Both the position numbers and the translations under genes were made by a program. Below the pieces are notes generated by a model that saw only the letters and a list, made by a program, of their open reading frames with translations, was not told the DNA's origin and searched no databases. From a virus, in IMG/VR virus record IMGVR_UViG_3300031823_000008, positions 2,247 to 66,246 of that record: DNA of 64,000 nucleotides. One strand, 5' to 3'. This document shows positions 1 to 64,000 of this stretch, one piece after another (the first letter of the stretch is position 1; every line of letters starts with the position of its first letter).

Positions 1-1
1 G

Positions 2-106
2 ATGCCGGCGCGGCCGCTGAAAGAGGATCCAGCCGGCGAGATGACCGCCGAGGATCACGAGGCGCATGACTCTGAAGGCGGACCGGCGGTGAAAACGAAA
101 ACCTAA
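2..106 (+). CDS. 3' end of an upstream hypothetical (head-region) gene, truncated by the window
   Basis: Open frame ...EGGPAVKTKT* whose TAA overlaps the ATG at 106 (TAATG coupling). Confidence 0.4.
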   Translation: MPARPLKEDPAGEMTAEDHEAHDSEGGPAVKTKT

Positions 107-1071
107 TGTTGTTCACAGACGGAGATATCGTCACTTCCGCGAATCTGTCGCAAATTGACAGCGAAGTCTTGTCAGTGGCTTCCACCTCAAAGCCCGCGAT
201 TCAACTGGACGGTCCGGGCTCCCTCTGCGCCCAGGCATGGCAGGAATGCGGTGGAAAGATCGCCTCAGCCATGCAGATGTATACCTCATACCTTGCCAGC
301 CCGGGTATGAGCGGTGGCGGAGTGGCGGCCATCTATAACGTCGGGACGGCGGCACGCAACCAGGTCAGAGCACGGCTCAATCAGGTGGTGGCGACCGAAT
401 CGCAGTACGGACAGACCTCTTCCATGCTGCAGCTCTGGCTTTCGTACACAGCGTTACGGCTGTTCTTCCGCGATGCCAGCGCGCGGATGGGCAAGGACCG
501 CCTCGAAACCAAATACGAGCGCTATTCGGCGGATGCGGACTACGCCTGGCGGCAGTTGCGGCAGAATGGCCTTCCCTATATCGCGAGTCCGATGGAAGCG
601 CCCGGGGCGAAGCACGGCGCCAATGCCGGTAGCTGGTCAATCGCGAATCTTTCGACCGTGGCGGGGACGGGTACCGCTCCCACCGTGGGGGTGGCAATCA
701 CCTATTACGACGCTTCAAAGTATGTCTCTGAGGCGAACACGATGAACGCCGAGAGCGGGCCGTCGGACATTCTGCAGATCGCGATTCCCGCAGCTTCCGT
801 GCTTCAGGTCTCGATTGCCGGCTTGAATCCGCCCAACGGCACGATGGACCAGGTGGGGCTCTCACAGGGTGCGTGGACGCCTCTGAACGCGACTCATTGG
901 ATTCTCTGGGTCGGCCTGGCCGGATCGCCGCTCTATTGGCAGGCGGCAATCCCGATCGCGACGAAGACATACACGCTCGCGGGCGATCCGGTGGCGACGG
1001 GAAACATCCTTGGCCTCGGTCAATGGCCGGACTTGAATCTGACCTTCCAGGCGACGGTGGGGAGGGGATGA
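106..1071 (+). CDS. Virion structural protein, possible head-tail adaptor with a C-terminal beta-rich domain
   Basis: 321 aa; helical N-half, beta-rich C-half; lies between capsid and tail genes. Confidence 0.5.
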   Translation: MLFTDGDIVTSANLSQIDSEVLSVASTSKPAIQLDGPGSLCAQAWQECGGKIASAMQMYTSYLASPGMSGGGVAAIYNVGTAARNQVRARLNQVVATESQYGQTSSMLQLWLSYTALRLFFRDASARMGKDRLETKYERYSADADYAWRQLRQNGLPYIASPMEAPGAKHGANAGSWSIANLSTVAGTGTAPTVGVAITYYDASKYVSEANTMNAESGPSDILQIAIPAASVLQVSIAGLNPPNGTMDQVGLSQGAWTPLNATHWILWVGLAGSPLYWQAAIPIATKTYTLAGDPVATGNILGLGQWPDLNLTFQATVGRG

Positions 1072-1355
1072 ACATGCTTCGCGCGGGACTCGCCCAAGAT
1101 ACTCCCTGGTTTAGCGGGATGCGTTTCATTCTTGCCAGGGCATTGGATCGATGCGCCGACTTTATCCGCCCGACGGCGAGCATGTCCGATATTCGGATGG
1201 GCATGACGCCAAAGCAGGACCGCAAAGTTAGAGCGGCAATTGTTGGAACATTCGGACCCCGCGAACCTATCTGCCTCCCGTTGCGATATGCCATTCCGGT
1301 AAGCGACTTGACGGCAAAGGACATCTCCGAATACCAGGAGTGGGGAGGCCGTTGA
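1068..1355 (+). CDS. Hypothetical protein
   Basis: ATGA overlap with upstream stop, GGAGGGG SD; start is internal to the listed ORF 873..1355. Confidence 0.45.
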   Translation: MNMLRAGLAQDTPWFSGMRFILARALDRCADFIRPTASMSDIRMGMTPKQDRKVRAAIVGTFGPREPICLPLRYAIPVSDLTAKDISEYQEWGGR

Positions 1356-2422
1356 AAACTATGCTATTCTCATTTCGGAGTTCTCGAAGTCGCCTGCGAT
1401 CAGCAGGTAGTCGTACCAGGGCTACCCTCGCAGTTTGTACAGAGTTACTCCTCGCGTTATTCCTGTGCGGGTGCGTCCTGCCCGCTCAGGAGATTAGCGA
1501 CCACTCCGTCGATTCCAAAACCATCCCCTGGCGATTTGCATATCTCGAACCGGGATCCTGTGCCCTCGGCGAAGCCTATCTGAACGTCACGACGGGGCAT
1601 TTGCGATGGTGCTCTTCGCCCAATACCTGGACCGATCTTCTCGGCGGCGGCGCCGGAATCTCCGCATGTTCCACGACCCCTCCCACCGCGGGAACCGCAG
1701 GACAGGTCTGCCTCGATAGCACCAGCACTCTCCAGGCGTGCCATCAGTCGGGCGCATGCTCGGTGAGCGGCGATTGGCACGCGGCCGGGAGTTCGTCTCT
1801 CACCAATTACTCGACGATTGCGGCACTGACCGGGTATCCGGCCTCCTTTACTCCGACTGCCCATGCGGCGAGTCATGCGAGTGGCGGAACCGATGCCGTG
1901 ACGCTGATAGAGTCGCAGGTGACGAACCTACCCTCCGACCTTGCGGCGAAGCAGGCGACGCTGACCAATTATTCGAGCGTCTCGGCATTGACCGGGTATC
2001 CGGCGTCATTCACTCCCACCGCTCACGCGGCATCTCACGCCTCGGGCGGAAGCGATCCCGTCACGCTGCTGGAATCGCAGATCACCAACCTTACGGCAGA
2101 TCTCGCCGCAAGGGCGCTAACGGTGGCCACCGGGACCACTGCTACGAGCGGAGCCGGGTCAATCAGCAATTTGGGATCGATCACGAGCGCCACCTGTCAA
2201 ACCCTGACCATCACTTCAGCCAGCGTTTTGAGCACCGATGTTTTGAGCGCGAGTGCCGTGGGGAACATCGGAGCACTGACTGGGTTCGTTCCAGCGACGA
2301 CGGGTGGATTGACGATAAGCCCCTGGGCAGGCAGCGGAAACGTAAATTTCGAGGTCTGCAACTGGACGGCCAGCGCCATCACTTCGGGGAATGTCCGACT
2401 TAACTGGAGGGTGGCCCGATAA
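1340..2422 (+). CDS. Fibre-like virion protein with HAASHASGGxD repeats and a signal-peptide-like segment (start uncertain)
   Basis: LLLALFLCGCVLPAQ segment; YLNVTTGHLRWC..NTW motif; two 54-aa repeats. Confidence 0.6.
   Translation: MGRPLKTMLFSFRSSRSRLRSAGSRTRATLAVCTELLLALFLCGCVLPAQEISDHSVDSKTIPWRFAYLEPGSCALGEAYLNVTTGHLRWCSSPNTWTDLLGGGAGISACSTTPPTAGTAGQVCLDSTSTLQACHQSGACSVSGDWHAAGSSSLTNYSTIAALTGYPASFTPTAHAASHASGGTDAVTLIESQVTNLPSDLAAKQATLTNYSSVSALTGYPASFTPTAHAASHASGGSDPVTLLESQITNLTADLAARALTVATGTTATSGAGSISNLGSITSATCQTLTITSASVLSTDVLSASAVGNIGALTGFVPATTGGLTISPWAGSGNVNFEVCNWTASAITSGNVRLNWRVAR
1799..2110 (+). repeat. Tandem 162-nt coding repeat (2 copies)
   Basis: LTNYS..ALTGYPASFTPTAHAASHASGG.D.VTL.ESQ.TNL..DLAA begins at 1799 and 1961. 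Confidence 0.9.
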
Positions 2423-2435
2423 ATCGGGAGGGATC

Positions 2436-3281
2436 ATGCCTGACCTCCAGCCCATCATCGCGAGGCACAACGCGGCGCAGGATAGCCTCGTAGCTCATTT
2501 CGAGTCGCACCTCCGCGAGATCACCATGCGCGCGCAAGGGCGCGTGATTGCCCGCCTGCAGGCCGCGCTCTCGATCACCGACGGCGCAATCGATTCAACC
2601 GCCGGCAACATGTTGATCCTCCGGAACTCCGGCAAGATGTTCATGGACGAGATGGACAAGGCTGGCTACCAGCGCCTCGTTGCCGCCTTCGTCGCAGAGT
2701 TCCGAGGCACGCTGCCGTTTCTGCAGGAGACCATCGAAACGCTGGGCGATCAGATCGGCCAGAACTGGGGACCGCAGCTCGGGTTCACGGCGCGGGATCT
2801 ATCTCTTCTCGGAGCGGTGCAGGCAAACACGGTGGCAGCGCTCGAAGGGGCGATGCAGGCTTCCGCCGGCGCGGCGATTACGCGCGGGCTGTTCGGTGTC
2901 GCGGGGCTGAAGTTCGGCTCGCTGGTGGAAACATTGAGCACGCGGTTTGAGATGGGAATCGGGCGGGCGCGGACGGTCGCGGACACCGCGATGTCTGTCT
3001 GGTATGCGACGGCCAGCGATCGCGCGTTTCAGATTATCGCCAAGGATCTTCCGCAACAGGAACTGCGATACCGATATTCAGGTCCTACGGACAAGCTGGA
3101 GCGGCCATTCTGCCGGCATTTGACGGACGTGGCTAAGGCTTACACGCGCGAGCAAATCGGGGGGATGAATAACGGGCAGATCCCCAATGTGATGCTGAGC
3201 CGCGGTGGATTCAACTGCCGGCATCAGTGGAACCTGGACACTAAGGCTCTGGTTCTTCAGATGCCGCGGGCGGTGGCGTGA
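2436..3281 (+). CDS. Head morphogenesis / minor capsid protein (MuF/SPP1 gp7-like)
   Basis: C-terminal YSGP.D...RPFC...RGGFNCRHQW motif; GGGAGG SD before ATG 2436. Confidence 0.7.
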   Translation: MPDLQPIIARHNAAQDSLVAHFESHLREITMRAQGRVIARLQAALSITDGAIDSTAGNMLILRNSGKMFMDEMDKAGYQRLVAAFVAEFRGTLPFLQETIETLGDQIGQNWGPQLGFTARDLSLLGAVQANTVAALEGAMQASAGAAITRGLFGVAGLKFGSLVETLSTRFEMGIGRARTVADTAMSVWYATASDRAFQIIAKDLPQQELRYRYSGPTDKLERPFCRHLTDVAKAYTREQIGGMNNGQIPNVMLSRGGFNCRHQWNLDTKALVLQMPRAVA

Positions 3282-3390
3282 TGACGGTGAGAGGCGTGGG
3301 GATCGTAGGGCGGAGTGGGTCCAGCTTGTATGCCTTGCCCATCAGCCGCACGGTAATGATGGGGCGCGGTAGTTCGATGGGGTCAGGCAC
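3241..3390 (-). CDS. Small Pro-rich protein, third gene of antisense cassette X
   Basis: GTG overlapping the upstream stop; MPDPIELPRPIITVRLMGKAYKLDP... Confidence 0.4.
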   Translation of the reverse strand: MPDPIELPRPIITVRLMGKAYKLDPLRPTIPTPLTVITPPPAASEEPEP

Positions 3391-3529
3391 GCTCTCGCCT
3401 CGCCTTCTGGCGCGCTTTGAGCGTGTGAACCTTCTCCTCAAGAGAGACCAGCCGCATCTCGCGCAACATCTCTTCGATAGCATCAAGCCGCTTGCGGATC
3501 CATTTCTTGTCTTTGTCGGTCAGGCTCAT
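3383..3529 (-). CDS. 48-aa coiled-coil protein (not in the ORF track)
   Basis: AGGAG SD; MSLTDKDKKWIRKRLDAIEEMLREMRLVSLEEKVHTLKARQKARRERA*. Confidence 0.7.
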   Translation of the reverse strand: MSLTDKDKKWIRKRLDAIEEMLREMRLVSLEEKVHTLKARQKARRERA

Positions 3530-3548
3530 GTGGCTCCTGAGAAGTTAC

Positions 3549-3636
3549 CGGAGCTTGCCTACTCCGATTGCTCGGTTTTCCTCCGAGAGGCTCCGTCGAA
3601 TGCGGAGACCGCGTTGCGGCGAGGCACGCGGCGGAG
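3549..3636 (-). ncRNA. Conserved four-hairpin intergenic RNA motif, copy X
   Basis: Homologous in sequence and stem layout to 46559..46652 (+). Confidence 0.65.
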
Positions 3637-3642
3637 ACTAAC

Positions 3643-3960
3643 TCAGTTTCTCGATTTCCCGTTGCTGTGCTCAGCGGTAATGGCGCGAATCAGCCCGTCG
3701 AGGTTTTCCTCCAGCCGCTTCATGCGGGCGTCGGACGAATCGACGTATTTCGAAATCGACTCGGTCAAGGTCGCCATGGATCGCTGGCCCACTTCCTGGG
3801 CCTCGATGACGCGGGCCATTGCGTGGTTGTGCTTCGCCTGCCATGCATCACTGGCTGCGGCGGATTCCTTGCGCCAGGCGGCATTTTCTGCAGCGGAGGC
3901 GCGCTGGATTTCGGTGATGGCCAATAAATTGGCCTCGATGCGGTCGAGTCTTTCGGTCAA
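3643..3960 (-). CDS. Small coiled-coil protein, first gene of cassette X
   Basis: TTG start after hairpin + AGGAG; heptad pattern ending RLEENLDGLIRAITAEHSNGK. Confidence 0.75.
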   Translation of the reverse strand: MTERLDRIEANLLAITEIQRASAAENAAWRKESAAASDAWQAKHNHAMARVIEAQEVGQRSMATLTESISKYVDSSDARMKRLEENLDGLIRAITAEHSNGKSRN

Positions 3961-4035
3961 GTTGTTACTCTCCTGTGCGGTTGAATGTCCGCACTCCTTC
4001 TATTCTAGCTCGCGCGCATTGGGAAAGGTGGCAAT

Positions 4036-4302
4036 TTGAGGCCGATTTCCCCAGTTATTCCGGGCTGGAAGGAACCGCTAACACGGGCCGTCTTCGCTGA
4101 ACACCAGCCTGAATATATCGCCCTTCCCGCTGTCCTCTTGCCGGATGGAACGGTCATCACGCGCTGGCGTTTGACCTGGGCGGAGTGCTTCCGACTTTTA
4201 CGCACTCGTCAGCTCTGGTTAACGATACTGACGTTCAACCACCCGCTGCAGCCCGTCAAGCTCGACACAATTTGCCCAACGCCCGGGGTCAATCATGGCT
4301 GA
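4036..4302 (+). CDS. Conserved phage hypothetical protein
   Basis: FAEHQPEYIALPA...ITRWRLTW...TFNHPLQPV; overlaps next gene. Confidence 0.65.
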   Translation: MRPISPVIPGWKEPLTRAVFAEHQPEYIALPAVLLPDGTVITRWRLTWAECFRLLRTRQLWLTILTFNHPLQPVKLDTICPTPGVNHG

Positions 4303-4975
4303 TTTCGCCACATTCCTGGGTCCCCACGGCGCGCCGGCCCCGGCCGCGATCCGCGCCACCGTCGCCGCTATCGGCACCATCACCGTGGGCGATCTGCTGT
4401 ATGTCGGCCAGGGCTACAAGTCGCGGATTCGCGAGCGCACCTTCGCCGGGATCGACGTCAACGGCGCGCCCTTTGCACCGTACTCGGAGCGCGGCCCCTT
4501 TTACCTGTACGTGAACCAGGACGCAACCACGGGCCGCGCAGCGCGTGCGGTGGCCTCGGCAAATCGTCATGCCAAGACAGGACGCATCGGGATCCGGACG
4601 CCGACGGGCATCAAGTATGAAAGCTATGCGGCAGCAAAGAGCGCGCATGGGTCAGGAGTCAATCTCTATGGAATGGAGCAGCATCCCCACATGCTGGATT
4701 TGATTACGGTGCGAGCCGGTGGATCCGAGATCTCGGGAACGACCGGCGCTTTCGATTTTGGCAGTGAATTCGAAGCGTTCAGCGGCAATCAGCCCTGCAG
4801 CAACTTGACGCTCGGATTCTACGGCGATGAAGCGCTGCGCGCCGAGGGCAACAACGAAGGTACGGGCAAGGGCGGCGTGAAACGCGAGTTCTTCGCGCTG
4901 AGTGCGGCGGATCTGACGTGGGGCGAAAAGGCGATCGCGGAGCGTCTGGTGATTCGCGCGAGGGCGGCGGCATGA
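4295..4975 (+). CDS. Neck / tail-completion (virion morphogenesis) protein
   Basis: IRERTFAGIDVNGAPFAPYS and terminal REFFAL motifs; position. Confidence 0.65.
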   Translation: MADFATFLGPHGAPAPAAIRATVAAIGTITVGDLLYVGQGYKSRIRERTFAGIDVNGAPFAPYSERGPFYLYVNQDATTGRAARAVASANRHAKTGRIGIRTPTGIKYESYAAAKSAHGSGVNLYGMEQHPHMLDLITVRAGGSEISGTTGAFDFGSEFEAFSGNQPCSNLTLGFYGDEALRAEGNNEGTGKGGVKREFFALSAADLTWGEKAIAERLVIRARAAA

Positions 4976-5241
4976 GCCAATTCCTCGATCTCAGCGAGCG
5001 CGAAAAGCAGATTCTGTGGGACCTGTTCCTCGGGTTCAGCATGCCGGAAATCGCCGCCCGTCGAGGCCTCACGCGGTGCTCGCTCGCTGCAAGGTTCAGC
5101 CGGACCTCCGCGCGGGAAGGCTGCAGGAACACGCAGTGCCTGCTGGTGCGATTCATCCAGGAGTATCTCGGCGTGGGCGAACCGTTCCCGGCGATCGCTG
5201 AGCCCTACGATCCTGTCATCGCGAGAGGGGCGGCCGCGTGA
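4972..5241 (+). CDS. LuxR/sigma4-type helix-turn-helix protein
   Basis: LSEREKQILWDLFLGFSMPEIAARRGLT. Confidence 0.65.
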   Translation: MSQFLDLSEREKQILWDLFLGFSMPEIAARRGLTRCSLAARFSRTSAREGCRNTQCLLVRFIQEYLGVGEPFPAIAEPYDPVIARGAAA

Positions 5242-5765
5242 TCTCAAAGACCATCCGCGATGCCATTCTCGCGCAGTTGTCGGCCCCTGGAAGCGGCATC
5301 AATGACCGGATGCTGTTGCTGGCGGCGAACTACGGGCAGGACGCCTACGCGATCGATTGGTCGGATGCCAGCCCGAATTTCCTGTTCGGTCGGATCGATC
5401 CGGATTCGATCGAAGAGTCGAGCGTCCTTACCTATCCCCTCGTGACCATCGATACCGGCGCAGCGGTGGGGCAGGACATCATTTACGACTCGACCTTCTC
5501 GGGTTCGGTGATGGCTCTGATAGACATCCACCATAGCTGGCCGAATGAATCGGTGCTGTCGGACTTCGCCTCCCTGGTCGACATGACCGAAGATGCCGTG
5601 ATTTCCTGCCTTCACGATCCCAACCAGCAAAACATCTGGAGCAGCTTTGGGAACCTCCTTCTTGCCAAGGGCGGCATCACTTCGCAGCGGGGCAGGATTA
5701 CATTCGGCGGCGAGAATTGGCGGCAGAGTTTGCGGATTTCGTGCCGCATGGAGTTGACGGTTTGA
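5238..5765 (+). CDS. Probable tail terminator
   Basis: 175 aa, IRDAILAQL start, YPLVTI motif, just upstream of the tube gene. Confidence 0.55.
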   Translation: MISKTIRDAILAQLSAPGSGINDRMLLLAANYGQDAYAIDWSDASPNFLFGRIDPDSIEESSVLTYPLVTIDTGAAVGQDIIYDSTFSGSVMALIDIHHSWPNESVLSDFASLVDMTEDAVISCLHDPNQQNIWSSFGNLLLAKGGITSQRGRITFGGENWRQSLRISCRMELTV

Positions 5766-5775
5766 GAGGAATTCT

Positions 5776-6093
5776 ATGCTTTACGTGAACGTTGGCGGAC
5801 CGTTTGAAATCACGGATACGCCCCACAAGATCGAGACCTGGGGGCAGCCTGTCGAGATCCCCGAAGATCTGGCGCGAGGCGCGATCGCAGACGGAGCGCA
5901 CCTGCTGCCGAAAGATCATTTCGACCGCATGGGCTTCTCGGCCGAAGAACTGAAGCTCACCAATGCGCGCCTGCAGGCCAATGCGCCCGCTTCATTCCAT
6001 CAGAAACATGCAGCCGCGATTCAGGCGGCGCGGCAATATCGCGAGACGCTCAAAGCCGAGACGTCCACCGAAGCTATCGAGAGTAAGGAGTAA
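5776..6093 (+). CDS. Hypothetical protein
   Basis: GAGG SD, in operon. Confidence 0.6.
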   Translation: MLYVNVGGPFEITDTPHKIETWGQPVEIPEDLARGAIADGAHLLPKDHFDRMGFSAEELKLTNARLQANAPASFHQKHAAAIQAARQYRETLKAETSTEAIESKE

Positions 6094-6096
6094 TTC

Positions 6097-7128
6097 ATGT
6101 CGCAGTTTACGTCTCCTTTTGTTGAGCGGCTGGTCATCGCGCCGCAGACCTCTTTCGCCCTCGTACCGAATAGCGCCGGCGTGTGGACCAGCACCGGCGC
6201 GAAGCTCTTGCGCGCGGGATCCGGCTGCAAGATCAAGGCGGATCCGACGCTGATTACCAACCCGATGAAGACGGGCACCCGCTCCATGCAGCCTGGCGTC
6301 GCGGGGCGAAAAAGCAACAATACCTTCTCGCTTCCCAACGTGCCCATCGTGCCCTCGGGAACGGGAGGCACGCCCCCTGACATGGATATTCTCATCCAGT
6401 CCATCTTCGGCCAGGCGCCAACCGGCAGCGCGTATACGTTGCTCGACACCGGGATTGTGCCTTTTATCCTGGCGCGCTTCCAGCATCTGGCGACCACGCT
6501 TTCCCAGCAGTTCGCTATCGGTTGTATCACGACGGACTGGTCGATCCTATTCAATGGCGACGTCTTCAGCATCTCGGCGAATGGGAAGTGCTTCTGGGTC
6601 TTGGACTCGGAGAACTTCGCCAATGAAGACACGACGGGCGCGGGCGGCTTGACCGCATTCCCGCTGGAACTGGTATCGCCCACGTCTCTCGGCACCTTGC
6701 GGCAAGGATTCATCGGTACGGCGACGTTCGACGGTAACGGCGTGGACTCGACCACTTTCCCGCTTCTGAAATGCGAGATCAAGGGAAAGACCGGCAACGA
6801 TTACACGCTCGATGCTTATGGCACGTCCTACGGCGCGCTCCCGTCCGGCGGCCGGCGCATGGCGAGCCTCAGCTTTACCTTCCAGGATTGCGACACGGCA
6901 GCGCTGAACAATCTCAAGGTCAAGGCGAAGGCAAAAACGCCCATGACCATCACGTTGGTAAACGGCACGCTCACGGGGAACATCACCACGGTCGCGATCA
7001 AGGGCGTGCAGCTTGCGGTGCCGGAGTACTCGGACGAAGCAGCGCGCGTCGTTACGGCGTTCGGCGACTCACAGGCCAGCGCTTCGACAGCAACAGCGGT
7101 GGACGAATTTACGATGACTTTCAGCTAG
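6097..7128 (+). CDS. Major tail tube protein
   Basis: 343 aa beta-rich, ends DEFTMTFS; strong AAGGAG SD; upstream of chaperone and tape measure. Confidence 0.75.
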   Translation: MSQFTSPFVERLVIAPQTSFALVPNSAGVWTSTGAKLLRAGSGCKIKADPTLITNPMKTGTRSMQPGVAGRKSNNTFSLPNVPIVPSGTGGTPPDMDILIQSIFGQAPTGSAYTLLDTGIVPFILARFQHLATTLSQQFAIGCITTDWSILFNGDVFSISANGKCFWVLDSENFANEDTTGAGGLTAFPLELVSPTSLGTLRQGFIGTATFDGNGVDSTTFPLLKCEIKGKTGNDYTLDAYGTSYGALPSGGRRMASLSFTFQDCDTAALNNLKVKAKAKTPMTITLVNGTLTGNITTVAIKGVQLAVPEYSDEAARVVTAFGDSQASASTATAVDEFTMTFS

Positions 7129-7139
7129 GAGGTTTTCAG

Positions 7140-7373
7140 ATGATTCCGGTAGTCACACAGGCGGATGGTCCGGCGCTTGTGGAGCGTGGGTTGAAGATGG
7201 CCAAAAAAAGAAACCCGGTTTACCTCGAAAAGCAGGCGGGTCCCTTCGAGGTCCAAACCACCGAGGGCGTACTCACCGGAAAGCCGGGCGACTTTCTCGC
7301 TTACGATCCGATCAGCGGGCACGTATGGCCCGTCGCGGCGAGCTATGTAGCGATTCATTATGAGGACTTTTAA
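7140..7373 (+). CDS. PGDYG-like small protein, candidate nucleotide sponge
   Basis: AGGAGG SD; QTTEGVLTGKPGDFLAYD...WPV....Y matches the TxEG...GD...P...Y phage family. Confidence 0.6.
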   Translation: MIPVVTQADGPALVERGLKMAKKRNPVYLEKQAGPFEVQTTEGVLTGKPGDFLAYDPISGHVWPVAASYVAIHYEDF

Positions 7374-7376
7374 AGC

Positions 7377-7631
7377 ATGCCGGTAGACATCAATCGAGCG
7401 GCAGGCGTAACGCCTGAAGTGTCGGCGACCGTCGACGACATGTTCGAGTACCACCCATGGACCGAGCCCCAGGTCGCTGCGGGTAAGGCCGTCCGCGAAG
7501 CCCTCCGCAATGCCGTCAAAGTCATCATCGATAACGTCCCTCCGTCGCCGGATCGCACCGTCGCGATTCGAAAGCTGAGAGATGCGCGGGCCGACTGTAA
7601 TAGCGCCATCACCCACGGAGGAAAGTACTAG
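7377..7631 (+). CDS. Acb2/Tad1-like helical hairpin protein, putative cyclic-nucleotide sponge
   Basis: FEYH....Q......VR..........VPPSPDRTVAIRKLRDA....NSAI pattern. Confidence 0.7.
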   Translation: MPVDINRAAGVTPEVSATVDDMFEYHPWTEPQVAAGKAVREALRNAVKVIIDNVPPSPDRTVAIRKLRDARADCNSAITHGGKY

Positions 7632-7635
7632 CGCC

Positions 7636-8376
7636 ATGCGTTTGAACCTAGTAAAGACAGGGGTTTCAGCGCAGACTGGAGTTATGGGACGCCCATTTAT
7701 TCCAAGATCCGATTGTCTGTCATGCGGCGCGAAAGTTAAGCGCTTCGGTAAGAAGTTTTGCTCCCGAATATGCGCCGCAAAATTTCGGGTGCAACCGATA
7801 TTGGAGCGGCGCGAGCACCGTGAATGCCTGGTATGCCATCGCATGTTTTCCGAAAAACCTGCGCTCATGGAGCGCGGCAGAAAATATTGCTCTAAAGCAT
7901 GCCATGACAAATCACAGGAAAAGCACCACGATTTTGTGTGCTCGAAATGCAAGATCCCTAAGACGGCCCTCGATTTCTATGTGGACAGGACCAAGGCGCG
8001 GGGGCATGTCGCGCGGTGCAAACAATGCTATTCGGAGACCAGCAGTAAGGTTTTGGCATTTAAGCCATACCGACGTGAAGCATCGCTTCAGGCGGGAGCT
8101 GTCAGACGAGGGCTCGCCTATGAACTAACGCGCGAGCAGTTCATGACGTTCTGGCAAAAGCCCTGCACGTATTGCGGTGATGCCATCCCGACAGTGGGGC
8201 TCGATCGCGTTGAGAACGATAAGGGATATACGCTCGACAACCTTGTTTCGTGCTGCGCGGTTTGCAACTCCATGAAATCGAGCATGACCATGGCACAGTT
8301 TCTTGCGCGGTGCGGTCGGATAGCCGCAAGAACGTCGGATTGCAACTCGGCAATTACGCATGGAGGGAAGTACTGA
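7636..8376 (+). CDS. Free-standing HNH (His-Cys) endonuclease with N-terminal Zn-finger repeats
   Basis: CTYCG...GLDRVENDKGYTLDNLVSCCAVCNSMKS; FCSRIC and YCSKAC repeats. Confidence 0.85.
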   Translation: MRLNLVKTGVSAQTGVMGRPFIPRSDCLSCGAKVKRFGKKFCSRICAAKFRVQPILERREHRECLVCHRMFSEKPALMERGRKYCSKACHDKSQEKHHDFVCSKCKIPKTALDFYVDRTKARGHVARCKQCYSETSSKVLAFKPYRREASLQAGAVRRGLAYELTREQFMTFWQKPCTYCGDAIPTVGLDRVENDKGYTLDNLVSCCAVCNSMKSSMTMAQFLARCGRIAARTSDCNSAITHGGKY

Positions 8377-8380
8377 CGGC

Positions 8381-8998
8381 ATGCCCTTCTCGCCCACCAT
8401 CACGCGCGAATCGACGGCCCTCCCAGGCGTCAAGTTCACGATCCGGAGAATGGGCCTATCCCGACGCACGGACCTCGACTTCGAAACCCTGAAACTCCGT
8501 CAGCGATTGCGGGAACTCGAAGCCGACCATCCCCCGCGCACTGACCAGGAGAAGGAACTCAGCGAGCAACTCGCGATCGCGGTCAGGAAAGCCGGCGCGG
8601 TTTCGGCTGCGGAATACGACGGCGTAATGAAGGCGGACGTGGAACCCCTGGCGGCGGAGCTGGCGGCATGCGTGCCGGCGGACGTAAAGAAGGCGAGGAG
8701 TGTCCTCAACGAGGAATACGTCCAGGTCGAAAACCGGATCAGTGCCGCGTGGATCCGCGCGGGCTTCGTGTCGATCGAAGGCGGCGACGTGGACGGGATG
8801 ACGGCGGAGCAGCTCCTGGATTATGGGCCTCCCGCGCTGGCGGGTGAGATCTATGAAGCGCTGACTTCGGATGCACGCTTGGGTGGAATTGAAAAAAAAG
8901 TCTCGTTACCGCCTATCACTTTTGGCGAGGCGGAGGCTGGGGAAAAGATGAGTATAACTGCGGGCGATGTCGGGGTCCTGCCGGTGGTTACTACTTAG
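8381..8998 (+). CDS. Tail assembly chaperone (gpG-like)
   Basis: Between tube and tape measure; slippery A-run near 3' end. Confidence 0.75.
   Translation: MPFSPTITRESTALPGVKFTIRRMGLSRRTDLDFETLKLRQRLRELEADHPPRTDQEKELSEQLAIAVRKAGAVSAAEYDGVMKADVEPLAAELAACVPADVKKARSVLNEEYVQVENRISAAWIRAGFVSIEGGDVDGMTAEQLLDYGPPALAGEIYEALTSDARLGGIEKKVSLPPITFGEAEAGEKMSITAGDVGVLPVVTT
8891..8900 (+). other. Programmed -1 ribosomal frameshift site
   Basis: GAA AAA AAA G; the -1 frame is open from here to 9354. Confidence 0.8.
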
Positions 8999-9354
8999 AT
9001 CGCAATTGCTTTAAGTACTTCGCTCGGGACGTGGATCCGCGGCGAGGGAAGTGGTGGTGGCCGAGGTATACGGCGTTTCGACGGACGTGGCCGGAAGGGC
9101 AGAAACAGTGGATCAAGGAGGCCTTTCACTGGATGCTGCCGGGAATCCGGGAGTCGGAGTGCCCGGTGTCCTTGATCACGCAGAAATCGTTTGAATTGGT
9201 GCAGATCGTGAATCAGATGCAGGGAGCTTACAAATCGACGGGTTCGACGATGGGCGCGGATGAGATGCCGGGGTATCTGCTGGATGCAGTGCGGGTGTGT
9301 CAGAGCGAAGGCGTGTCCGTCGATAACGCGATGGATGAGGCGGCGAACGAATGA
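8899..9354 (+). CDS. Frameshift-extended tail chaperone C-terminal part (gpGT-like)
   Basis: -1 frame reads SLVTAYHFWRGGGWGKDEYNCGRC...DVDPRRGKWWWP, continuous with ORF 9031..9354. Confidence 0.75.
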   Translation, partial: SLVTAYHFWRGGGWGKDEYNCGRCRGPAGGYYLDRNCFKYFARDVDPRRGKWWWPRYTAFRRTWPEGQKQWIKEAFHWMLPGIRESECPVSLITQKSFELVQIVNQMQGAYKSTGSTMGADEMPGYLLDAVRVCQSEGVSVDNAMDEAANE

Positions 9355-9454
9355 GGCGCGTGGCTTTCTGGCTATCCAATGTCGCCTCAGGCATTTTGCT
9401 CCTGACGTGGATCGGAGTGTGTCTGGTGAGGCGGCGGATTGTGGGGCTTGATTC

Positions 9455-12403
9455 GTGAGCTACGAACTCAACGTAAATGCAGGCGTTACCGGCCAAAGCT
9501 CCCTCTCCGCGCTGACTGCGGCGACGGAGAAGCAGTCCGCTTCCACCCAGGCTCTGAATAACGCGCTCTATGGCGCGAGCGCTGCGCAGGAAAAGTATAC
9601 CCTCGGCGCTCAGAAGCTGGCCATTGAACAGGCGAAAATCGAGCAGCTCACGATTCAGTACCGAATCGCGCTTCTGGGGCAGACGACGGCCACGGATGGA
9701 GCGACGGCATCGACAGAGCGATTGAGCGGGGCAACAGCGGGCGCTACGGGCAACGTGCGGAATATGACCGCGGCGTTGCGCGGGCTCGAAGGCGGCATGC
9801 CGATCCGGTCGGCGGCGATGTTCCTGAGCCAGATTCAAGGGATCAACACGGCGATGCAGTTCGCGTTTCCGGTGTTCGGGGCGATCGCGCTCTTCGGGGT
9901 GGCCGAGCAGATCGTCGACAAGCTGGGGTCGCATCTAACGGCGTGGAAACAGATCGACGAGGCCGAAAAGGAAGCTACCAGCGACCTCAAGAAATATTCC
10001 GATGAGGCGCAAAACAGCCTGAGAGGGTTGCGAAGCATCCAGACTGAACTCGCCGCTCACAGGGCGGGCCCAGCGGTTGCGGCAACGATGACCGCGGAGA
10101 GCCTGAAGGGCGAGCTGGCTCAATCCGAGCAGCGGGCCGCCATGCTCGAAAAGCAGCGCGCGGCACTCCAGTTATTCATCTCTAATACCCAGGGCGGCAG
10201 CTTCCATGCCCTGACGGGGGAGCAGCGGGCGCTCGTCGGGGCGGTGGTCCCGGATGTGGAAACCGCGCTCAATCAGGACACCCCGATCAGCTCGGCTTTC
10301 AACTCTAGCCAATTGAAGCTCGCCCAGACCGGCCTGAAGGATATGGGGGCGCGGATCTATGCGGCGAATACGGACGTAGAGCAGAAACGCGCGCTGGTGA
10401 CACAGGCCGGAACCGCTACGGAACCGAGCCAGCAGCAGAGACAGGATCGCGAAAACAGCGACGCCAAAAAAGCGGAGACGGAGGCCCTCGAAAAGGCGAG
10501 ACGCGCGGCCCAGGAATTCGCGTCAATGCTGGAGCGCGCAACAGATGCAGCGACCAAATTCCAGCAGGGCTATACCAACAAGCTGATTTCCGGAGGCGAT
10601 GCCCTTTTTCAGCAGACCCACGATCCGTTTGAAGCGAACCAGGGATTCGGCACGCAGATGAACTCGCGGATGATGGACAACGTCTCGAAGAGCCTGACGC
10701 TTTCGACCATCGGGCAGAATCGCAACCCGTGGAGTCAGGATGCAGACGTAACTGGCTTCTACAGCAATGTCCAGAATCAAAATCGGATCAGCGACGAGCG
10801 ACAAATCGCCGTGCTCAAGCAGGGATCGCAGGAGCGTGGCACTGGAATGGACCCTTCGGCGGCGCTTCAAAATACGCTGCAAATGCTGGACCTGGAAGTG
10901 AAGATCAAGGCAGCCCATCAGGACATTTGGGACATCGACCAGGCGCGCTTCGTGGCCGGCCTCGAGGCGGGCAAGGCGGAATTCGATTACGCGCAGAAAA
11001 TCATCGCCCTCAAGAAACAGCAGGCCGACCAACAGGCGCAGCAAGCGCGTTCCCTCGCCGATGGCCTGTTCGATGCTCTCCACTCGCGCACGACGGGCAC
11101 ATGGTTCAAGTCCTTTGCGCTGAATCAGGGGAAACAGCTCTTCAGCAACGCCGCAACCCCAATCCTCGAAGGCGCAACCCATGCGCTCGGCAGCGTCATC
11201 CCCGCATCGGCGCAAACCGGGATGCTCGGAGGCCTCCTACACGGGACCGTCTTCGATTCCGCCAATGCAGCACCGCAGCAGACCGCAAATAATACCCTCG
11301 AAACGGTGAAGCAGGTGCTGGGATTGCGTGGCGATCTGAAGGGTATCTTCACCGGAAACAATGACCCGAATGCCCAGGTCCCTCCAGGCGGGGCAGGATC
11401 CGGCGGCGGGAGCGCCTTCAATCCGTTTATGGGATCCGGAGGCGGTCTGATGGGCACTGGAATCGGCGCGGGAGGGGGCGGCACGGGTCTCTATGGTCTG
11501 CCGAACACGTTCAACGCCTTCAGTCCGTCCCTTTCCTCGACCGGGAGCCTCAGCGTCGCGAGCAGCGCTCTGGCTCAGTTTGCATCGGGAGTATCGGGCG
11601 GTCCCAGCATGGCTCTGGCGCGTTTCATGGGGACGCAGCCTCCTGCGGGGACGGTAGGGTATGGCGCCGATGGCACGCCCCATGACGATATGGGCAATCC
11701 GATTGTCGCCTCTACCGCAACCCAGATCGGGCAAGGCGTCAGCATTGCGGGCGCTGTGGCATCAGGCACAGTATCCGCCATCAAATCCTTCGAGAAAGGC
11801 GGAGCCTCCGGAGCCCTGGGAGGCGTCGCGGCCCTCGCCGGTATGGCGTCCCTGATCCCCGGAGCTGGACTCATTGCGGCGCCTATCGCGGCCATTGCCG
11901 GGCTTTTCAGTGCAGTCTTGTCGACCGGTCCCCAGCAGCGCGCTCAGCAGATTACCGACGACATCAACAAGGGCGCTTATCTCGCGCCGACTGCGTTGAA
12001 TGTCACCCAGGGCATGAACGGCACCTATGAGGATTTCGATGCACGGGGCAATCTTCGAACGTCGAACCTTTCCGCCGTCCCGACAGTAGCCGAGCCGTAC
12101 ATTACCAAACGGACATTGAACGGGCAGCAGGGTTGGTATGACGCTCCGGGTGTTGTCACAGCGCCCTACTCGGGCAGTGCGACGGGGTCAGGATTGACGC
12201 CAGTTTCGAATGCTCCGGGAGCCGGGACGGGCGGCATCACGATCAATGTTGCGGGCGGGATTAACGCGATGGATTCCAGTTCATTCCATGACTTCCTGCA
12301 GAAGCCCGGAAATTCAATGGCTGTCGGGGATTCCCTCGCGACCCATTTGCAGTCGCATGAGGGGCGAGCGAGTAACGCAATTCGCTATGTGGCGGGGGCG
12401 TGA
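9455..12403 (+). CDS. Tape measure protein
   Basis: 982 aa Ala/Gly/Gln-rich helical protein, hydrophobic Gly-rich C-part, ITINV..INAMD terminal motif. Confidence 0.85.
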   Translation: MSYELNVNAGVTGQSSLSALTAATEKQSASTQALNNALYGASAAQEKYTLGAQKLAIEQAKIEQLTIQYRIALLGQTTATDGATASTERLSGATAGATGNVRNMTAALRGLEGGMPIRSAAMFLSQIQGINTAMQFAFPVFGAIALFGVAEQIVDKLGSHLTAWKQIDEAEKEATSDLKKYSDEAQNSLRGLRSIQTELAAHRAGPAVAATMTAESLKGELAQSEQRAAMLEKQRAALQLFISNTQGGSFHALTGEQRALVGAVVPDVETALNQDTPISSAFNSSQLKLAQTGLKDMGARIYAANTDVEQKRALVTQAGTATEPSQQQRQDRENSDAKKAETEALEKARRAAQEFASMLERATDAATKFQQGYTNKLISGGDALFQQTHDPFEANQGFGTQMNSRMMDNVSKSLTLSTIGQNRNPWSQDADVTGFYSNVQNQNRISDERQIAVLKQGSQERGTGMDPSAALQNTLQMLDLEVKIKAAHQDIWDIDQARFVAGLEAGKAEFDYAQKIIALKKQQADQQAQQARSLADGLFDALHSRTTGTWFKSFALNQGKQLFSNAATPILEGATHALGSVIPASAQTGMLGGLLHGTVFDSANAAPQQTANNTLETVKQVLGLRGDLKGIFTGNNDPNAQVPPGGAGSGGGSAFNPFMGSGGGLMGTGIGAGGGGTGLYGLPNTFNAFSPSLSSTGSLSVASSALAQFASGVSGGPSMALARFMGTQPPAGTVGYGADGTPHDDMGNPIVASTATQIGQGVSIAGAVASGTVSAIKSFEKGGASGALGGVAALAGMASLIPGAGLIAAPIAAIAGLFSAVLSTGPQQRAQQITDDINKGAYLAPTALNVTQGMNGTYEDFDARGNLRTSNLSAVPTVAEPYITKRTLNGQQGWYDAPGVVTAPYSGSATGSGLTPVSNAPGAGTGGITINVAGGINAMDSSSFHDFLQKPGNSMAVGDSLATHLQSHEGRASNAIRYVAGA

Positions 12404-12597
12404 TGCCGTCAATCCTTCCTCGCCTTAATCGCATCAACCTCACTGAGCTTCATGGGGCGCGGCATTCGCTCCCCCCCATACACCCGGGCCACCTGATATT
12501 CGTGTATCGCGCTAAAGTGTCACTTTTTGCAACAGTCTGCGCGCCCGCAGCATCGCTCCGGGACGTATCCGAAAAAGAAACTGAGGGCGCTGCTTAA
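12400..12597 (+). CDS. Small hypothetical protein
   Basis: Fills the gap exactly: GTGA overlap upstream and stop abutting the next ATG. Confidence 0.4.
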   Translation: MMPSILPRLNRINLTELHGARHSLPPIHPGHLIFVYRAKVSLFATVCAPAASLRDVSEKETEGAA

Positions 12598-13365
12598 ATG
12601 CCCACAGCCCTCCCAGTCATCCGTGGACCCTCGACAGCCCTCTATCCTTTCACCCAGGTCTATCAGTGTCAGACAAGCTGCTCAGATTCACAGAGCGGCA
12701 ATCCCGCGCGCCACGTCAGCGGCCTTCCCCGATTGCATTTCGAATTCAGCTATAACCCATTGAGGCAGGCCGACAAGAACACCCTGAAAGCAGCGATCGC
12801 GGGGGCCAAGGGACAGTTCACCGGAGGAAGTGGAAGCGCAGGTTTGACGGCGACGACGGATATCACCTACACCGACCTGGGCTTCGATGCGGATGAATTC
12901 TCAGCAGTCGAACAGGTGAGCACGCAATACGGCGTGAAGTGGACGCTCAGCCAGGCGCTACCTCAGAATCTCAGCCCCGGAACGAGTGGCGGCGCATATC
13001 CCGTGATTGCGACGGGCGTGATTGCGAAGCTTCCCTACATGCAAAAGAAACGCTGGCAGACTGTCGCTTCGATGATGCCGACCGGACCCAAGTACACCAT
13101 GGCCGAATTCTCGGGAGGGCTGACAAACTTTCCGACGGATGGCCTGATGGGCTGGGAGTTCGATGAAACGGTGCTCTCGGACTCGATCGTGAATACCAAG
13201 GTTTCGCACTTCCTTGCGAACTGGGGCCGGGCATTCCCTTTCACGTTCAAGGATGAAGACGGAGTGACCTACAGCAACGTGTATTACGCCTCGGACACGA
13301 TGTCGATCCTGCGCGCTGATTTCGGTCTCTCGCGGATCAACACGGTCTTGGTGCAGATGAACTAA
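12598..13365 (+). CDS. Distal tail protein-like
   Basis: Follows tape measure; two similar halves, GRAFPFTFKD motif. Confidence 0.6.
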   Translation: MPTALPVIRGPSTALYPFTQVYQCQTSCSDSQSGNPARHVSGLPRLHFEFSYNPLRQADKNTLKAAIAGAKGQFTGGSGSAGLTATTDITYTDLGFDADEFSAVEQVSTQYGVKWTLSQALPQNLSPGTSGGAYPVIATGVIAKLPYMQKKRWQTVASMMPTGPKYTMAEFSGGLTNFPTDGLMGWEFDETVLSDSIVNTKVSHFLANWGRAFPFTFKDEDGVTYSNVYYASDTMSILRADFGLSRINTVLVQMN

Positions 13366-16300
13366 TGGGCGGCTTCACCATACTGACGGGCAAGGAAGGA
13401 GCTTCGCCGAAGAAGCCTCTTTTCCTGATCCAGATCACCTCGCCCGATGGAACCAACGTCTACCTGACCACAGCAGCCTATTACGGCGCGCCGAACATCG
13501 TCTACAGCAGCCGGACCTATCTCGCCCGCATTTTGAACGATGACATTCAGGCCATCATGGCCATGTCGCCGCAAGGCTATGACTCCGTTTCGGGATTGAC
13601 TCTCGTCCTCGCAGACGGCGACAAGATGCTGTGGAACACCTACTGCATCCCGCATGGCTGGAGAGGCTCGACGGTAGTGCTCACGGCGATCCTGTGGGAC
13701 ATCGTGGCGAATGCCTACTCGACGGATTCGCTGCAATGGGTTTTCATCGGTGGCAATCCTTCCCATAATCACGCCAAGGGCGAGACGACGTTCGATGCGA
13801 TCAGCGCCAACAACTTCACCCGGATCAAGCTGCCGAGTGTGCCTTTGGAATTCCGGTGCCCCTGGGACTTCCCGACGACGCTCGCGGAACGCACGGCGGC
13901 GCTGAACGATCCCAGCTCCAACTTTTATCAGTGCGGATATTCGGTGGATGTTTCGGGCGGCGTCGGGAATTATGCGACAGGGACAACGCCCTTCACCTCA
14001 TGCGATTTGACGCGGTCAGGCGGTCCCGTCGGCCTATCCACTACCGACCAGTCGGTAGGCTGCATGGCGCGACTGGGAAATGGTACGGCGTCGGGCTCGC
14101 CGGTAGGAAACAGCATCGCCATTGACGGCGATCTTGAGCACGATAAGGCTGGTCATTTCACCGCCCGTTTCGGCGGCGTTACCTTCCTTTCGCCTTCGAG
14201 CTATCAGGGACGGCAATATCTTACAGGCAACAAGGTATTCGGATTCAACACGCCGAATGCTGGTATTGCGGGTGCCTTCTATAATTTCGTCGCGGGCTCG
14301 CAGTGGGTGAGCGGCCTGGTGCTCGCGCCCTGCGGCGATCCAAATTCCTGGCGCAGCGAAGTCGCCGTCTGTGTCGCCGCTTTTGGCCCCGCGATTGTTC
14401 AACTGGTCGTCGTTAATGGGGTGAAGGTGACCCGTGACAATTCCGACGTGCTCTTTACATGGCGCTTCGCCGGTGGACCAGGATCAAGCCAAGGCTCCGG
14501 AGGCAGAAGCGGCAAGCTCAACGGCGACAAGTATTTCTCGAATCTCCCGGCCGAGGTCGCAATGGGCGATCCTCACGGCTCGATGTGCGTAATTGAGATT
14601 GTGGTTCCGGCCCAGTTGGCGGCTCCAGGGAGCGTGCCGACGGTCGAGGTCCTGGTGACGTCAGGCCCCATCCTGAGCGTGAATTCCTCGGGCGCTTTCC
14701 AATACCTTCCGCCAGGGCTGACCGATGGAGCGGGGACACTTGCGCTGCCTGCGGCCCACCCTCCCTTCCAATATTTGGAGTTGATGAGCTGGGGAAACAT
14801 CCTAACCTCGCAGATTGAACCGACGAGCTGGTATAACGCGGCGCAAATCTGCGCGACCTCGATCAGCTACGTTTCCGCCGATGGCTCGATCCAATACCAT
14901 CCCCAGTTCAAATCCAGCTTCCAGATAGCCGGGAACCAGCGGCAGACTCTGGCGCAAATCCTGACGGCGCTCCGCAACAGCGCCAACATGATGGTCGGGC
15001 AGAACCCTTTGACGGGCCTGTTCGAGTGCTGGATCCGGCAAACGATGGCGGATCAGCAGTCCTCTGCCGTACCCGGCTCAAACAGCAGCTCTCCGATGGC
15101 TTCGATGACGGCGGCCGGCGGGACTGCCAACGGTTACCCGGCCTATCTTTTCGATCCGACCAATATCGAAAAGGACAGCTTCAAAATCACCACCACGAGA
15201 ATCGAGAGCACCCCTAACACGGTGGCGTGTGGTTTCCAGGACGAAAACAACGCCTACCAGCAGGATTCGATTACTGAGATCGACCCGGTGTCCTACGCCT
15301 ACAGCGGCAATCAGGAAGTCGGCGTTCCCGTCCCAATCATCGGCGCGCCGAACTTCGATCAGCTCACGCGCGTCGCCAACGTGCAGCTCGCCGAAGCGCT
15401 CTATGGCAATCCGCGCAACGATCCCGGCGGCACGCTGTACTTCGAGTTCACCACCAACCAGCGGGTCTTGCACCTGGCCAACCGCCTCGGCTATATCTGC
15501 GCCCTGAGCTGGCCGATGGAAAGTATCGGTGTCAGCACATATCAACCCTGTCGCCTGCTTTCCCTCAAACCCGATACCGACGGAGAGCACTGGGCAGTCA
15601 AGCTGGCTTGGCATAACGACGAGTGGTACACCTACGCCTACGGCCAGAATCCGACGCCGTATCAATCGAATCCGCTGCTCGCGCCTCCTCTCCGTCCTCC
15701 GTATCCATGGCGGCCTGGTCAAGCAGTCTGGGGCGCAGGCGATGCGCTTTTCCCCAACCAGGATGGCTTCAGCTTCAATGTCGATACCGGGCAATATCCG
15801 GCACAGATCGCGATTACCGGCTCGCTCCCGGTCAATGCGGCGCCGTCAGGTAATGCTCCGCTGACTCCCTGGCAAGCGAGTACTCCGAGCACCGGAGGGA
15901 CGATTCCCCCGGGCACCTACTTCATCGCCTTCTCGACGAATGACGGGCAGGGACCGGTCTCCAATTTCGTCACTGCTGTCGTTCTGACTGGCACGAGCAC
16001 CAACCAAATCGTCGTATCGGGCATCCGCTGGCGCTATGGCACGATGCCGTCGATCCTGCCCTATATCGGCACATCCAGCATGAACATGAGGGCCTGCGCC
16101 TCGGCAAGCTACGTGGGATCGTCGCCTGATGCTCACGGCAATCCGACCGTCTACACGTTCAGCTCGGTGACTCCGGACGGCCTGGGACTTCCGGACATCA
16201 ACGCCAGCGAACTGCTGGTCGAGGAATACGGGATCGAGCATGGCGGTGTGTGGGGCGACGATATCACGTCAGTCACCGGGGCCGTGCTCAGCTTCCCCGA

Positions 16301-17429
16301 AGTGGCCTGGACTGCGAACCAATGGGCCGGGTATGTCCTCTCGCTCTATTACCGCCCTGGTGCGACGCTGCAGCCGGCGTTGAACCTGGTGGTTTCCTCC
16401 AGCACCGTGAACACGCTGACGATGGCGTCCACCGGATTCCTGCAAGGCGACGTCGTGGTGATGCGGATGAAGAGCGGCAACTTCGGCACGGGTAACAACA
16501 CGGTGGGCGATGCGAACCTGGTCAACTGGTACGCCTCCTCCGGCCTGGTTGTGAATGGCGAGATCGGCAACCTCATCCAAGTCATCGCCGGCACGGGAGC
16601 CTGGCAGACTCCGAAGTCGATTCAATCCAATACCGCGACCGTTTTCACAATCAACGGAACCTTCGACATTGCGCTCGATGCGACCAGCGTCTTCATTGTG
16701 CTGGAACCCGGCATCGCCTATTCCTACACTACTCAGGCCTTTACAAATGGAGGCGGAGGGACTGCCGGCGTAGTCGCGACGACTCCCGCGGTCACCACCC
16801 TCGCTCAATCGCTGCTCGTCCAGGTGGCAGTCGTCGATTCGAACGGCAATTCCTCGCCGATGCAGTATCAGCCGGCGCGCGAGGTCTACATTCCTCCGCA
16901 GCCTCTGGCCGGCCTGCCTCGCCTGGTGACAGTCAGCGGCGACCAGGTGGGCTCCGATGGCACGGTGACCTTCGATACCTCCGGGATTACACAGCCAACC
17001 CCCGACATCCTGAACGGCACTATCACGAGCTCGCAGACGACGCTGACTTTGACAACGGGGACTAATTCGGTGAACGGTACCCAGATCCTGATCGGCACGG
17101 AACGGATTCTGATCCTCGCCGGCGGAGGGACCGTCAATATCACCAACTGCATCCGCGGCTTCGGAGGGACGACGGCGGCGGCGCATACCTCGGCGGCCGC
17201 GATCACTCTTCCCGGCGGCCTGATCTTCACCTTGCTGCCGATCATCGACTGGCCGGCCTGGATGCTGTCGATGAATAAAGTCACGAACGATATCAATTAC
17301 GTGGCGCTGGTTTGCAGTGGGAGCGACACGTTCCCATCCGACAACCCCAGTGTTTCGCTGACCACGATTATTCTGGCTGACACCTCGGCGGATAGAGGGA
17401 CGAGCGTTCTGAAAGCACCCACCTCATGA
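13365..17429 (+). CDS. Tail tip / baseplate hub protein
   Basis: 1354 aa; N-terminal Cys cluster, PNTV...FQDENNAYQQD hub motif, RGFGGTTAAAH. Confidence 0.75.
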   Translation: MGGFTILTGKEGASPKKPLFLIQITSPDGTNVYLTTAAYYGAPNIVYSSRTYLARILNDDIQAIMAMSPQGYDSVSGLTLVLADGDKMLWNTYCIPHGWRGSTVVLTAILWDIVANAYSTDSLQWVFIGGNPSHNHAKGETTFDAISANNFTRIKLPSVPLEFRCPWDFPTTLAERTAALNDPSSNFYQCGYSVDVSGGVGNYATGTTPFTSCDLTRSGGPVGLSTTDQSVGCMARLGNGTASGSPVGNSIAIDGDLEHDKAGHFTARFGGVTFLSPSSYQGRQYLTGNKVFGFNTPNAGIAGAFYNFVAGSQWVSGLVLAPCGDPNSWRSEVAVCVAAFGPAIVQLVVVNGVKVTRDNSDVLFTWRFAGGPGSSQGSGGRSGKLNGDKYFSNLPAEVAMGDPHGSMCVIEIVVPAQLAAPGSVPTVEVLVTSGPILSVNSSGAFQYLPPGLTDGAGTLALPAAHPPFQYLELMSWGNILTSQIEPTSWYNAAQICATSISYVSADGSIQYHPQFKSSFQIAGNQRQTLAQILTALRNSANMMVGQNPLTGLFECWIRQTMADQQSSAVPGSNSSSPMASMTAAGGTANGYPAYLFDPTNIEKDSFKITTTRIESTPNTVACGFQDENNAYQQDSITEIDPVSYAYSGNQEVGVPVPIIGAPNFDQLTRVANVQLAEALYGNPRNDPGGTLYFEFTTNQRVLHLANRLGYICALSWPMESIGVSTYQPCRLLSLKPDTDGEHWAVKLAWHNDEWYTYAYGQNPTPYQSNPLLAPPLRPPYPWRPGQAVWGAGDALFPNQDGFSFNVDTGQYPAQIAITGSLPVNAAPSGNAPLTPWQASTPSTGGTIPPGTYFIAFSTNDGQGPVSNFVTAVVLTGTSTNQIVVSGIRWRYGTMPSILPYIGTSSMNMRACASASYVGSSPDAHGNPTVYTFSSVTPDGLGLPDINASELLVEEYGIEHGGVWGDDITSVTGAVLSFPEVAWTANQWAGYVLSLYYRPGATLQPALNLVVSSSTVNTLTMASTGFLQGDVVVMRMKSGNFGTGNNTVGDANLVNWYASSGLVVNGEIGNLIQVIAGTGAWQTPKSIQSNTATVFTINGTFDIALDATSVFIVLEPGIAYSYTTQAFTNGGGGTAGVVATTPAVTTLAQSLLVQVAVVDSNGNSSPMQYQPAREVYIPPQPLAGLPRLVTVSGDQVGSDGTVTFDTSGITQPTPDILNGTITSSQTTLTLTTGTNSVNGTQILIGTERILILAGGGTVNITNCIRGFGGTTAAAHTSAAAITLPGGLIFTLLPIIDWPAWMLSMNKVTNDINYVALVCSGSDTFPSDNPSVSLTTIILADTSADRGTSVLKAPTS

Positions 17430-17431
17430 AG

Positions 17432-17911
17432 CTATCGACCCATTTCGGATTCGATAGCTGCGACGGCGGCCGCAGTCAGTCCGCGATTCTGCCGGGTATG
17501 GCGCTCCATGATCTCCACGACGGCCTGAAGGCCAGCAATCTTGTCCCGATGCCGATTGTTCAGGCTCTTCACGTAGGCTCGGATCTGTGTCACGGTGCAC
17601 TTGGCCAGCAGCGGCCTCTTCCCCTCCGGGGTGACGATGCGGCGGGGCACGGGAAGTTCCAGATCAGGGAAAAGGGGCGCGGTTTCCAACTTCGGGCGCA
17701 GTTTCCGGCGTTCCGCGTTGATGATGCGCTCAAGGTGCCGTCTCATGAGAATCCCGGCCATCGGGCGCAAGGCGTCTTGCCCCTCCTCCAGCCAGATTGT
17801 GTCAGCCAGAATAGCTGCCGGCATCTTCGGCCGCAAAATCATATTGTTCCTGACGAGTTCAAGGATTTCGGCCTCGATTTCCCCGACAGACCCCGGCTTC
17901 GTTTTGCCCAT
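17432..17911 (-). CDS. Antisense moron protein (159 aa), paralogue of 45918..46241
   Basis: AAGGGAG SD, own promoter; MGKTKPGSVGEIEAEILELVRNNMILRPKMPAAILADTI. Confidence 0.7.
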   Translation of the reverse strand: MGKTKPGSVGEIEAEILELVRNNMILRPKMPAAILADTIWLEEGQDALRPMAGILMRRHLERIINAERRKLRPKLETAPLFPDLELPVPRRIVTPEGKRPLLAKCTVTQIRAYVKSLNNRHRDKIAGLQAVVEIMERHTRQNRGLTAAAVAAIESEMGR

Positions 17912-17944
17912 TTCGGACAGCTCCCTTATTTCGAAATCGAAATT

Positions 17945-17973
17945 AGTGTAGCGCCCGGGCCACAGTCTGTAAA
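17945..17973 (-). promoter_or_regulatory. sigma70-type promoter for the moron gene
   Basis: TTTACA-17 nt-TACACT on the minus strand. Confidence 0.6.
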
Positions 17974-18004
17974 TCGGCAAAAGGTCCGAAAAAGAACCTG
18001 AAAT

Positions 18005-21000
18005 ATGGCGCGATTCATCCAAGTCAACGGGGCGGGTGCGGCCGGAGCGGCGGGAAGCGGAAGCACGCCGGCGTCTCTGTCGATCTCGTTTCTCGGGGGC
18101 GGCGGCGGCGTAACAACTCCCTATGGCGCGGCGCTCACGGCTCTGGGCGGGGTCTATCCGTATACCTATTCGATCAGCATCGGAACTCTGCCTGGAGGCC
18201 TGAGCCTCAACACCGGGACGGGTGCTATCACCGGCACACCGACAACCGCAGGCACTTCCACTTTCACCGGGAAGGTTGTAGATTCGGCCTCGACATCGGC
18301 AACGGTGGTTTGCACGATCGTCATCACGGGCGCCGCAGCAGTCCCTTATCAGGTGGCGCTGACAGAGATCGGGCCCCGGACGCTGGACCTGACCAATCAA
18401 TCCACCCATACCACGATGCAGGCGGTGGTGGAAGAGACGATTTCCCTCGGTTCGGCCCTCGGCACCCAATTGCACGTGCAGTTTTCGAGCGATAACGGCG
18501 CGACCTGGGGCTATGACCAGATCGTGGCCAGCGATCGCGTGCACATGGACGGCACCTCGACATATTGGCAGACCACGGTGAGCGTCGGCGGCGCGCTGGT
18601 GTGGGTGCAAACGACGGCGACAAACTGGAAGGCGCGGGCCTGGGCGCTCAACTCCTTCGTCGATCTGGGCCCCGGAATAGCATCGGCGAATTGCGCGGTC
18701 AGCTCGGCTTATTCCGTGGCGTTGATCGGCCCTCCTAGCGCAACCGGCGCAACCTTGAGCGTGTCCGGCTATACGCTCCTGCCGGCGGATCCGACCAGTG
18801 GGGCCCAGCAATGGCAGCAGACCGTGACGATCCAAACCGCGGGCGCGGCGGATCCGTCCTGCTGGCAGTATCAGCTCACCGGTTTTGGCTGCAACACCTC
18901 AGGTACCGGCTACCCTTCCGCGGGCGGCTATCCGGCAGCGACGGAAACGTTGATTGCCGGAATCCCGAATGATGGGAACTCGCATTCGATCACCGTCACG
19001 GGAGGATATTTCCCCATCGGTTGGACCTACAATTCGGATCGCTTTAAGGTCTACGGAATCAGCCGGTCAGCCAACCCGTCCTACTCGCCGAATCTTTTCA
19101 ACGATCCGACGTATTCTGTCGCGCAGAAGTGGCCGTCGACGCTGACTTATAACATCCAGACGTTCGGCCCTCCCGGCAGCACTCCCGGCGTCCTGCAGGT
19201 CGGGTTCGCAGTCGGCCTGCCGCAGGTCGGAATCCCTTACTCCTCCGCGGTTTCGGTCGCCAACGGAAAGGGCCCATACACCTATGCCGTCACCTCCGGC
19301 GCATTCCCGTCTGGAGTATCGCTCCTCACGTCCGGGGTGGTCTCCGGCACGCCTCTGTTCTATTCCACAACCGCCATCACCATCACCGTCACCGATTCGC
19401 TCGGAAGCACGGGCACGATATCGGTCACCTTCACTGTCACGACAGCGCTGAATCCAGTGGGCACCGCGCAGATCACCTCCGTGTCGGCCGCCGTTTCCTT
19501 CCTCACCGTAAACACCGACAGCAGTTTCAGCGCGCAGATTGCCGTGACGCCCACCTGGAGTGCGAATCTCGGCGTGCAGAGCGTCACTCTTTTCCTGTTC
19601 TACCGGCGAAGCGCGCTGTTCAACACTCCCTCCTGGTATTGGCAGGAATACACGACGATGTTCGTGAGCACCTCGTCGCCGGCAACGGTCTACATCAACG
19701 TTCAGGTGGCAGTGGGCGCATCCTTTACCGCATATGTCGCAGTCGCTCCAGGGCAGATTAACGGCGATGCCAGCACCGCGCTCGGCACCGTCGGCACCAC
19801 GGTTCCGGTGACCGGCGCGATTCTCTCCAATAGCTTTTCGCTTGGCGCGGTGACTCCCGGAAGTGGAGCCGTTACCGGCGCTGTTGCCTCCGCCGCTCGA
19901 AATTTCGTGGATGCGGACGGCGCTCAGGATTGGGAGATTCCCTCCGTCACTGTTCCGATGCCTGGGTCAGGCAGTCCGAATACCTATTACATTTCACTCA
20001 CGGGTTACGCGGTCAACAGCTCCGGAGCGGCGGCGCCCACTGCCGATGGCGGCGTGGAAGTAGAGATTGACCGGTTCTACAATCTGCCGCAGGCCTATAC
20101 TGCCATCTGCAACACGATCAATTCCTGGGGCTACCAGCCTCGCACGGCAGCGACGTTTCATTATTTGCGCCTGCAGCTCTATAGCGTGAATCGCAACGGT
20201 ATCGGATGGAATGATGTCTCAGGCAACGCCACCAAGCAGGCGGCGCCATGGACCGGTCTGGGCACGCCTAATAACGATGTGAATTTCGGGGTGGCTCCTC
20301 CAGGCGTCCTGGATCCGACCCGGCAGGATCCTTCCCTGCTCAATGGCAGTGTGGGAACCAATAGCGCTGGAACCTACGGCACCACCAGCCAAGGCTCGGA
20401 GATGTTCAGCAATCCGACCTTCGATTCCGAGGACGCAAGCGGGAATCCGTTGGGCTGGTATATAGGCCCCGCGGCTTCGGTGAACACGAATCCCACGTAT
20501 ACCAAGACCTCACCCAACAGCATTCTGCTGGCGGCATCCGGAGGTGCAGCGCCGCGCTTCTATCCGGGCACTCCGGGAGTTCCACTCACCAGCGGGACTG
20601 TCGGGCTCTTTCCGTGTAACCCTGGAGACCAGCTCGTTGCTTCCGCATGGATCATCAGCGATGGATCCGCTTCCGGCATCTTGAGTGGCATTTTCTATTA
20701 CTACAATGCCAGCGGAGGTTTCGTAGGCCAGAGCGCCGCCTGGACAATATCCGCGCCTTCAGGCGGAGTTTGGACCCCATTCCAGGGCCCGATCATCACC
20801 ATCCCTTCTATTTCCGGCCTCGCCTTCTGCCTCGCCGTTCCCGCATGGGTGAACGCGGGCGCCGCTGCCGGCAACTGGTACGTGGATAACGTGTCCTGCC
20901 AGCGGGCGGCCAGCGCCAGCAATACCAGTCTGGGTTCCGGCCTGAAAGGTGGAACCAACAGCGCCGGCCAGCCCGCCGTCGTTCTCGCCTACGGCGCAGC

Positions 21001-22036
21001 CCTCACCGACGACGGGACTGGCAAAGCAACAATTCTCGTCAATGTGGGGAGCGCGCTTTACACCACGACGCTCGGCCTCAATATGTATGTCGCCTCGGAT
21101 TTCGTGGTGAGCGGAAGCCCTCCGACACTGAACGTAGCGAGCATCAATCTGGCGAAGTCGGTCGGCTTCGATGTCACTGGCCTGTCGGGTGGCTCGACAT
21201 TCTCGACCGCCAGTGGGTACCTCGCCCTCACGGCCTTGGCATTAAACAGGCTCGTGGCCGGCACAGCTTTGTTCACCGCCTCGGCGACGTTCGCGAACTC
21301 CTCCTCAAATAACGCCGTTGTGATCGGGTCCGCCGGCGTCACGCTCTGTGACAACTACGCGTCGCCCACGACTACCGTCACGGTCACCTCCGGCGGCATC
21401 GTGATTACCAAGGGCTCCAACACCGTGCAGGTGAATGCGAGCGCGGTCTCCATTTTCAGCAGCTCGATGTCTTTGACTGCTACATCGTCGGGCATCGCCA
21501 TCACCGGCACAAATGCCAGCGTCTCTGTCAGCGCGTCTCTGATCCAGCTCATTTATTCCGGCGTTGGCGGAATGAGCATCGCGTCGACGGGCATCAGTAT
21601 GTCCGCAGGATCCTGCACGCTGACGATAAATGCTTCCAGCATTAACTTCTCGAACGGCAGCAGCAGCGTTGTGATTTCGGCTTCATCCGTCGCGATCAGC
21701 AACGGGTCTTTCGCTGTAAGCGATGGCACCAATACCCTGACGATCAGTAAGACCATCAGCACTGCGTTTGGGACTATTACCGGCATCTATTTTTTCACGT
21801 CCGGAAACAACATCGTCATGTATCCCGGAACCATTTATATCGGCGGGCCCAGCGGCACTTCGGGCGCCTATTTGAATCTCAACGCCACCAACATGCAGAT
21901 TCGCAGCGGTTCGTCGATATGGGCGGCTACCACCTCGTCGATGACGATGAGCGGCCTTCCGAGCAGCAACCCCGGAGCCGGATCGAAGCAGTTTTATTAC
22001 AATCCCGGGACCAACGCCGTGTTCTATGCCCCATAA
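18005..22036 (+). CDS. Tail fibre/spike with Ig-like domains, a carbohydrate-binding-like domain and C-terminal beta-repeats
   Basis: Two GxxPYTY....G.(L/F)P.G.SL...G...GTP Ig motifs; FSNPTFD...WYVDNVS; Ser/Thr/Ile strand repeats. Confidence 0.75.
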   Translation: MARFIQVNGAGAAGAAGSGSTPASLSISFLGGGGGVTTPYGAALTALGGVYPYTYSISIGTLPGGLSLNTGTGAITGTPTTAGTSTFTGKVVDSASTSATVVCTIVITGAAAVPYQVALTEIGPRTLDLTNQSTHTTMQAVVEETISLGSALGTQLHVQFSSDNGATWGYDQIVASDRVHMDGTSTYWQTTVSVGGALVWVQTTATNWKARAWALNSFVDLGPGIASANCAVSSAYSVALIGPPSATGATLSVSGYTLLPADPTSGAQQWQQTVTIQTAGAADPSCWQYQLTGFGCNTSGTGYPSAGGYPAATETLIAGIPNDGNSHSITVTGGYFPIGWTYNSDRFKVYGISRSANPSYSPNLFNDPTYSVAQKWPSTLTYNIQTFGPPGSTPGVLQVGFAVGLPQVGIPYSSAVSVANGKGPYTYAVTSGAFPSGVSLLTSGVVSGTPLFYSTTAITITVTDSLGSTGTISVTFTVTTALNPVGTAQITSVSAAVSFLTVNTDSSFSAQIAVTPTWSANLGVQSVTLFLFYRRSALFNTPSWYWQEYTTMFVSTSSPATVYINVQVAVGASFTAYVAVAPGQINGDASTALGTVGTTVPVTGAILSNSFSLGAVTPGSGAVTGAVASAARNFVDADGAQDWEIPSVTVPMPGSGSPNTYYISLTGYAVNSSGAAAPTADGGVEVEIDRFYNLPQAYTAICNTINSWGYQPRTAATFHYLRLQLYSVNRNGIGWNDVSGNATKQAAPWTGLGTPNNDVNFGVAPPGVLDPTRQDPSLLNGSVGTNSAGTYGTTSQGSEMFSNPTFDSEDASGNPLGWYIGPAASVNTNPTYTKTSPNSILLAASGGAAPRFYPGTPGVPLTSGTVGLFPCNPGDQLVASAWIISDGSASGILSGIFYYYNASGGFVGQSAAWTISAPSGGVWTPFQGPIITIPSISGLAFCLAVPAWVNAGAAAGNWYVDNVSCQRAASASNTSLGSGLKGGTNSAGQPAVVLAYGAALTDDGTGKATILVNVGSALYTTTLGLNMYVASDFVVSGSPPTLNVASINLAKSVGFDVTGLSGGSTFSTASGYLALTALALNRLVAGTALFTASATFANSSSNNAVVIGSAGVTLCDNYASPTTTVTVTSGGIVITKGSNTVQVNASAVSIFSSSMSLTATSSGIAITGTNASVSVSASLIQLIYSGVGGMSIASTGISMSAGSCTLTINASSINFSNGSSSVVISASSVAISNGSFAVSDGTNTLTISKTISTAFGTITGIYFFTSGNNIVMYPGTIYIGGPSGTSGAYLNLNATNMQIRSGSSIWAATTSSMTMSGLPSSNPGAGSKQFYYNPGTNAVFYAP

Positions 22037-22049
22037 AGGAAAGCTTTAG

Positions 22050-22406
22050 ATGAAAACTTTGACGGTCACATTCGAGCAGCGCATCAAGCTTTTGGGCATT
22101 CTCGGAAGCATTACCGGACCCCTGGGAAGGATCGCGCCCCTCCTGCAGGTATGGGAGAAGGTAAAGTTCAGCGAGGACGAGTTCAAGAAAATCAAAGTGG
22201 AGCAACAGGCGCCGGGCGTAGTGACCTATACGCCTCCCTATCCGTTATTCGGGTTTCTTCGCGTCCAGATTGAAGACGCGCAGGCATCGGCTGTGGTCTT
22301 GGAATTCGATCAGTTCCAGGGATTCAAAGTTACGGATATCGGCTGGGTCGAAGACGTGCGCAAACAGTTGACCACTGAAAGCCAGGAAATGGCGAAGGAG
22401 GCTTAG
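22050..22406 (+). CDS. Hypothetical protein, possible fibre chaperone
   Basis: 118 aa charged protein directly after the fibre gene. Confidence 0.55.
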   Translation: MKTLTVTFEQRIKLLGILGSITGPLGRIAPLLQVWEKVKFSEDEFKKIKVEQQAPGVVTYTPPYPLFGFLRVQIEDAQASAVVLEFDQFQGFKVTDIGWVEDVRKQLTTESQEMAKEA

Positions 22407-23653
22407 TGCCAGTCGGACTTGAAAACATCATCACGTTATTCGGAGGGGGCGCGGCGTTCAGCGCTACTGTGTCAGGCGGCGGCATCGCCACGGTTCCGAT
22501 TCTGCGCGGCGGGTGCTATTACGCCGCGGCGCCGACTCTGGCCGCCGTACCGAATGGGGGCGACGTCATCACGACACCGGCGGTGCTCACAGCCGTATTA
22601 ACGAACGGTGTCGTTACCGGCGTGACAATCGGCGTTGCCGGAGTCGGATACGCACATGTTCCTACCATTACGGTCACACTCGCCGTGGGTGCCTCCTCGC
22701 TGATCAACTCCTTCATGAGCACCGACGCTCTGTATTCCGTCGAGCAATACCGTCAGGCCCAGACGGCATGGACCACCGTCGGCGGAATCTCGGTGTTCGC
22801 CCCCATCTATCCCGATGTCCCGTCAATGATGATTGCCGCGATCAGGGATAACGTCGTCACTCCGGCGCTCAAAATGTTCCCGACCGGTCCCGTCGTCATG
22901 GCTCAAGCAGTGGCGACATCTGCAGTTGTGACCGTGGAGAGCCTCATTACCGGCTCCCTGGCGACGCCGATCGTTCCCATCCAGTCTGTGGCTGGCTCAA
23001 CCGCACCCGGAAGCACCACGGCCTCCCTGAGCCTCGCGGCGGCGACCTACAGCGACACGCTCATTGTCTGCATCAGCACCGCGGCAACCTCAGCGCCGGC
23101 GACTGTGACCTCGATCGTTTGCAGCAATGTCGTGTTTACCCGAGTTTCGAATAAATCGAGTCTGGATACCCTCTGGGGCGGGTACCTGAATCTGGAAGTT
23201 TGGGCGGGCACGGTAAACGGCAGCCTCTCAGGTACTTCCATCGCCGTCACATTTTCCCTCGCAACCGATACCTATTACACCGAGATGACGGCCGCGGAAT
23301 TCAGCGGAGTCGCCTTCCAGCAGTCCGGATCCTCGGCGGCGCCGGAGATCGACGGTGCGCCCGTGCAATTCCAAATTCAGACGAGCCTCTCCGCCGTCAC
23401 GGTGGGCCCATATTTCAATACCGACCCGTCGGATCTGATCTTCGCCGTCCTGCAAGCTGACATTGCCGGCCCTCCGACCACGCCCGCGGGATTCACCGCT
23501 CTGGCCAGCGGGGTCCATTCCGGCTCCTGGGGCCTCTGGCCGGTCTTCCAGGTTGCCGGCGTGATCGGTTCCTTCTCGCCGGACTGGTCAGGTGGCTTCG
23601 GGGGCGGGGCGACCGATGCGTGCGCGATCGTCGTCGGGTTCCCGGGCGCTTAA
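22406..23653 (+). CDS. Minor tail / virion protein
   Basis: GVVTGVTIGVAGVGY...PTITV motif; beta-rich C-domain. Confidence 0.6.
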   Translation: MPVGLENIITLFGGGAAFSATVSGGGIATVPILRGGCYYAAAPTLAAVPNGGDVITTPAVLTAVLTNGVVTGVTIGVAGVGYAHVPTITVTLAVGASSLINSFMSTDALYSVEQYRQAQTAWTTVGGISVFAPIYPDVPSMMIAAIRDNVVTPALKMFPTGPVVMAQAVATSAVVTVESLITGSLATPIVPIQSVAGSTAPGSTTASLSLAAATYSDTLIVCISTAATSAPATVTSIVCSNVVFTRVSNKSSLDTLWGGYLNLEVWAGTVNGSLSGTSIAVTFSLATDTYYTEMTAAEFSGVAFQQSGSSAAPEIDGAPVQFQIQTSLSAVTVGPYFNTDPSDLIFAVLQADIAGPPTTPAGFTALASGVHSGSWGLWPVFQVAGVIGSFSPDWSGGFGGGATDACAIVVGFPGA

Positions 23654-23654
23654 C

Positions 23655-24215
23655 ATGATGAAACTTCCATTCCTCTTCCTTCTCGCGATCGGCGCCTTCG
23701 CCCAGATGACCACGGTCACCGGGAAGCTCGCAGTTCCCACTGAGGATTTGCTGAACGGCACCTGCTCGATTCAGGCCGCGGCCTCCTTCTCGTCGGGAAG
23801 TGGCTACCGGATCCTCGGTGCGCCCGTGGTGGTCAAGTTTCAGAACGGCATCCTGAAGGTGCAGCTCGCCCCGACCGATACCGTTTCGCCTCCCGGCATG
23901 TATTACCGGGTGCAGTGCACCGCGCCCCTGCAGGCGATCAATGGGCACTCGGCGGGTCCGTGGACCTCTCCGGTATGGACCTGGAACGTGCCGACCTCGA
24001 GTAGTCCCGTGGATATCGGCGTGGTCAACACAGGCGCGCTCCTCAACGTAATCGGCCTGGGGAATGGCTCCTACTGCGTCACGGTCGCGGGCGGCGCTGT
24101 CTCGGGCGTGTCAACCGGCTCCTGCAGCTCCGGGACTCCCTTGTCATGGGGAACGCTGACCCTTGCCGAGTGGGCTTCGCTCACCGGCTCAGCCTGGAGC
24201 ACTCTCGTTCATTGA
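23655..24215 (+). CDS. Signal-peptide-bearing protein resembling a tail-fibre N-terminal domain
   Basis: MMKLPFLFLLAIGAFA|Q then TTVTGKL...QLAPTD..SPPGMYYRVQ. Confidence 0.7.
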   Translation: MMKLPFLFLLAIGAFAQMTTVTGKLAVPTEDLLNGTCSIQAAASFSSGSGYRILGAPVVVKFQNGILKVQLAPTDTVSPPGMYYRVQCTAPLQAINGHSAGPWTSPVWTWNVPTSSSPVDIGVVNTGALLNVIGLGNGSYCVTVAGGAVSGVSTGSCSSGTPLSWGTLTLAEWASLTGSAWSTLVH

Positions 24216-24226
24216 AGAAGAACACT

Positions 24227-27200
24227 ATGCGTAAACTATTCTTGTTGTTGGGCCTGACGATCGCGGCACACGCCCAGTACACCCCTGTTCCCAGCACCGG
24301 TTATCCGGCGCTCGAAGCAATTCTCAATGGCAAGCTGGCGCTTCAGACGTCCGCGGGCTCCTGCGCCTCATTGGCTGGCACCGCCGGCAAGGACATCTGC
24401 TTCGACACCACGAACCTGGTGCTCTACGACGCCACAGTTACGGGCGCTCCCGCGACGTGGGTCCTCCGATCGAACTTCACCAATGCCAAAGTCTTTGCAG
24501 CGCTCGCGACGTCCGGGACTCTGACGGCTCCCCTGGCTACCGGGAGTTCCGCTGATTACGGCGTGATTTCAACCGCATTGGCCACCTCCGGGATTGCCAC
24601 GGTGGTTCTCCCGAACAATGGAACGGCCTACTGGCTGAATGCCTCGATCAATATCCCTGCCGGCAAGACGCTGGCCTGTCAGGCGGGCGCGGTCATCCAG
24701 AAGCATGGCAACTTCGATATGGCGGCGCTGACGAACAGCAATATCGCCGTCACGAACTGCATCTTCGACGCCAACCAGGGAGGCGGATTCACCGGCAGCG
24801 CCGTCACGGCGACTTCGCTCAGCAATCTGAAACTGACGGGCAATACCTTCGAGGGCTCGGCAAACTGGGCGGTTTATCTGTCATCGGTTGCGGGCGGCGT
24901 GATCGAAGGGAATACCTGCCCCAGCTCCAACAAGTTCGATTGCATCTTTGGAGAGCACAACACGACCGGCATCCTGGTCAGCAAAAATGTCATCGATACG
25001 ACCGGGATCACGGCAGGCCTGCAGCATGGCATCGCGTTCCACTCGACCACCGGCGGCAACACCGTGGCGAACATCACGATCACCAATAACCAGATCACCA
25101 ACGGGTACAGCCTGCCGATCGAGGTGGGGGGATTTGGGGGCAATCAGCCGACCGGAATCATCGTCGCAAATAACACCGCCAGCCAGGTGGGCACTCCGGC
25201 AGCATATGGCGGATACTCCTTCTCCGGGGTGACGGCCTCCTCCATCACCGGGAACTTTTACTACTCAAATTCGCTTTGTACCAATCCAGGGCTGGAGCTG
25301 ACGAGCGGCTTCCAGAACATCGCGGCGAATAACACCGTTTATTGCGGCGCCACGGTGACGGCCCAGACGAATTCCGAGTTCACGGCCAATACGGTTTTCG
25401 GGCAACTGACGACGGGATCTTCCATTGCGGCGAATGCCAACCACAACCTCTTTGCTCACAACTGGATCTCCCCCACCGGCACGAGTTCCCCGGCGAATAC
25501 GCAGGCCATTCACCAGCAGTGCAATTTTTCGAGTGCAGATTGCGGCAACAACACCTACAGCGAGAACACTCTGGTGGGGGGCGGGTCAACGAGCTCGGGA
25601 TTCTATAACGAGCTGGACACCGGGACGAGCCTGAACGTTCTATTCCAGGGCAATAACATCAGCGGGTTCACGGGAGGGTGCATCACGCTCAATGCGGTTT
25701 CGGGCACCTATACGACTTCCGTGCTGGACAACATCGAAGGATGCAGCGGGTCCGACGTGATCAACGGGAACGTCTACCGGCCCATCGCTACGCTGCTGCA
25801 GGCCTCGAACAACCTGAGCGATCTGCCGAGCGCGCCAACGGCCCGGACGAACCTCGGGTTGGGAGCGGCGGCACTGCAAGCCAACAGCTTCTTCCTGCAG
25901 GCGTCAAACAACCTGTCTGACCTCGGGAATGCAGCGACGGCAAGGACGAATATCGGGTTTGCAGCGGGGATGGCCGCCGGCAATGCCGGAACCGCAAGCG
26001 CCCTCGCCGCCCTGCCGACTCCCTGCACCACGGGGCAGGCTCCTACCGGGATCCTCGCCAACGGCAACTCCACCGGCTGCGCTGCCCTCGGCGCAGGTAT
26101 CGTCACGATGGTGACGCAGGCAGGAGCGCCTACCAGCGCGTGCACCGCGCCGGGGACCGCGAATCTGGCGTTGTCTTGGGACACAACCAATCACTACCTG
26201 TATTTCTGCACGGCGGTGACGCCGACGTGGCGCCAGTTCCTGGATAACGGCACCGGATCCGGCTTCACCAGCGCAATGGCGCTCAGCGGTATCTCGAGCG
26301 GCGCCGCCGGCTTCACGGTGGACGACGCAGCCGGCACGGCGATCCTCTATATCCTGCCCAGCACCAACGGCGCCGCCGGACAGACCCTGCAGGACAACGG
26401 ATCCGCCACATGTCCAACCCTCGCGGCCGGCCTGCCCAGCACCTGCCATCAGTTGATTTGGACAACCCTCACGGCCACGATGCCTCAGAAGTTTTTCGGG
26501 ACGGCCGCCCCTGGCTCCATAGCCGGCAACCTGCCGGGTGACTTTTTCAGCGACAGCACCAACCACAACGAGTATTGGTGCAACGCTACTAGCGGCACAC
26601 CGGCCCCGGCTTGTACGTCGGTCACTGCCGGCGGCTGGACGCTTACCAACAGCGGCGGAAGCATGGTCTACCCGGGCGCCGGCATCGCCAATTCCACCGG
26701 CTCGGCCTGGGGAACGAGTTACGGGTCCTCTGGAACTGGCAGCGTTTGCCTTACGACCTCCTGCACGATGACCACTCCGGCACTGGGAACGCCCTCGGCA
26801 ATCGTTCTAACCAGCGCCACCGGCCTGCCCACCGCGGGCCTGGTGAATAACGCTGTGACGTCGCCAAAGCTGGCAGTCGTCAACACCTACCGGGTGTGCG
26901 ATCTCGCCTTCGGTGACACGAGTTCATCGAGCGTGATTGCCAACGCCCAACTCGGGCCGCAAGTGGGAGGATGCTTCATCCCGGGTGCCTCCACGGTGGT
27001 CGAAATGGATGTCCGCGCCGATGGCGGCACGCCCAATATCATCATTGGCGGCGAGCTCTCGGGCACGGTGAGCAATCTGGTTTCGGGCGCACTCGCCACT
27101 GCCGCATCAGGCGCAAGGGCCTGCTCCAAAACGACTGCCGTGGCGGGCATTGATGGAACCACCTGCAGCGCCACCCTGCAGAACACCTCCCTTGCAGCAG

Positions 27201-27283
27201 GCACCTATATTCAGGCTGTCAGCGGAACCGCAGGTGGAACAGCGAAGTGGATGACGGTCCACGTGATCTATACGGTTAACTAG
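24227..27283 (+). CDS. Signal-peptide-bearing tailspike-like protein (right-handed beta-helix plus fibre repeats)
   Basis: MRKLFLLLGLTIAAHA|Q; Asn-rich helix; two LQASNNLSDL....ARTN(L/I)G repeats; DTTN..LY motifs. Confidence 0.75.
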   Translation: MRKLFLLLGLTIAAHAQYTPVPSTGYPALEAILNGKLALQTSAGSCASLAGTAGKDICFDTTNLVLYDATVTGAPATWVLRSNFTNAKVFAALATSGTLTAPLATGSSADYGVISTALATSGIATVVLPNNGTAYWLNASINIPAGKTLACQAGAVIQKHGNFDMAALTNSNIAVTNCIFDANQGGGFTGSAVTATSLSNLKLTGNTFEGSANWAVYLSSVAGGVIEGNTCPSSNKFDCIFGEHNTTGILVSKNVIDTTGITAGLQHGIAFHSTTGGNTVANITITNNQITNGYSLPIEVGGFGGNQPTGIIVANNTASQVGTPAAYGGYSFSGVTASSITGNFYYSNSLCTNPGLELTSGFQNIAANNTVYCGATVTAQTNSEFTANTVFGQLTTGSSIAANANHNLFAHNWISPTGTSSPANTQAIHQQCNFSSADCGNNTYSENTLVGGGSTSSGFYNELDTGTSLNVLFQGNNISGFTGGCITLNAVSGTYTTSVLDNIEGCSGSDVINGNVYRPIATLLQASNNLSDLPSAPTARTNLGLGAAALQANSFFLQASNNLSDLGNAATARTNIGFAAGMAAGNAGTASALAALPTPCTTGQAPTGILANGNSTGCAALGAGIVTMVTQAGAPTSACTAPGTANLALSWDTTNHYLYFCTAVTPTWRQFLDNGTGSGFTSAMALSGISSGAAGFTVDDAAGTAILYILPSTNGAAGQTLQDNGSATCPTLAAGLPSTCHQLIWTTLTATMPQKFFGTAAPGSIAGNLPGDFFSDSTNHNEYWCNATSGTPAPACTSVTAGGWTLTNSGGSMVYPGAGIANSTGSAWGTSYGSSGTGSVCLTTSCTMTTPALGTPSAIVLTSATGLPTAGLVNNAVTSPKLAVVNTYRVCDLAFGDTSSSSVIANAQLGPQVGGCFIPGASTVVEMDVRADGGTPNIIIGGELSGTVSNLVSGALATAASGARACSKTTAVAGIDGTTCSATLQNTSLAAGTYIQAVSGTAGGTAKWMTVHVIYTVN

Positions 27284-27285
27284 CC

Positions 27286-28437
27286 ATGCGAAAATTCACT
27301 ATTCTCATTTTGGCGCTCGCCTCTCTGGCAACTGCTCAGCCCCGATGGAGCGCTCAGGAGCAGTTGAGCCGGCTGCTCTTTCCCCTGATACCGCAGGTGA
27401 GGATCCCTGGCCCTGGTGGAGTCGCCAATAGCGGCGGCGGCGGAGCTCCGTGCACGCCGGTCAGCGGATACAGCCATTGCCGTCTTTTGACTCTGGCCGC
27501 GACCACCGCGAACCTTACCGCGTTTCCGGTGGCGACCGTGAACAGTAGCGGCGCGATGGTATTAGGCAGCAGCCGCATTCAGAATTCAAGCTGTTACGAT
27601 GTGGTGTTCACGTCGGACTCTGGTGGCTCGACGAAAATCCCGTGGGAGATCGAATCCTGCACGTCCTCGACCGGGGCCGTGGTCGCGTGGTTTCCGACGG
27701 CCCTGTCGTCCTCAACCACGACGATTGTATATGTTTCATACGACAACGCCTCGATCAGCACGGCGCAGAATACCGGCAGTCTCGCTCCAGCGAACGTGTG
27801 GGACAGCAACTTCGGGATGGTACAGCATCTGGCTGCCTTAACCCTGCTCGATTCCACGTCCAATGCCACCACGGGCACCAACACCAGCCTGACGACTACC
27901 ACCGGCCTGATAAATGGAGGAGTGAACGATGCCGCCAGCGGGTATGCTAATTTTGCGGCCAGCTCGAGCACCAACCCGACAAGCGCCATCTCGGTGAGCT
28001 TCTGGCTCAACACCGGGAGTACCAACAGCAGCGCCTATTTCTTCGACAATGATATTGATTCCGCGACATACGGGACGACATTTCAGCTCTCAGGCGGCAG
28101 CCTCTATTGGTCGCTGGGAAGCGTCGGGAACAATCAATTCATCTATGCCTACTCGTTTGACAGCAACTGGCACTTGTTCGATTTCACCTACAGCGGGTCC
28201 ACGATGCTGATGTATATCGACGGGGCACAGGTAGCCACCTCGAGCAAGACGGGAAGCATCGTGTGGAATGGCAACTCGTTGGCGCTCGGGGCCAGCGTGA
28301 GCGGGACCAATAAAGCGTCCGGCAAGTTTGATGAGTTTCGGATTTCCGGGATTGCCCGGGCCGCAGGCTGGGTGGCCGCGGAATATGCCAATCAGAAAGC
28401 CAGCAGCACATTTCTTACGGTGGGATCCGAGAACTAA
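27286..28437 (+). CDS. Signal-peptide-bearing DUF2341 + LamG/ConA-like protein
   Basis: MRKFTILILALASLATA|Q; DVVFT..G.TKIPWEIE; WHLFDFTY...MYIDG...G.FDEFRIS..AR...W..AEY.NQ. Confidence 0.8.
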   Translation: MRKFTILILALASLATAQPRWSAQEQLSRLLFPLIPQVRIPGPGGVANSGGGGAPCTPVSGYSHCRLLTLAATTANLTAFPVATVNSSGAMVLGSSRIQNSSCYDVVFTSDSGGSTKIPWEIESCTSSTGAVVAWFPTALSSSTTTIVYVSYDNASISTAQNTGSLAPANVWDSNFGMVQHLAALTLLDSTSNATTGTNTSLTTTTGLINGGVNDAASGYANFAASSSTNPTSAISVSFWLNTGSTNSSAYFFDNDIDSATYGTTFQLSGGSLYWSLGSVGNNQFIYAYSFDSNWHLFDFTYSGSTMLMYIDGAQVATSSKTGSIVWNGNSLALGASVSGTNKASGKFDEFRISGIARAAGWVAAEYANQKASSTFLTVGSEN

Positions 28438-31400
28438 ATGAAGACAATTATCTTGTTGCTGCTGGCATCTGTGGCTTGGGCTGTTCCGACGCCCATTCTG
28501 TATTACAGCGACATCACCTCGGGCCCGAACACCGGGAGCCGGAACAACAACGGCGCGATCGTCTGCGTGTATGGGGTATTTTTCGGCTCGACGCAGGGAA
28601 GCTCCACCCTCACGATAGGCGGGGGAGCGGCGGCTGAAATCATCTGGTGGGGCGACAACGTGCATTTGGGCAAGTCACAGGTGTGCTTCAGCCTGGGAGC
28701 GGCGGCGGCTACCGGGAACATCGTGATGACGACTTCTGGCGGCACGAGCAACGGACTGCCGTTTACGATCAGATCCGCGCCGATCTATTGGGTCGGGGAT
28801 ACGTTTAATATCGGCGGGTCTACCTTGCCGTCCGACAGCAATTCCGGGGCCTTCGCCACGCCATTTGCCACGATCGCTAAAGGCGTCAGCCAGCTAACCT
28901 CTGCATCGGGCGCGCTGGTCTATGTTCGCGGTACCGTTCCAGCAGCAACGGGCGTGGTGGCCTACAGTTCGACCGTGGTGCTCAACAACGCCGGGACGTC
29001 CTCCGCCCCGCTCTCTCTGATTGCGAACTGGCCTGGAGATGCCCAGCCCGTGATAGGCGAGTACAACAACCCATCGGCCGTCAACGGGATTTACAATTTC
29101 AACGGCGACCACTACGCGATCGTGGGATTCGCTTTGCGGGGTTACGGTTCCGCCATCCAGATGGCGTTTGGTCAAACCGACTGGCGCCTGGTCAACAATA
29201 CGATCGAGTGCCCGGCCGGAAATGGTCAGGCTGGATGCCTGTACGCCCTCTTCGACAACAACAATCCCAGCCTGACTCAGAGCTATAAAATATACGGAAA
29301 TGAACTGAAGAATATTGGCTGCGGCTTCGGCCCCACCGGAGGCGCGGACGACAGCACGACCCTGAACGGTCAGCAGATATATTTTCCATGCGCTACGAGC
29401 GCTGTGCAGTCCGGAACCCTCGCGAGCACGGACGGCATCACGCTGACGCTCAGCGGAGCAACGTTCAATACCAGCAATATGAACGTCGGCGACCACTTGC
29501 TGGTCGATACCACAGGTACCGGAGTCTACGAATCCAGCATTGTCAGCTCCGTGGGAAGCACGACGTTCGTTCTCTCCTCAAATTCTTTCAGCACTGTTTC
29601 GTTCTCCGGGAGAGCATGGAAATTTACGAACCACATGTCGAGCAAGCTCTACCATACGACCTATTTCGGCACCGATACCAACGGAGTGGACTTCGCCTGG
29701 AATTCGATTCATAACAACAGCTCTTTCCATGGATTCAATGTGCACAGCACTCCTGGCAGTTCGGCAGAAGCGCTGCTCTCCGCCAACGCGGGCACGCCCG
29801 GAACAGTGACCTTCACCTCGACCTCGCCGGGTCTTTTCGTTTCCGGGCAATACATCGAAATCGTCGGGAACAACGTCATCGCGAGCGCGGGATACTATGT
29901 GGGCAGTCCGGGAATAGTCGGGAGCGTGGAGACAGTCTCCCTCTACAACGATGCCGCGCTGACCTCGCCATATACTGTCACTTCCGGGGGTACAGCGTCC
30001 GGCACGATAGCGTGGCATGGATTCTCGCAGTTCAACATCACAGCACACAACAACACCATCGACCACCAGAACGGCGCGTGCATGTCGCTGGCCAACGTCT
30101 CTCCCGCACGCGGTACGGTTGCGGTGTACAACAACGTTCTCTCGAACTGCGGCACTGGCCCCCACGTGTTTGGAGATGCCCCTGAGCATTACGCGGCATT
30201 TTACCCGATCGACGGTCCGGACAACCCGACCAATAATCTCTATGCCTCTGGCACGGCAAGTTTTTATAACAACACCATTTACAACGGCGGCAGTTTTGCG
30301 ACTGTGAGCAGCTCCGATATTTATGCAGCTATCAACGAGGCAGTCGGCAACGGCGCTCTGTACTGGAATTTCAAAAACAACATCGTCAGCCAGCCCAACG
30401 GCATCCCGTTCTTTGTGGCGACCGGCGGAAACAATCAGATCGTCGGCAGTAACAACATCTGGTTCGGCACTGACAGTTCCACGATTCCTCCAATGCCAAC
30501 CGGAAACATCACGAGCGACCCGCTGTTCGTCAACACCGCCTACGGGAACTTCACGCTGGGATATGGCAGTCCCGCAGTGGGCGCCGGGACTTCGAGCCTT
30601 GCGCCAGCGAATGACATCTTGGGCCATCCACAATCCAGCCCGCCGTCAATCGGGGCGTACAACAACTATCCGTTCAGGACCTATTACGTGAGAACGGATG
30701 GAGGGACCTTTGCCCAATGCACTGGCCTGGTGGATGCGGCCTATGGTGGGAGTGGCAGTTCCCAACCATGTGGCTGGCGGCACCCGTTCGTCGCCCTGTC
30801 GGCCCCGCTGGTTTGGAGGATCGCGTCCGGAGATCATCTTCTCATCGAGAACGGCTCATACCAGATCTCGTATTACAGTACGGACGCATTGCCACTGTTC
30901 AACGGCTATTCGGGTTTCGATATTCACTTGCCCCCACTTCCAGGCGGGTTGACTGCAATGGAACCGACGGTGCTCGCAGGAATCAATTACCAGAGTGGCT
31001 GCGCGACCCGTCCCGAGCTGTGGTCAGCCAACGGAGTGCTCGCCATCATCACCATGACGGGAGGGTTTGAGCAACTCGGGTGCATGCAATTTGACGATCA
31101 CAGCTCATGTATCTACGTCAATCCGAATGTGCGGTGCGACGATTCAGGCTACACCGGAGCCTGGGGCAAATACGGAGTCTTTTTCAACGATTATTCCGCT
31201 CACGACATCACTTTGACCGATGTCAACATCCACGGTTTCGGCGCTGAAGGGATTCATGGCAGCGGGTCGAACATGACCCTCACCAACGTGACAATCCGCG
31301 GCAATGGCCTGGCCGGGTGGAACCTGGATGAAGGCACCGACATCATCGTCAATTTCGGCCACATGAATTTGACGAATGTCTTAGTCGAGTGGAACGGCTG

Positions 31401-32412
31401 CGGAGAAGTCTACGATCCTGGATTTCCGGACAACCTCACGATTGCGCATTGTTGGGGTCAGCAGACCGGCGGATATGGAGACGGCGTGTCGCCCTGGAAC
31501 TCCGTCGCAAACTGGGTCATCAATAAATCGACCTTCCGATATAACACGCAGGAAGGCTTCGACGTGCTGTACAACGATTACGACTTTCCAATGTGGGGTT
31601 CGGTCACCGTGGACCAGTCCCGGTTTTACGGCAACTCAGGCAATCAATTGAAGGCGAGCGGGACGCTAACGTTTACGAATAGCTTTGCCATTGGGAACTG
31701 CACGTATATCAGCAAGCAGTCGTTCTCGGACCTGGTCGGCCAGACAACGGATATAGGAGGCAATTATGTGGAGGGCGATATCTGTAGGGCGACCGGATCG
31801 GCAATCGTCAATGGCACGGTGGACAACGGCGCCAGCGTCATCGCAAATTCCTATGTTTCCGGTGAGGGTCTGAACGCCATTGAGCTGCGGTGCACAGGAA
31901 GCGAGCCACAATGCGGGACGAATAGCCGAAATTCCAGTGTCACGATCGTAAACAGCATCGTGGAAGGGGCCGTGAGCACCTACGACAACGTGGGCGGATG
32001 GGGGCTCGCTGTTGGACAGCATTCAAACTACGTGTACAGCGAGGCGGGCTCGTTCGCCGGGTTGGAGTTCATTTACATGAACAACAACATCTGGTTCAAC
32101 GGGTTCGGGGTCTCCTATGACGGCGACGCACCCACCATCCCCACAACCTGCACCTACGGCGCGGCTTCTTTCTGCGCTTCTCCTGGCCTGGTGAACGACG
32201 TTTTCGATCCCGTCGCGATCAACGCGCACCTTACCTCCGGTTCGATCGCGCGCGGAGCAGGGACCGGGGCGTACACGAATCATGACATGGATGGAGTCGC
32301 CCGGCCGGCGAGTGCTCCGGACATCGGCCCCTACCAGTATGTTCCGGGAGCGCCCACGCCCGGGGGAGGCACATTCTTCCTGCTCCTGAAGGGCCTCGGC
32401 ATTATTCACTGA
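28438..32412 (+). CDS. Signal-peptide-bearing protein with IPT-like domain and two beta-helix modules
   Basis: MKTIILLLLASVAWA; SDPLFV...SPAVGAG...SIGAY and ...PDIGPYQY module ends. Confidence 0.8.
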   Translation: MKTIILLLLASVAWAVPTPILYYSDITSGPNTGSRNNNGAIVCVYGVFFGSTQGSSTLTIGGGAAAEIIWWGDNVHLGKSQVCFSLGAAAATGNIVMTTSGGTSNGLPFTIRSAPIYWVGDTFNIGGSTLPSDSNSGAFATPFATIAKGVSQLTSASGALVYVRGTVPAATGVVAYSSTVVLNNAGTSSAPLSLIANWPGDAQPVIGEYNNPSAVNGIYNFNGDHYAIVGFALRGYGSAIQMAFGQTDWRLVNNTIECPAGNGQAGCLYALFDNNNPSLTQSYKIYGNELKNIGCGFGPTGGADDSTTLNGQQIYFPCATSAVQSGTLASTDGITLTLSGATFNTSNMNVGDHLLVDTTGTGVYESSIVSSVGSTTFVLSSNSFSTVSFSGRAWKFTNHMSSKLYHTTYFGTDTNGVDFAWNSIHNNSSFHGFNVHSTPGSSAEALLSANAGTPGTVTFTSTSPGLFVSGQYIEIVGNNVIASAGYYVGSPGIVGSVETVSLYNDAALTSPYTVTSGGTASGTIAWHGFSQFNITAHNNTIDHQNGACMSLANVSPARGTVAVYNNVLSNCGTGPHVFGDAPEHYAAFYPIDGPDNPTNNLYASGTASFYNNTIYNGGSFATVSSSDIYAAINEAVGNGALYWNFKNNIVSQPNGIPFFVATGGNNQIVGSNNIWFGTDSSTIPPMPTGNITSDPLFVNTAYGNFTLGYGSPAVGAGTSSLAPANDILGHPQSSPPSIGAYNNYPFRTYYVRTDGGTFAQCTGLVDAAYGGSGSSQPCGWRHPFVALSAPLVWRIASGDHLLIENGSYQISYYSTDALPLFNGYSGFDIHLPPLPGGLTAMEPTVLAGINYQSGCATRPELWSANGVLAIITMTGGFEQLGCMQFDDHSSCIYVNPNVRCDDSGYTGAWGKYGVFFNDYSAHDITLTDVNIHGFGAEGIHGSGSNMTLTNVTIRGNGLAGWNLDEGTDIIVNFGHMNLTNVLVEWNGCGEVYDPGFPDNLTIAHCWGQQTGGYGDGVSPWNSVANWVINKSTFRYNTQEGFDVLYNDYDFPMWGSVTVDQSRFYGNSGNQLKASGTLTFTNSFAIGNCTYISKQSFSDLVGQTTDIGGNYVEGDICRATGSAIVNGTVDNGASVIANSYVSGEGLNAIELRCTGSEPQCGTNSRNSSVTIVNSIVEGAVSTYDNVGGWGLAVGQHSNYVYSEAGSFAGLEFIYMNNNIWFNGFGVSYDGDAPTIPTTCTYGAASFCASPGLVNDVFDPVAINAHLTSGSIARGAGTGAYTNHDMDGVARPASAPDIGPYQYVPGAPTPGGGTFFLLLKGLGIIH

Positions 32413-32415
32413 GGC

Positions 32416-32719
32416 TCAGAGCGGATCCATTCCGATATCCAAAGCTTCCTTGACCCACTGCTCGATATCCCGACGGCTCGCGATCGCGCCGGCCGCCTTG
32501 CGAAGCCTGGTGCAGTTCCGCTATCGATTCGCGGGTATAGTACGGGTTCTGATCCCAGACGGGGGAATTGACCCACTGCTCGAAGTAGGCGCGGATCAGG
32601 GAGACGTCCCGGACAGTTAAGAGGACATTGTTCAGGTAGCGTTCAATGGCTGGGGCCAATACTCCGCTCGGTTCGTGGCGCCAGAATTTAGGGGCGAGGG
32701 GATGGAGGGCTGGGTTCAT
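32416..32719 (-). pseudogene. Phage hypothetical protein with an apparent 1-nt frameshift near 32510
   Basis: FWRHEPSG...IRAYFEQWV; a more natural C-terminus RLRKAAGAIASRRDIEQWVKEALDIGMDPL* lies in the +1 frame. Confidence 0.45.
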
Positions 32720-33056
32720 GGTGCGTTTCCTTCAGAGCTTCTTCCACAGCTCTTTGTATTTTCTTTTGGGTTTCCGGCGACTGGAAGTCGTCGATTTCAA
32801 TGATCCGAGTGGCAGCGCGTTTCAGCGCCTCAGGGAGCTTGCTGCCCGAGAAGGACAGGATGATCAGGGGTTTGTCAAATAGAATGGCGGCTCCGACTTC
32901 GAGCGCCAGTTTCGCATCAAATTTGCCGTCGCTGATTACCAGCGAGAGGGCGGATCCCTTCATTTTTGGAAACATCTCCGCCTCGGCGCGATGCAGATAA
33001 TCCTTCACCTCGGATTGATTCAACAAGTCTTCGAAGTTCGCTTCGTCCCAGTTCAT
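32688..33056 (-). CDS. Nucleoside 2-deoxyribosyltransferase-like small protein
   Basis: ALEVGAAILFDKPLIIL motif. Confidence 0.5.
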   Translation of the reverse strand: MNWDEANFEDLLNQSEVKDYLHRAEAEMFPKMKGSALSLVISDGKFDAKLALEVGAAILFDKPLIILSFSGSKLPEALKRAATRIIEIDDFQSPETQKKIQRAVEEALKETHHEPSPPSPRP

Positions 33057-33244
33057 TCCGTTTTCTCCCGTTCGGCTTTGAATTCCGCGGTCTGCTGTAA
33101 CTTTGATGCGGCAATCCGCAGGTGGTGGAAGGCCAGTTTCAGGGCTTCGGCGCAAGAGTCGTTATCGAGAGGAGAGACCTCTGTTGCCAGATCGCGGGCT
33201 CTTGCGGCGAGGGCTGCATAATCCTTTGCTGTTTTGGGGCTCAT
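33053..33244 (-). CDS. Small helical hypothetical protein
   Basis: AAGGAAG SD; ATGA coupling to next gene. Confidence 0.6.
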   Translation of the reverse strand: MSPKTAKDYAALAARARDLATEVSPLDNDSCAEALKLAFHHLRIAASKLQQTAEFKAEREKTE

Positions 33245-33419
33245 GACTTCCTTTCTTGGATTTACGAGGTGGGCCGTGGGTGCCTGTCATCGGCTTCGAA
33301 GTTTTCGATGATCTTACCGAGCCATTGCCAGGCGCGCAGCTCTTTGGGGCTGAGGGCGCGCCGCTCGGATTCATAGACGAGTTGGGCATAGGCGCGGGCG
33401 ATGGCATATTCCATCCAGG

Positions 33420-33638
33420 TCATACCGGCCCCCATTCCGGACGCCAGCGTTCGATGGCGCGCTGGTCGAGTTCTTCATCGGTGACAGAAGTTTGACCGCG
33501 CCTTGGATGGCTGCTCCGGTACTCGGCTGTCCGTTGTTTCACGAGTTCAGAATGTTTTTGGTAATGGCGCCTGCTTGCCAGTCTCTGAGTGCAGAGCCGG
33601 CACTCGCCACACTCGCAGGTTGGAGGGATGCCGGGCAT
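33420..33638 (-). CDS. Small Cys-rich protein
   Basis: CECGECRLC; abuts upstream stop. Confidence 0.6.
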   Translation of the reverse strand: MPGIPPTCECGECRLCTQRLASRRHYQKHSELVKQRTAEYRSSHPRRGQTSVTDEELDQRAIERWRPEWGPV

Positions 33639-34106
33639 TTACGTTTCCGCCTTCCGATAGGTGATCTGGATCCGCGTCCTGAACTCGCGGCGGTAGAGTT
33701 CGATATGCTCGATCGATTCCCAGTCGGTGCCGATCTCGGTTCCGACCACTTCGAATCCAGCCAGGCCGGCGGCATTGGCCTTCTTTGCGACCTCGCGGAA
33801 TTCCGCCGGCAGATGGGTGATGCCGCCCTGCATTTCGATTTCATCGGGCGCGTGATCGAATTCCGGCGCTTGGCGGGGGAATTTGATGCCTTTGGTTCCC
33901 CAGTCTGTGACTACCCACTGGCTCAGGAATTGGATGGTGCGGCCGCACTTCTGGCAGTGGATGATCGAGACTCCGTCCTGGCTGTTCAGGACTACCGGGA
34001 GTTCGCAGCAATAGGGGATGCCGACCGATTCGCCATCGATAGTGAACCAGAAGTCCTGGCCGGGCTCCATGCGGTCGAAGAGCTTGATTGCTTCCGCGAG
34101 TGTCAA
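33639..34106 (-). CDS. Hypothetical Zn-ribbon protein
   Basis: YCC...HCQKCG; coupled on both sides. Confidence 0.6.
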   Translation of the reverse strand: MTLAEAIKLFDRMEPGQDFWFTIDGESVGIPYCCELPVVLNSQDGVSIIHCQKCGRTIQFLSQWVVTDWGTKGIKFPRQAPEFDHAPDEIEMQGGITHLPAEFREVAKKANAAGLAGFEVVGTEIGTDWESIEHIELYRREFRTRIQITYRKAET

Positions 34107-34312
34107 TTGAGTTTCTCCTGGGAAACGGGCTGGAGGGCCAGTCCGGAAGTTCCATGGACCAGGGCGCAGTCAGGCGAACGCATGGCGTGCTCGATGACTA
34201 CTTCCTGAAATAATGCGTCACAGGCTTCGTTTGTGGAGATGGATACTACTCCCGAGGCTGGGCAGTGGGTGCAGCGCCAGGAGGTTTCATACGTCAGATT
34301 GGGAGGTTTCAC
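34103..34312 (-). CDS. Small Zn-finger-like protein
   Basis: WRCTHC...EH...SPDC. Confidence 0.55.
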   Translation of the reverse strand: MKPPNLTYETSWRCTHCPASGVVSISTNEACDALFQEVVIEHAMRSPDCALVHGTSGLALQPVSQEKLN

Positions 34313-34968
34313 CTCCGACTCGCTTTTTTCTTTTCCGCCGGTTGTTCCGCGCGGTAGACGCGGATGGTTTCGCGCGCTATTTCCTTTGCCTCGCTTTTGG
34401 CGCCAGGGTCGGCCAGCACGGCCTCGGCTTCGGATATCTGAGCCAGTATGGAGGCGCGGTACGCTTCGAACGCGGCCTCATCGATTTCCATTGCGGGCCG
34501 ATCCTTTTTCCGATTGAACGATTTGCCGTTAATCAGGTCGAGCCATCGTTCGCCCAGGGCCGGATCTGTCGCCATTCTCTGCCCCTGCAGGCACTCACAG
34601 TACCCGGTTCCCCCTGGAGTTGCCACCAGACCGGAGTCATTGCAGACGGAGCATTCCACCGGAGGCTTCGGGCCCAGATTCACCTCTTTCAGTTCCGGCC
34701 GGTGCTGGAGCTTGAATTTCGCGCGGAACATCTGAAGCAGGGGAAAGGGTCCGAGCCACTTCTCCCAATTCTCCTGGGCCTCGGTGACCAACCATTGTGC
34801 CTGCCTCTCTGCGGGCCAGATGCGGCCGTCCAGGAAGGCTCCCTCGCACCAGCGCACCAGGTGGTGAGCATGGGCCACGATGACATCCTCGTCCCAGGGA
34901 AAGTTCGGAATGGATTTTAGCTGTCGGGCAAAGCTCAGGGCTTTGTCGAAATCTAACTGGTCTCCCAT
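34309..34968 (-). CDS. Replication-associated protein (helicase-loader-like position)
   Basis: Follows the initiator; CSVCNDSG...YCEC..G motif; AAGGAG SD. Confidence 0.55.
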   Translation of the reverse strand: MGDQLDFDKALSFARQLKSIPNFPWDEDVIVAHAHHLVRWCEGAFLDGRIWPAERQAQWLVTEAQENWEKWLGPFPLLQMFRAKFKLQHRPELKEVNLGPKPPVECSVCNDSGLVATPGGTGYCECLQGQRMATDPALGERWLDLINGKSFNRKKDRPAMEIDEAAFEAYRASILAQISEAEAVLADPGAKSEAKEIARETIRVYRAEQPAEKKKASRR

Positions 34969-36374
34969 GATTTTCTCCTTTCGGCCTCTTCCTTCATGCG
35001 CTTCAAGAGCGGGTCTTCTTTTTGACCGGCGCCCGGGGCCACCGGACCGCGCGCGGCAACCTGTTTGGCAATCGATTCGTACACTGCCCACTTGCGCGGG
35101 TTCTTCACATCGTCGGCGACTTTCACGAACTGCCCGAACAGTTCCGGGGTCAGAGGGGCGCGGATCCGCTGGAACATGACGTCGTCGAGCGGGGTGGCGA
35201 CCGCGGTTTGGAGCAGATAGTTTTTCAGTTTTTGGTCGAATTCACTTTGCGGGCGGGCGGGTGGGTCTGGCGCTGGCCTGTCCGCTTCTTCTACCTTTTC
35301 CGCCCGCCCGCTCAAGTGGGATCTGGAACCCCTACTGGAACTACTACTAATACCTTGTCGTGATTTGACGCCTACCTTAGGGGCGCCCGTGGGGACTACG
35401 TCGGGTGTGCCTGGAGCGTCTACCTTGTCCGTTTCTGTTGGTAGGCCTGGAGGGCTTACCTCCGCCTCGGCGGCAACGATTTCCCGAAGCTTGGAAAGCA
35501 GAGCCTTGCGCGAATTCTCCCAGATGCCGCGGAGCGCGTCGTGGTATTCTGGCTTCGCGATCATAGCCGCAAGGGCCTTCGCGGCCTGCTTTTCGGGGAG
35601 CTGATTCAGAGGTAGGCAATTAGCAAAAATCTCTCCGAGGCCTACCTTTAACCCCTTTAACATCAACGGAATTTCTCTTTTAGGTAGGCAAATTATGCCT
35701 ACCTCCGGGTCAGCATCTGACCCAGGCGGATTGCCGTTGGGGTGCAGGATACTTTCCCACATAGAGGCCCACTCTTTCTTCACCCCTCCCGGATCGGCCT
35801 CCTTCGGAACGAAAAAGAAGGAGATCTCAACCTGGCCGCCGGACAACATCCTGCACTGGTCCGGCGTCATGTCGCGGAGAAGCTTGCCATCACCCTTTCG
35901 CCTTCTCTCGGCCAAGCCATCCAGTTCGAGTTGCGCGAGGCCGCGACGGATGTTCTCTTTCGAATATTCCTTCTCCCGGAGCCGCTGCCGCAGCAGCTTT
36001 CCCTGTTCCTCGGAAAGCTCGGCCGAACCGTAATATTCCACGGCTTCGTTGATGAGAAAAGCCGCCATGTCTCCCGGCGTCATGGTCCGAAATTTCCATT
36101 GCTCCTTTTTGCTTTTGGGGTTGTTTTTGTACCAGACGATGCACAATTCCTGCTTATTTCTCGGCCCGTGAAGCATGCCGACGGCCCAGAGTTGGGACTT
36201 GAGCGTGTGGCCGGGGCCCGGGCGCGCCTGGCTTCGCAGCTCCGCTTCCGTGATGAACTGCCAGCCGCCTTTCCCGCTTAAATCGAATTTCGAAGGTCTG
36301 CGGATTCCGGCTGCGTAGAGGTAATCCGGAACCCCGTCAATCCACCGCTCACCCTTGGTCCGTTGCGCGCTCAT
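34953..36374 (-). CDS. Probable replication initiator (lambda O-like architecture)
   Basis: 473 aa; HTH-like SKENIRRGLAQLELDGL, low-complexity linker with palindromic repeats, small C-domain. Confidence 0.6.
   Translation of the reverse strand: MSAQRTKGERWIDGVPDYLYAAGIRRPSKFDLSGKGGWQFITEAELRSQARPGPGHTLKSQLWAVGMLHGPRNKQELCIVWYKNNPKSKKEQWKFRTMTPGDMAAFLINEAVEYYGSAELSEEQGKLLRQRLREKEYSKENIRRGLAQLELDGLAERRRKGDGKLLRDMTPDQCRMLSGGQVEISFFFVPKEADPGGVKKEWASMWESILHPNGNPPGSDADPEVGIICLPKREIPLMLKGLKVGLGEIFANCLPLNQLPEKQAAKALAAMIAKPEYHDALRGIWENSRKALLSKLREIVAAEAEVSPPGLPTETDKVDAPGTPDVVPTGAPKVGVKSRQGISSSSSRGSRSHLSGRAEKVEEADRPAPDPPARPQSEFDQKLKNYLLQTAVATPLDDVMFQRIRAPLTPELFGQFVKVADDVKNPRKWAVYESIAKQVAARGPVAPGAGQKEDPLLKRMKEEAERRKSWETS
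35355..35704. repeat. Iteron-like degenerate palindromes, candidate replication origin
   Basis: AGGTAGGCA-AATTA-TGCCTACCT at 35682-35704 and related GGTAGGC/GCCTACC units near 35610-35647, 35440-35461, 35404-35426, 35369-35402. Confidence 0.55.
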
Positions 36375-36643
36375 ATCCCACCTCCCGCCGCATCCGCGGT
36401 CCCCAGCGCCCGCCGCTCGACCTCACGCCACAATGCCGCCTTATCAGGCCGTCTCGCACGGAGCGCCCATTCCGCCACGGCTTGCACGGTGAAAGCGCAG
36501 AGTGAGCATAAGCCCGGCTCCTGCCAGGTGCAGCCTCCTATGCAGGTTTGAAATGAGTCGCAGCCGCAAACGCGACAAGGGACAACGGAGTCTGAATTTG
36601 TTTCGCTTTGCCTCTTCGTGTCGAGCGTGCCAGCCTGATTCAT
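36371..36643 (-). CDS. Small Cys-rich protein
   Basis: CRVCGC....C.GGCTW....LCSLC. Confidence 0.7.
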   Translation of the reverse strand: MNQAGTLDTKRQSETNSDSVVPCRVCGCDSFQTCIGGCTWQEPGLCSLCAFTVQAVAEWALRARRPDKAALWREVERRALGTADAAGGGI

Positions 36644-37158
36644 CGGGCGCCTCCGGCCGGCTGATCGGGCTGGATCCCAATCATCGCATCCAGCAGCCCA
36701 ATACAGGAATCTCTGAGGGCAGCGCGGGCAGCGAGGGCAGCGAGGGCAGCGCGGGTAGCGAGGGCAGCCGAATCTGAGTCCGTCACCGGCCTCAGATTGC
36801 GCAGCGACTCGGCCTCAGCGTTGCATCCGAACGCGTCCAGCAAGATTGGCATCGTCTTCCGGATCGACCAATCGACCGCCAGGAATGCCCGCTTCCGCTC
36901 CATTTCAATCGGCGCGGTGGTGCCGGTCAGGCGCGGAATAAACGGCACCAGTAGTTGCCGGTCCTCGTCGTTGAGCCTGTCATTGAGCACGCGCGCATAG
37001 GCCGCGATTACCGGGGATGAACAGGCTGGATGATCCGAGTGCGGCTCGTGGGCCTTTTTTGCTACAGCCTCCATGAGGCAGACTCCGTCGTTTGCTGGGT
37101 GGTTGCCGCGGAGCAGGAAGATTGCTTCCTCTGATTTTGTTTTCTGTTTACGTGTCAT
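36640..37158 (-). CDS. Conserved phage hypothetical protein
   Basis: GNH...DGVCLMEAVA...HSDHPAC.SPVIA.YAR.LND; Ala-rich tail from 9-nt repeats. Confidence 0.7.
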   Translation of the reverse strand: MTRKQKTKSEEAIFLLRGNHPANDGVCLMEAVAKKAHEPHSDHPACSSPVIAAYARVLNDRLNDEDRQLLVPFIPRLTGTTAPIEMERKRAFLAVDWSIRKTMPILLDAFGCNAEAESLRNLRPVTDSDSAALATRAALAALAARAALRDSCIGLLDAMIGIQPDQPAGGAR

Positions 37159-37271
37159 TTTTTGGCTCCGGCTAGGTACAGGTGTCCGAAGTGCAAACAG
37201 CCGAATTGGGATAGTCCATCGATGGGGCGCGGGCGTCCACCGAAGAAGGCGGGGAAGAAGAAGGTCAGACG

Positions 37272-37577
37272 ATGAGCGAGGATAAAAACATGAGCACCGA
37301 AGACCACGCGCGATTTGTTGGCGATACCGTGCTCGCCTTTGTCGCCTCCAAACACAAACTCGCTGCTCTCCAGTCCGAGGTCGCCCGCATGGCCCAGCAG
37401 CTTGAGGAGGGGGCCGCGGCACTGCGCGATCGCGCCAGCGAGCCGGCGATTTGTAACAGCTTTATCGGCCTTGCCACATACGACAAGATCCGGGTATTGA
37501 CGGACGACCTGCACGCCGAACAGCGACGCTATGAAGGCCTGTTGAGCAGTATCAGGGGTTTTGGGTTGGAGGTTTGA
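37272..37577 (+). CDS. Small coiled-coil protein
   Basis: Heptad pattern; GAGG before a second ATG. Confidence 0.55.
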   Translation: MSEDKNMSTEDHARFVGDTVLAFVASKHKLAALQSEVARMAQQLEEGAAALRDRASEPAICNSFIGLATYDKIRVLTDDLHAEQRRYEGLLSSIRGFGLEV

Positions 37578-38050
37578 CGGGCTGGGCTGAAGGAGGCAGG
37601 GACAGGGCTGCCAGAAGAAGGTGTGGTCGATCTGTTGTAGGACTGTCATTTTTCCAAAACGCTCTCTATCGGACATCTGCCCGATGATTCAAAAAACTCA
37701 ATCAGCGCGATGGAAAAATGGGGGGGATTCGTGTCAGAATAGAATCCGTCCGGACCTTCCAGGGCGCGTAAATTCGGCTCGATTCTGCGTCAACTTTCCA
37801 CGGCGGACGCAGGTCGAGAAAAATAAGCATACCTGGGAGGAGATCTTCCGGCAAGGCTGCGGACGGCATTTACAACGAGGTATCGGCGTTCTCGCGGTAC
37901 AATCCGAGTTTCCGCCGCGCTTAGGAATAATCCCTCAGGAATCCGGTTTCTGAAGTCCTGACCAGCTAACCTCAAAGTAACGGGCCGCAGATGCGCTATG
38001 AACGCACCCGCGGCCCTGACCACAACCCACGCTTCAAAGGAGCGCAGACG

Positions 38051-38992
38051 ATGGCTGTTCCAGATTCTCTCATCCTGCTTCAGGCTGAACGCTCGAAGTT
38101 CACCGGCGCGCTGGTGGCGCCAAATACCAAGTCCGGATACAAATACGACCAGGCCGCATTCGCGCTCTGGGCCTCTCAGATGGATCGCAGTTCCCTGCCC
38201 GCCTCCGTGGACACCCTGGGGCTCTGGATGACCAGCATGCTGGTCAGGGGTCTCAAAACGAGCACCTGCGGACGGCGCGCCGCGGCCGTGGCTCACCTGC
38301 ACCGCACAAACGGGTATCCCTCTCCCGCCACTGACGAAATCAGGAGCCTGCTCCGCGGGGCCAGGCGGCAGCGAATTGAGCAGGTCGAGCGGGTGCTGCC
38401 GTTGGCTCTCGAAGAACTGCGCGCCATCTCGGTGCTGCTGGTGGGGGATGACACGCCCGTCAGCATCCGGAACTGGGCCATGCTGCTGACCGGGTTTACC
38501 GGAGCTCTCCGCAATTCCAACACCGCCGCCTTGCTGCTGGCCGATGTGGAGTTTTCGGAGAAAGGCGCGACATTGAAGATACGCAGTTCGAAGGCCGATC
38601 AGGAGGGCCGACGCGCGCAACTGATCGGGCTGCATCATGCCAAACACTCCGAAACGTGTCCGGTGATCGCCCTGAAGAAATGGATTGAACGGAGGGGATC
38701 TTTCGCCGGCCCTCTTTTTTCCCGGTTCGACGGAGGCCAGAGGGGAAGGGCGCTGCTTCCGGAGCGCATTGGCCAAATCGTGCAACAGTGTATCCGGCGA
38801 ATCGGCCTCGACAGCAAGCTGTATGGGGGGCATTCGCTGCGTTCCGGATTCTGCACCGAAGCTGGGCAAAGCGGCGCCGGTGAGTTACTCATTGCGGCCA
38901 CCACCGGGCACACCGACATGAGCACTTTGCGGCAATACTTCCGGAGGCGCGATGCATTCGCCGGGAACGCTCTGGGGATGTCGGATTTGTAA
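38051..38992 (+). CDS. int: Tyrosine recombinase (Cre-like integrase/resolvase)
   Basis: ALRNS, RSSKADQEG, GHSLRSGF, TGH, RQY catalytic residues; AAGGAG SD. Confidence 0.9.
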   Translation: MAVPDSLILLQAERSKFTGALVAPNTKSGYKYDQAAFALWASQMDRSSLPASVDTLGLWMTSMLVRGLKTSTCGRRAAAVAHLHRTNGYPSPATDEIRSLLRGARRQRIEQVERVLPLALEELRAISVLLVGDDTPVSIRNWAMLLTGFTGALRNSNTAALLLADVEFSEKGATLKIRSSKADQEGRRAQLIGLHHAKHSETCPVIALKKWIERRGSFAGPLFSRFDGGQRGRALLPERIGQIVQQCIRRIGLDSKLYGGHSLRSGFCTEAGQSGAGELLIAATTGHTDMSTLRQYFRRRDAFAGNALGMSDL

Positions 38993-39000
38993 ACGGCCGA

Positions 39001-39029
39001 TTGAAAACCGGTGAGAGTCCGGGTAGACT
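39001..39029 (+). promoter_or_regulatory. sigma70-type promoter
   Basis: TTGAAA-17 nt-TAGACT. Confidence 0.55.
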
Positions 39030-39064
39030 TTCGGCGTAGGACTATGCCGCTTATTGCTTGATTG

Positions 39065-39102
39065 GGGAGGGGTGGTAACGGCCGCTCTTCCCTGTTTTTG
39101 TT
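39065..39102 (+). terminator. Rho-independent terminator
   Basis: GGGAGGGGTGG/CCGCTCTTCCC stem followed by TGTTTTTGTT. Confidence 0.6.
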
Positions 39103-39477
39103 CCGTAACCCTACTTTCGCAGAACTCCACAGGAGCTGTAATTCAGCAACGGACGCGATAAACTGAAATCTACCAATCGAATAGACTTTCACATTCCAAC
39201 AGTGGCCGGAACCAAACCGCCGGCCACTTCCCCTTCCAACCCAGAAATTACAATCCCAATTCTATGCCCCTCACGCGCCGGTGGCGTGGTGTGAAGCTCG
39301 GGCCGGAGCGAAGAGTAGGCGAATCAGCGCTTCCCCTGAGCGAGAAAAGCCGCGCCGCATCGAAGTCACTCTGCCGCTTGACCGGATCAACGGGCTTCCA
39401 ATAGGCCTGAAGAAATACCCAGATGATCCACAATTCCCGGGCCAAAGAATCGGGCGCTGTCTCAGACCGCCAGGGAG

Positions 39478-40038
39478 TCATCGCAATTTGTCCAAATCAG
39501 CACGGACCACCCGCGTGTAGCCTTTCACGCTTGCCGTCGGCACAACCCCACTCGCAATAAATTCCCTGAGCCGACGTTCCGGCACGCCGGTATATGCGAC
39601 CGCTTCCCGCACGGTCAGAAAGACCCGGCATTGCAATGGCACTTCAGGCTTTGGCTGTTTCCGCGAAGGTGTGAGAGCTTTCTGAGAACCGGCGGCATCG
39701 AGGAGCGCGCGGAGGAACAGTTCCACGGCTTGAGACGGGTTCACTTTAGCGAAGTCCTGGGAAGAGTTCGCAGGTATTTCGCTGATATCTTCTGACCGCA
39801 TGACGACGGCCGTCGGGGGAGTATAGACCCGCTCCGCGCGGAGAGCTTCCACGTCGCCCGGGTGGTAGACCATGATTTTCGGACCGCCGCTCGGCCGGCG
39901 CCAACTCACGGCATGAAGCTTTCCATCCGCCCGGAATTTCTCGACGGACTTTGTCGATACCTTGAGCACCTTCGCGGCTTCGGCTTTGGTAATCCAGAAG
40001 CTGTAATCATCGATCTGCGTTTGAGCGTTTGCGGCCAC
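39478..40038 (-). CDS. Excisionase-like protein with two MerR-type HTH domains
   Basis: ITKAEAAKVLKVSTKSVEKF and LTVREAVAYTGVPERRLREFI; convergent on the integrase. Confidence 0.75.
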   Translation of the reverse strand: MAANAQTQIDDYSFWITKAEAAKVLKVSTKSVEKFRADGKLHAVSWRRPSGGPKIMVYHPGDVEALRAERVYTPPTAVVMRSEDISEIPANSSQDFAKVNPSQAVELFLRALLDAAGSQKALTPSRKQPKPEVPLQCRVFLTVREAVAYTGVPERRLREFIASGVVPTASVKGYTRVVRADLDKLR

Positions 40039-40222
40039 GGTTCCTCACTCTCGGAAGACTTTTCAGAAAAACGACGGAAGTCTTCCGTGAACTTCTCAGG
40101 CAGCATACCCCCGTTCTTCCGAGAACGCGATTTAAAACGTAAACCGGAGTGGCGCTATGGCCCAAATGCAACGACCGTTTCACAACGTAACGAGGGGAGT
40201 ATCCTGGTTACGAGGTGAGCAA

Positions 40223-40477
40223 ATGCATGCCTTTCTGGGCAATCTGATCAACTCCGTGAAGCAGGAGAAAACCGTCCCGGCGTCATTCGATGCCTATAAC
40301 CACGGAATCGCCCGCCAAATGAAGGCCCTCGTCAAAAAGGAAGACTGGGGAGAGCTCAAAATCTTCGCCGAGGAAGTGGACCGCGAGACCTCGACATTCA
40401 GCGCGGCCATCCTCGAAAATACGCCTCTCGCCATGGGTGCAACCGGCCAACAATCCAGCGGCGCCAAGGGTACCTAA
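40223..40477 (+). CDS. Hypothetical protein
   Basis: GAGGTG SD before ATG 40223. Confidence 0.6.
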   Translation: MHAFLGNLINSVKQEKTVPASFDAYNHGIARQMKALVKKEDWGELKIFAEEVDRETSTFSAAILENTPLAMGATGQQSSGAKGT

Positions 40478-40667
40478 CGTTCGGCGGCGCAGATTACCAG
40501 CAGCACCACCAGCAGCACCACGTTCACAAATACGGCGAAGAGGAACCGCCGGCGCCACAGTCGTGCTTCCGCCCAGGGCGTTAAGCCGGCTTCGCGGATC
40601 CGCCGGGCGTTGTAGCTGACGTCGCGCTCCCAGGAAGATCTCATTGTGGATGCCGGTTTCTGGCGAT

Positions 40668-41204
40668 CTATTCCTTACCCGGAAAACCGGGAGGGAGTTC
40701 CCCGCCAAAGATTTTCATGAGTGGGTTGGCCGACCGTTCGCGGGTCTTAACCGTCATCCAACCGCTGCGCAGACCAATCGACTGTTCCAGCCACACGCCA
40801 ATATCCTCTCTCACTTGGGTCCAGAACAGTTCGCGAAGGCAATCTTCCATGGAGTCGAAACGGGCGGCCTGTTCGAGCTGAAACCGCGATTCTTCTTCGC
40901 TATCCGCTTTCGACGTGGCGTAGAGGCGCGATTCGAAACAGCGGGTGCGCATTTGATCGGCCAGCGCCCAGGTACGCCGAACCTCATGACTATGAATCAC
41001 GCCGAGCTTGGTATCGTCCTCGCCGGCCGGTTTGAGATTCCGGGCCGAGCGGTCAATGTCCGGATCGGTAATTGCCTCCCAGGCTCGGACCATTTCTTCG
41101 AGGATGGGAAGGAACTCCGGCAACTTCACGCCGGCGCTTTTCGGTTTATGCCTGAACGGATTCCACTTCGCTTTCGGATTCCACTTCACTTTCGCGCCCT
41201 CCAT
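40668..41204 (-). CDS. Hypothetical protein
   Basis: 178-aa ORF in the leftward operon; duplicated K.KWNP N-terminus. Confidence 0.6.
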   Translation of the reverse strand: MEGAKVKWNPKAKWNPFRHKPKSAGVKLPEFLPILEEMVRAWEAITDPDIDRSARNLKPAGEDDTKLGVIHSHEVRRTWALADQMRTRCFESRLYATSKADSEEESRFQLEQAARFDSMEDCLRELFWTQVREDIGVWLEQSIGLRSGWMTVKTRERSANPLMKIFGGELPPGFPGKE

Positions 41205-41225
41205 ATTCTGAACCCACGAAACTCC

Positions 41226-41582
41226 CTAGCCCTCCGGTCCTTTCTCCGGCTCCGCATCGGGGTTCACGGGGGACTGGATCGCCATAAAAGTCTTCAGCGC
41301 CGACTGCGCCGCCTGACGCTTGGTCATACCCTGAGGGTCGCCTTCGTCGGAACCGGCGATGAAACAACTGCAGCGGCCTTCAATGTGCGCCACCGATCCG
41401 ACGACGGAGCGAAAGCCGCACTCAAAATGCACGGCATCCGAAAATGCCGGATGCCGGTCGTATTGCTCCAGGGCTTCTCCGCACCAGGTACAGCGCGTTA
41501 ACCCGACCCGCGATCCAGTCCCTCGTGAACCCACGCCGGCGGAAGACAGCATCTCAGGGCTAAACCTCATCTTCTCCTCCAC
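41226..41582 (-). CDS. Cys/His-rich hypothetical protein
   Basis: CTWCGE...HFEC...GSVAH..GRCSC. Confidence 0.6.
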   Translation of the reverse strand: MEEKMRFSPEMLSSAGVGSRGTGSRVGLTRCTWCGEALEQYDRHPAFSDAVHFECGFRSVVGSVAHIEGRCSCFIAGSDEGDPQGMTKRQAAQSALKTFMAIQSPVNPDAEPEKGPEG

Positions 41583-41643
41583 AGTCGAAATCTATTCGCC
41601 TGCCACCGATACCACAGCAGAGCCAGACGGCCAAACCACCCCG

Positions 41644-41991
41644 TCATTGGAGCGCACTCCATTGGACGAAGTATCCTTCCACAACCAGGTCGAAGTCTAT
41701 CCCGTGAATCCGTTCGAATTCATCCCTTCCCACCTGGTGGTAAAGCCGGTGACACTTCCAAAATAAAGGCACACAGCTAAAATCAGATGCCTTTTGGCTC
41801 GTACCTCCATCATGCCCCGTGTGAGCTGCTTCCGAAGGCCCCCGCCTGCAACCACAGCAGCACGCCTGCAATCGAATCCACGCCTTGTAATCGCGACTGC
41901 GGGCAGGTCCACGACGCACCCTCGAACGCCGCGGCGCCCTTACGACCTGGTCGAGCACGGCATACCGCAAAAACCGGGACAGGCGCGTCAT
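41644..41991 (-). CDS. DUF968-like putative HNH-type nuclease
   Basis: YKAWIRLQACC..C....EAAH...G..QKASD..CVPL..KCHR..HQ.G. Confidence 0.7.
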   Translation of the reverse strand: MTRLSRFLRYAVLDQVVRAPRRSRVRRGPARSRDYKAWIRLQACCCGCRRGPSEAAHTGHDGGTSQKASDFSCVPLFWKCHRLYHQVGRDEFERIHGIDFDLVVEGYFVQWSALQ

Positions 41992-42365
41992 CGAATCACC
42001 TTCGCCAGAATCCAGAGAACAGTAACGATGCTCCAGGTCCACCGCGAGGAAAGGAAGCGCATCATGCTCGGCCTCCGGCGCTGCTCCGGAATACATAGGC
42101 GGGGTGGATGATGGCCTGCCCGGAGCGCAGAATCATGCCGGCGATCGGAGGGTCGAGCCCGGTGAGCTGCTCAATCAGCGAGAAGTAACATTCCTCCCAC
42201 ACCGCGGGAACCTGCCACTCCCGTCCATCTTCTTTCCGGGTTAGGAAGTAGGTCATCGCTCCCCCAATCCGAACGCGATAATAATCCATACCGCGAGGAG
42301 GACCAATCCGGGGAGTGCCTGTCGGAAGGCCTGGAGCTGGAGGCGCAGCTCGCGCGTGAAGTTAT

Positions 42366-42560
42366 TCACTTGGGCACCGCGATGAAATCACTGGGATCGA
42401 GAGAATCCGCCTCTCCCCAGACGCATGGCGCGCAAGCTGTCCAACTGAGTGCCTTTGACAGGTCCTTCGAGGCCGGATTATCGCAGTTGTCGCAGAGCAC
42501 CAGGCCGTCGCGGATCCGCTTCTGCCGGCGGGCGCGTTCGATGATTTTGTTGACGGTCAT
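42366..42560 (-). CDS. Small Cys-rich protein
   Basis: ATGA coupling to the nuclease gene; CDNC...CAPC. Confidence 0.5.
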   Translation of the reverse strand: MTVNKIIERARRQKRIRDGLVLCDNCDNPASKDLSKALSWTACAPCVWGEADSLDPSDFIAVPK

Positions 42561-43342
42561 TCGCTCACCGTCCCGCCGAAATCCTTCTGACAATTCCTCC
42601 ACGCGCCGCAGTATTTCCTGGAGCACATGAAGTGCGATCTGTTGGGGAGCCAGACTCCGGCGCGAATGCTCTGCTGCACCAGCGGATAAAGCTTCTCGGT
42701 GGCGTCGATGGCGGCCTGTTCCGATTTGCAATCGAGCCGGATGAGCTGGGGGGCTTTCGTCTTCACCAGCGTGTCGAGCCTCGCCTCTCCGGAAGCCTCC
42801 GGACAAAGCTGCTGATATGTGGCCAACTGAAAACGGTAATCGCTTCCAATCTCGGTCGGTTTCTTGGCGGCCGTCTTCAGATCGATAATTCGTCCGGAGA
42901 CGTCCATCAGATCGATGAAGCCTTGCACCAACACCCCGCCAATGCGTCCAGAGACGTGCCGTTCCACCGCGGCCGGCTGGATCGAGGGACAGGCCTCGTC
43001 CAGATATTTCAGCGCCAGGGCGAGCCCTTGAGCCTTCATGGTGGCCGGATCTTCATCGTCGCGGAACTCGGTGTCTTTGGCCTTTTCCGCCCAGGCGCTG
43101 TTATAGATTGCGCTCACGCCGGCAATATCCAGATCCTGGTGAGTTTCCAGCTTCTGAGCGAAGTTCTCGCCGATCGCCGAATGGACAGACGAACCCAGGG
43201 TCAGGGCACCGGTGGGCGGGTCGTCGATCTTGACCACCTTGCGGTAGTAATACTTGGCGGAGCATCCCAGGTATTGGGAGGCGCTGCTGGGGGAGAGAAT
43301 GTCCCCCGGAGCGTCGTAGAGAATTGCGGTGCGGGTGCTCAT
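42557..43342 (-). CDS. PD-(D/E)XK RecB/Cas4-like exonuclease
   Basis: LSPSS...YLGC, GSSVH, VE, GFIDL, IIDLKT, QLATY, terminal Cys cluster. Confidence 0.9.
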   Translation of the reverse strand: MSTRTAILYDAPGDILSPSSASQYLGCSAKYYYRKVVKIDDPPTGALTLGSSVHSAIGENFAQKLETHQDLDIAGVSAIYNSAWAEKAKDTEFRDDEDPATMKAQGLALALKYLDEACPSIQPAAVERHVSGRIGGVLVQGFIDLMDVSGRIIDLKTAAKKPTEIGSDYRFQLATYQQLCPEASGEARLDTLVKTKAPQLIRLDCKSEQAAIDATEKLYPLVQQSIRAGVWLPNRSHFMCSRKYCGAWRNCQKDFGGTVSE

Positions 43343-44070
43343 TTCGCACCCCGATTCCAGCAGGACAGAAAACCGTCGCGGGAAGCCTGGATCATGAGAG
43401 TGCTCACCATATCCTGCTTGGCGGCATCACTCCATTGCTCATGCGCGGCGGCCAGGCCGTCCACCACCACGCCCAGCAATTCGCGGAAAGCGATGTCGTA
43501 CGGGATCTTGGCCGGAATGCCTGCCACAGCGTAAGGCTTCGGTGCTCCGTTCCCATTGACTGGTGGTGCGCTGTGTCCGTTGCTGGTACCATTGCCATTG
43601 TTTGAAGGTGGCTGTGCTGGTAGACGTGATGGTGTAATTGCGGTAACTGGCGCAGTCGGGGCCGGGGCGGCTGACACCGCTTCGGCCTTTTTCTTGCGCT
43701 CAATCTCGGCGAGCGATGCGCGGAGCTGCTGTTCGAGTTCCGACTCGGGAAGCCCGGTGGCGCATGCGGAGAGCGGGGGATGTGCGGGCTTCATCTCATC
43801 TTTGGCGACGGGCCAGAAGTCCCACACCGGTAAATCGCTTCTCTTCCCGGTCCACCGCTTGCATGCCCAGAAGAGCTGCCCCCTCCGGAGGCCGAGCATG
43901 TTGATGGTCTGCGCTACTCCCAGGTCGAGGTAGAGGCAGGAATCGGGCGGTTCCGCGAGCGAGAAGTAGACCTGGTCGCCAAATCGCCCCTCTACAATTT
44001 TGCCTTCCGGGTATTTGAGGGCGATCTGGATGGGAACGTTCGGCGTGATTTCAAGCTTTTGTGTGGGCAT
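43339..44070 (-). CDS. Probable recombination partner / ssDNA-binding protein
   Basis: Coupled to the exonuclease; beta-rich N-domain, Pro/Asn linker. Confidence 0.5.
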   Translation of the reverse strand: MPTQKLEITPNVPIQIALKYPEGKIVEGRFGDQVYFSLAEPPDSCLYLDLGVAQTINMLGLRRGQLFWACKRWTGKRSDLPVWDFWPVAKDEMKPAHPPLSACATGLPESELEQQLRASLAEIERKKKAEAVSAAPAPTAPVTAITPSRLPAQPPSNNGNGTSNGHSAPPVNGNGAPKPYAVAGIPAKIPYDIAFRELLGVVVDGLAAAHEQWSDAAKQDMVSTLMIQASRDGFLSCWNRGAK

Positions 44071-44355
44071 TTAGAGCCTCCCCTGGATGCTGCTCGCCCG
44101 CTGCTTCAGCTCGCTGAAATGCGCGCAGCACTGGCAGCCCGCTCCGGAATGCGCGGAGCACGCGCCCGTGGTTTCGCGGATCGCGTTCTCGGTGAACCAC
44201 CAGGCCAGGTCGACCAGCTTTTCCGCCTCCGGGCAGAGCGTCCCGCAGTCTCGCGCCAGGGACGAAGCCTGGTCGAGATCTTCATTGAGCTGCTCCAGCG
44301 CCTTGAGTTCGCTGCGCATTTCGTCTTCTCCCGCATCGGTGACTGAGTAGGACAT
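44071..44355 (-). CDS. Hypothetical protein
   Basis: GGAGG SD; CSAH...CQCC. Confidence 0.6.
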   Translation of the reverse strand: MSYSVTDAGEDEMRSELKALEQLNEDLDQASSLARDCGTLCPEAEKLVDLAWWFTENAIRETTGACSAHSGAGCQCCAHFSELKQRASSIQGRL

Positions 44356-44642
44356 TACGCCACCTCCCCGAACAGCTCGCCCTGCTGGCGTGCGATGCGC
44401 GCGGGCTTTACGACCACGGCGAGGAACGCTTCGGCTTCCTGCAGAGTGCAGCCGGTTTCGGCGAGGAACGCGGTCTCTCGCGCGATGACGGCCATCGCCT
44501 CCTCGACGCAAGGGTCGCAGCCCAGATAATCGAATTCGGGTATCTGGGTGAGACGCTCGGCGACCTCTCCGCAGTTCTGGCAGCGGAGTATGGCGACGGA
44601 GTCCAGGATGTCGGGCGAGCCGTCTTCGTTGCGGTCTATCAT
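44355..44642 (-). CDS. Zn-ribbon protein, first gene of the leftward operon
   Basis: CQNCG...CDPC; GAGG SD. Confidence 0.65.
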   Translation of the reverse strand: MIDRNEDGSPDILDSVAILRCQNCGEVAERLTQIPEFDYLGCDPCVEEAMAVIARETAFLAETGCTLQEAEAFLAVVVKPARIARQQGELFGEVA

Positions 44643-44695
44643 GCTTTGTTTCCTCTGCGCTTTAAGGTGTCGCCACCGTGTTGATCTACTCCTTA

Positions 44696-44725
44696 AGAAT
44701 AGCAGCTAGCGCTAGCACCTGTCAA
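44696..44725 (-). promoter_or_regulatory. Leftward early promoter with palindromic operator
   Basis: TTGACA-18 nt-TATTCT; spacer holds the perfect palindrome GCTAGCGCTAGC (44705-44716). Confidence 0.75.
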
Positions 44726-44770
44726 TAGCAGTAAGCAGCAAAAAGCGGTTCCTGATAGAATAAATCCCCG

Positions 44771-44926
44771 ATGGCAAGAAAAAAGAATGCCGCCGCCGTA
44801 GAACTCGGACGGAAGGGTGGCGCGGTAAAAGTACCAAAAGGATTCGCGACGATGAGCGATGAGGAGCGAAAGAGGATTCAGTCCGCTGGCGGCAAAGCCC
44901 GCTGGAAGAAGAAATCAGGAAAGTGA
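44771..44926 (+). CDS. 51-aa basic KGG-motif protein, candidate repressor (not in the ORF track)
   Basis: MARKKNAAAVELGRKGGAVKVPKGFATMSDEERKRIQSAGGKARWKKKSGK; TGA-TAGAAT just upstream, no SD. Confidence 0.75.
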   Translation: MARKKNAAAVELGRKGGAVKVPKGFATMSDEERKRIQSAGGKARWKKKSGK

Positions 44927-45222
44927 TGGATTACTATCGAGCGCGTGATGCTGCCACAACCGGAACGCCTCCGGCGCTTAAAATGTTGCCGATTGTGAAG
45001 GTGCTCTACTGCGCTGCCGCGAGTGCCCTTGGCGCGTCAGCAATCCTATTCATCGGCCTACAGATGCAGGATGCCGGGACCTCGGGAGGAACGCGGCTGG
45101 GAGACTTCTTCATCCCCTTGGCGGGCGCCGTCGCCTCGGTTCTGCTTTTCGCCAGCGGCGCGGCCCTCGGGCTCCTTCAGCGGATTGCGGAAGCGGTGGA
45201 AAATCGCGAGGTATCGAAATGA
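44923..45222 (+). CDS. Two-TM membrane protein
   Basis: Two hydrophobic helices, ends LLQRIAEAVE. Confidence 0.65.
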   Translation: MMDYYRARDAATTGTPPALKMLPIVKVLYCAAASALGASAILFIGLQMQDAGTSGGTRLGDFFIPLAGAVASVLLFASGAALGLLQRIAEAVENREVSK

Positions 45223-45512
45223 TGCAATTGAAAGAGCACGCCGGAACTATCACGGCTCTCAATATATTCGGCTGGATTGCAGCAATTCTCGCGCCCCTCC
45301 TGGGAGCATACTGCTGGCTCGTGGCTCAAAACGGCGCGGAGGATAGCGCGGCGATGCGGCCGCTCCTGTTCGCAGCGGGGGCCAGCTTCATATTCGGTCT
45401 CGTGCTGATTGGCTTGTCTGCCTTAATCGAAATCTCCGCGGAAGTTTCCAGGGCGGCGCATCTATTACTCGAAGAATCGAGATCGCGAGCAGCGGAGGCC
45501 ACGCTGAAATAG
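45219..45512 (+). CDS. Two-TM membrane protein
   Basis: Two hydrophobic helices, same layout as the previous gene. Confidence 0.65.
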   Translation: MMQLKEHAGTITALNIFGWIAAILAPLLGAYCWLVAQNGAEDSAAMRPLLFAAGASFIFGLVLIGLSALIEISAEVSRAAHLLLEESRSRAAEATLK

Positions 45513-45862
45513 CCCCCTTGCAGAGTGTGGGTAGAAATGAGCATTGAAGAAAATCTGCTTCTCGACTTCTCGGAGCTACGCTGGCTGGTAATCTCCTGTA
45601 CGGATTGCCACACGGAAGTATCCATTGACGCCGCAGAGACCAGTACCGCAATCCCATCTCAGTGCCCAAGCTGCAACAGGAGCTATGAGGGTTCCGTTCG
45701 CCAGAACCTCGACACCTTTCGCCGGCTCTACGCTACGGCCAGGTGGAAAGTCCGGGTCGTCAAAGGGAGCGAACCCCAGAAATAGGCCGCTTGCAGAGTG
45801 TGGCTGAAAGTGACGGTTTAGGATGAAAAAACTCTTAAGTCGGCCCTTTTGCAGAGTGTGGC
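45506..45862 (+). repeat. Three copies of TTGCAGAGTGTGG
   Basis: 45518-45530, 45791-45803, 45849-45861; the first two extend to GAAATAG(C/G)CC(C/G)CTTGCAGAGTGTGG. Confidence 0.85.
45538..45785 (+). CDS. Zn-ribbon protein flanked by direct repeats
   Basis: CTDC...CPSC; start approximate. Confidence 0.65.
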
Positions 45863-45917
45863 TTCAGCGCTACACGCAGAGTTTTAGCACGCTACGCCAG
45901 TGGCAGGAGGTGTACTG

Positions 45918-46241
45918 ATGAAAACAACGCCAAAGCTATCCGTAGGCGATCTTCAATCTGCATCGGAGGATCTCGCGCGCAACGCGCTGACTCTTCATCC
46001 AAATCTCCCGCCCGCACAGCTCGTGGACAAAATCGCGGATCTCGCCGATTCTGAAGTCAGGTCGGAGATCGAGCAATTTCTCTGGACTCAGTATTTTCTG
46101 CGAACTATTCGGCGCGTTCGATTTCAGGAGCGCCCGGTGCCCGCGCCTCTGTTCCATTACGCTCCGATACAGGAGGCATCGTCCCACCTTCCTGCGAAGC
46201 TGAAGCTAGGGGGTCCGCACTTTCCCGCCAGAATCTCTTGA
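45918..46241 (+). CDS. Hypothetical protein, paralogue of 17432..17911
   Basis: AGGAGG SD; SVG(D/E).......L.RN...L.P..P.A.L.D.I and APLF shared. Confidence 0.65.
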   Translation: MKTTPKLSVGDLQSASEDLARNALTLHPNLPPAQLVDKIADLADSEVRSEIEQFLWTQYFLRTIRRVRFQERPVPAPLFHYAPIQEASSHLPAKLKLGGPHFPARIS

Positions 46242-46266
46242 CTTCAATCGGGCCGCATGGTATATT
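46238..46266 (+). promoter_or_regulatory. sigma70-type promoter of cassette Y
   Basis: TTGACT-17 nt-TATATT. Confidence 0.7.
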
Positions 46267-46306
46267 CTAAGAGTAGCCCGCCACCAACGGGCAAGGAGAA
46301 AACCAA

Positions 46307-46552
46307 TTGAACGATCAACAGCTTTTGACTCTCGCCATCGCCATCGTCTTTCCGTTGTCGATGCTGATCTACTCCAACAGCCGCATCACCGAAGCCAAAG
46401 AGACGCTCCGCGCCGAAATGGGCGCTCTTCGAGCGGATATGAGACTGGACTTCGAGCGCGTCACCAATAAGATCGACCATCTGGCGGGCGAGGTCGCCAC
46501 CTTAAAAGACTTGATGTCTACGCACCTGCGTGAGCATCACAACGTCAAATAA
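46307..46552 (+). CDS. TM + coiled-coil small protein, first gene of cassette Y
   Basis: TTG start after hairpin + AAGGAG; YSNSRITEAKETLRAEM. Confidence 0.75.
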   Translation: MNDQQLLTLAIAIVFPLSMLIYSNSRITEAKETLRAEMGALRADMRLDFERVTNKIDHLAGEVATLKDLMSTHLREHHNVK

Positions 46553-46558
46553 ATCAAG

Positions 46559-46652
46559 CTCCGCCGCGCGGCTCTTCCGCTCGTTCGCGGTCCTCTCCGT
46601 AAGCGGAGCCTTCTGGGGTGGTACCCGGACCGGGGAGTAGGTAAGCTCCCCG
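46559..46652 (+). ncRNA. Conserved four-hairpin intergenic RNA motif, copy Y
   Basis: Homologous to 3549..3636 (-); shared GGAGTAGGYAAGCTCC hairpin. Confidence 0.65.
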
Positions 46653-46667
46653 AAAAGGAAATCAGAA

Positions 46668-46907
46668 ATGGCCGATATGACGATGAAAGAATTGCAGGAC
46701 ACCCTCGCTGTGGTTGTAGGGATTCAGGCCAGGCAGGCCGAGCTGATAAAGGGCCATGGCGAGTGGTTGCAGCAGCACGACCAAGCCATTTTGGATATCA
46801 GAGAGAACGGGCGCAGGACAGATGCGCGCATCGCCGAGATCGGGGAGCGGATCGACAAGCTGGTGAGCGGCATCGGCGAATTCATCCGCGGGGAGTCGCG
46901 TCAATGA
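46668..46907 (+). CDS. Small coiled-coil protein
   Basis: RRTDARI...ERIDKLVSGIGEFIR. Confidence 0.75.
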   Translation: MADMTMKELQDTLAVVVGIQARQAELIKGHGEWLQQHDQAILDIRENGRRTDARIAEIGERIDKLVSGIGEFIRGESRQ

Positions 46908-47218
46908 GCGCGCGCATTTCCGATCTCGCCGGCCGCCGATTCGGAAGGCTTAAAATCCCGCCGCGGAGTGAGCCCGAAATCCGCGACCGCCATGCCTACT
47001 GGCCCTGCATCTGTGATTGTGGCGGGAGAACCATCGCCAGAGGATCGAAGCTGCTGGCCGGCGTTACCATATCCTGCGGCTGCTACCGCGCGGATTCGGC
47101 GGTTCGCCAGGGCGCCAGTATGACGATATCGCCTCGGAAGCGCATCGCGCGGGCCAAACTCGGGGGTGCTGCTTATGCCGCCAAATATGCCGGCAAACCG
47201 AAGCCGCTGGGCAGGTAA
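46904..47218 (+). CDS. Protein with the N-terminal domain of HNH/AP2 homing endonucleases but no nuclease domain
   Basis: DLAGRRFGRL...WPCICDCG...G.TISCGC then a short basic tail. Confidence 0.65.
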   Translation: MSARISDLAGRRFGRLKIPPRSEPEIRDRHAYWPCICDCGGRTIARGSKLLAGVTISCGCYRADSAVRQGASMTISPRKRIARAKLGGAAYAAKYAGKPKPLGR

Positions 47219-47307
47219 TATCATACCCTCAGGCGGCCGGCGAGTTCCAAGAGCGCGTCTGAAGATCGCTTGGGGTGGGAAAAACGCGTGGAGGAAACAC
47301 GGCCGCC

Positions 47308-47490
47308 CTACGCCCCCGCCGCCCTCGGCTTCCGGCGCGACTTCTCCCGTTCGAGCACGTCGCGCAGCTCAGGAACATGAAGCAGAATCCGCCGCTCCCG
47401 GCTCAGTTCCTCATCGGTGAGGCCTTTCAATGCTTCGACGTAGGCGTCCAGACTTTGATTGAGGGCTTCACGGCGCAGTTGGGCAATCAT
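47308..47490 (-). CDS. Small hypothetical protein
   Basis: MIAQLRREAL...; ATG lies inside the 25-bp direct repeat. Confidence 0.5.
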   Translation of the reverse strand: MIAQLRREALNQSLDAYVEALKGLTDEELSRERRILLHVPELRDVLEREKSRRKPRAAGA

Positions 47491-47538
47491 ATGTGCAGGA
47501 TACACTTTCAAAAATCAGGAAGAAGCTTCAAGGCGTGA

Positions 47539-47635
47539 TTCGCGGCAACGGGGTGTGATCTGCTGACCGGAATTCTCGGCCCGGGGTAGACGCCATGCGG
47601 CCAAACCGTCGGCGAAGCGCCGCTGGCCGATGGCG
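47539..47635 (+). repeat. Structured repeat motif, copy A1
   Basis: 97 nt, differs from 52844..52940 only at 4 compensatory hairpin positions. Confidence 0.9.
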
Positions 47636-47766
47636 CGGACAGCGCTTCGATGGACCCGGAGCCAGCGGCTTCAACGGGATGGGTCCGAGGCAGTAGGGGC
47701 AGCCGTGCAGCGGCACGATCCGCCGGCAGCGGCGGCATCTCTTCATGCTCCATCATGCGCCCAATG

Positions 47767-47865
47767 CCCGGCGGACGGGCAGCGCTGCATCGGCGACGGT
47801 TTGACCGTCCGCTCTCCCCCCGGGCGCACCGTCCTGCCCCAGCAGCACCCACCTTGTTGCCGCGA
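47767..47865 (-). repeat. Structured repeat motif, inverted copy B1
   Basis: Near-identical to 53605..53704; reverse complement shares TCGCGGCAAC, GCCCGGGG.AGA, CAAACCGTCG..CGCTG with A. Confidence 0.85.
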
Positions 47866-47939
47866 TAAACAGGAGCATGCCGTCACAACTGGGCAATCAT
47901 ATGTGCAGGATACAGGGAATTGGCAGGTAGGCTGGAAGG

Positions 47940-48338
47940 TTATCGGCCGGAGCCGGCATGCGATCCCGGTTCAGCCTTCACCCGCTCCAGCAGAGCTTTC
48001 ACCCGCGCCAGCAGATCTGCCTTCAGGTGATCCTTCTCGAGGATCTGCCACCCGCCATGCAGCACGGCCAGGTCCCCGTCGGCCTTCCCGGTTAGCAGGA
48101 TCACCCGCATCGCCGGCCACGCCTCCTTCAATTTCTCCGCCACATCGGTGCCCAGGATCCCCGGCAGGATTACGTTGGCCAGCAAGAGATCGATGGGGCG
48201 CGGAAAGGCGAGCCCGATGCGAAGACCGTCCTTTCCGGTTTTGGCCGACAGGATTTCATAGGCCTCCGCCTCGAGCAGGATGCTCTTTACCAGCTTCAGG
48301 ATGGCTGGATCGTCTTCGACAATCAGAATCGTTCTCAT
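47940..48338 (-). CDS. Single-domain response regulator (receiver), phospho-Asp apparently replaced by Asn
   Basis: ILIVEDD...IDLLLANVILPG...VILLTG...ILEK. Confidence 0.85.
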   Translation of the reverse strand: MRTILIVEDDPAILKLVKSILLEAEAYEILSAKTGKDGLRIGLAFPRPIDLLLANVILPGILGTDVAEKLKEAWPAMRVILLTGKADGDLAVLHGGWQILEKDHLKADLLARVKALLERVKAEPGSHAGSGR

Positions 48339-48341
48339 AGC

Positions 48342-48632
48342 TCAGGCAGCGCTCCTCATGCCTTTGCAAAACGGCGAATCACAGGCGCACCCTTTGGGAT
48401 GCAACCCGGGCAAACAGTCCCTCCCCCGGATCAATGCGGCGGGATGCTGGAGTGCATAGACTACCAGTTGGGACCTCGAAACTTGGGCTTTCCTGCAGAT
48501 ATCGGCAATGTGGGAGTTTACGGTGTTAACGGTGATTTCGAGCTCGTGTGCGATTATCTTCGCCGGTGAGCCCAGGCAGATCAATTCGAGAATCTCGCGT
48601 CTGCGCCTGCTCAACGTGAAGGTTTGCCTCAA
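48342..48632 (-). CDS. LuxR-family HTH regulator with Cys-rich tail
   Basis: LSRRRREILELICLG...IAHELEITVNTVNSHIADICRK; C.CDSPFC. Confidence 0.8.
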   Translation of the reverse strand: MRQTFTLSRRRREILELICLGSPAKIIAHELEITVNTVNSHIADICRKAQVSRSQLVVYALQHPAALIRGRDCLPGLHPKGCACDSPFCKGMRSAA

Positions 48633-48727
48633 ATAAACTTCCGCATTTCATACGCCAGTCTCCAGAATACCCAGATTTAAAGCTTATACACATAGCCCGC
48701 AACCTCCGCCGGGCGCATCATTGGACC

Positions 48728-49141
48728 GTGGCAACTTCCGAACAGATCGCCATATTTGATGAATTTGGCGATCTTTATCAGGAAAGTCAGATATGGGCAC
48801 CCAAGCAAAAGCGCCTCGACGCTCTCAAAGAAACGATCCGAAGCTGGTACCCCGATGAGGAATTGCATCCGAGCCGTTGGGCTTACCCGGAAGGCAACCG
48901 GTTCGTAATCCAGATCGATCCCCGGCCTTTCGAGAAGTCCTGGGTCTCCATGGCCAAGGTCTGCAAGGCCGCCGGCGGGATGCGAGCCGTTCTCGCAATT
49001 TGCGACGTGACATTCAAGGCATTGGCCGGAGTAGTCGGCAACTCCGCCGCGGAAGCGCTCCAGATCGAAGCCCGCACCGGCAAACGCAAGATCAAAGCCA
49101 TTCAGCGATTGATTGCTGTCGAAATGCCCAAGGCAGCGTAA
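48728..49141 (+). CDS. Hypothetical protein
   Basis: 137-aa ORF, ends KAA. Confidence 0.6.
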   Translation: MATSEQIAIFDEFGDLYQESQIWAPKQKRLDALKETIRSWYPDEELHPSRWAYPEGNRFVIQIDPRPFEKSWVSMAKVCKAAGGMRAVLAICDVTFKALAGVVGNSAAEALQIEARTGKRKIKAIQRLIAVEMPKAA

Positions 49142-49227
49142 GACCTCACCGTGAGATTCGGAAAGTAACCCTTTCGATCCCACAAGACCGCCGGGCCGGT
49201 CTCTAAAATAGTCCGCCCCCCAAAATC

Positions 49228-49560
49228 ATGAACACAGTCGCGTCAACTCGCATTCCCGTATGCAATGGCGAGGGTGTCATTGTCGAACGTGTGGGGCAGG
49301 ACTCGGTTCGCGCACGCCGTCTGGCCGAAGCGCCGAACGCGACCGTGGTCCGCAAGCGCAGGGGGCCAATCGTCAGGATCCTGCTGAAATCCGTGGCGGA
49401 TAATTCGGGAGAAACTTCCCTCCGCGGCAATCCGCGCGCGATGAGCCACGATCACGAGACGGATGTGAATCCTCGGAACGTGTGGATATTGAAACATATC
49501 GTCAGCTCCGCAGCCGATCTCTTCGACACTGTTGTCAATGAGTTGAAAACGGCCGCCTGA
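49228..49560 (+). CDS. Hypothetical protein
   Basis: TGATG coupling to the next gene. Confidence 0.6.
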   Translation: MNTVASTRIPVCNGEGVIVERVGQDSVRARRLAEAPNATVVRKRRGPIVRILLKSVADNSGETSLRGNPRAMSHDHETDVNPRNVWILKHIVSSAADLFDTVVNELKTAA

Positions 49561-49829
49561 TGCCGAATCGCAATAACCGCTGCTCCTGCGGAATCTGTCC
49601 GGCCTGTGCGCGCAGCATCGCGTTCTCCGCCATGCGCTCCGGCCGTTCCGTCTGCCGGTGTGGCTTCGCAAATTGCGATTGCGCCCGATGGGAACGGATC
49701 TATCGCGAGAAGTTCGAGGATCCGGATTATTACGACCTGGTCGACCAGCTCAAGTATCCCAGAACTTCGAACATCACCGAGCAGTATCGCTTTCTTCCGC
49801 CGCACAGCGGCCCCTCCGAGACCCTATGA
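49560..49829 (+). CDS. Small Cys-rich protein
   Basis: CSCGICPAC...CRCG...CDC. Confidence 0.6.
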   Translation: MPNRNNRCSCGICPACARSIAFSAMRSGRSVCRCGFANCDCARWERIYREKFEDPDYYDLVDQLKYPRTSNITEQYRFLPPHSGPSETL

Positions 49830-50596
49830 AATTAGAAGCAGTCATCACGTGCGTGAATTACGGGGATTTTCTCGCTCACACCCTCCCCTACAACAAGGCG
49901 CAGTTCGACAATCTCGTGGTTGTCACCGCGCCAACTGACAACCTGACCCGCCGAGTCTGCGAATTCCATCACGTCACCTGCATCTTGACGGATGAATATC
50001 AGGCCCACTGGGGCAAGTTCAGGAAGGGGGCGGGAATCAATGTTGGCCTGAAGGCTTTGGAGTGCTCGGACTGGATCGTGCAGCTCGATGCCGACATGGC
50101 TATGCCTCCGATGTTCCGCCGCGTGATTGAAACTGCGGACCTGGACAAGTCCTGCCTCTATGGCATCGACCGCTTCATGGTGCCCTCCTTTGATGCGTGG
50201 CTGCAATTCATGACCTGCCCGGCGCTCCAGCATGAGAATGGCTCGTGGATACACACCGAAGCGTTCCCGCTGGGCACGCGCGTGTGGCTGCCGCACACCG
50301 GCGGCTATGTGCCGATCGGGTTCTTCCAGCTCTGGAATAAAGCTGCAGGCGTCGAAGCCTATCCGGCGACGCATGACACGGCTGCCCGCGGAGACATTCA
50401 GTTTGCGCAACTCTGGCCCCGCAACAAACGCCACATGCTGCCCGAGATTATCGGCTATCACCTGGAAAGCGAAGCGGCAACCCACGGCGCGAATTGGAAT
50501 GGGCGTGTGACCAATCGCTTCGGGCCCGATCCGATCTTCAGCCCACCGGTGGCTCGGCCGAAGCCTCCCCAGAGCGATCCGGAAGAGGACTACTAG
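49826..50596 (+). CDS. GT-A fold (family 2-like) glycosyltransferase
   Basis: VITCVNYGDFL, KGAGINVGL, WIVQLDAD, GFFQLW, DIQF. Confidence 0.8.
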   Translation: MKLEAVITCVNYGDFLAHTLPYNKAQFDNLVVVTAPTDNLTRRVCEFHHVTCILTDEYQAHWGKFRKGAGINVGLKALECSDWIVQLDADMAMPPMFRRVIETADLDKSCLYGIDRFMVPSFDAWLQFMTCPALQHENGSWIHTEAFPLGTRVWLPHTGGYVPIGFFQLWNKAAGVEAYPATHDTAARGDIQFAQLWPRNKRHMLPEIIGYHLESEAATHGANWNGRVTNRFGPDPIFSPPVARPKPPQSDPEEDY

Positions 50597-50617
50597 GGCT
50601 CGGGTACGATTTCTGCG

Positions 50618-50908
50618 ATGCAAATTGATTACAAAATCGACCTCGGGCACATCCTGACCGCGGCGGTACTCTTGCTCGGTTTCGCCGTCCAGTACGGGTC
50701 CCTGTCGAATCGTCTGACCGTGGTCGAAGTACAAGCAGCAAAGGCGTCCGCCACCAACGAGACGCTGGTGCTGACGCTGAATTCCCTCCAGGTCACCATC
50801 ACGCGTGTGCAGACCCAGATGGATGAAAGAGAGAAGCGGATTGACGAATCGGTCACCGCCCAGAATCTGCTCGAAGACCGGCGCGATATCCGCAGGGGCA
50901 TCAAGTGA
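50618..50908 (+). CDS. TM + coiled-coil protein (holin/hemolysin-like)
   Basis: IDLGHILTAAVLLLGFAVQY then heptads. Confidence 0.6.
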   Translation: MQIDYKIDLGHILTAAVLLLGFAVQYGSLSNRLTVVEVQAAKASATNETLVLTLNSLQVTITRVQTQMDEREKRIDESVTAQNLLEDRRDIRRGIK

Positions 50909-51006
50909 TTCCGATCGAGCAATGGCCGGAACCTGAGATCTATGAGCTGTTGAGCTGGGATCTTCCTGGTCAGCGCTCGAAGATCAGGCAGCGGCCTAAG
51001 GTGTGA

Positions 51007-51057
51007 TTCGCGGCAAGCGGGTGTGATCTGGTCGCCTAAGAGGCGCTGGCCGATGGC
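51007..51057 (+). repeat. Structured repeat motif, internally deleted copy A3
   Basis: TTCGCGGCAAGCGGGTGTGATCTG joined directly to GTCGCCTAAGAGGCGCTGGCCGATGGC. Confidence 0.85.
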
Positions 51058-51059
51058 AG

Positions 51060-51371
51060 TCAGGCTGACGCGATCGCGGACCGAAAGTAGACGATCTTTT
51101 GGAAACAGGCCATATGGAATTGTGCCTGTTTCACGTGCTTGCCCTTGCCCTGAAATAAGATCACCGGCACCCGATCACGGCATAGCCCGCAATCACCGCA
51201 ATCCTCCGGGTGGTCATCCCATCGAGGATCGTCTTCCGAAACGCCGATAGGCTCCCGGCATAGGGCGCAGCAGCACTCCGGATCTTTGCATCCAGGCTCG
51301 CCGCATGAACCGCGCGACGACCAGCGAATAGCGCCAAGGTATTGGGGCTTTATCTGGAAATCAAGAGCCAT
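51060..51371 (-). CDS. Cys-rich hypothetical protein
   Basis: C...C....CCALC...C.DC.LC...FH..CF. Confidence 0.6.
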   Translation of the reverse strand: MALDFQIKPQYLGAIRWSSRGSCGEPGCKDPECCCALCREPIGVSEDDPRWDDHPEDCGDCGLCRDRVPVILFQGKGKHVKQAQFHMACFQKIVYFRSAIASA

Positions 51372-51377
51372 AGAACC

Positions 51378-52259
51378 ATGAATATCAAACCCATTCGCGA
51401 CGTGCTGGTCTGCCTCGCCCTCGCCGCGTTACTCGCAGTCCTGGTGCAGACCGCCCTCGCTGTCCATTCCGTCAATCTCGCCGTGGCCAGTCTGCCGGCG
51501 CAGCTCACCGGGATCCGCCAGGATCTGACCTCCCAGCTTTCGCGTGTGGTGGACGGCGATCCGCGAAGCCTGGATATCGAAGACAAAGTACCGTTGCGCG
51601 CGCTCTTACTGACGTTTCTGAACGGCCAGATTCGCGGTTTGCGAAGCGATACCAGCAAACAGCTTACCGCCATCGAATTCGATGCCATGACAGCGATTCG
51701 CGAGCAGGGTTCAGCCCTGAACGGCCAGGTGGCCGAAGCGTTGAAGATCACCAATGCGCGGACCGGGCAGGCCCTCGACCAGCTCGCTGAATTGCGCGCC
51801 GATCTGGCGCCGACGTTCAAGAACATGACCAGCATCACGGCTCATGCCGATGAGGCCGCTGCAATTCTCTTCCGGCGCGACGCGCTTCCGGCGCAAACCC
51901 TCGGATTGATCGCGGCCGCCAAAGTCGCCACGGGGCAGACGGCACTGACAATGCGCGATGTCCAGGACGCGATGCCTCAGATGCTCGCGAGCTTCCAGAA
52001 AATCGGCAATAACTCGGACAAGCTCACCGCCGAGACCATCGCCACCGCCAAGGAATCGACCAGGCTGGTAAAGAATCTCGCGGACAATACCACCCCGCTG
52101 CCGAAGTGGATCCGCTACCCGGCGCAGGTCGTCGGGCTTTTGGGAAGTGCCGCCCTCCCTGTCATCGGCATTGAAAAGCTGGCCACTACCAGCACCATTT
52201 CGAGCACCGTCGTGCAGGTGGTCAACGGCAAGTCCGCTACCGCCAAGTCCAAGGAGTAA
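51378..52259 (+). CDS. Membrane-anchored long coiled-coil protein
   Basis: N-terminal TM, helical repeats, C-terminal hydrophobic segment. Confidence 0.7.
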   Translation: MNIKPIRDVLVCLALAALLAVLVQTALAVHSVNLAVASLPAQLTGIRQDLTSQLSRVVDGDPRSLDIEDKVPLRALLLTFLNGQIRGLRSDTSKQLTAIEFDAMTAIREQGSALNGQVAEALKITNARTGQALDQLAELRADLAPTFKNMTSITAHADEAAAILFRRDALPAQTLGLIAAAKVATGQTALTMRDVQDAMPQMLASFQKIGNNSDKLTAETIATAKESTRLVKNLADNTTPLPKWIRYPAQVVGLLGSAALPVIGIEKLATTSTISSTVVQVVNGKSATAKSKE

Positions 52260-52265
52260 TACCCA

Positions 52266-52688
52266 ATGACGTTTTTCACTTCTTTCGAGCATGCGGTAGC
52301 CAAGGGCTACGGTGCGCTGAAATCGCTCGGTGTGAGCGATCTTCCCAAGGTTCAGGCGGCTGTAGCCTTCGCCACCAAATCCATTCCTACCGCTGTAGCT
52401 GTGGCCACCGTGATCGATCCGGCGGCAGGCTCGATTATCTCCGCAGTCGGCAATGCGTCCAATGCCATGCTGGCGAAAGTTACCGTGGCTCTCAATGACG
52501 AGGCGACCATGCAGGCCGCTCTGGCTTCCGGCACTCTGACCATTCAGATCGCAGCCGACGAAATCAATGATGTGAAGGCTTTGACGCCTTCCGTCCTCGG
52601 AGTAGTTTCGGCAATCGGTCTCGGCCACACGATCCCCGTTGTTGTCGCCCCCGTGGTCCCTTCCGCCCCTCATCCGGTCGCAGGGTAA
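52266..52688 (+). CDS. Ala/Val-rich hypothetical protein
   Basis: AAGGAG SD; 140 aa. Confidence 0.7.
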   Translation: MTFFTSFEHAVAKGYGALKSLGVSDLPKVQAAVAFATKSIPTAVAVATVIDPAAGSIISAVGNASNAMLAKVTVALNDEATMQAALASGTLTIQIAADEINDVKALTPSVLGVVSAIGLGHTIPVVVAPVVPSAPHPVAG

Positions 52689-52837
52689 TGTCTCAAACTC
52701 CCATCATCATCGCTCTGGTAGCTCTGGTGCTGGGATTGTCTGCGATTGGAATCGTGTCAGGGAATGCTGCCGTCCTTACGTTGGCGGCAGCAGCCCTTAC
52801 TGGATTATTTGCGTTCCTCCAGCATGAGGAGAAGTAG
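52688..52837 (+). CDS. 49-aa two-TM protein, holin candidate (not in the ORF track)
   Basis: MSQTPIIIALVALVLGLSAIGIVSGNAAVLTLAAAALTGLFAFLQHEEK*; TAATG coupling. Confidence 0.65.
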   Translation: MSQTPIIIALVALVLGLSAIGIVSGNAAVLTLAAAALTGLFAFLQHEEK

Positions 52838-52843
52838 GGGCTT

Positions 52844-52940
52844 TTCGCGGCAACGGGGTGTGATCTGCTGACCGGAATTCTCGGCCCGGGGTAGACGCCA
52901 TGCGGCCAAACCGTCGCCTAAGAGGCGCTGGCCGATGGCG
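52844..52940 (+). repeat. Structured repeat motif, copy A2
   Basis: 97 nt, matches A1. Confidence 0.9.
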
Positions 52941-52957
52941 AGAAAGAAAGAATTTCG

Positions 52958-53404
52958 ATGTATCCGTGTTTCCTGATTGAAGCGATCTACGATGAGCCCG
53001 GCAGCATGCTCCCGGACAAAGGATGGGACCCGCTCGGGCGCTCCATCATGGGCTGGATAAGGAAAGACACGGGCGAGGAACGCCAGCACAACAGTCAGTT
53101 CGGCGTCGGCGCTATGTGGTTCGCCACATGGCAATCTCGCAATTGGGACTGGGAAAACGAGACAGAGCCGCACTTGCTTGTGCGCTGTCCAAACGGCGAG
53201 GGTACGCGCGATTGGGATATCGATTCGCGCTGTAGTAACTGCGGGCTCCCCTCAGACAAAATTCACCGCTGCTGGGTCCGGCACGGAACGCCGCCTCTGA
53301 TCACCGTAGACAAACACGGCGTCACCTGCAATGCCGGCGCGGGAAGCATAGCGCTCCCGAAGTGGCATGGGTTTCTCCGCAACGGCAGTTTAGTGCTGGC
53401 TTAG
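52958..53404 (+). CDS. DUF6527-like Cys/His protein
   Basis: LLVRCPNG...WDIDSRCSNC...HRCWVRHG...GSI....WHGFLRNG. Confidence 0.65.
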   Translation: MYPCFLIEAIYDEPGSMLPDKGWDPLGRSIMGWIRKDTGEERQHNSQFGVGAMWFATWQSRNWDWENETEPHLLVRCPNGEGTRDWDIDSRCSNCGLPSDKIHRCWVRHGTPPLITVDKHGVTCNAGAGSIALPKWHGFLRNGSLVLA

Positions 53405-53416
53405 CGGTTTCATCAG

Positions 53417-53590
53417 TCAGTCGCCTTCCTTCAACGCCCGGATCGCCCGTTCAGTGATTGCGAGGCTCGCCTCCAACTTCCCGCGCCGTTCTCCGTGCGC
53501 GAACTGCAACCGATAAATGAGAGCCTGCCGATAATCTCTCCTATCTTTTAACTGCAGCTCCGCCCGGCCTTTCGCGGTCCTCATCCTCAT
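53417..53590 (-). CDS. 57-aa basic helical protein (not in the ORF track)
   Basis: MRMRTAKGRAELQLKDRRDYRQALIYRL...ALKEGD*, just downstream of motif B2. Confidence 0.45.
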   Translation of the reverse strand: MRMRTAKGRAELQLKDRRDYRQALIYRLQFAHGERRGKLEASLAITERAIRALKEGD

Positions 53591-53604
53591 ACAGCAACCC
53601 TACA

Positions 53605-53704
53605 CCCGGCGGACGGGCAGCGCCGCACCGGCGACGGTTTGACCGTCCGCTCTCCCCCGGGCGCACCGTCCTGCTTAAAGCAGACCACTCTCCGTTGCCG
53701 CGAA
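53605..53704 (-). repeat. Structured repeat motif, inverted copy B2
   Basis: Ends CCGTTGCCGCGAA, the reverse complement of the start of A2. Confidence 0.85.
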
Positions 53705-53711
53705 TAACAAA

Positions 53712-55106
53712 ATGAAACTCCTTACTTTATTTCTCATCTCCCTCGCACTCTGCGCACAAACCCCCGCACACATAGTCCTGATGCAGTATGAGGCATGGTT
53801 CGGTCCCTCAGCAGTAGGCTTCGAATGGAGCACGTCCCAGCCCCTCTTGACCAGTCCCTCCATGCAAGCTGCAGGGCTGAAGGGCTACGACAGCGCAGAC
53901 CCCCTGGTAATCAAGCAGCACGCCGCATGGCTGGAACAGATGGGCGTCGACGGCGTCCTGGTCGACATGACGAACGGCGTCAACTGCTCCTTCTTCCAAG
54001 CCTGGCAGCCCTACTGCGAACAGGCCAACTGGACTTCCTTCCAGGAGATCCGAGCAAACACCGCGAACCTCTACCCCGCATTCACGCAATTGGGAGCACC
54101 GCTCAAAATCGTGCCCCTGGTGGGCGGCGGCGACCCGTCCTACTTCGACCTCGACACCAACGGGAAAACGGCAGTGGAAGAGCAGCTCGACTGGTTCAGC
54201 GTTCTGATCGCGCAATACCCGGCAATGAACGTCACCTTCCAAGGCAAGCCCCTGGTAATCGCCTATATCGGTTGCCCGACGGACATCACCCCAACCGCAG
54301 CCTGGCGACAGATGACGGCGATCGCGGCGAAGTATCCAAACCTGACCATCAAACTCATGGGCGGATTCCAGGACAGCCAAAGCGAACTCTGGGACAACCC
54401 GAGCGGCCTGGACGGACTGAGGGAAATGAGCGCGCAATACCCCGACTGGTCATGGGTCGATCGCCTGAATTCAGCCAGCAGCCTTCTGCCGACGTATGTT
54501 CTCAATCAAGGGCAACCCGAAAACCTGACCGCTTCCATGGCAACCCCCGGGCAGGCCGGCTGGGGAAACGCAACCACCGGAGTCTATGATCCGGAAACCG
54601 GCCAAAACCAGAACGGCAGCACCTTCAACGGATTCATCGCGATCGCAAGCAAGCTGCAGCCCTCGGTCCTGATTCTTCACCAGTTCAACGAATTCAGTGA
54701 AAACGGCTGGGACGTGGTGACCGATACCGACATTGAACCGAGCACCTTCACCGGAATGGCGAGCCTCACCGAAGTCCAGAATGGAATCGCGGCTTACCGG
54801 CTGGCATTGATTCCCCCGGCCACACCGCCCGTCACCGTCACACCCCCGCCCATCATCGTTACGCTGGCCTCCATGCCAATGACAATGGTGCAGGGCACCC
54901 AGACAGTGGCCCTCTCCTACAACCCCTCAAACGGAGTCTGGACAGGCACACCGGCCCCGGTGCAATTCGGAATTCCGGGAGATATGCCGCTCATCATCGA
55001 ATGGCAGGGGGGCAACCACATCGCTGTATGGCGCCCCGGGACCAATCAGGTGATAGTGAACTCCGATAACACCTCCTACCACGGTAGCAACCAGGTGATT
55101 CTGTAA
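53712..55106 (+). CDS. Secreted glycoside hydrolase, GH99/GH71-like TIM barrel
   Basis: MKLLTLFLISLALCA|Q; YEAWF, YDSADP.VIKQHA.WL..MGVDG...D, QFNEF. Confidence 0.7.
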   Translation: MKLLTLFLISLALCAQTPAHIVLMQYEAWFGPSAVGFEWSTSQPLLTSPSMQAAGLKGYDSADPLVIKQHAAWLEQMGVDGVLVDMTNGVNCSFFQAWQPYCEQANWTSFQEIRANTANLYPAFTQLGAPLKIVPLVGGGDPSYFDLDTNGKTAVEEQLDWFSVLIAQYPAMNVTFQGKPLVIAYIGCPTDITPTAAWRQMTAIAAKYPNLTIKLMGGFQDSQSELWDNPSGLDGLREMSAQYPDWSWVDRLNSASSLLPTYVLNQGQPENLTASMATPGQAGWGNATTGVYDPETGQNQNGSTFNGFIAIASKLQPSVLILHQFNEFSENGWDVVTDTDIEPSTFTGMASLTEVQNGIAAYRLALIPPATPPVTVTPPPIIVTLASMPMTMVQGTQTVALSYNPSNGVWTGTPAPVQFGIPGDMPLIIEWQGGNHIAVWRPGTNQVIVNSDNTSYHGSNQVIL

Positions 55107-55387
55107 TGAAGGCCCTGGGAGATCTCCCCCGCGCCATACGGATGGCCTTTCGCATCGCCTGGAATTGCATCCACCCGCGGCGCGATCGCCGCGAACTCAT
55201 CATCCTGCGCGACACCCTGGTGAGCAATTTCAAACGGGCATTTCCCGCGCGCTTCCCAGGCGATTCCCAGGACATGATCGAACTTCTGGCCGCGACCGTG
55301 ATGGTCCAACGGCAGGATATCCGGGCACTCCGACAGATTCTGGCAGCGGTGCGAGCCAGAAAAGGAAACAATGAAGCGAATTCTTAG
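55106..55387 (+). CDS. Hypothetical protein
   Basis: TAATG coupling. Confidence 0.55.
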   Translation: MKALGDLPRAIRMAFRIAWNCIHPRRDRRELIILRDTLVSNFKRAFPARFPGDSQDMIELLAATVMVQRQDIRALRQILAAVRARKGNNEANS

Positions 55388-56276
55388 CCTGGATGGCGGC
55401 GGAGTCCGCGGCGCCCTGACCACCTGCTTCCTCGTCGAGCTGGAAAGGCGCACCGGCAAACTCTGCCGCGAGTACTTCGACCTGGTCGCCGGCACTTCCA
55501 CGGGCGCTCTGATTGCCACGGCTATCGCTGCCGGCATTCCAGCGACCACCATCCTCGAAATCTATCAGCAGGACTGCCCGAAGCTGTTCCACCTCTCCAC
55601 GGTCGAGTCCTGGGCGGAGCGCATCCTCAAGGGTTATGCCTATCACCCGGAAGCGGTTAAGCAGATCCTGGTGAACCGGCTGGGAGCCTCAGCATCCTGG
55701 AAGCTCAACGACTCGCCAGTCCGTCTCCTCCTCACCGCCAAAGGGATGAATGGCCACCCCTGGTATTTCGTGCGCGACAACCCGAAGAACGCCGGCACCA
55801 CAGGCGGGCTCTCTCTTCTCGATTGCGCGATCGCCTCGGGAGCAGCTCCCACCTATTTCGCGCCCTGGTATGTTTCGCCCGTCTCCATCCTGGTCGGCTG
55901 GTGCTTCGACGGAGGAACCGGCATCACCGGCAATCCAGTCCACCAGGCCGTCGTGGAAGCTTTCCGCTACGATGATTTCGACCCTGCGGATACGCGCGTC
56001 ATCTCCCTAGGCACCGGCTTTGTTCCGGATCTCCAGACGAATCCGCCTGCAGGTCTGCTCGACACATTGACCTGGACCATCGACACTTTGCTCGACGCGC
56101 CCATCGATGAGCAGAGCAATCTCGTGAATCTCTACTACGCGGGCATCCTGCAGCGGTATAACTGGCAACTTCCCGCGGCGGTGGATATGGCGGACGCAGG
56201 TGCGATCCCCGGCCTTGTGGAGCTGGGCCAAAAGGTCGTGCCGGCGATGGACTGGGACGCCATTCTCAAGGATTAA
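55371..56276 (+). CDS. Patatin-like phospholipase
   Basis: LSLDGGGVRG, AGTSTG, SGAAPTYF, FDGG..GNP, SLGTG. Confidence 0.9.
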   Translation: MKRILSLDGGGVRGALTTCFLVELERRTGKLCREYFDLVAGTSTGALIATAIAAGIPATTILEIYQQDCPKLFHLSTVESWAERILKGYAYHPEAVKQILVNRLGASASWKLNDSPVRLLLTAKGMNGHPWYFVRDNPKNAGTTGGLSLLDCAIASGAAPTYFAPWYVSPVSILVGWCFDGGTGITGNPVHQAVVEAFRYDDFDPADTRVISLGTGFVPDLQTNPPAGLLDTLTWTIDTLLDAPIDEQSNLVNLYYAGILQRYNWQLPAAVDMADAGAIPGLVELGQKVVPAMDWDAILKD

Positions 56277-56518
56277 GCGGCCCGCTTCGCCGCGGCCCAG
56301 CGCCTCTTCTGCGCAAGGCTGATTGCCCGTCTGCCGGCGGCGGTCATTGTGCGACGCTTAGGTCTGTTCACCGAGACGCTCGCAGGTCTACTGCCGGGCA
56401 TCAGGGACGGCTCCAGCATTTCCCGAAGTTCTCGAATCTTCTGATCTATCTGGGACTTTTGAAGTTCCATGCCCGCGATCGCCGCTCGCGCTATTGCGGG
56501 AGTGAGTTTGTTCGGCAT
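56273..56518 (-). CDS. Small coiled-coil + basic-tail protein, putative DNA-binding
   Basis: ELQKSQIDQKIRELR...KRRTMTAAGRRAISLAQKRRWA. Confidence 0.7.
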   Translation of the reverse strand: MPNKLTPAIARAAIAGMELQKSQIDQKIRELREMLEPSLMPGSRPASVSVNRPKRRTMTAAGRRAISLAQKRRWAAAKRAA

Positions 56519-56553
56519 GCCCGACATTCTGTCTCGCGACAAACAGGAAATAA

Positions 56554-57033
56554 ATGAAGACCTCTTCTGTCGGCATAGCCCTGATCTGCCATTTCGAAGG
56601 CTGCAAATTGACAGCCTACAAATGCCCGGCCGGCATCTGGACCGTCGGATACGGCCACACGGGAGCGGGCGTTACCTCCGGACTCACCATCACGCAGGAC
56701 CGCGCCGAGCAGCTCCTGGCCGCGGATCTCCTGAACTTCGAGACCGGCGTTTATGGAATGACGGGCAGCATCCTGCAGTGCCGCTTCGACGCGCTCGTGT
56801 CCTTCAGCTATAACCTCGGCCTCCACACGCTCGAGGGCTCGACCCTCCTGAGGAAATTCAGACTGGGCGACATTGCGGGCGCAAGCGCAGAGTTCCCCCG
56901 ATGGTGCCATGTCGGCGGCGCCGGGGTGGTCCTCGAGGGCCTGGTGAGACGGCGCGCCGCGGAGCGAGTGCTCTTCGATGCCGGCGACTGGATGTCGGCC
57001 GTTCAGCCGATTCAACCGAAGCTCGCAGCTTGA
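56554..57033 (+). CDS. Endolysin, GH24 lysozyme
   Basis: FEGCKLTAYKCPAGIWTVGYGHT, FDALVSFSYNLG, GLVRRRAAER.LF. Confidence 0.95.
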   Translation: MKTSSVGIALICHFEGCKLTAYKCPAGIWTVGYGHTGAGVTSGLTITQDRAEQLLAADLLNFETGVYGMTGSILQCRFDALVSFSYNLGLHTLEGSTLLRKFRLGDIAGASAEFPRWCHVGGAGVVLEGLVRRRAAERVLFDAGDWMSAVQPIQPKLAA

Positions 57034-57044
57034 TATAAGGGACC

Positions 57045-57146
57045 ATGCGCATCGTGCGCTCGATTCTCTGGATCGCTCTGACCATCGTAGTGATGGCCGC
57101 GTTCTTCTATTTGCAGATCCGGATCCTGCTGATTGGTCACAAATGA
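57045..57146 (+). CDS. 33-aa single-TM peptide
   Basis: MRIVRSILWIALTIVVMAAFFYLQIRILLIGHK*, ATGA-coupled to the recombinase. Confidence 0.5.
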   Translation: MRIVRSILWIALTIVVMAAFFYLQIRILLIGHK

Positions 57147-57766
57147 GAATAGCCATCTACGCTCGCGTCAGTACTTCTGATCAATCGTGCCAAATGCAGT
57201 TGAGCGAGCTCCGATCCTACGCGCAACGCATGGGCTGGGAACCTCCAGTTGAATACGTGGAGACTGCCAGCGGCAAGGCCTTGAGCAAACGTCCGGTTCT
57301 GGCGAAGCTCCTGGCCGATGCGCGGCTGCGCAGGTTCGACGTGCTGCTGGTCTGGAAGCTGGACCGCTTCGGCCGAAGTCTCAAACACATCTGCGAGAAT
57401 ATCGAAACCCTGGACGCTTCCGGAGTCCGCTTCCTATGCCCCTCTCAGGGAATCGACACCGACAACCGCTCGCCGATGGGCAAGTTCTTCGTTCAGATTC
57501 TGGGCGCCTTCGCGGAGCTCGAGCGGGAAATCATCAAAGAGCGGACGATGACGGGCAAAGCGGAATACAACAAGGCCTTCGACCGCGGCGACATCGGCAA
57601 GGTGCGGAACTCGAGGAGCGGGAAGAATCTGCCCAGCCACCGGCCGAAGAAAGTCTTCCGTCGCGACCTGGCGAAGGAGCTCCGCGAGAGCGGGATGAGC
57701 TGGCGCGCCATCGGAAAGCAGCTCGGCGTTCCCCAATCCACGATTCGCCTGGCACTGTCGATTTAG
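57143..57766 (+). CDS. Small serine recombinase (resolvase/invertase family)
   Basis: AIYARVSTSDQ, VWKLDRFGRS, AELEREIIKER, C-terminal HTH. Confidence 0.9.
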   Translation: MRIAIYARVSTSDQSCQMQLSELRSYAQRMGWEPPVEYVETASGKALSKRPVLAKLLADARLRRFDVLLVWKLDRFGRSLKHICENIETLDASGVRFLCPSQGIDTDNRSPMGKFFVQILGAFAELEREIIKERTMTGKAEYNKAFDRGDIGKVRNSRSGKNLPSHRPKKVFRRDLAKELRESGMSWRAIGKQLGVPQSTIRLALSI

Positions 57767-57941
57767 GTGTGCAGAAAGCCGTTCGAGCGTTTCCCCCGGA
57801 CCGCGTTGCAAACAGGCATTCACCCGGGCGATTTCGGTAGGGCGAAAAGCTGAAACTTCCTGCACATTTTTTGCATTAAAAGCAACGAGTTACCGGCACT
57901 CCGGCCCTCGTTTCCCTTCGGCGCGCCCCCAATGAAACCCA

Positions 57942-58508
57942 ATGTCCCTCGCGCGCGCGAACCGCGCATCTTTTATGACCCGCCGCTTTGGCCCCAAGAT
58001 TACCGCGTTTTTGAAAGCCATCCGCGCCTGCCCCTCCGTCGCGCGCGCTGCTCGAGCTGCGAAAATCAATCCCAGTTCCCACTATGAAAAGCTGAAAACC
58101 TCGCTCGAGTACCGCGCCGCTTTCGATGCCTGCTTTGAAATTGGCTGCGACGCGCTCTCGGACGTCGCCGTGGAACGCGCGCAGATCGGCTGGGAAGAGC
58201 CCGTCATCTACAAAGGCCAGCTGTCCTATCCCGAAGTCTGGAATGACGAACTGGGCGAGATGGTGCCAGACCGGACCCAGGAGCCGTTCAGCGTCCGCAA
58301 GATCGATAACCAGCTTCTGCAGTTCGTCCTGAAGAATCGGCACCCGGATTACCGCGAGAACAAGGAAGCGGAGAAGCCGCAAACGGCCGAAAAGGTCATC
58401 TACCAATGGGTACCGAGATCAGACGCAGAATCGAGTATCAACCCCTCTTCAGCCAGGCCCGATTCCACGACAGCACCGCCCGATTCAAAGGATTCTCCGG
58501 ACCCGTAG
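57942..58508 (+). CDS. terS: Terminase small subunit
   Basis: FLKA....SVARAARAA.I....HY; A.ERA..GWEEPV.YKG; D.LLQF.LK...P.YRE. Confidence 0.75.
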   Translation: MSLARANRASFMTRRFGPKITAFLKAIRACPSVARAARAAKINPSSHYEKLKTSLEYRAAFDACFEIGCDALSDVAVERAQIGWEEPVIYKGQLSYPEVWNDELGEMVPDRTQEPFSVRKIDNQLLQFVLKNRHPDYRENKEAEKPQTAEKVIYQWVPRSDAESSINPSSARPDSTTAPPDSKDSPDP

Positions 58509-59755
58509 GCAGCGGTAAGTCCATGGCGCTGGTGCAGGAGGCCATCCGGCTCTCGGTGGTCAATGGCGGCCTTCTGGGCCTGATCGGCGCACCCACCTAT
58601 GCGATGCTCCGCGACGTCACCCAGCGCGCGTTCTTCGAGGAATTGGAACGAAGCTTCATCCCGTTCGTGTTCAAGAAGCAGGAGAACCTCCTGACCTTGA
58701 CCGATATGGGAAGCGAAATCATCTTTCGATCGCTGGACAATCCCGACAGGCTCCGAGGAACCAATCTCGCCTGGATGGGGATCGATGAGCTGACATATTG
58801 CCAGGAGAAAGCATGGCTTCGCCTGCAGGCGCGCCTTCGTCACCCACTCGCAACCGAATTGTGTGGCTTCGGCGTCTGGACCCCCAACGGATTCGATTGG
58901 GTCTACGACCGGTTCATCGGCCCTGAGGCACTCTCGGGATACGAAGCGATCCTCGCCAAACCATATGAGAATCGCTACCTCCCCGGCGATTTCTATGAAA
59001 CGCTGAAGCACTCATACGACGAGAAGTTCGCCAACCAGGAGGTTCTCGGGCAGTACCTGAATCTTCTCAGCGGCCAGGTTTATTACGGTTTCGATCGTTC
59101 GGCGAACATCAAGCCGACGAACTACCTCTCGCGCCTGCAACTCTGCTGGAGCCTCGATTTCAATGTCAACCCGATGGCGAGTGTAATCTGCCAAACCGAA
59201 GATACGACCACGCGCGAAATGGCCATGATGGGACGGCGCTCCTCGATGGTCCACGTCCTCGACGAGATCGTCCTGCCGAATTCCAATACCCAGGAAGCCT
59301 GCGAGGAATTCCAGCGCAGGACGGCGCCGTGGATCGCCCGACAGGGGCAGATTTCGGTGAAACTGTACGGTGATGCCGCCGGCGGCGCGCGATCGACCGC
59401 TGGCAAGAGCGACTACCAGATCATCCGCGAATTCTTCCGCCGCGCCCCGGAATATCAGGTCAGCTATCACGTTCCGCTGGCGAATCCCGCGGTGCGCGAT
59501 CGCGTCAACGCGGTAAACGCCAAGCTGAAGAACGCCTCGGGGCAGATTGGCCTTCTGGTGGATCCGCGGTGTAAGCGCCTGGTGAAGGATCTGGAGCAGG
59601 TGGCCTGGAAAGCGGACTCCAACGGCAACATGACGGGTGACATCGATAAGAGCAATTCGGAGCTGACGCACATTTCGGATGCTCTGGGGTACCTGGTCGA
59701 AGCGGAGTACGGGCTGAAGCAGAGCGGCGGACCGCGGAGCGCGCTGGTGATTTAG
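58406..59755 (+). CDS. terL: Terminase large subunit
   Basis: GPVGSGKS Walker A, GIDE Walker B, LDFN and HISDALGY nuclease motifs. Confidence 0.95.
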   Translation: MGTEIRRRIEYQPLFSQARFHDSTARFKGFSGPVGSGKSMALVQEAIRLSVVNGGLLGLIGAPTYAMLRDVTQRAFFEELERSFIPFVFKKQENLLTLTDMGSEIIFRSLDNPDRLRGTNLAWMGIDELTYCQEKAWLRLQARLRHPLATELCGFGVWTPNGFDWVYDRFIGPEALSGYEAILAKPYENRYLPGDFYETLKHSYDEKFANQEVLGQYLNLLSGQVYYGFDRSANIKPTNYLSRLQLCWSLDFNVNPMASVICQTEDTTTREMAMMGRRSSMVHVLDEIVLPNSNTQEACEEFQRRTAPWIARQGQISVKLYGDAAGGARSTAGKSDYQIIREFFRRAPEYQVSYHVPLANPAVRDRVNAVNAKLKNASGQIGLLVDPRCKRLVKDLEQVAWKADSNGNMTGDIDKSNSELTHISDALGYLVEAEYGLKQSGGPRSALVI

Positions 59756-60126
59756 GCCGGAAGTCCTTGCTTCTCGGGGATTACTACAACAGGCGTCTGA
59801 AACAGGTTTCCCACCACTACGCAGTGCGCGCACGTCATCCACAAATAGGAATCCATGTGGCATGGGCCCGACGAATGTCGCCCGAACATGAAGGCCCCAT
59901 TGTGAAAGCCCACCTGACAGATTGGCAAGTCTCCGCCGATCATTTCCCGCCACGCGTCATCTATCGAGATCAGGTCGCCTTCGTAAATCTCGATGCCGTT
60001 CCTGTCCACGAGTCCGGTGAATTGCATCCTCGGCATCCCGGAATCGATTATTGGAAGGTGCACCGGCTGGACCATCTCGCGTCCATCCCAAATGCGGAAT
60101 TTGACGGGCCTGTTCATTTCGGTCAT
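59752..60126 (-). CDS. YopX family protein
   Basis: KFRIWD, MQFTGLVDRNGIEIYEGDLI, VVGNLFQ. Confidence 0.9.
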   Translation of the reverse strand: MTEMNRPVKFRIWDGREMVQPVHLPIIDSGMPRMQFTGLVDRNGIEIYEGDLISIDDAWREMIGGDLPICQVGFHNGAFMFGRHSSGPCHMDSYLWMTCAHCVVVGNLFQTPVVVIPEKQGLPA

Positions 60127-60392
60127 TCCGAGACTACTTTATAGAAGCGAAGATCAAACTCACGGCACAGATGGCCCAAACCGAGGTAGCGAAGCTGCTG
60201 CGCTTCCCATTCCTCGCGGGTCGCGCGACCGATTACGGCCATCGGACCGGATAGCCTTTCGCCGTCGACGTTGTTTCCATTGGTCGACTGGATAATTCCC
60301 GGCGGTTCCGGATCCTCCGCGTTCACACAGACTATCAGGAAGCCCTTCTCGTCGAGGATGCGTTGCGCCTGCGTTCGTGAGCTTTCCATCAT
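60123..60392 (-). CDS. Hypothetical protein
   Basis: ATGA coupling to yopX. Confidence 0.55.
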   Translation of the reverse strand: MMESSRTQAQRILDEKGFLIVCVNAEDPEPPGIIQSTNGNNVDGERLSGPMAVIGRATREEWEAQQLRYLGLGHLCREFDLRFYKVVSE

Positions 60393-60587
60393 TCGATTCC
60401 ATTATGATCCTCGACTCCCAGGGAACGCCGCTCAGACGGGCAGCCGGATTCATCGCGCGGTGGGAGCCCGTAAGCAGAATTCTCCCTGCGATTGATGCTT
60501 TGGCAGTAGTGGGTTCCGAAGCGAAAAAGGAAGAGGAAGAAGAGGAATCTGACGCCGCGCCTGCACGCCCGTGAGACGCGGCGCGGG

Positions 60588-60675
60588 CTACTTCGCCTTT
60601 CGCGAAGCAGTCTTTTTCGTCGCCTTGGCCGTCGTGGAAGCTTTCGCGGCGGGCTTTGCAGCTTTCTTTGGCATT
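60588..60675 (-). CDS. 28-aa Lys/Ala-rich histone-H1-like peptide
   Basis: AAGGAG SD; MPKKAAKPAAKASTTAKATKKTASRKAK*. Confidence 0.6.
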
Positions 60676-60737
60676 AAGGTGATTCTCCTTTCCTCCGAAT
60701 GTAGCGCATCATAGTTCCAGGGAGTTAATAAAATCGC

Positions 60738-61061
60738 ATGGGCATGGTTACGCAGATTCTCACCTTCGGGGCGAGCGCAGTGCAGTTCCCTGTGCCAAAC
60801 GACATCCCGACGGTGCACACCGTTTCGGCCGAGCCCCTCCGAACGAACACGCATCCGTGCTGGATCGGAACTTCAGCCGTGACGAACGATGGCAGCGGTA
60901 CGGGAGTGATGACGCAGCTCGCCACGCCTCCCGCAGCGACTGTGCCCGTGGACCGCTGGAGCTATCAGCCCTCGACGGATGGAAATCGCGTGGATCCTAC
61001 CGGATTCTGGGCGCACGGGACCTCGGGAGAGAAGCTCATCGTGAGCTACCTAAAGGTATGA
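60738..61061 (+). CDS. Small beta-rich protein, possibly structural
   Basis: GGGAG SD; 107 aa. Confidence 0.6.
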   Translation: MGMVTQILTFGASAVQFPVPNDIPTVHTVSAEPLRTNTHPCWIGTSAVTNDGSGTGVMTQLATPPAATVPVDRWSYQPSTDGNRVDPTGFWAHGTSGEKLIVSYLKV

Positions 61062-61188
61062 CCGAGATGCACGTCACCGAAGCCCGTGACAGGCACCCAC
61101 GATTCACCAAAGTGGTCATCTCCGTCATGGTCGCGTCCTACCTCGCCCTGTTCATCAACATTCTCGTTTCAATGCCCGGTTGCACCAA

Positions 61189-62751
61189 ATGACCTTCCCT
61201 CCCTCCCTCTCCATCAAAGACCTCAAAACCACCGCCTCGGACTATAACCAATATGCCGAGACGTACCGCACCGTTTCCGACCTTTACCAGGGCGGCAGCG
61301 TACTGCGGGACAAGGTGATCAAGAGCGGCTACTACCTCCTGCAGAAGCCCAAGGAAGTCAGCGAAGTGTTCCGCACGCGCCAGCAGCGCTTCACCTACAC
61401 AAACCTCCTCTCGAACATCGTAGGCTGGTTCGGCGCCGCGCTCTTCAAGGTGCCCGCGCAGATCGTGAAAACCACGGAGAATGCGCAGCCGGGAACCGTC
61501 CCGAAGATCCCCTCCGACGCGACGACTTTCTGCGAGGCCCTCGAAAAGGACTGCGATCGCGCCGGAACCTCCTTCGTCGACTTCTGGCGGAAGCCGTTCG
61601 AATCGCTGATCCTGAACCGCGCCGCCTATGTCCTGATCGATCTTCCGTCGCCCGATGATGGCGATGCGCCCGCCCTTTCGCTCGGGGAACAGCAGCAGAG
61701 CGGCGCCCTCGATCCGTTCCTGGTGCTCTATACGCCTGCTCAGGTGATCAATTGGGAGTGCGATCGCTACGGCAACCTGGAGTGGTGCATCATCGCCGTC
61801 TCGAATGAAGAGCGGGTTGCGTTCAAGCCCTGCGTTACGGTCGATTCCTGGTATTACTTCGACCGACAGGAGGTCGCCTGCTACCGCGCTACCCGGCAGG
61901 ATGAGAAAGTCGGGGAAGACCAGAAGGCCAACCTGGTGACCGGGTATCCCCGCAAACACGCCATGTCGGATCTGAACCGGATCCCCGTGCGCCGGATTGA
62001 AGTGCCGGAGGGTTTGTGGCTGGCGAATCGCGTGTTTCTGCTCCTCTTGAATCACCTCTCGCTCGATAACGGGTATGATTTCGGGCTGTTCCAGAGCGCC
62101 TTCGCCCAGCTCGTGATCTCCGGTAATTTCGACGACTCCGTGGTGATGGGCGAAACCTCCTATCTCAAGCTGAACACAGGCGATACGGCCGCCTATCTGG
62201 AACCGGAAGGGCATGCCTATGAGGCGATTGACAGACGATTGCAGAGCCTCGAAGAGCGCATCTACAAATCGTGTTACCTGATGGATCAGGCGCGAAGCAA
62301 CCGTTCCACCCCGACCGCGCAATCCGGCGCCTCCAAGCAGCAGGATAAGACGCCGTCCCGCGATGCCCTGGCAGCCTTCGGAGACATCATCCGGCCCGTG
62401 ATGCAACTGGTCTACGCCGACATGCTGGCCGTCCGAGGCATAGAAAACGTGGTTCCGGACATCCGAGGATTCGACTTCGAGGACCGCGCCGACGCCCAGG
62501 ACCTGCAGACGGATATGCAGGCCATGGCCATCGACATTGAATCTGACACCTACCGCCGCGAGAGAGACAAGGATTTCGCGCAGAAGCGGCTGCCGGACGC
62601 AAACAAGGAAACGCTGACCAAGATATTCGGGGAGATCGATACGAATCCGACGCCTGAAGCCGCGGCCCAGGCGCTCCAGGAAGCTCAGCAGGCGCAGCAG
62701 ATCGACAAGTTTACAGCATCGTTCCAGGGCGCGGACAAGACGGCAGCTTAG
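61189..62751 (+). CDS. Portal protein
   Basis: About 520 aa after TerL; DLYQGG, YVLIDLP, VINW, AQSGASKQQD. Confidence 0.85.
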   Translation: MTFPPSLSIKDLKTTASDYNQYAETYRTVSDLYQGGSVLRDKVIKSGYYLLQKPKEVSEVFRTRQQRFTYTNLLSNIVGWFGAALFKVPAQIVKTTENAQPGTVPKIPSDATTFCEALEKDCDRAGTSFVDFWRKPFESLILNRAAYVLIDLPSPDDGDAPALSLGEQQQSGALDPFLVLYTPAQVINWECDRYGNLEWCIIAVSNEERVAFKPCVTVDSWYYFDRQEVACYRATRQDEKVGEDQKANLVTGYPRKHAMSDLNRIPVRRIEVPEGLWLANRVFLLLLNHLSLDNGYDFGLFQSAFAQLVISGNFDDSVVMGETSYLKLNTGDTAAYLEPEGHAYEAIDRRLQSLEERIYKSCYLMDQARSNRSTPTAQSGASKQQDKTPSRDALAAFGDIIRPVMQLVYADMLAVRGIENVVPDIRGFDFEDRADAQDLQTDMQAMAIDIESDTYRRERDKDFAQKRLPDANKETLTKIFGEIDTNPTPEAAAQALQEAQQAQQIDKFTASFQGADKTAA

Positions 62752-62858
62752 ACACGAAGAGCGCAAGCCTCTCGACCTGCGCCCTGCCCTGGTTCGCCAG
62801 CGGCCTGCGGCGGATTCTTGACCTTTCGGCTTCTCCGCTCTCTTTTAGGGGTTGTCTT

Positions 62859-63056
62859 TTAAACCAGAAGCGTGCCGATCACGGCGCCTTCCGCTTCGCC
62901 TCCGGAGACATGCTTCAGTGCTCCGTGGATGCTATTCAACTGCGAAACGGTCATGTTTTCGAGTGCCGTCGCGCACAGGGTTGTGAGCGTCGCCGCCGGC
63001 ATCGTGGGCGAAATGTCCTGAGTTACGGTCTTGGATCCAGTGACTACTGCGGCCAT
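62859..63056 (-). CDS. Small antisense protein between portal and scaffold
   Basis: GGGAGG SD; 65 aa. Confidence 0.55.
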   Translation of the reverse strand: MAAVVTGSKTVTQDISPTMPAATLTTLCATALENMTVSQLNSIHGALKHVSGGEAEGAVIGTLLV

Positions 63057-63427
63057 GGTTGGTACCCCTCCCCTGAGTTTAGCTTGCCCGAGAGTAGATC
63101 ACATCGGGAGTTGTTGCTTGGGCAGTTCTCAGCTTTGCGGCGCACTCCGGGCAGATCAGGAAGAGGGGCCTTCCGAATTGCAGGTGCATTCCCGGATAGC
63201 TGAACATGGCTGGATTCCGGCCACAGGCTTCGCAGAGTTCAATCATCTTTATTTCATTTTAAAAGGGGCGCCGCTCCTCGTTCGTGCCGGCGCCCCTGTG
63301 TCTGTTAGATGGATTGGCTCCAATATAACAGCTTCGCTTTTGCAGTAAAACCCAAACCCTAATTCACAATGACCGCGCATTCTCGCGGAGAAGCACGTCC
63401 GAAATCGTGCTACGAGGAGAACACACA

Positions 63428-64000
63428 GTGCTACGATTCAATACAGGCCTCTTGCTCGATGCCGCTTCCGACGGCGCAGGAGGGGGCGGCGGAACGCCGG
63501 CATTTGATCAAGCCGCGTTTCAAGCCCAGATCCTGGACGGCGTGAACAAGGCCATGGCCACCAGCCTGGCCGCCTTTACGAAGTCCTACAAGGCGGATCT
63601 TGCGAAGCTCACGCCCGCCCCTGCGGCCGCCGTGACTATCGAAGAGCCCGTGGTTGACCCCGCCGCCGGCGCGGTCAAAACTCCCGCAGATCCCGCCATG
63701 GCCGCCGAACTCCGCGCGGTCCAACGGCAAAACAAAGAGCTGGCAGACAGATTTGCAGCCATGAAAACCGAGTCGGACGCGACGCGAGTCGCCGCCGAAC
63801 GGAAAGAGCAGGACGCCACCGTGCGAACCATGCTGAGCAAATACAAATACGCGGACGATGCGGCAGCCGAGGATGCCTTCGAGATCTTCGGCGGCAAGGT
63901 GAAGCGCAACGAGGAAGGCGCGTTTGTGGGCAACGATGGAACGCCGCTGGCTCAGTTCCTCGAAGAGGGTCTTCGGTCGAAGCCCTATTTGCTGGCACCC
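63428..64000 (+). CDS. Capsid scaffolding protein (runs off the window)
   Basis: GAGGAG SD, GTG start; DGAGGGGGTP, coiled coil, KPYLLAP; follows portal. Confidence 0.7.
   Translation, partial: MLRFNTGLLLDAASDGAGGGGGTPAFDQAAFQAQILDGVNKAMATSLAAFTKSYKADLAKLTPAPAAAVTIEEPVVDPAAGAVKTPADPAMAAELRAVQRQNKELADRFAAMKTESDATRVAAERKEQDATVRTMLSKYKYADDAAAEDAFEIFGGKVKRNEEGAFVGNDGTPLAQFLEEGLRSKPYLLAP

Follow-up and report, generated by a model that had tools for sequence, protein, structure and literature searches.

Endonuclease genes which invade the 3' part of a host gene and provide a substitute for its end are known from fungal mitochondria and from yeast and, as far as we found, have no described counterpart in phages. 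The mitochondrial mORFs were described as 'gene hybrids' in atp6 of Allomyces macrogynus and in atp6, atp9, cox2, and nad3 of Glomus (PMC3630166). According to excerpts of this paper, the endonuclease ORF is located in the 3' part of the gene, a foreign C-terminal piece upstream keeps the gene whole, and the native C-terminal piece is found downstream, where it matches the element-free sister species, in Allomyces with perfect identity; some of the hybrids have their parts in phase. The WHO elements of the yeast aldolase gene FBA1 are portrayed in excerpts of Coughlan et al. (2020, PMC7282813) as mobile units consisting of a replacement 3' end and a nuclease gene. The old end is displaced downstream and forms a second homology arm, resistance results from allelic sequence differences, a zinc-finger domain serves targeting, and a cycle of decay is evident from pseudogenes; for WHO6, experiments demonstrated both cleavage and resistance. 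Word searches of open-access text without supplements returned no published case of a phage homing nuclease that replaces a gene end.

Phages of the T4 type harbor the free-standing homing endonucleases of the seg and mob kind, for which excerpts of three papers (PMC2790892, PMC2330249, PMC2988022) describe 'intronless homing'. These nucleases are encoded by phage genes without intron or intein and presumably propagate in mixed infections by cleaving the DNA of nuclease-free relatives, whereby flanking sequence is co-converted. They are intergenic and cut the neighboring gene at a distance. Additionally, the restriction enzyme PacI has to be considered, a homodimer of 142 residues per chain with an 8-base site (PDB 3ldy/3m7k; PMC5714182, PMC3384342), which, as excerpted, carries a tyrosine in place of the catalytic histidine (PMC5714182).

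Here, positions 7377-8998 of a metagenome-assembled phage contig of 64,000 nt, called the window, were analyzed. We propose, with a probability of roughly 0.7, that a homing-endonuclease cassette has entered the 3' end of an accessory gene here, which is small and widespread among phages, at a Met codon that precedes the stop by 13 codons. The locus was compared with related phages (handles beginning with L), of which 31 were covered in single-protein scans and 80 were kept in a later profile-based scan, and with three sequencing runs: X1, which may be the source sample, X2, an independent soil run from another sample and another study, and X3. The features, all on the + strand, are as follows.

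7377..7631, + strand: host gene, 84 aa, a hybrid of the native body (7377-7589) and the imported last 14 codons including the stop (7590-7631)
7590..8336, + strand: inserted cassette of 747 bases, which replaces 'AT' of the relatives' Met codon (from the L004 alignment and the X2 contig)
7593..7631, + strand: copy 1, the imported functional gene end (DCNSAITHGGKY, TAG), differing from copy 2 in 11 of 36 bases
7636..8376, + strand: nuclease ORF, 246 aa, with two predicted zf-FCS-like fingers, a zinc ribbon, a PacI-type His-Me finger, and the 12-residue displaced end
8338..8376, + strand: copy 2, the native displaced end, now the tail of the nuclease (40 of 40 bases match L004 over 8337-8376)
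8381..8998, + strand: next gene, an ORF of 205 aa with 85% protein identity to L004 and L035

The 84-aa ORF is open over its full length and ends in ...ARADCNSAITHGGKY with the stop TAG. The nuclease ORF begins 4 bases past this stop, within a stop-to-stop frame that opens at 7582, and ends in ...ARTSDCNSAITHGGKY with the stop TGA. An earlier note on this DNA had claimed that both genes share a 12-residue end spelled with different codons at 9 of the 12 positions and with another stop; this was borne out, coordinates included. All 12 residues are identical at only 26 common bases out of 39, and the likeness extends 8 bases beyond the stop, where each copy is followed by a 4-base spacer and ATGC (CGCC-ATGC and CGGC-ATGC), in line with the earlier remark that the Shine-Dalgarno stretch and the next start are duplicated as well. 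When the last 16 residues of 495 stop-to-stop frames of at least 70 aa in the window were compared (122,265 pairs), this pair scored 71 and the next best 38; therefore, the duplicated end is not a product of chance.

Since the window was assembled from a metagenome, a chimeric contig could have joined two strains at a repeated gene end. This explanation is hardly credible, because copies sharing 26 of 39 bases are too little alike to mislead an assembler. One contig of run X1 spans 6900-9100 with zero differences to the window (X1 may be the source sample). Identical sequence, part of the nuclease included, was furthermore present in X2 (records 6, 7, 8, and 10, which agree letter for letter with the nuclease-bearing phage) and in X3 (no more than two 151-base pieces of the nuclease, from which no conclusion is drawn). 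The exact nuclease protein was also recorded from two contigs.

The different spelling of the two copies was compared with natural variation. Among nine nuclease-free relatives with the identical 12-residue end, 2-9 codons differ pairwise (36 pairs, median 7). The nine differing codons of the window lie at the top of the natural range and within allele divergence; special selection for respelling is not required, since the difference equals ordinary divergence between alleles. Taken alone, the respelling of copy 1, which does not exceed that between the most distant natural alleles, does not demonstrate selection for resistance.

Break points were located with the help of nuclease-free relatives. 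In the closest of them, L004 (86% protein identity), the 66 bases ahead of the Met codon agree with the window in 91% of positions, the Met codon plus copy 1 in 64%, and the Met codon plus copy 2 in 95%. The earlier note had predicted that nuclease-free relatives end in the version found at 8338-8376. They do so with 0, 3, and 5 differences in L004, L005, and L006, an order which is that of overall relatedness, whereas the ends nearest to copy 1 belong to the distant phages L018 and L009 with 6 differences each. Copy 2 tracks the host phylogeny and copy 1 does not. The further prediction that this end stands directly before the next ATG held for L006 (2 bases) and L005 (25 bases) and failed for L004, in which the gene end and the next ATG lie about 420 bases apart, with two small ORFs between them.

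An empty site was found in run X2. In a contig with a depth of 12.4, only 'AT' separates 7589 from 8337, and thereby the Met codon of the empty site, which is missing at both junctions in the window, is restored. In the 84-aa protein of the window, residue 72 is Ala instead of Met. The contig represents a relative of about 86% identity (28 other letters in 228 and 33 in 217), not the same strain without the cassette. The match to L004 and the join in X2 together indicate that a 747-base cassette brought in a foreign gene end and the nuclease. That the old end was left fused to the nuclease after insertion, as had been supposed, agrees with the L004-like copy 2 and with the direct passage from 7589 to 8337 in X2. 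The G+C content of 7636-8334 is 53.1%, the lowest of 633 700-base windows (mean 59.5, sd 2.4), and was counted in favor of a putative foreign origin of the nuclease stretch.

Two other histories of the duplicated end can be weighed against these data. The nuclease may have inserted past the stop with a target duplication of about 47 bases, after which copy 1 drifted silently. The retention of all 12 residues and the likeness that runs past the stop through spacer and ATGC are what a duplicated target would give, but 11 silent changes in 36 bases would then be required in copy 1, with none in copy 2 as compared to L004 and 9% in the upstream 66 bases. Copy 1 is also closer to distant phages than to copy 2, and a simple duplication does not yield the loss of the Met codon at both junctions; we regard this history as very improbable. 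Slighter still are the chances of the reverse polarity, in which copy 1 is native and the nuclease carried copy 2 in from an L004-like phage. In either case a gene-end tail on the nuclease ORF is expected, and 6 of 16 homologues have one, but the gene body beside copy 1 is L004-like (91%) and copy 1 is not (64%), the sequence past copy 2 runs on into the L004-like next gene, and the X2 contig goes from the gene body directly to copy 2.

Copy 2 matches L004 at 40 of 40 bases although the flanking genes are 80-87% identical; at 0.85 per base, simple arithmetic gives 0.85^40 ~ 0.002. The identity exceeds expectation; instead of simple descent, a recent exchange or constraint on the ribosome-binding stretch may lie behind it. 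Copy 2 retains GGAGG and a stop ahead of the next gene.

The locus shows the features of end-replacing elements: an insertion in the 3' part which leaves the gene intact, a foreign end upstream, a displaced native end, and presence or absence among relatives with decay. As in the mORFs described in the excerpts of PMC3630166, the native piece downstream matches an element-free relative (here 40/40) and, as in some of them, the parts are in phase. The host is here a phage and not an organelle, and the nuclease is a His-Me finger instead of a LAGLIDADG or GIY-YIG enzyme. The replacement covers only 12-13 codons, and the displaced end is the nuclease's own tail, which still serves the translation start of the next gene. 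The likeness to WHO elements as excerpted (PMC7282813) comprises the mobile unit and the pseudogenes that mark decay in this family; by inference it extends to the second homology arm and to resistance from allelic differences, and by prediction to the zinc-finger targeting domain. WHO nucleases differ in being intein-derived LAGLIDADG enzymes of a nuclear genome that replace about 400 bases and act in meiosis, and in that cleavage and resistance are here inferred. With seg and mob the cassette has in common the phage gene without intron or intein, the presumed spread in mixed infection, and a putative counterpart of co-conversion; in contrast to their position between intact genes, the coding sequence is here interrupted 13 codons before the stop, a substitute end is provided, and the nuclease uses the stop of the host gene.

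To the observed layout, break points, native copy, presence and absence, recurrence, and nuclease fold we add cleavage, a cleavage site, immunity, and homing by break repair as conjecture. The cassette consists of a substitute for the last 13 codons and the stop of the gene, derived from a distantly related allele, followed by a nuclease gene without its own stop. As the replacement end and stop are supplied, the host gene stays whole with a native body and an imported end. The original end stands downstream, forms in frame the last 12 residues of the nuclease, and still provides a stop and the ribosome-binding stretch of the next gene. During mixed infection, the zinc-finger modules may bind the conserved end of an uninterrupted copy of the gene, which the His-Me finger would then cut. 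The break would be repaired from the cassette-bearing genome, with the gene body as the left homology arm and the old end plus the next gene as the right one. The split of the site and the respelling of its left half would protect the invaded genome; the respelling would also remove a direct repeat capable of deleting the cassette.

The 84-aa protein matched phrog_1454 (E 3.8e-8). For its earlier designation as Acb2/Tad1-like, the matches stayed below threshold: the Pfam match to PF24729 Acb2_Tad1_hairpin did not reach the cut-off of 27 bits (16 bits, E 0.014), and a profile search returned the Acb2 homologue 9ptq at E 0.022. In Foldseek, 9ptq_A ranked first (probability 0.99, E 0.61, rmsd 1.5 over 57 columns) and T4 Vs.4 (7uq2) fifth. 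A wide fold search gave Z 7.1 for 9ptq and 7uq2, tied with many unrelated helical hairpins; such generic hairpins at Z ~7 speak neither for nor against Acb2. The next gene had been called a chaperone, a label that came from its position; its 205-aa product matched no Pfam or PHROG family above noise.

The nuclease matched phrog_1035 (E 1.8e-22) and, in a profile search, PacI (3ldy, E 8.6e-6). Its structure model has a mean pLDDT of 82.6, with values <50 at residues 1-17 and 242-246, and 3ldy_A ranked first in Foldseek (E 7.3e-6; next match E 0.016). Sequence and model thus characterize the protein as a PacI-type His-Me finger (group 20, PMC5714182) with a predicted beta-beta-alpha-metal fold closest to PacI. 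An alignment of 17 sequences (the window nuclease and 16 homologues, P0018 being left out) showed D190-R191, G197-Y198, N202, C177/C180, C207/C210, and N211 to be invariant. D190-R191 and G197-Y198 align with ...VDR...EGY of PacI, and both enzymes have ...G-x-D-R...G-Y...C-x-x-C-N in place of D-H as well as cysteine pairs for two zinc ions, as far as the excerpted PacI papers go; here, three zinc modules are added at the N terminus and the gene lies in a mobile cassette. Y198 is the putative catalytic tyrosine, read from this alignment and PMC5714182. The true start may be M17 (ATG 7684), since every homologue begins at the residue matching M17.

Alignment and model show the tail to be no part of the nuclease family. 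It is present on 6 of the 16 aligned homologues (P0002, P0003, P0009, P0010, P0012, and P0014) and absent from 10, the common family stops at about ...RIAxR, and model confidence over the tail drops to 62 and then to 44. On average, nuclease tails differ from the gene-end consensus in 3.0 of 12 positions (n=8), real gene ends in 0.61 (n=28); the one-sided Mann-Whitney test gave p = 3e-5 with rows that are non-independent and a consensus derived from the gene set.

Related nucleases were then sought at the same gene. One adjoined it in none of the 31 relatives of the single-protein scans; the profile-based scan of 80 relatives, which alone found L229 and L260, returned a related nuclease in two and none within 2.5 kb in the other 78. 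With 2 of 80, the element is rare, and the 78 apparently uninvaded sites could indicate low activity or a narrow site preference. A metagenome scan yielded only three loci of at least 53% identity over more than half of the query, none of them on a contig of the six tailed homologues. A profile search of genome contigs with the nuclease alignment found 10 distant loci, none close, and therefore neither a prophage nor a host was identified. A related nuclease was found at the end of the same gene in four other phage contexts, in two of which the zinc-finger module is shared and the head is of the endonuclease VII type. The gene end is duplicated in L050, in L053, where the nuclease is decayed, frame-shifted, and shortened, and in L260, which combines the endonuclease VII head with this module. 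In L091 (= L092) the nuclease adjoins the gene without a duplicate, and in L229 a nuclease of the L260 kind is free-standing 59 bases past the stop; L229 and L091 resemble the intergenic T4-like layout. The arrangement found in the window recurs in L084 at a different gene.

These contexts also bear on the explanation by ordinary mosaic-phage recombination, in which the nuclease is inactive or serves the phage otherwise and the duplicated end is an exchange scar. The canonical catalytic histidine is absent (D190-R191), PHROG matches include the T4 Srd-like phrog_1400 and phrog_4592, the element is rare, and L053 demonstrates that such genes decay. PacI, the closest structure, is nevertheless active with tyrosine for histidine, and the matching GY is invariant here; decay after invasion is predicted by the homing cycle; and the recurrence of one zinc-finger module at this gene end in five or more further phage contexts, with two catalytic heads, is hard to obtain without site-specific targeting. 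We consider this explanation unlikely and retain the homing cassette.

A broader reading is tentative and, in our view, somewhat short of an even chance: one zinc-finger DNA-binding module with interchangeable heads (PacI-type or endonuclease VII-type) may have made the last 13 codons of an Acb2-like gene, widespread among phages, its special target, so that each invasion swaps the most conserved segment of this gene between distant phages. End-replacing homing would then be a common, overlooked entry into phage coding sequence independent of introns and inteins.

With an empty site in hand, the locus suggests that a phage homing nuclease may enter coding sequence without intron or intein while the gene remains unbroken. 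The layout would explain short 'recoded' duplications of gene ends, which annotation pipelines present as odd nuclease tails, and it pairs a compact zinc-finger/His-Me nuclease with a putative natural target of about 30-40 bases. The presence of one targeting module on two catalytic heads informs how homing specificity and catalysis recombine. Should the host gene encode a nucleotide sponge, the element would also carry pieces of an anti-defense gene from phage to phage.

Two further signals were followed and discarded. Tail-duplicate matches in L173 and L162 resemble the C-terminal ends of two paralogous nucleases rather than the end of a target gene. The stop TAG was found on 3 of 3 imported ends (window, L053, and L260) as compared to 1 of 31 relatives, a signal that faded in the larger set, where TAG occurred in 15 of 80.

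The source virus record comprises 66,246 bases, has direct terminal repeats and is rated complete; the window covers 64 kb of it. The 84-aa gene and the nuclease ORF (246 aa) lie in the following setting:

6097-7128, + strand, 343-aa ORF
7140-7373, + strand, 77-aa ORF
7377-7631, + strand, 84-aa gene
7636-8376, + strand, nuclease ORF
8381-8998, + strand, 205-aa ORF
9031-9354, + strand, 107-aa ORF
9455-12403, + strand, 982-aa ORF

Pfam and PHROGs provided no name for the 343-, 77- and 205-aa products. The labels 'tail' and 'chaperone', the latter given to the 205-aa gene in an earlier note, are therefore based on position only.

The 84-aa gene product and the nuclease ORF share the C-terminal end DCNSAITHGGKY; within the 84-aa family, conservation is highest over these final 12 residues. 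Copy 1 (7593-7631) and copy 2 (8338-8376) are identical at 26 of 39 bases and differ in 9 of 12 codons and in the stop codon, which is TAG in copy 1 and TGA in copy 2. After each copy come a 4-base spacer and ATGC. Scoring of 122,265 ORF-end pairs across the window gave 71 for these two ends and 38 for the runner-up, confirming a differently spelled duplicate end. In both copies, the His-Gly-Gly codons spell GGAGG (7617-7621 and 8362-8366), located 14 bases upstream of the next ATG (7636 and 8381). The conserved end thereby also provides the ribosome-binding stretch of the following gene, and this may place an additional constraint on its DNA sequence.

A scan of viral contigs identified 31 relatives of the 84-aa gene; none of these had a second copy of the gene end or a homologue of the window nuclease within 5 kb. 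The residue before the Asp of the motif is Met except in L029 (Leu) and the distant L034; in the window, Ala precedes copy 1 and Thr-Ser precedes copy 2. As compared to the closest relative L004 (86% protein identity), the window showed 91% identity over the 66 bases upstream of the Met codon, 64% over the Met codon plus copy 1, and 40 of 40 identical bases over 8337-8376. The closest nuclease-free carriers, L004, L005 and L006, depart from copy 2 at 0, 3 and 5 bases, respectively, a series that parallels their overall relatedness. For copy 1, the best agreement was with L018 and L009 (6 differences each), both from distant phages. Nuclease-free relatives thus end in the 8338-8376 version, as predicted earlier, and it is the native end that was left fused to the nuclease.

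From the identity pattern against L004-L006, break points were placed at 7589/7590 and 8336/8337. The 747 bases between them replace the 'AT' of the Met codon. A contig of X2, a soil run from a different sample and study, joins 7589 to 8337 via exactly 'AT' (depth 12.4; the contig represents an ~86% relative). Sequence pieces without any difference from the window, part of the nuclease gene among them, were also present in X2; cassette-bearing and empty-site phages therefore co-occur in one sample. Furthermore, G+C content of the nuclease stretch (53.1%) was the lowest of 633 windows of 700 bases (mean 59.5, sd 2.4). The insertion history of the cassette is well supported.

The nine nuclease-free relatives with the identical 12 residues differ pairwise in 2-9 codons (median 7, 36 pairs). 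The 9 codons separating copy 1 from copy 2 fall within this range; therefore, the 'recoding' has the look of a distant natural allele, and respelling of copy 1 requires no special process. It removes a direct repeat and changes the presumed target.

A tail census was carried out with 16 aligned homologues (P0002-P0017, without P0018). Six of them (P0002, P0003, P0009, P0010, P0012, P0014) terminate in a variant of the gene-end motif, and the other ten end otherwise, shortly past a common ...RIAxR. Mean departures from the gene-end consensus were 3.0 of 12 positions for nuclease tails (n=8) versus 0.61 for real gene ends (n=28, after skipping three ends that differed in length; one-sided Mann-Whitney p = 3e-5, with related rows and a consensus derived from the gene set). 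Model confidence falls over the nuclease tail. The divergence fits a displaced end freed from its former constraint. In the window itself, the tail has stayed pristine; hence, the insertion is recent.

In PHROGs, the nuclease matched phrog_1035 ('endonuclease VII', E 1.8e-22) along with several families of the HNH type. The window's own protein had no match in Pfam; homologue P0002 has a Pfam match to zf-FCS. The profile built from 17 homologues matched PacI (3ldy, E 8.6e-6), which was also the sole Foldseek match below 1e-3 for the predicted structure (E 7.3e-6; mean pLDDT 82.6). Cysteine-rich modules occupy the N-terminal two thirds. Invariant residues in the homologue alignment include C177, Y179, C180, D190-R191, G197-Y198, N202, C207, C210 and N211; the usual histidine position is Arg. 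In PacI, a loop tyrosine does this histidine's job (PMC5714182; PMC3384342). All homologues start at a residue aligned with M17, and pLDDT is below 50 over residues 1-17; therefore, the true start may be ATG 7684 rather than 7636. Nuclease activity, cut site and immunity of the invaded allele are presumed.

The 84-aa gene lies directly upstream of a nuclease relative in 4 of 163 loci (L036-L198). In L091 and L092, one sequence with two entries, the nuclease adjoins the gene without a duplicate end; in L050, the gene end is duplicated. The L053 nuclease is shortened and frame-shifted, and its two gene ends also differ in protein (...MLCNSAITFKGRY versus ...SLANAAITHRGKY); it is a decayed copy, as a homing cycle predicts. 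At L053:2716-3043, about 330 bases remain instead of about 700, with the zf-FCS start (MGRP...) and the catalytic end in different frames.

Among 80 kept relatives of the 84-aa gene, the nuclease profile matched two loci, L229 and L260, only via its zinc-finger part. L229 (2456-3291) encodes a free-standing Pfam Endonuclease_7 protein (PF02945, E 1e-17) with its own stop, starting 59 bases past the stop of the 84-aa gene homologue. Its homologue in L260 (2303-3312; PF02945, E 2.3e-15) has its own end replaced by ...DANSAITHNGKY, the upstream gene ending in ...MDANSAISHNGKY, with 31 of 39 bases common to the two copies. All three nucleases share a module with C64, C67, C85, C89, C102, C105, C128 and C131. 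Thus, in several phages this gene end is joined by one targeting module carrying either of two catalytic heads; the catalytic head is swapped. This recurrence is taken as the strongest comparative evidence for what would be site-specific homing.

The three duplications of this type have in common that the functional, presumably imported end stops with TAG:

window 7629-7631, TAG stop of functional end
L053:2710-2712, TAG stop of functional end
L260:2747-2749, TAG stop of functional end

The displaced copies stop with TGA. TAG was found in 15 of 80 relatives of the 84-aa gene, and its occurrence on three functional ends may be chance.

Comparison of nuclease tails with upstream ends (163 scored loci, median 21) singled out L084 (79), the window (71), L050 (56) and L053 (44). 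In L084, the duplicated 20-odd residues come from a different ORF, head-protein-like in appearance. Its 42%-identical nuclease (L084:18-1244) repeats the upstream ORF's end in its last about 22 residues, with 19 of 28 residues identical, 12 by other codons. Both flanking ORFs on this 2-kb contig match the N-terminal part of a 'major head protein' PHROG; local history is therefore more complex than one insertion. In L173 and L162, the nuclease C-terminal helix resembles the upstream ORF's end; these were rejected as target-gene-end duplicates, the upstream ORF probably being a second nuclease paralogue in tandem.

The window has the layout of fungal mitochondrial mORF 'gene hybrids', in which the functional C-terminal piece is foreign and the native piece downstream of the endonuclease matches sister species (PMC3630166). 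This layout is also that of yeast WHO elements, whose mobile unit combines a substitute 3' end for FBA1 with a nuclease gene; their cleavage and resistance were shown experimentally (PMC7282813), whereas we infer both for the window. Searches of open-access text yielded no published phage case of an end-replacing homing nuclease, and the accessible part of a study on nuclease genes at phage exchange boundaries held no end-replacing case (PMC10448857).

The predicted 84-aa structure (pLDDT 94.9) consists of a short helix and a long helical hairpin. Its earlier Acb2/Tad1-like label found concordant but weak matches to Acb2: 'Acb2 homolog 43' (9ptq) was matched by the profile against PDB (E 0.022) and ranked first in Foldseek (probability 0.99, T4 Vs.4 at rank 5), but with E 0.61; Pfam PF24729 stayed under the cut-off (E 0.014), and in a wide fold search 9ptq and T4 Vs.4 (Z 7.1) were level with unrelated hairpins.

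The expectation that the 84-aa gene directly precedes the next ATG held for L006 and L005, where 2 and 25 bases, respectively, separate the stop from the 205-aa gene homologue, but not for L004, where two small ORFs absent from the window intervene over about 420 bases (L004:5256-5676). The 77-aa ORF upstream of the gene (7140-7373) is absent in L004, L005, L006 and L033. These surroundings vary among close relatives and look like a hot spot for small accessory genes. In L212 (3069-3659), a second, diverged 84-aa family copy (profile E 6e-16) lies about 320 bases downstream of the first, inside a 196-aa frame with additional N- and C-terminal sequence.

Follow-up and report, generated by a model that had tools for sequence, protein, structure and literature searches.

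What are the five copies of a structured motif of about 100 nt that recur, mostly in inverted pairs, beside small genes of a single soil phage genome? The genome comprises 66,246 nt with terminal repeats, nearly all of it covered by the 64,000-nt stretch of DNA analyzed here (the window). An initial sequence-only reading had proposed the five copies, and we confirmed them at the positions given there; A3 has lost internal bases, and the other four are full copies (Table 1). As to their extents, that reading placed the arms correctly, while the repeated units proved longer, with homology running past the arms (47514-47658 aligns with 52824-52966 on the left, and 47740-47871 with 53578-53709 on the right). 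A covariance model made from the four full copies scored those same four at 106 to 112 bits (E ~1e-22) and A3 at 18.5 bits, with no match in the window beyond the five; likewise, a genome-wide search of the 66 kb revealed no sixth copy. The exact word TCGCGGCAAC occurs four times in 64 kb, each time at the outer end of an arm. A1 and A2 are identical at 93 of 97 positions, whereas the reverse-complemented B1 and B2 show about 70% mean column identity to A. A3 is a mosaic whose inner stem is identical to that of A2 and whose left flank resembles that of A1. Rather than being free-standing RNA genes, the copies form the left (A) and right (B) ends of three insertions, E1 to E3.

Table 1. Features of the three insertions, their arms and cargo, and two candidate recombinases
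Feature	Position	Strand	Description
Tyrosine recombinase, distantly Xer-like	37991..38992	+	second candidate trans-acting enzyme
Direct repeat, copy 1	47471..47504		34 nt; exact 25 nt = 47480-47504
E1, whole inserted block	47505..47880		376 nt; no credible cargo
A1, E1 left arm	47539..47635	+	outer 10-nt word TCGCGGCAAC; hairpin 47591-47635
B1, E1 right arm	47767..47865	-	hairpin about 47771-47812
Direct repeat, copy 2	47881..47914		duplicated gene start, now five codons then stop
E2	50993..51354 (start approximate)		362 nt inserted by comparison with the related phage; A3 and cargo
A3	51007..51057	+	A arm without 45 internal bases, the 5' half of the hairpin among them
E2 cargo gene	51060..51371	-	103 aa, Cys-rich
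E3	52844-53704		A2 and B2 around two small convergent genes
A2, E3 left arm	52844..52940	+	hairpin 52896-52940
E3 cargo gene	52958..53404	+	148 aa
E3 second ORF	53417..53590	-	57 aa, convergent, putative
B2, E3 right arm	53605..53704	-	hairpin about 53609-53650
Small serine recombinase, Gin/Hin-like	57143..57766	+	207 aa, candidate trans-acting enzyme

The claim that all differences between A1 and A2 are compensatory held. The four differing bases (copy positions 74, 76, 80, and 82) form pairs 74-82 and 76-80 in the inner 5-bp stem, and two compensated pairs would arise by random substitution with a probability of 5e-6 (analytic) to 9e-6 (simulated). The outer stems of A and B also differ in sequence and keep their pairing, as had been stated, and the asymmetric internal loop (CAAACCGT) is invariant. 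The ends read AAC...GTT. GTAG precedes the hairpin in A, as the reading had it, but not in B, which has GGAG there. Compared with shuffled sequences, the A hairpins are markedly stable (z of -3.8 and -4.9; none of 200 shuffles as stable) and the B hairpins weakly so (z of -1.6 to -2.0; 6 to 18 of 200), while the stability of whole 100-nt arms is not significant; in an ungapped alignment, the observed pairing was reached by 27 of 500 shuffles. Selection on a folded single strand, as proposed, is consistent with the two compensated pairs and with an internal loop that does not vary. This fit draws on five copies in one genome, because no homologue emerged from any collection searched, and hairpin-templated repair or gene conversion among the copies could mimic it.

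Those searches covered Rfam, IMG/VR, JGI metagenomes, GTDB genomes, and 802 Acidobacteriota genomes (401 sampled and 401 from the order of a Bryobacteraceae MAG), and none contained a copy of the arms. The Acidobacteriota sets gave only single matches of 23 to 59 nt, none recognized by the covariance model. Among 93 GTDB pattern matches scored (18 + 74 + 1), the highest score was 28.6 bits, confined to the hairpin portion, and none extended to a full arm above 23 bits, compared with 106 to 112 bits for true copies. The absence of a match in Rfam agrees with the sequence-only reading, which did not recognize a known family. The homologues to be sought in Acidobacteriota genomes and soil viromes were not found in the 802 genomes, IMG/VR, or JGI metagenomes.

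In E3, A2 begins 6 nt past the stop codon of a 49-aa membrane-protein gene (52688-52837), and the outer end of B2 lies 7 nt ahead of the ATG of a 464-aa gene (53712-55106). The family of the 148-aa cargo protein numbers at least 1219 members, chiefly from soil and viral sources. It has no Pfam match; its predicted structure is a confident beta-sandwich without a match in the PDB, and a feature search suggests a BubE/DUF6527-like protein, which HMMs do not confirm. No homologue of the 57-aa ORF was found. E2 has one end only, a truncated A without a B arm, and A3 abuts a stop codon. The 103-aa frame of E2 is a genuine gene; 46 homologues, 53 to 73% identical to it, were found in soil metagenomes and in a Bryobacteraceae MAG. 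The cargo genes belong to genuine families, also found outside these cassettes with no arms beside them, and homologues of both in other phages have no such arms.

E1 has no ORFs other than two 72-aa frames that lie antisense to each other. Its end units run 15 to 30 nt beyond the arms, into short stretches that align with the starts of both E3 cargo genes, and E1 is best read as an internally deleted cassette copy with the same two ends as E3. A direct repeat that the sequence-only reading had not recorded flanks E1, with 25 nt exact and 34 nt at 88% identity; copy 1 contains the real start of a 60-aa minus-strand gene (47308-47490).

The sole relative found, phage L024, is syntenic with 72 to 92% protein identity, and no A or B arm was found in its 40,980-nt sequence (62% complete). 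At the E1 site, about 24 nt separate the same two genes in L024, compared to 47505..47988 in the window. At the E2 site, 50993-51354 is missing from L024, with flanks conserved on both sides. At the E3 site, the cargo of L024 is different, and its borders are formed by an inverted-repeat family unrelated to the arms, with the repeats directly 5' of two convergent genes; in both phages, that family also forms a conserved pair whose interiors are unrelated. Cargo is not identical in the two phages, L024 being different at E3 and empty at E1 and E2. The proposal that the copies border cargo-bearing units gained support. A deletion in the relative, rather than an insertion here, is excluded for E1 only, by the duplication that flanks it, and the whole reading covers one genome and one relative.

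As for mobility enzymes, no transposase family was detected among 64 ORFs scanned at once and 29 scanned singly, and a six-frame genome search found neither a Y1 transposase nor a RAYT. At E1 and E3, no target duplication of 2 to 10 bp adjoins the arms, and direct repeats flanking E2 and E3 do not exceed chance. Two recombinases are encoded. In the PDB, the serine recombinase is closest to Gin invertase (E 1e-22), and among PHROGs it matches "DNA invertase" best (3e-47); since it is 92% identical, HTH included, in the arm-less relative, it is not tied to the arms. The tyrosine recombinase falls far under all curated cut-offs, including that of an integron-integrase-related model.

With moderate confidence, we conclude that the five copies are the two end types of insertion cassettes that carry accessory genes and form a small family private to this phage, best described as "morons" with structured inverted ends, A on the left and B on the right. 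They look like private mobile carriers, because the closest relative lacks the hairpin-ended cassettes. Such cassettes would have been inserted and then copied within the genome through recombination on their ends. The recognized part of an end may be the outer 10- to 11-nt inverted word plus the stem-loop of ~45 nt, whose stems would be free to change while pairing holds and whose internal loop would be fixed. A recombinase supplied in trans might recognize the fold as extruded or single-stranded DNA, the candidates being the Gin-like serine and Xer-like tyrosine enzymes of the phage or a host enzyme; once transcribed, the fold may also act as an insulating hairpin at a gene junction. Recombinase-driven or replication-coupled copy-paste fits better than classical DDE transposition, given that no short target duplication was found, that a 25- to 34-nt duplication surrounds E1, and that the copies are related as mosaics. 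The record of MITEs in phages, some of them assigned to Acidobacteriae (PMC11602168), also speaks for this reading.

Alternatively, the arms could be transcript-level regulatory hairpins at gene junctions (terminators, insulators, mRNA-stabilizing hairpins, or translational operators) that were brought in and duplicated with accessory genes and serve as the cassettes' expression signals, not their movers. We regard this as rather unlikely. It would suit the position of all full arms tight to gene boundaries (A3, A2, and B2 at a stop, a stop, and an ATG), the inward ATG within 15 to 21 nt of each arm, the stable hairpin with its co-varying stem, the single mismatched inner pair of B1 (a G-T wobble on the plus strand versus C-A on the minus strand), and the placement of the repeats in the analogous cassette of the relative. 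On the other hand, the arms contain no sigma-70-like promoter hexamers or U-tract terminator, E1 has arms without a credible gene and is inverted relative to local transcription, cargo homologues in other phages do without such arms, and the palindromic fold shows no strand preference. The arm sequence matched no RNA run. PeSLs, mobile regulatory cassettes of T4-type phages, combine a sigma-70-like promoter with a terminator and recombine as direct repeats, giving circles (Arbiol et al. 2010, PMC2839356). As PeSLs are described there, the likeness lies in repeated stem-loop motifs that border nonessential, phage-specific genes in a variable region, and in insertions, deletions, and replacements among close relatives that map to the motifs. 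The present arms, by contrast, are inverted, measure about 100 nt, and resemble each other at only about 70%, so that the two arms of a unit are unlikely to undergo homologous exchange; having neither promoter nor U-tract and not being direct repeats, they do not bear out the PeSL-like border that had been suggested. It is also unlikely that A and B are crossover regions for a Gin/Hin-like serine recombinase, with E3 toggling which convergent gene is read from the operon and E1 serving as a flip-flop regulatory segment between a receiver gene and the next gene. In phages Mu and P1, Gin/Hin/Cin segments are flanked by inverted repeats and have the serine recombinase gene close by. Similarly, inverted arms surround short segments here (about 130 and 660 nt) in a tailed phage, and the recombinase gene is encoded downstream of B2, at a distance of 3.4 kb. 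No inverted-repeat pair in the window is closer to this gene than E3, and the cassette at that junction is likewise the nearest pair in the relative. However, the relative retains this enzyme without A or B, no tail-fiber gene crosses an arm, and the assembled contigs, broken at the repeats, showed neither alternative joints nor a second orientation. The arms are long, structured, and 96% alike between A1 and A2 over 97 nt against about 70% between A and B, as expected of a duplicated unit with distinct ends rather than of sites with a short crossover core. Moreover, the two repeat families share no sub-motif, and the interiors of the second are unrelated in either orientation in the two phages and were therefore replaced, not flipped.

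It is highly improbable that the arms stem from a MITE or REPIN of the host that entered the phage and is mobilized by a host transposase or RAYT. REP/REPIN units measure 20 to 40 nt and occur in hundreds of copies with RAYT transposases. The arms are like them in being imperfect palindromes in inverted pairs, with compensated stems and GTAG 5' of the A hairpin, and unlike them in measuring about 100 nt, in numbering five copies, and in residing in a phage. The REPIN/RAYT option of the sequence-only reading was not supported, given the B arms without GTAG, the lack of a Y1 transposase or RAYT in this genome, and the lack of copies in the candidate host genomes searched. MITEs and REPINs are not known to carry genes, unlike E2 and E3. 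E1 does look MITE-like: it is noncoding, spans 327 nt between perfect terminal words of 10 nt, and has inverted arms that are long and imperfect. MITEs have been recorded in IMG/VR phages by a survey (Nadal-Molero et al., NAR 2024, PMC11602168), which counts 99 in those assigned to Acidobacteriae UBA7540. With the miniature inverted-repeat transposable elements of phages (vMITEs), the cassettes share small intergenic insertions with inverted ends, several per phage genome, that are absent from a close relative, and the noncoding E1 resembles a deletion derivative of a larger member. They differ in having no 2- to 10-bp target duplication, a perfect inverted word of 10 to 11 nt past which inter-copy homology extends, genes in two of three units, no parent element or transposase found, and no counterpart in the cellular genomes searched. 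Finally, the arms might be folded-DNA recombination sites of a cassette-capture system, integron attC- or CTX-type-like, in which a Xer-like tyrosine recombinase recognizes single-stranded hairpins. Pairing kept despite sequence change, the asymmetric conserved loop, the AAC...GTT ends, the phage's own Xer-like enzyme, the different cargo of two related phages at the same junction, and a possibly counter-defence cargo (BubE-like by feature search only) are consistent with this. Yet the canonical attC core consensus is not matched by the outer words, the arms form inverted pairs around cargo instead of one site per cassette, the tyrosine recombinase is a distant match encoded about 9 kb off, and no array is present, so that we consider capture improbable. 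If it were true, the phage would own a platform for gaining accessory or counter-defence genes.

A repeat search combined with MAFFT alignment recovered five copies of a ~100-nt, hairpin-bearing arm at the places proposed by the sequence-only reading: A1, A2 and the shortened A3 (plus strand, left ends) and B1 and B2 (minus strand, right ends). R1, a covariance model trained on these four complete copies (A1, A2, B1, B2), supported those coordinates: the four score 106-112 bits, A3 scores 18.5 bits and there is no further match in the window. A search of the whole 66,246-nt genome returned the same five places only. Within each unit the A and B arms are inverted and share ~70% identity over ~100 nt. 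The outer word TCGCGGCAAC occurs exactly four times, each at an outer arm end, and the terminal inverted word TCGCGGCAAC / GTTGCCGCGA is perfect in both A/B pairs, reaching 11 nt in E3. Three elements are invariant in A and B: this outer word, a CCCGGGG block and, within the hairpin, the unpaired CAAACCGTCG. The outer stems differ in sequence between A and B and keep their pairing. The four differences between A1 and A2 form two compensated pairs in the inner 5-bp stem (chance ~5e-6 to 9e-6 under random substitution), as had been claimed. Folded as DNA, the A hairpins alone were better than 200 of 200 shuffles (z -3.8 and -4.9) and the B hairpins alone weakly better (z -1.6 to -2.0), with alternative folds; whole-arm folds reached no significance against shuffles. 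The covariation count from the ungapped four-row alignment is weak, since the outer stems of A and B lie out of register there, and the palindrome folds equally on either strand, so that the strand cannot be distinguished. Structural constraint on the arms is plausible within this one genome. The impression that the motif belongs to no known family agrees with an Rfam cmscan of 44000-57000 (E ≤ 1), which gave two weak matches elsewhere and none on any arm. The arm is a real, non-random and lineage-specific feature.

The IMG/VR virus record that carries the arms (66,246 nt, 59.6% G+C) has an exact 127-nt terminal repeat, and its gene calls were annotated by Pfam and PHROG scans. The table lists these genes along with E1 to E3, the three arm-bearing blocks, which lie at the junction between leftward early genes and rightward late and lysis genes. 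The host is probably a member of the Bryobacteraceae/Solibacteraceae/Bryobacterales/Acidobacteria group, because 8 of 14 loci with terminase relatives come from MAGs carrying one of these four labels, at ~50% identity. The genome holds further repeats: a 31-nt inverted repeat (33268-33298 / 61078-61108, 84% complementary, 27.8 kb between its arms) with one arm immediately ahead of the portal-like gene; a direct repeat of 35 nt (83%; 45506-45540 / 45779-45813, spacing 273 nt) amid small early-region ORFs, which could be a repeated promoter or operator; and, from the repeat scan, a 162-nt tandem duplication (71%) within an ORF at 1794-2117 and a 9-nt unit (GAGGGCAGC-like) that occurs in four overlapping copies at 36715-36768.

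Coordinates of the arm-bearing blocks, the second repeat family and annotated genes (window-based, except for those labelled L108 or L024, which lie in the related phage contig)
Feature	Coordinates	Remark
E1	47505-47880	A1 and B1
E2	50993-51354	A3 and 103-aa gene
E3	52844-53704	A2, two ORFs and B2
148-aa gene	52958-53404	E3 cargo
GTTCACGAGGGACTGGA-core pair	41228-41282 (+) / 41511-41566 (-)	takes in 41262-41278 / 41514-41530
GTTCACGAGGGACTGGA-core pair, homologous place in the relative	L108 2806-2863 / 3042-3100
GTTCACGAGGGACTGGA-core extra pair in the relative	L024 9372-9428 / 9940-9998	around two convergent ORFs just upstream of the 464-aa gene
Terminase large subunit	58406-59755	Pfam/PHROG scans
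Portal-like protein	61180-62751	Pfam/PHROG scans
Endolysin	56554-57033	Pfam/PHROG scans
Patatin-like protein	55371-56276	Pfam/PHROG scans
Rz-like spanin	50618-50908	Pfam/PHROG scans
PD-(D/E)XK nuclease		present in phage genome; Pfam/PHROG scans
Tyrosine recombinase	37991-38992	Pfam/PHROG scans
Small serine recombinase	57143-57766	Pfam/PHROG scans

Three protein queries led to one close relative only, the same contig each time (L024, L107, L108 and L125). This contig (40,980 nt, 62% complete) is syntenic with the window over ~43.9-59.8 kb, with identities of 72% for the 464-aa protein encoded to the right of E3 and 82% for a 137-aa protein. At the E1 site, the distance from the receiver-domain gene to the next small gene is 483 nt here versus ~24 nt in the relative. 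At the E2 site, 362 nt are absent from the relative, and the flanks align well on both sides. At the third site, between a 49-aa membrane-protein gene and the 464-aa gene, both phages carry extra DNA, but it is different DNA. Because the relative lacks the E1 and E2 DNA and has other DNA at the third site, the arms are, on this alignment, the borders of three lineage-specific insertions. The proposal that they border cargo thus held up for the one relative compared, whose cargo is different at the E3 site and nil at the other two. The receiver-domain ORF (47940-48338, minus strand) directly follows a GerE/LuxR-type HTH ORF (48342-48632, minus strand); the two domains are thus encoded by separate genes, in an order opposite to the usual one, and the relative has both genes at 82-85% conservation. 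Comparison of the two phages shows a mosaic terminase large subunit (60% overall against L024 14543-15850), with a strongly diverged N-terminal half and a nearly identical C-terminal half.

E3 (861 nt) fits closely between genes: A2 begins 6 nt past a stop codon, B2 ends 7 nt ahead of the next start codon, and the interior holds the 148-aa gene and a convergent 57-aa ORF. E1 (327-376 nt) holds no credible gene. Homology between E1 and E3 extends beyond both arms (47514-47658 with 52824-52966; 47740-47871 with 53578-53709) and on the inner side reaches the stretches that hold the two start codons in E3; the inner-flank similarity is weak by itself and counts only as a continuation of the arms. 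We read E1 as an E3-like unit copied and then deprived of its interior by deletion. It is flanked by a direct repeat, 25 nt perfect (34 nt imperfect), which duplicates the start of the adjacent gene and whose copies stand 34 and 15 nt off the arms. This shows insertion with duplication in this lineage, not deletion in the relative. E2 consists of an A arm from which 45 nt are missing and, 2 nt further on, the stop of the minus-strand 103-aa gene; it has no B arm, and its interior showed no similarity to those of E1 and E3. A3 is a mosaic, with the inner stem of A2 and, over 31 nt, the outer flank of A1, and B1 and B2 are nearly identical over the inner ~75 nt and different over the outer ~30 nt. 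On these mosaic relations, the copies have exchanged sequence. A 33-codon ORF (50905-51006) overlaps the end of the Rz-like spanin gene, positioned as an Rz1-type partner would be; it departs from the relative in its last codons, exactly at the start of E2, so the insertion appears to have replaced its C terminus and stop.

At the third junction, an unrelated ~55-nt repeat with the core GTTCACGAGGGACTGGA encloses the cargo of the relative as an inverted pair, each arm lying just 5' of an inward-facing ORF. The GTTCACGAGGGACTGGA-core pair at ~41.3-41.5 kb in the window falls within a minus-strand ORF (41226-41570) that the relative conserves in its N- and C-terminal parts; the ~200-nt interiors of this pair in the two phages, compared in either orientation, are unrelated. 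The GTTCACGAGGGACTGGA-core arms have no significant fold of their own and no motif in common with the A/B arms. This small lineage thus seems to make a habit of inverted-repeat-bounded, swappable segments, which strengthens the cassette reading of the A/B units and weakens the A/B hairpin alone as an explanation. The main rival to mobility holds that the hairpins at these gene junctions are purely regulatory; such a role would be compatible with mobility.

As for the cargo, the 148-aa ORF has at least 1219 homologues and is hence a real gene, of a large soil and viral family with no Pfam match. The 103-aa gene of E2 has 46 homologues (53-73% identity), and a search for homologues of the 57-aa ORF found none. 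The model of the 148-aa protein is a confident beta-sandwich (pLDDT 92.3) with conserved Cys, Ser and His residues and no PDB match at E ≤ 0.001. A feature search placed the protein beside clusters with PF20137/BubE in 12-52% of members, and its ESM Atlas neighbors are partly annotated BubE/DUF6527. A study (bioRxiv 10.1101/2024.11.21.623953) describes BubE as a Ser-His protease of bacterial ubiquitination-like (Bub) operons, which are thought to be antiviral. The PF20137 HMM matched neither the phage genome nor any of 55 homologues of the 148-aa protein; the BubE/DUF6527 link comes from the feature search only and is not confirmed by the HMM tests. A counter-defence role for this gene is a lead only. 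Inverted repeats around cargo homologues in other phages were at chance level only, and R1 matched none of eight loci with 148-aa homologues or four with 103-aa homologues.

The arms were sought widely outside this genome. Four IUPAC patterns and two plain words from the arms gave 0, 0 and 1 locus in IMG/VR; patterns of the same kind gave 18, 74 and 1 loci in GTDB genomes, and one pattern gave 0 loci in JGI metagenomes. On all 94 loci from the pattern scans, R1 reached at best 28.6 bits, for the hairpin part only, versus 106-112 bits for true copies. E1 had no BLAST match among 50,697 phage records. Against 5, 401 and 401 Acidobacteriota genomes, E1 gave short GC-rich matches in 5, 22 and 2 genomes, and R1 rejected those examined; nor did R1 match any of 93 loci (1.15 Mb) around terminase relatives. 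The sequence-only reading had proposed looking for homologues in Acidobacteriota genomes and soil viromes; none emerged from 802 sampled Acidobacteriota/Bryobacterales genomes, IMG/VR, JGI metagenomes or the GTDB pattern scans. Because these sources and the phage records held no copy, a host origin of the arms is not supported by what could be searched.

Movement by classical transposition would predict traces that did not appear. No transposase family matched in 64 ORFs scanned together or 29 scanned singly, and no Y1 transposase (PF01797) was found in six frames of the 66-kb genome at E ≤ 1, a search that covers phage-encoded enzymes and leaves a host enzyme possible. The bases adjoining the arms of E1 and E3 show no matches that would form a short target duplication, and the E2 and E3 flanks scored at chance (7.5 versus a random median of 7 and a 95th percentile of 9). 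With no short target duplication, no transposase in the ORFs scanned and no Y1, classical transposition is not supported. MITEs, according to PMC11602168, are documented but rare in phages (0.01% of viral sequences); of the 284 in phages with a known host, 99 belong to phages assigned to Acidobacteriae UBA7540. The perfect terminal word and ~100-nt arms match the terminal inverted repeats of ≥10-15 bp expected of MITEs. E1 is small and noncoding, as MITEs are; E3 and E2 carry genes with homologues elsewhere. The 2-10 bp target-site duplication is absent from the ends of E1 and E3, and neither a related autonomous element or transposase nor copies in the host genomes searched were found. E1 is MITE-like, yet fails on target duplication and parent element. 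A REPIN-like origin had been suggested from a GTAG ahead of the hairpin; this stands for the A arms (GGGGTAGA) but not for the B arms (GGGGGAGA), although REP/REPIN-RAYT systems should have it 5' of each palindrome, and no phage-encoded Y1 (IS200/IS605-like) transposase accompanies them. The suggested likeness to the PeSLs of T4-type phages (PMC2839356) is one of role, not of anatomy: PeSLs join a sigma-70-like promoter to a terminator stem-loop, whereas a crude scan, with a consensus tuned to E. coli-type signals, found neither promoter-like nor terminator-like sites in any arm, and PeSLs flank shuffled genes as direct repeats whereas the arms are inverted.

The small serine recombinase has its best PDB matches in 4m6f and 3uj3 (E 1e-22) and its best PHROG match in "DNA invertase," and inverted A/B pairs with a Gin-like enzyme encoded nearby resemble a serine-invertase inverton. 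This enzyme is a tempting partner for the arms, but enzyme and sites do not occur together: the relative encodes it too, at 92% identity, yet its 40,980-nt record (62% complete) has no R1 match at E ≤ 1. The sole tyrosine recombinase scored 29-37 bits against Xer and integron-related models with cutoffs of 220-371 bits and so does not qualify as the integron-type tyrosine integrase that attC sites would call for. The stretch is present in two DNA runs, one possibly the source sample, and no RNA run is listed; assembled contigs stop at the repeats and contain no joints or variants, and the shared A part forms a 73-nt contig ~3 times as deep as its neighbors, as expected for a collapsed repeat. 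On balance, we lean toward A/B-bounded units being mobile accessory-gene cassettes with structured inverted ends. Distinct left and right ends are duplicated together, flanking sequence is carried along and a long duplication marks E1; all three would fit copy-paste movement, driven either by a trans-acting recombinase or by illegitimate recombination coupled to replication. What is recognised or tolerated would then be the structured part of the arm. A bolder proposal, which we consider improbable, is that the arms are folded-DNA recombination sites, read by shape and the invariant internal loop, at which the lineage's own recombinases capture, swap or discard accessory or counter-defence genes at fixed junctions. 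This would make them a phage-borne platform analogous to integron attC/Xer-mobilised modules, with ends inverted and paired and the GTTCACGAGGGACTGGA-core family as a sister system. Because readings as MITE, PeSL, REPIN, attC site or inverton each fail on at least one tested feature, we file arms and cargo under inverted-repeat-bounded mobile cassettes in phages, not as a new category.

Phages replace their accessory and counter-defence genes rapidly, and the machinery of this turnover is known for very few lineages, such as the T4-type phages with their PeSLs. The present case is a clean one: the phage comes from soil, is uncultured and has prophages of Bryobacterales-type Acidobacteriota as its relatives. 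It combines structured ends common to three insertions, empty sites kept in the relative, and a second repeat family there with the same role at the same junction. If the ends are mere junction hairpins, this would be a tidy but ordinary moron acquisition; if they are recombinase substrates, it would represent a new way for phages to exchange small genes and provide a handle for finding such genes.
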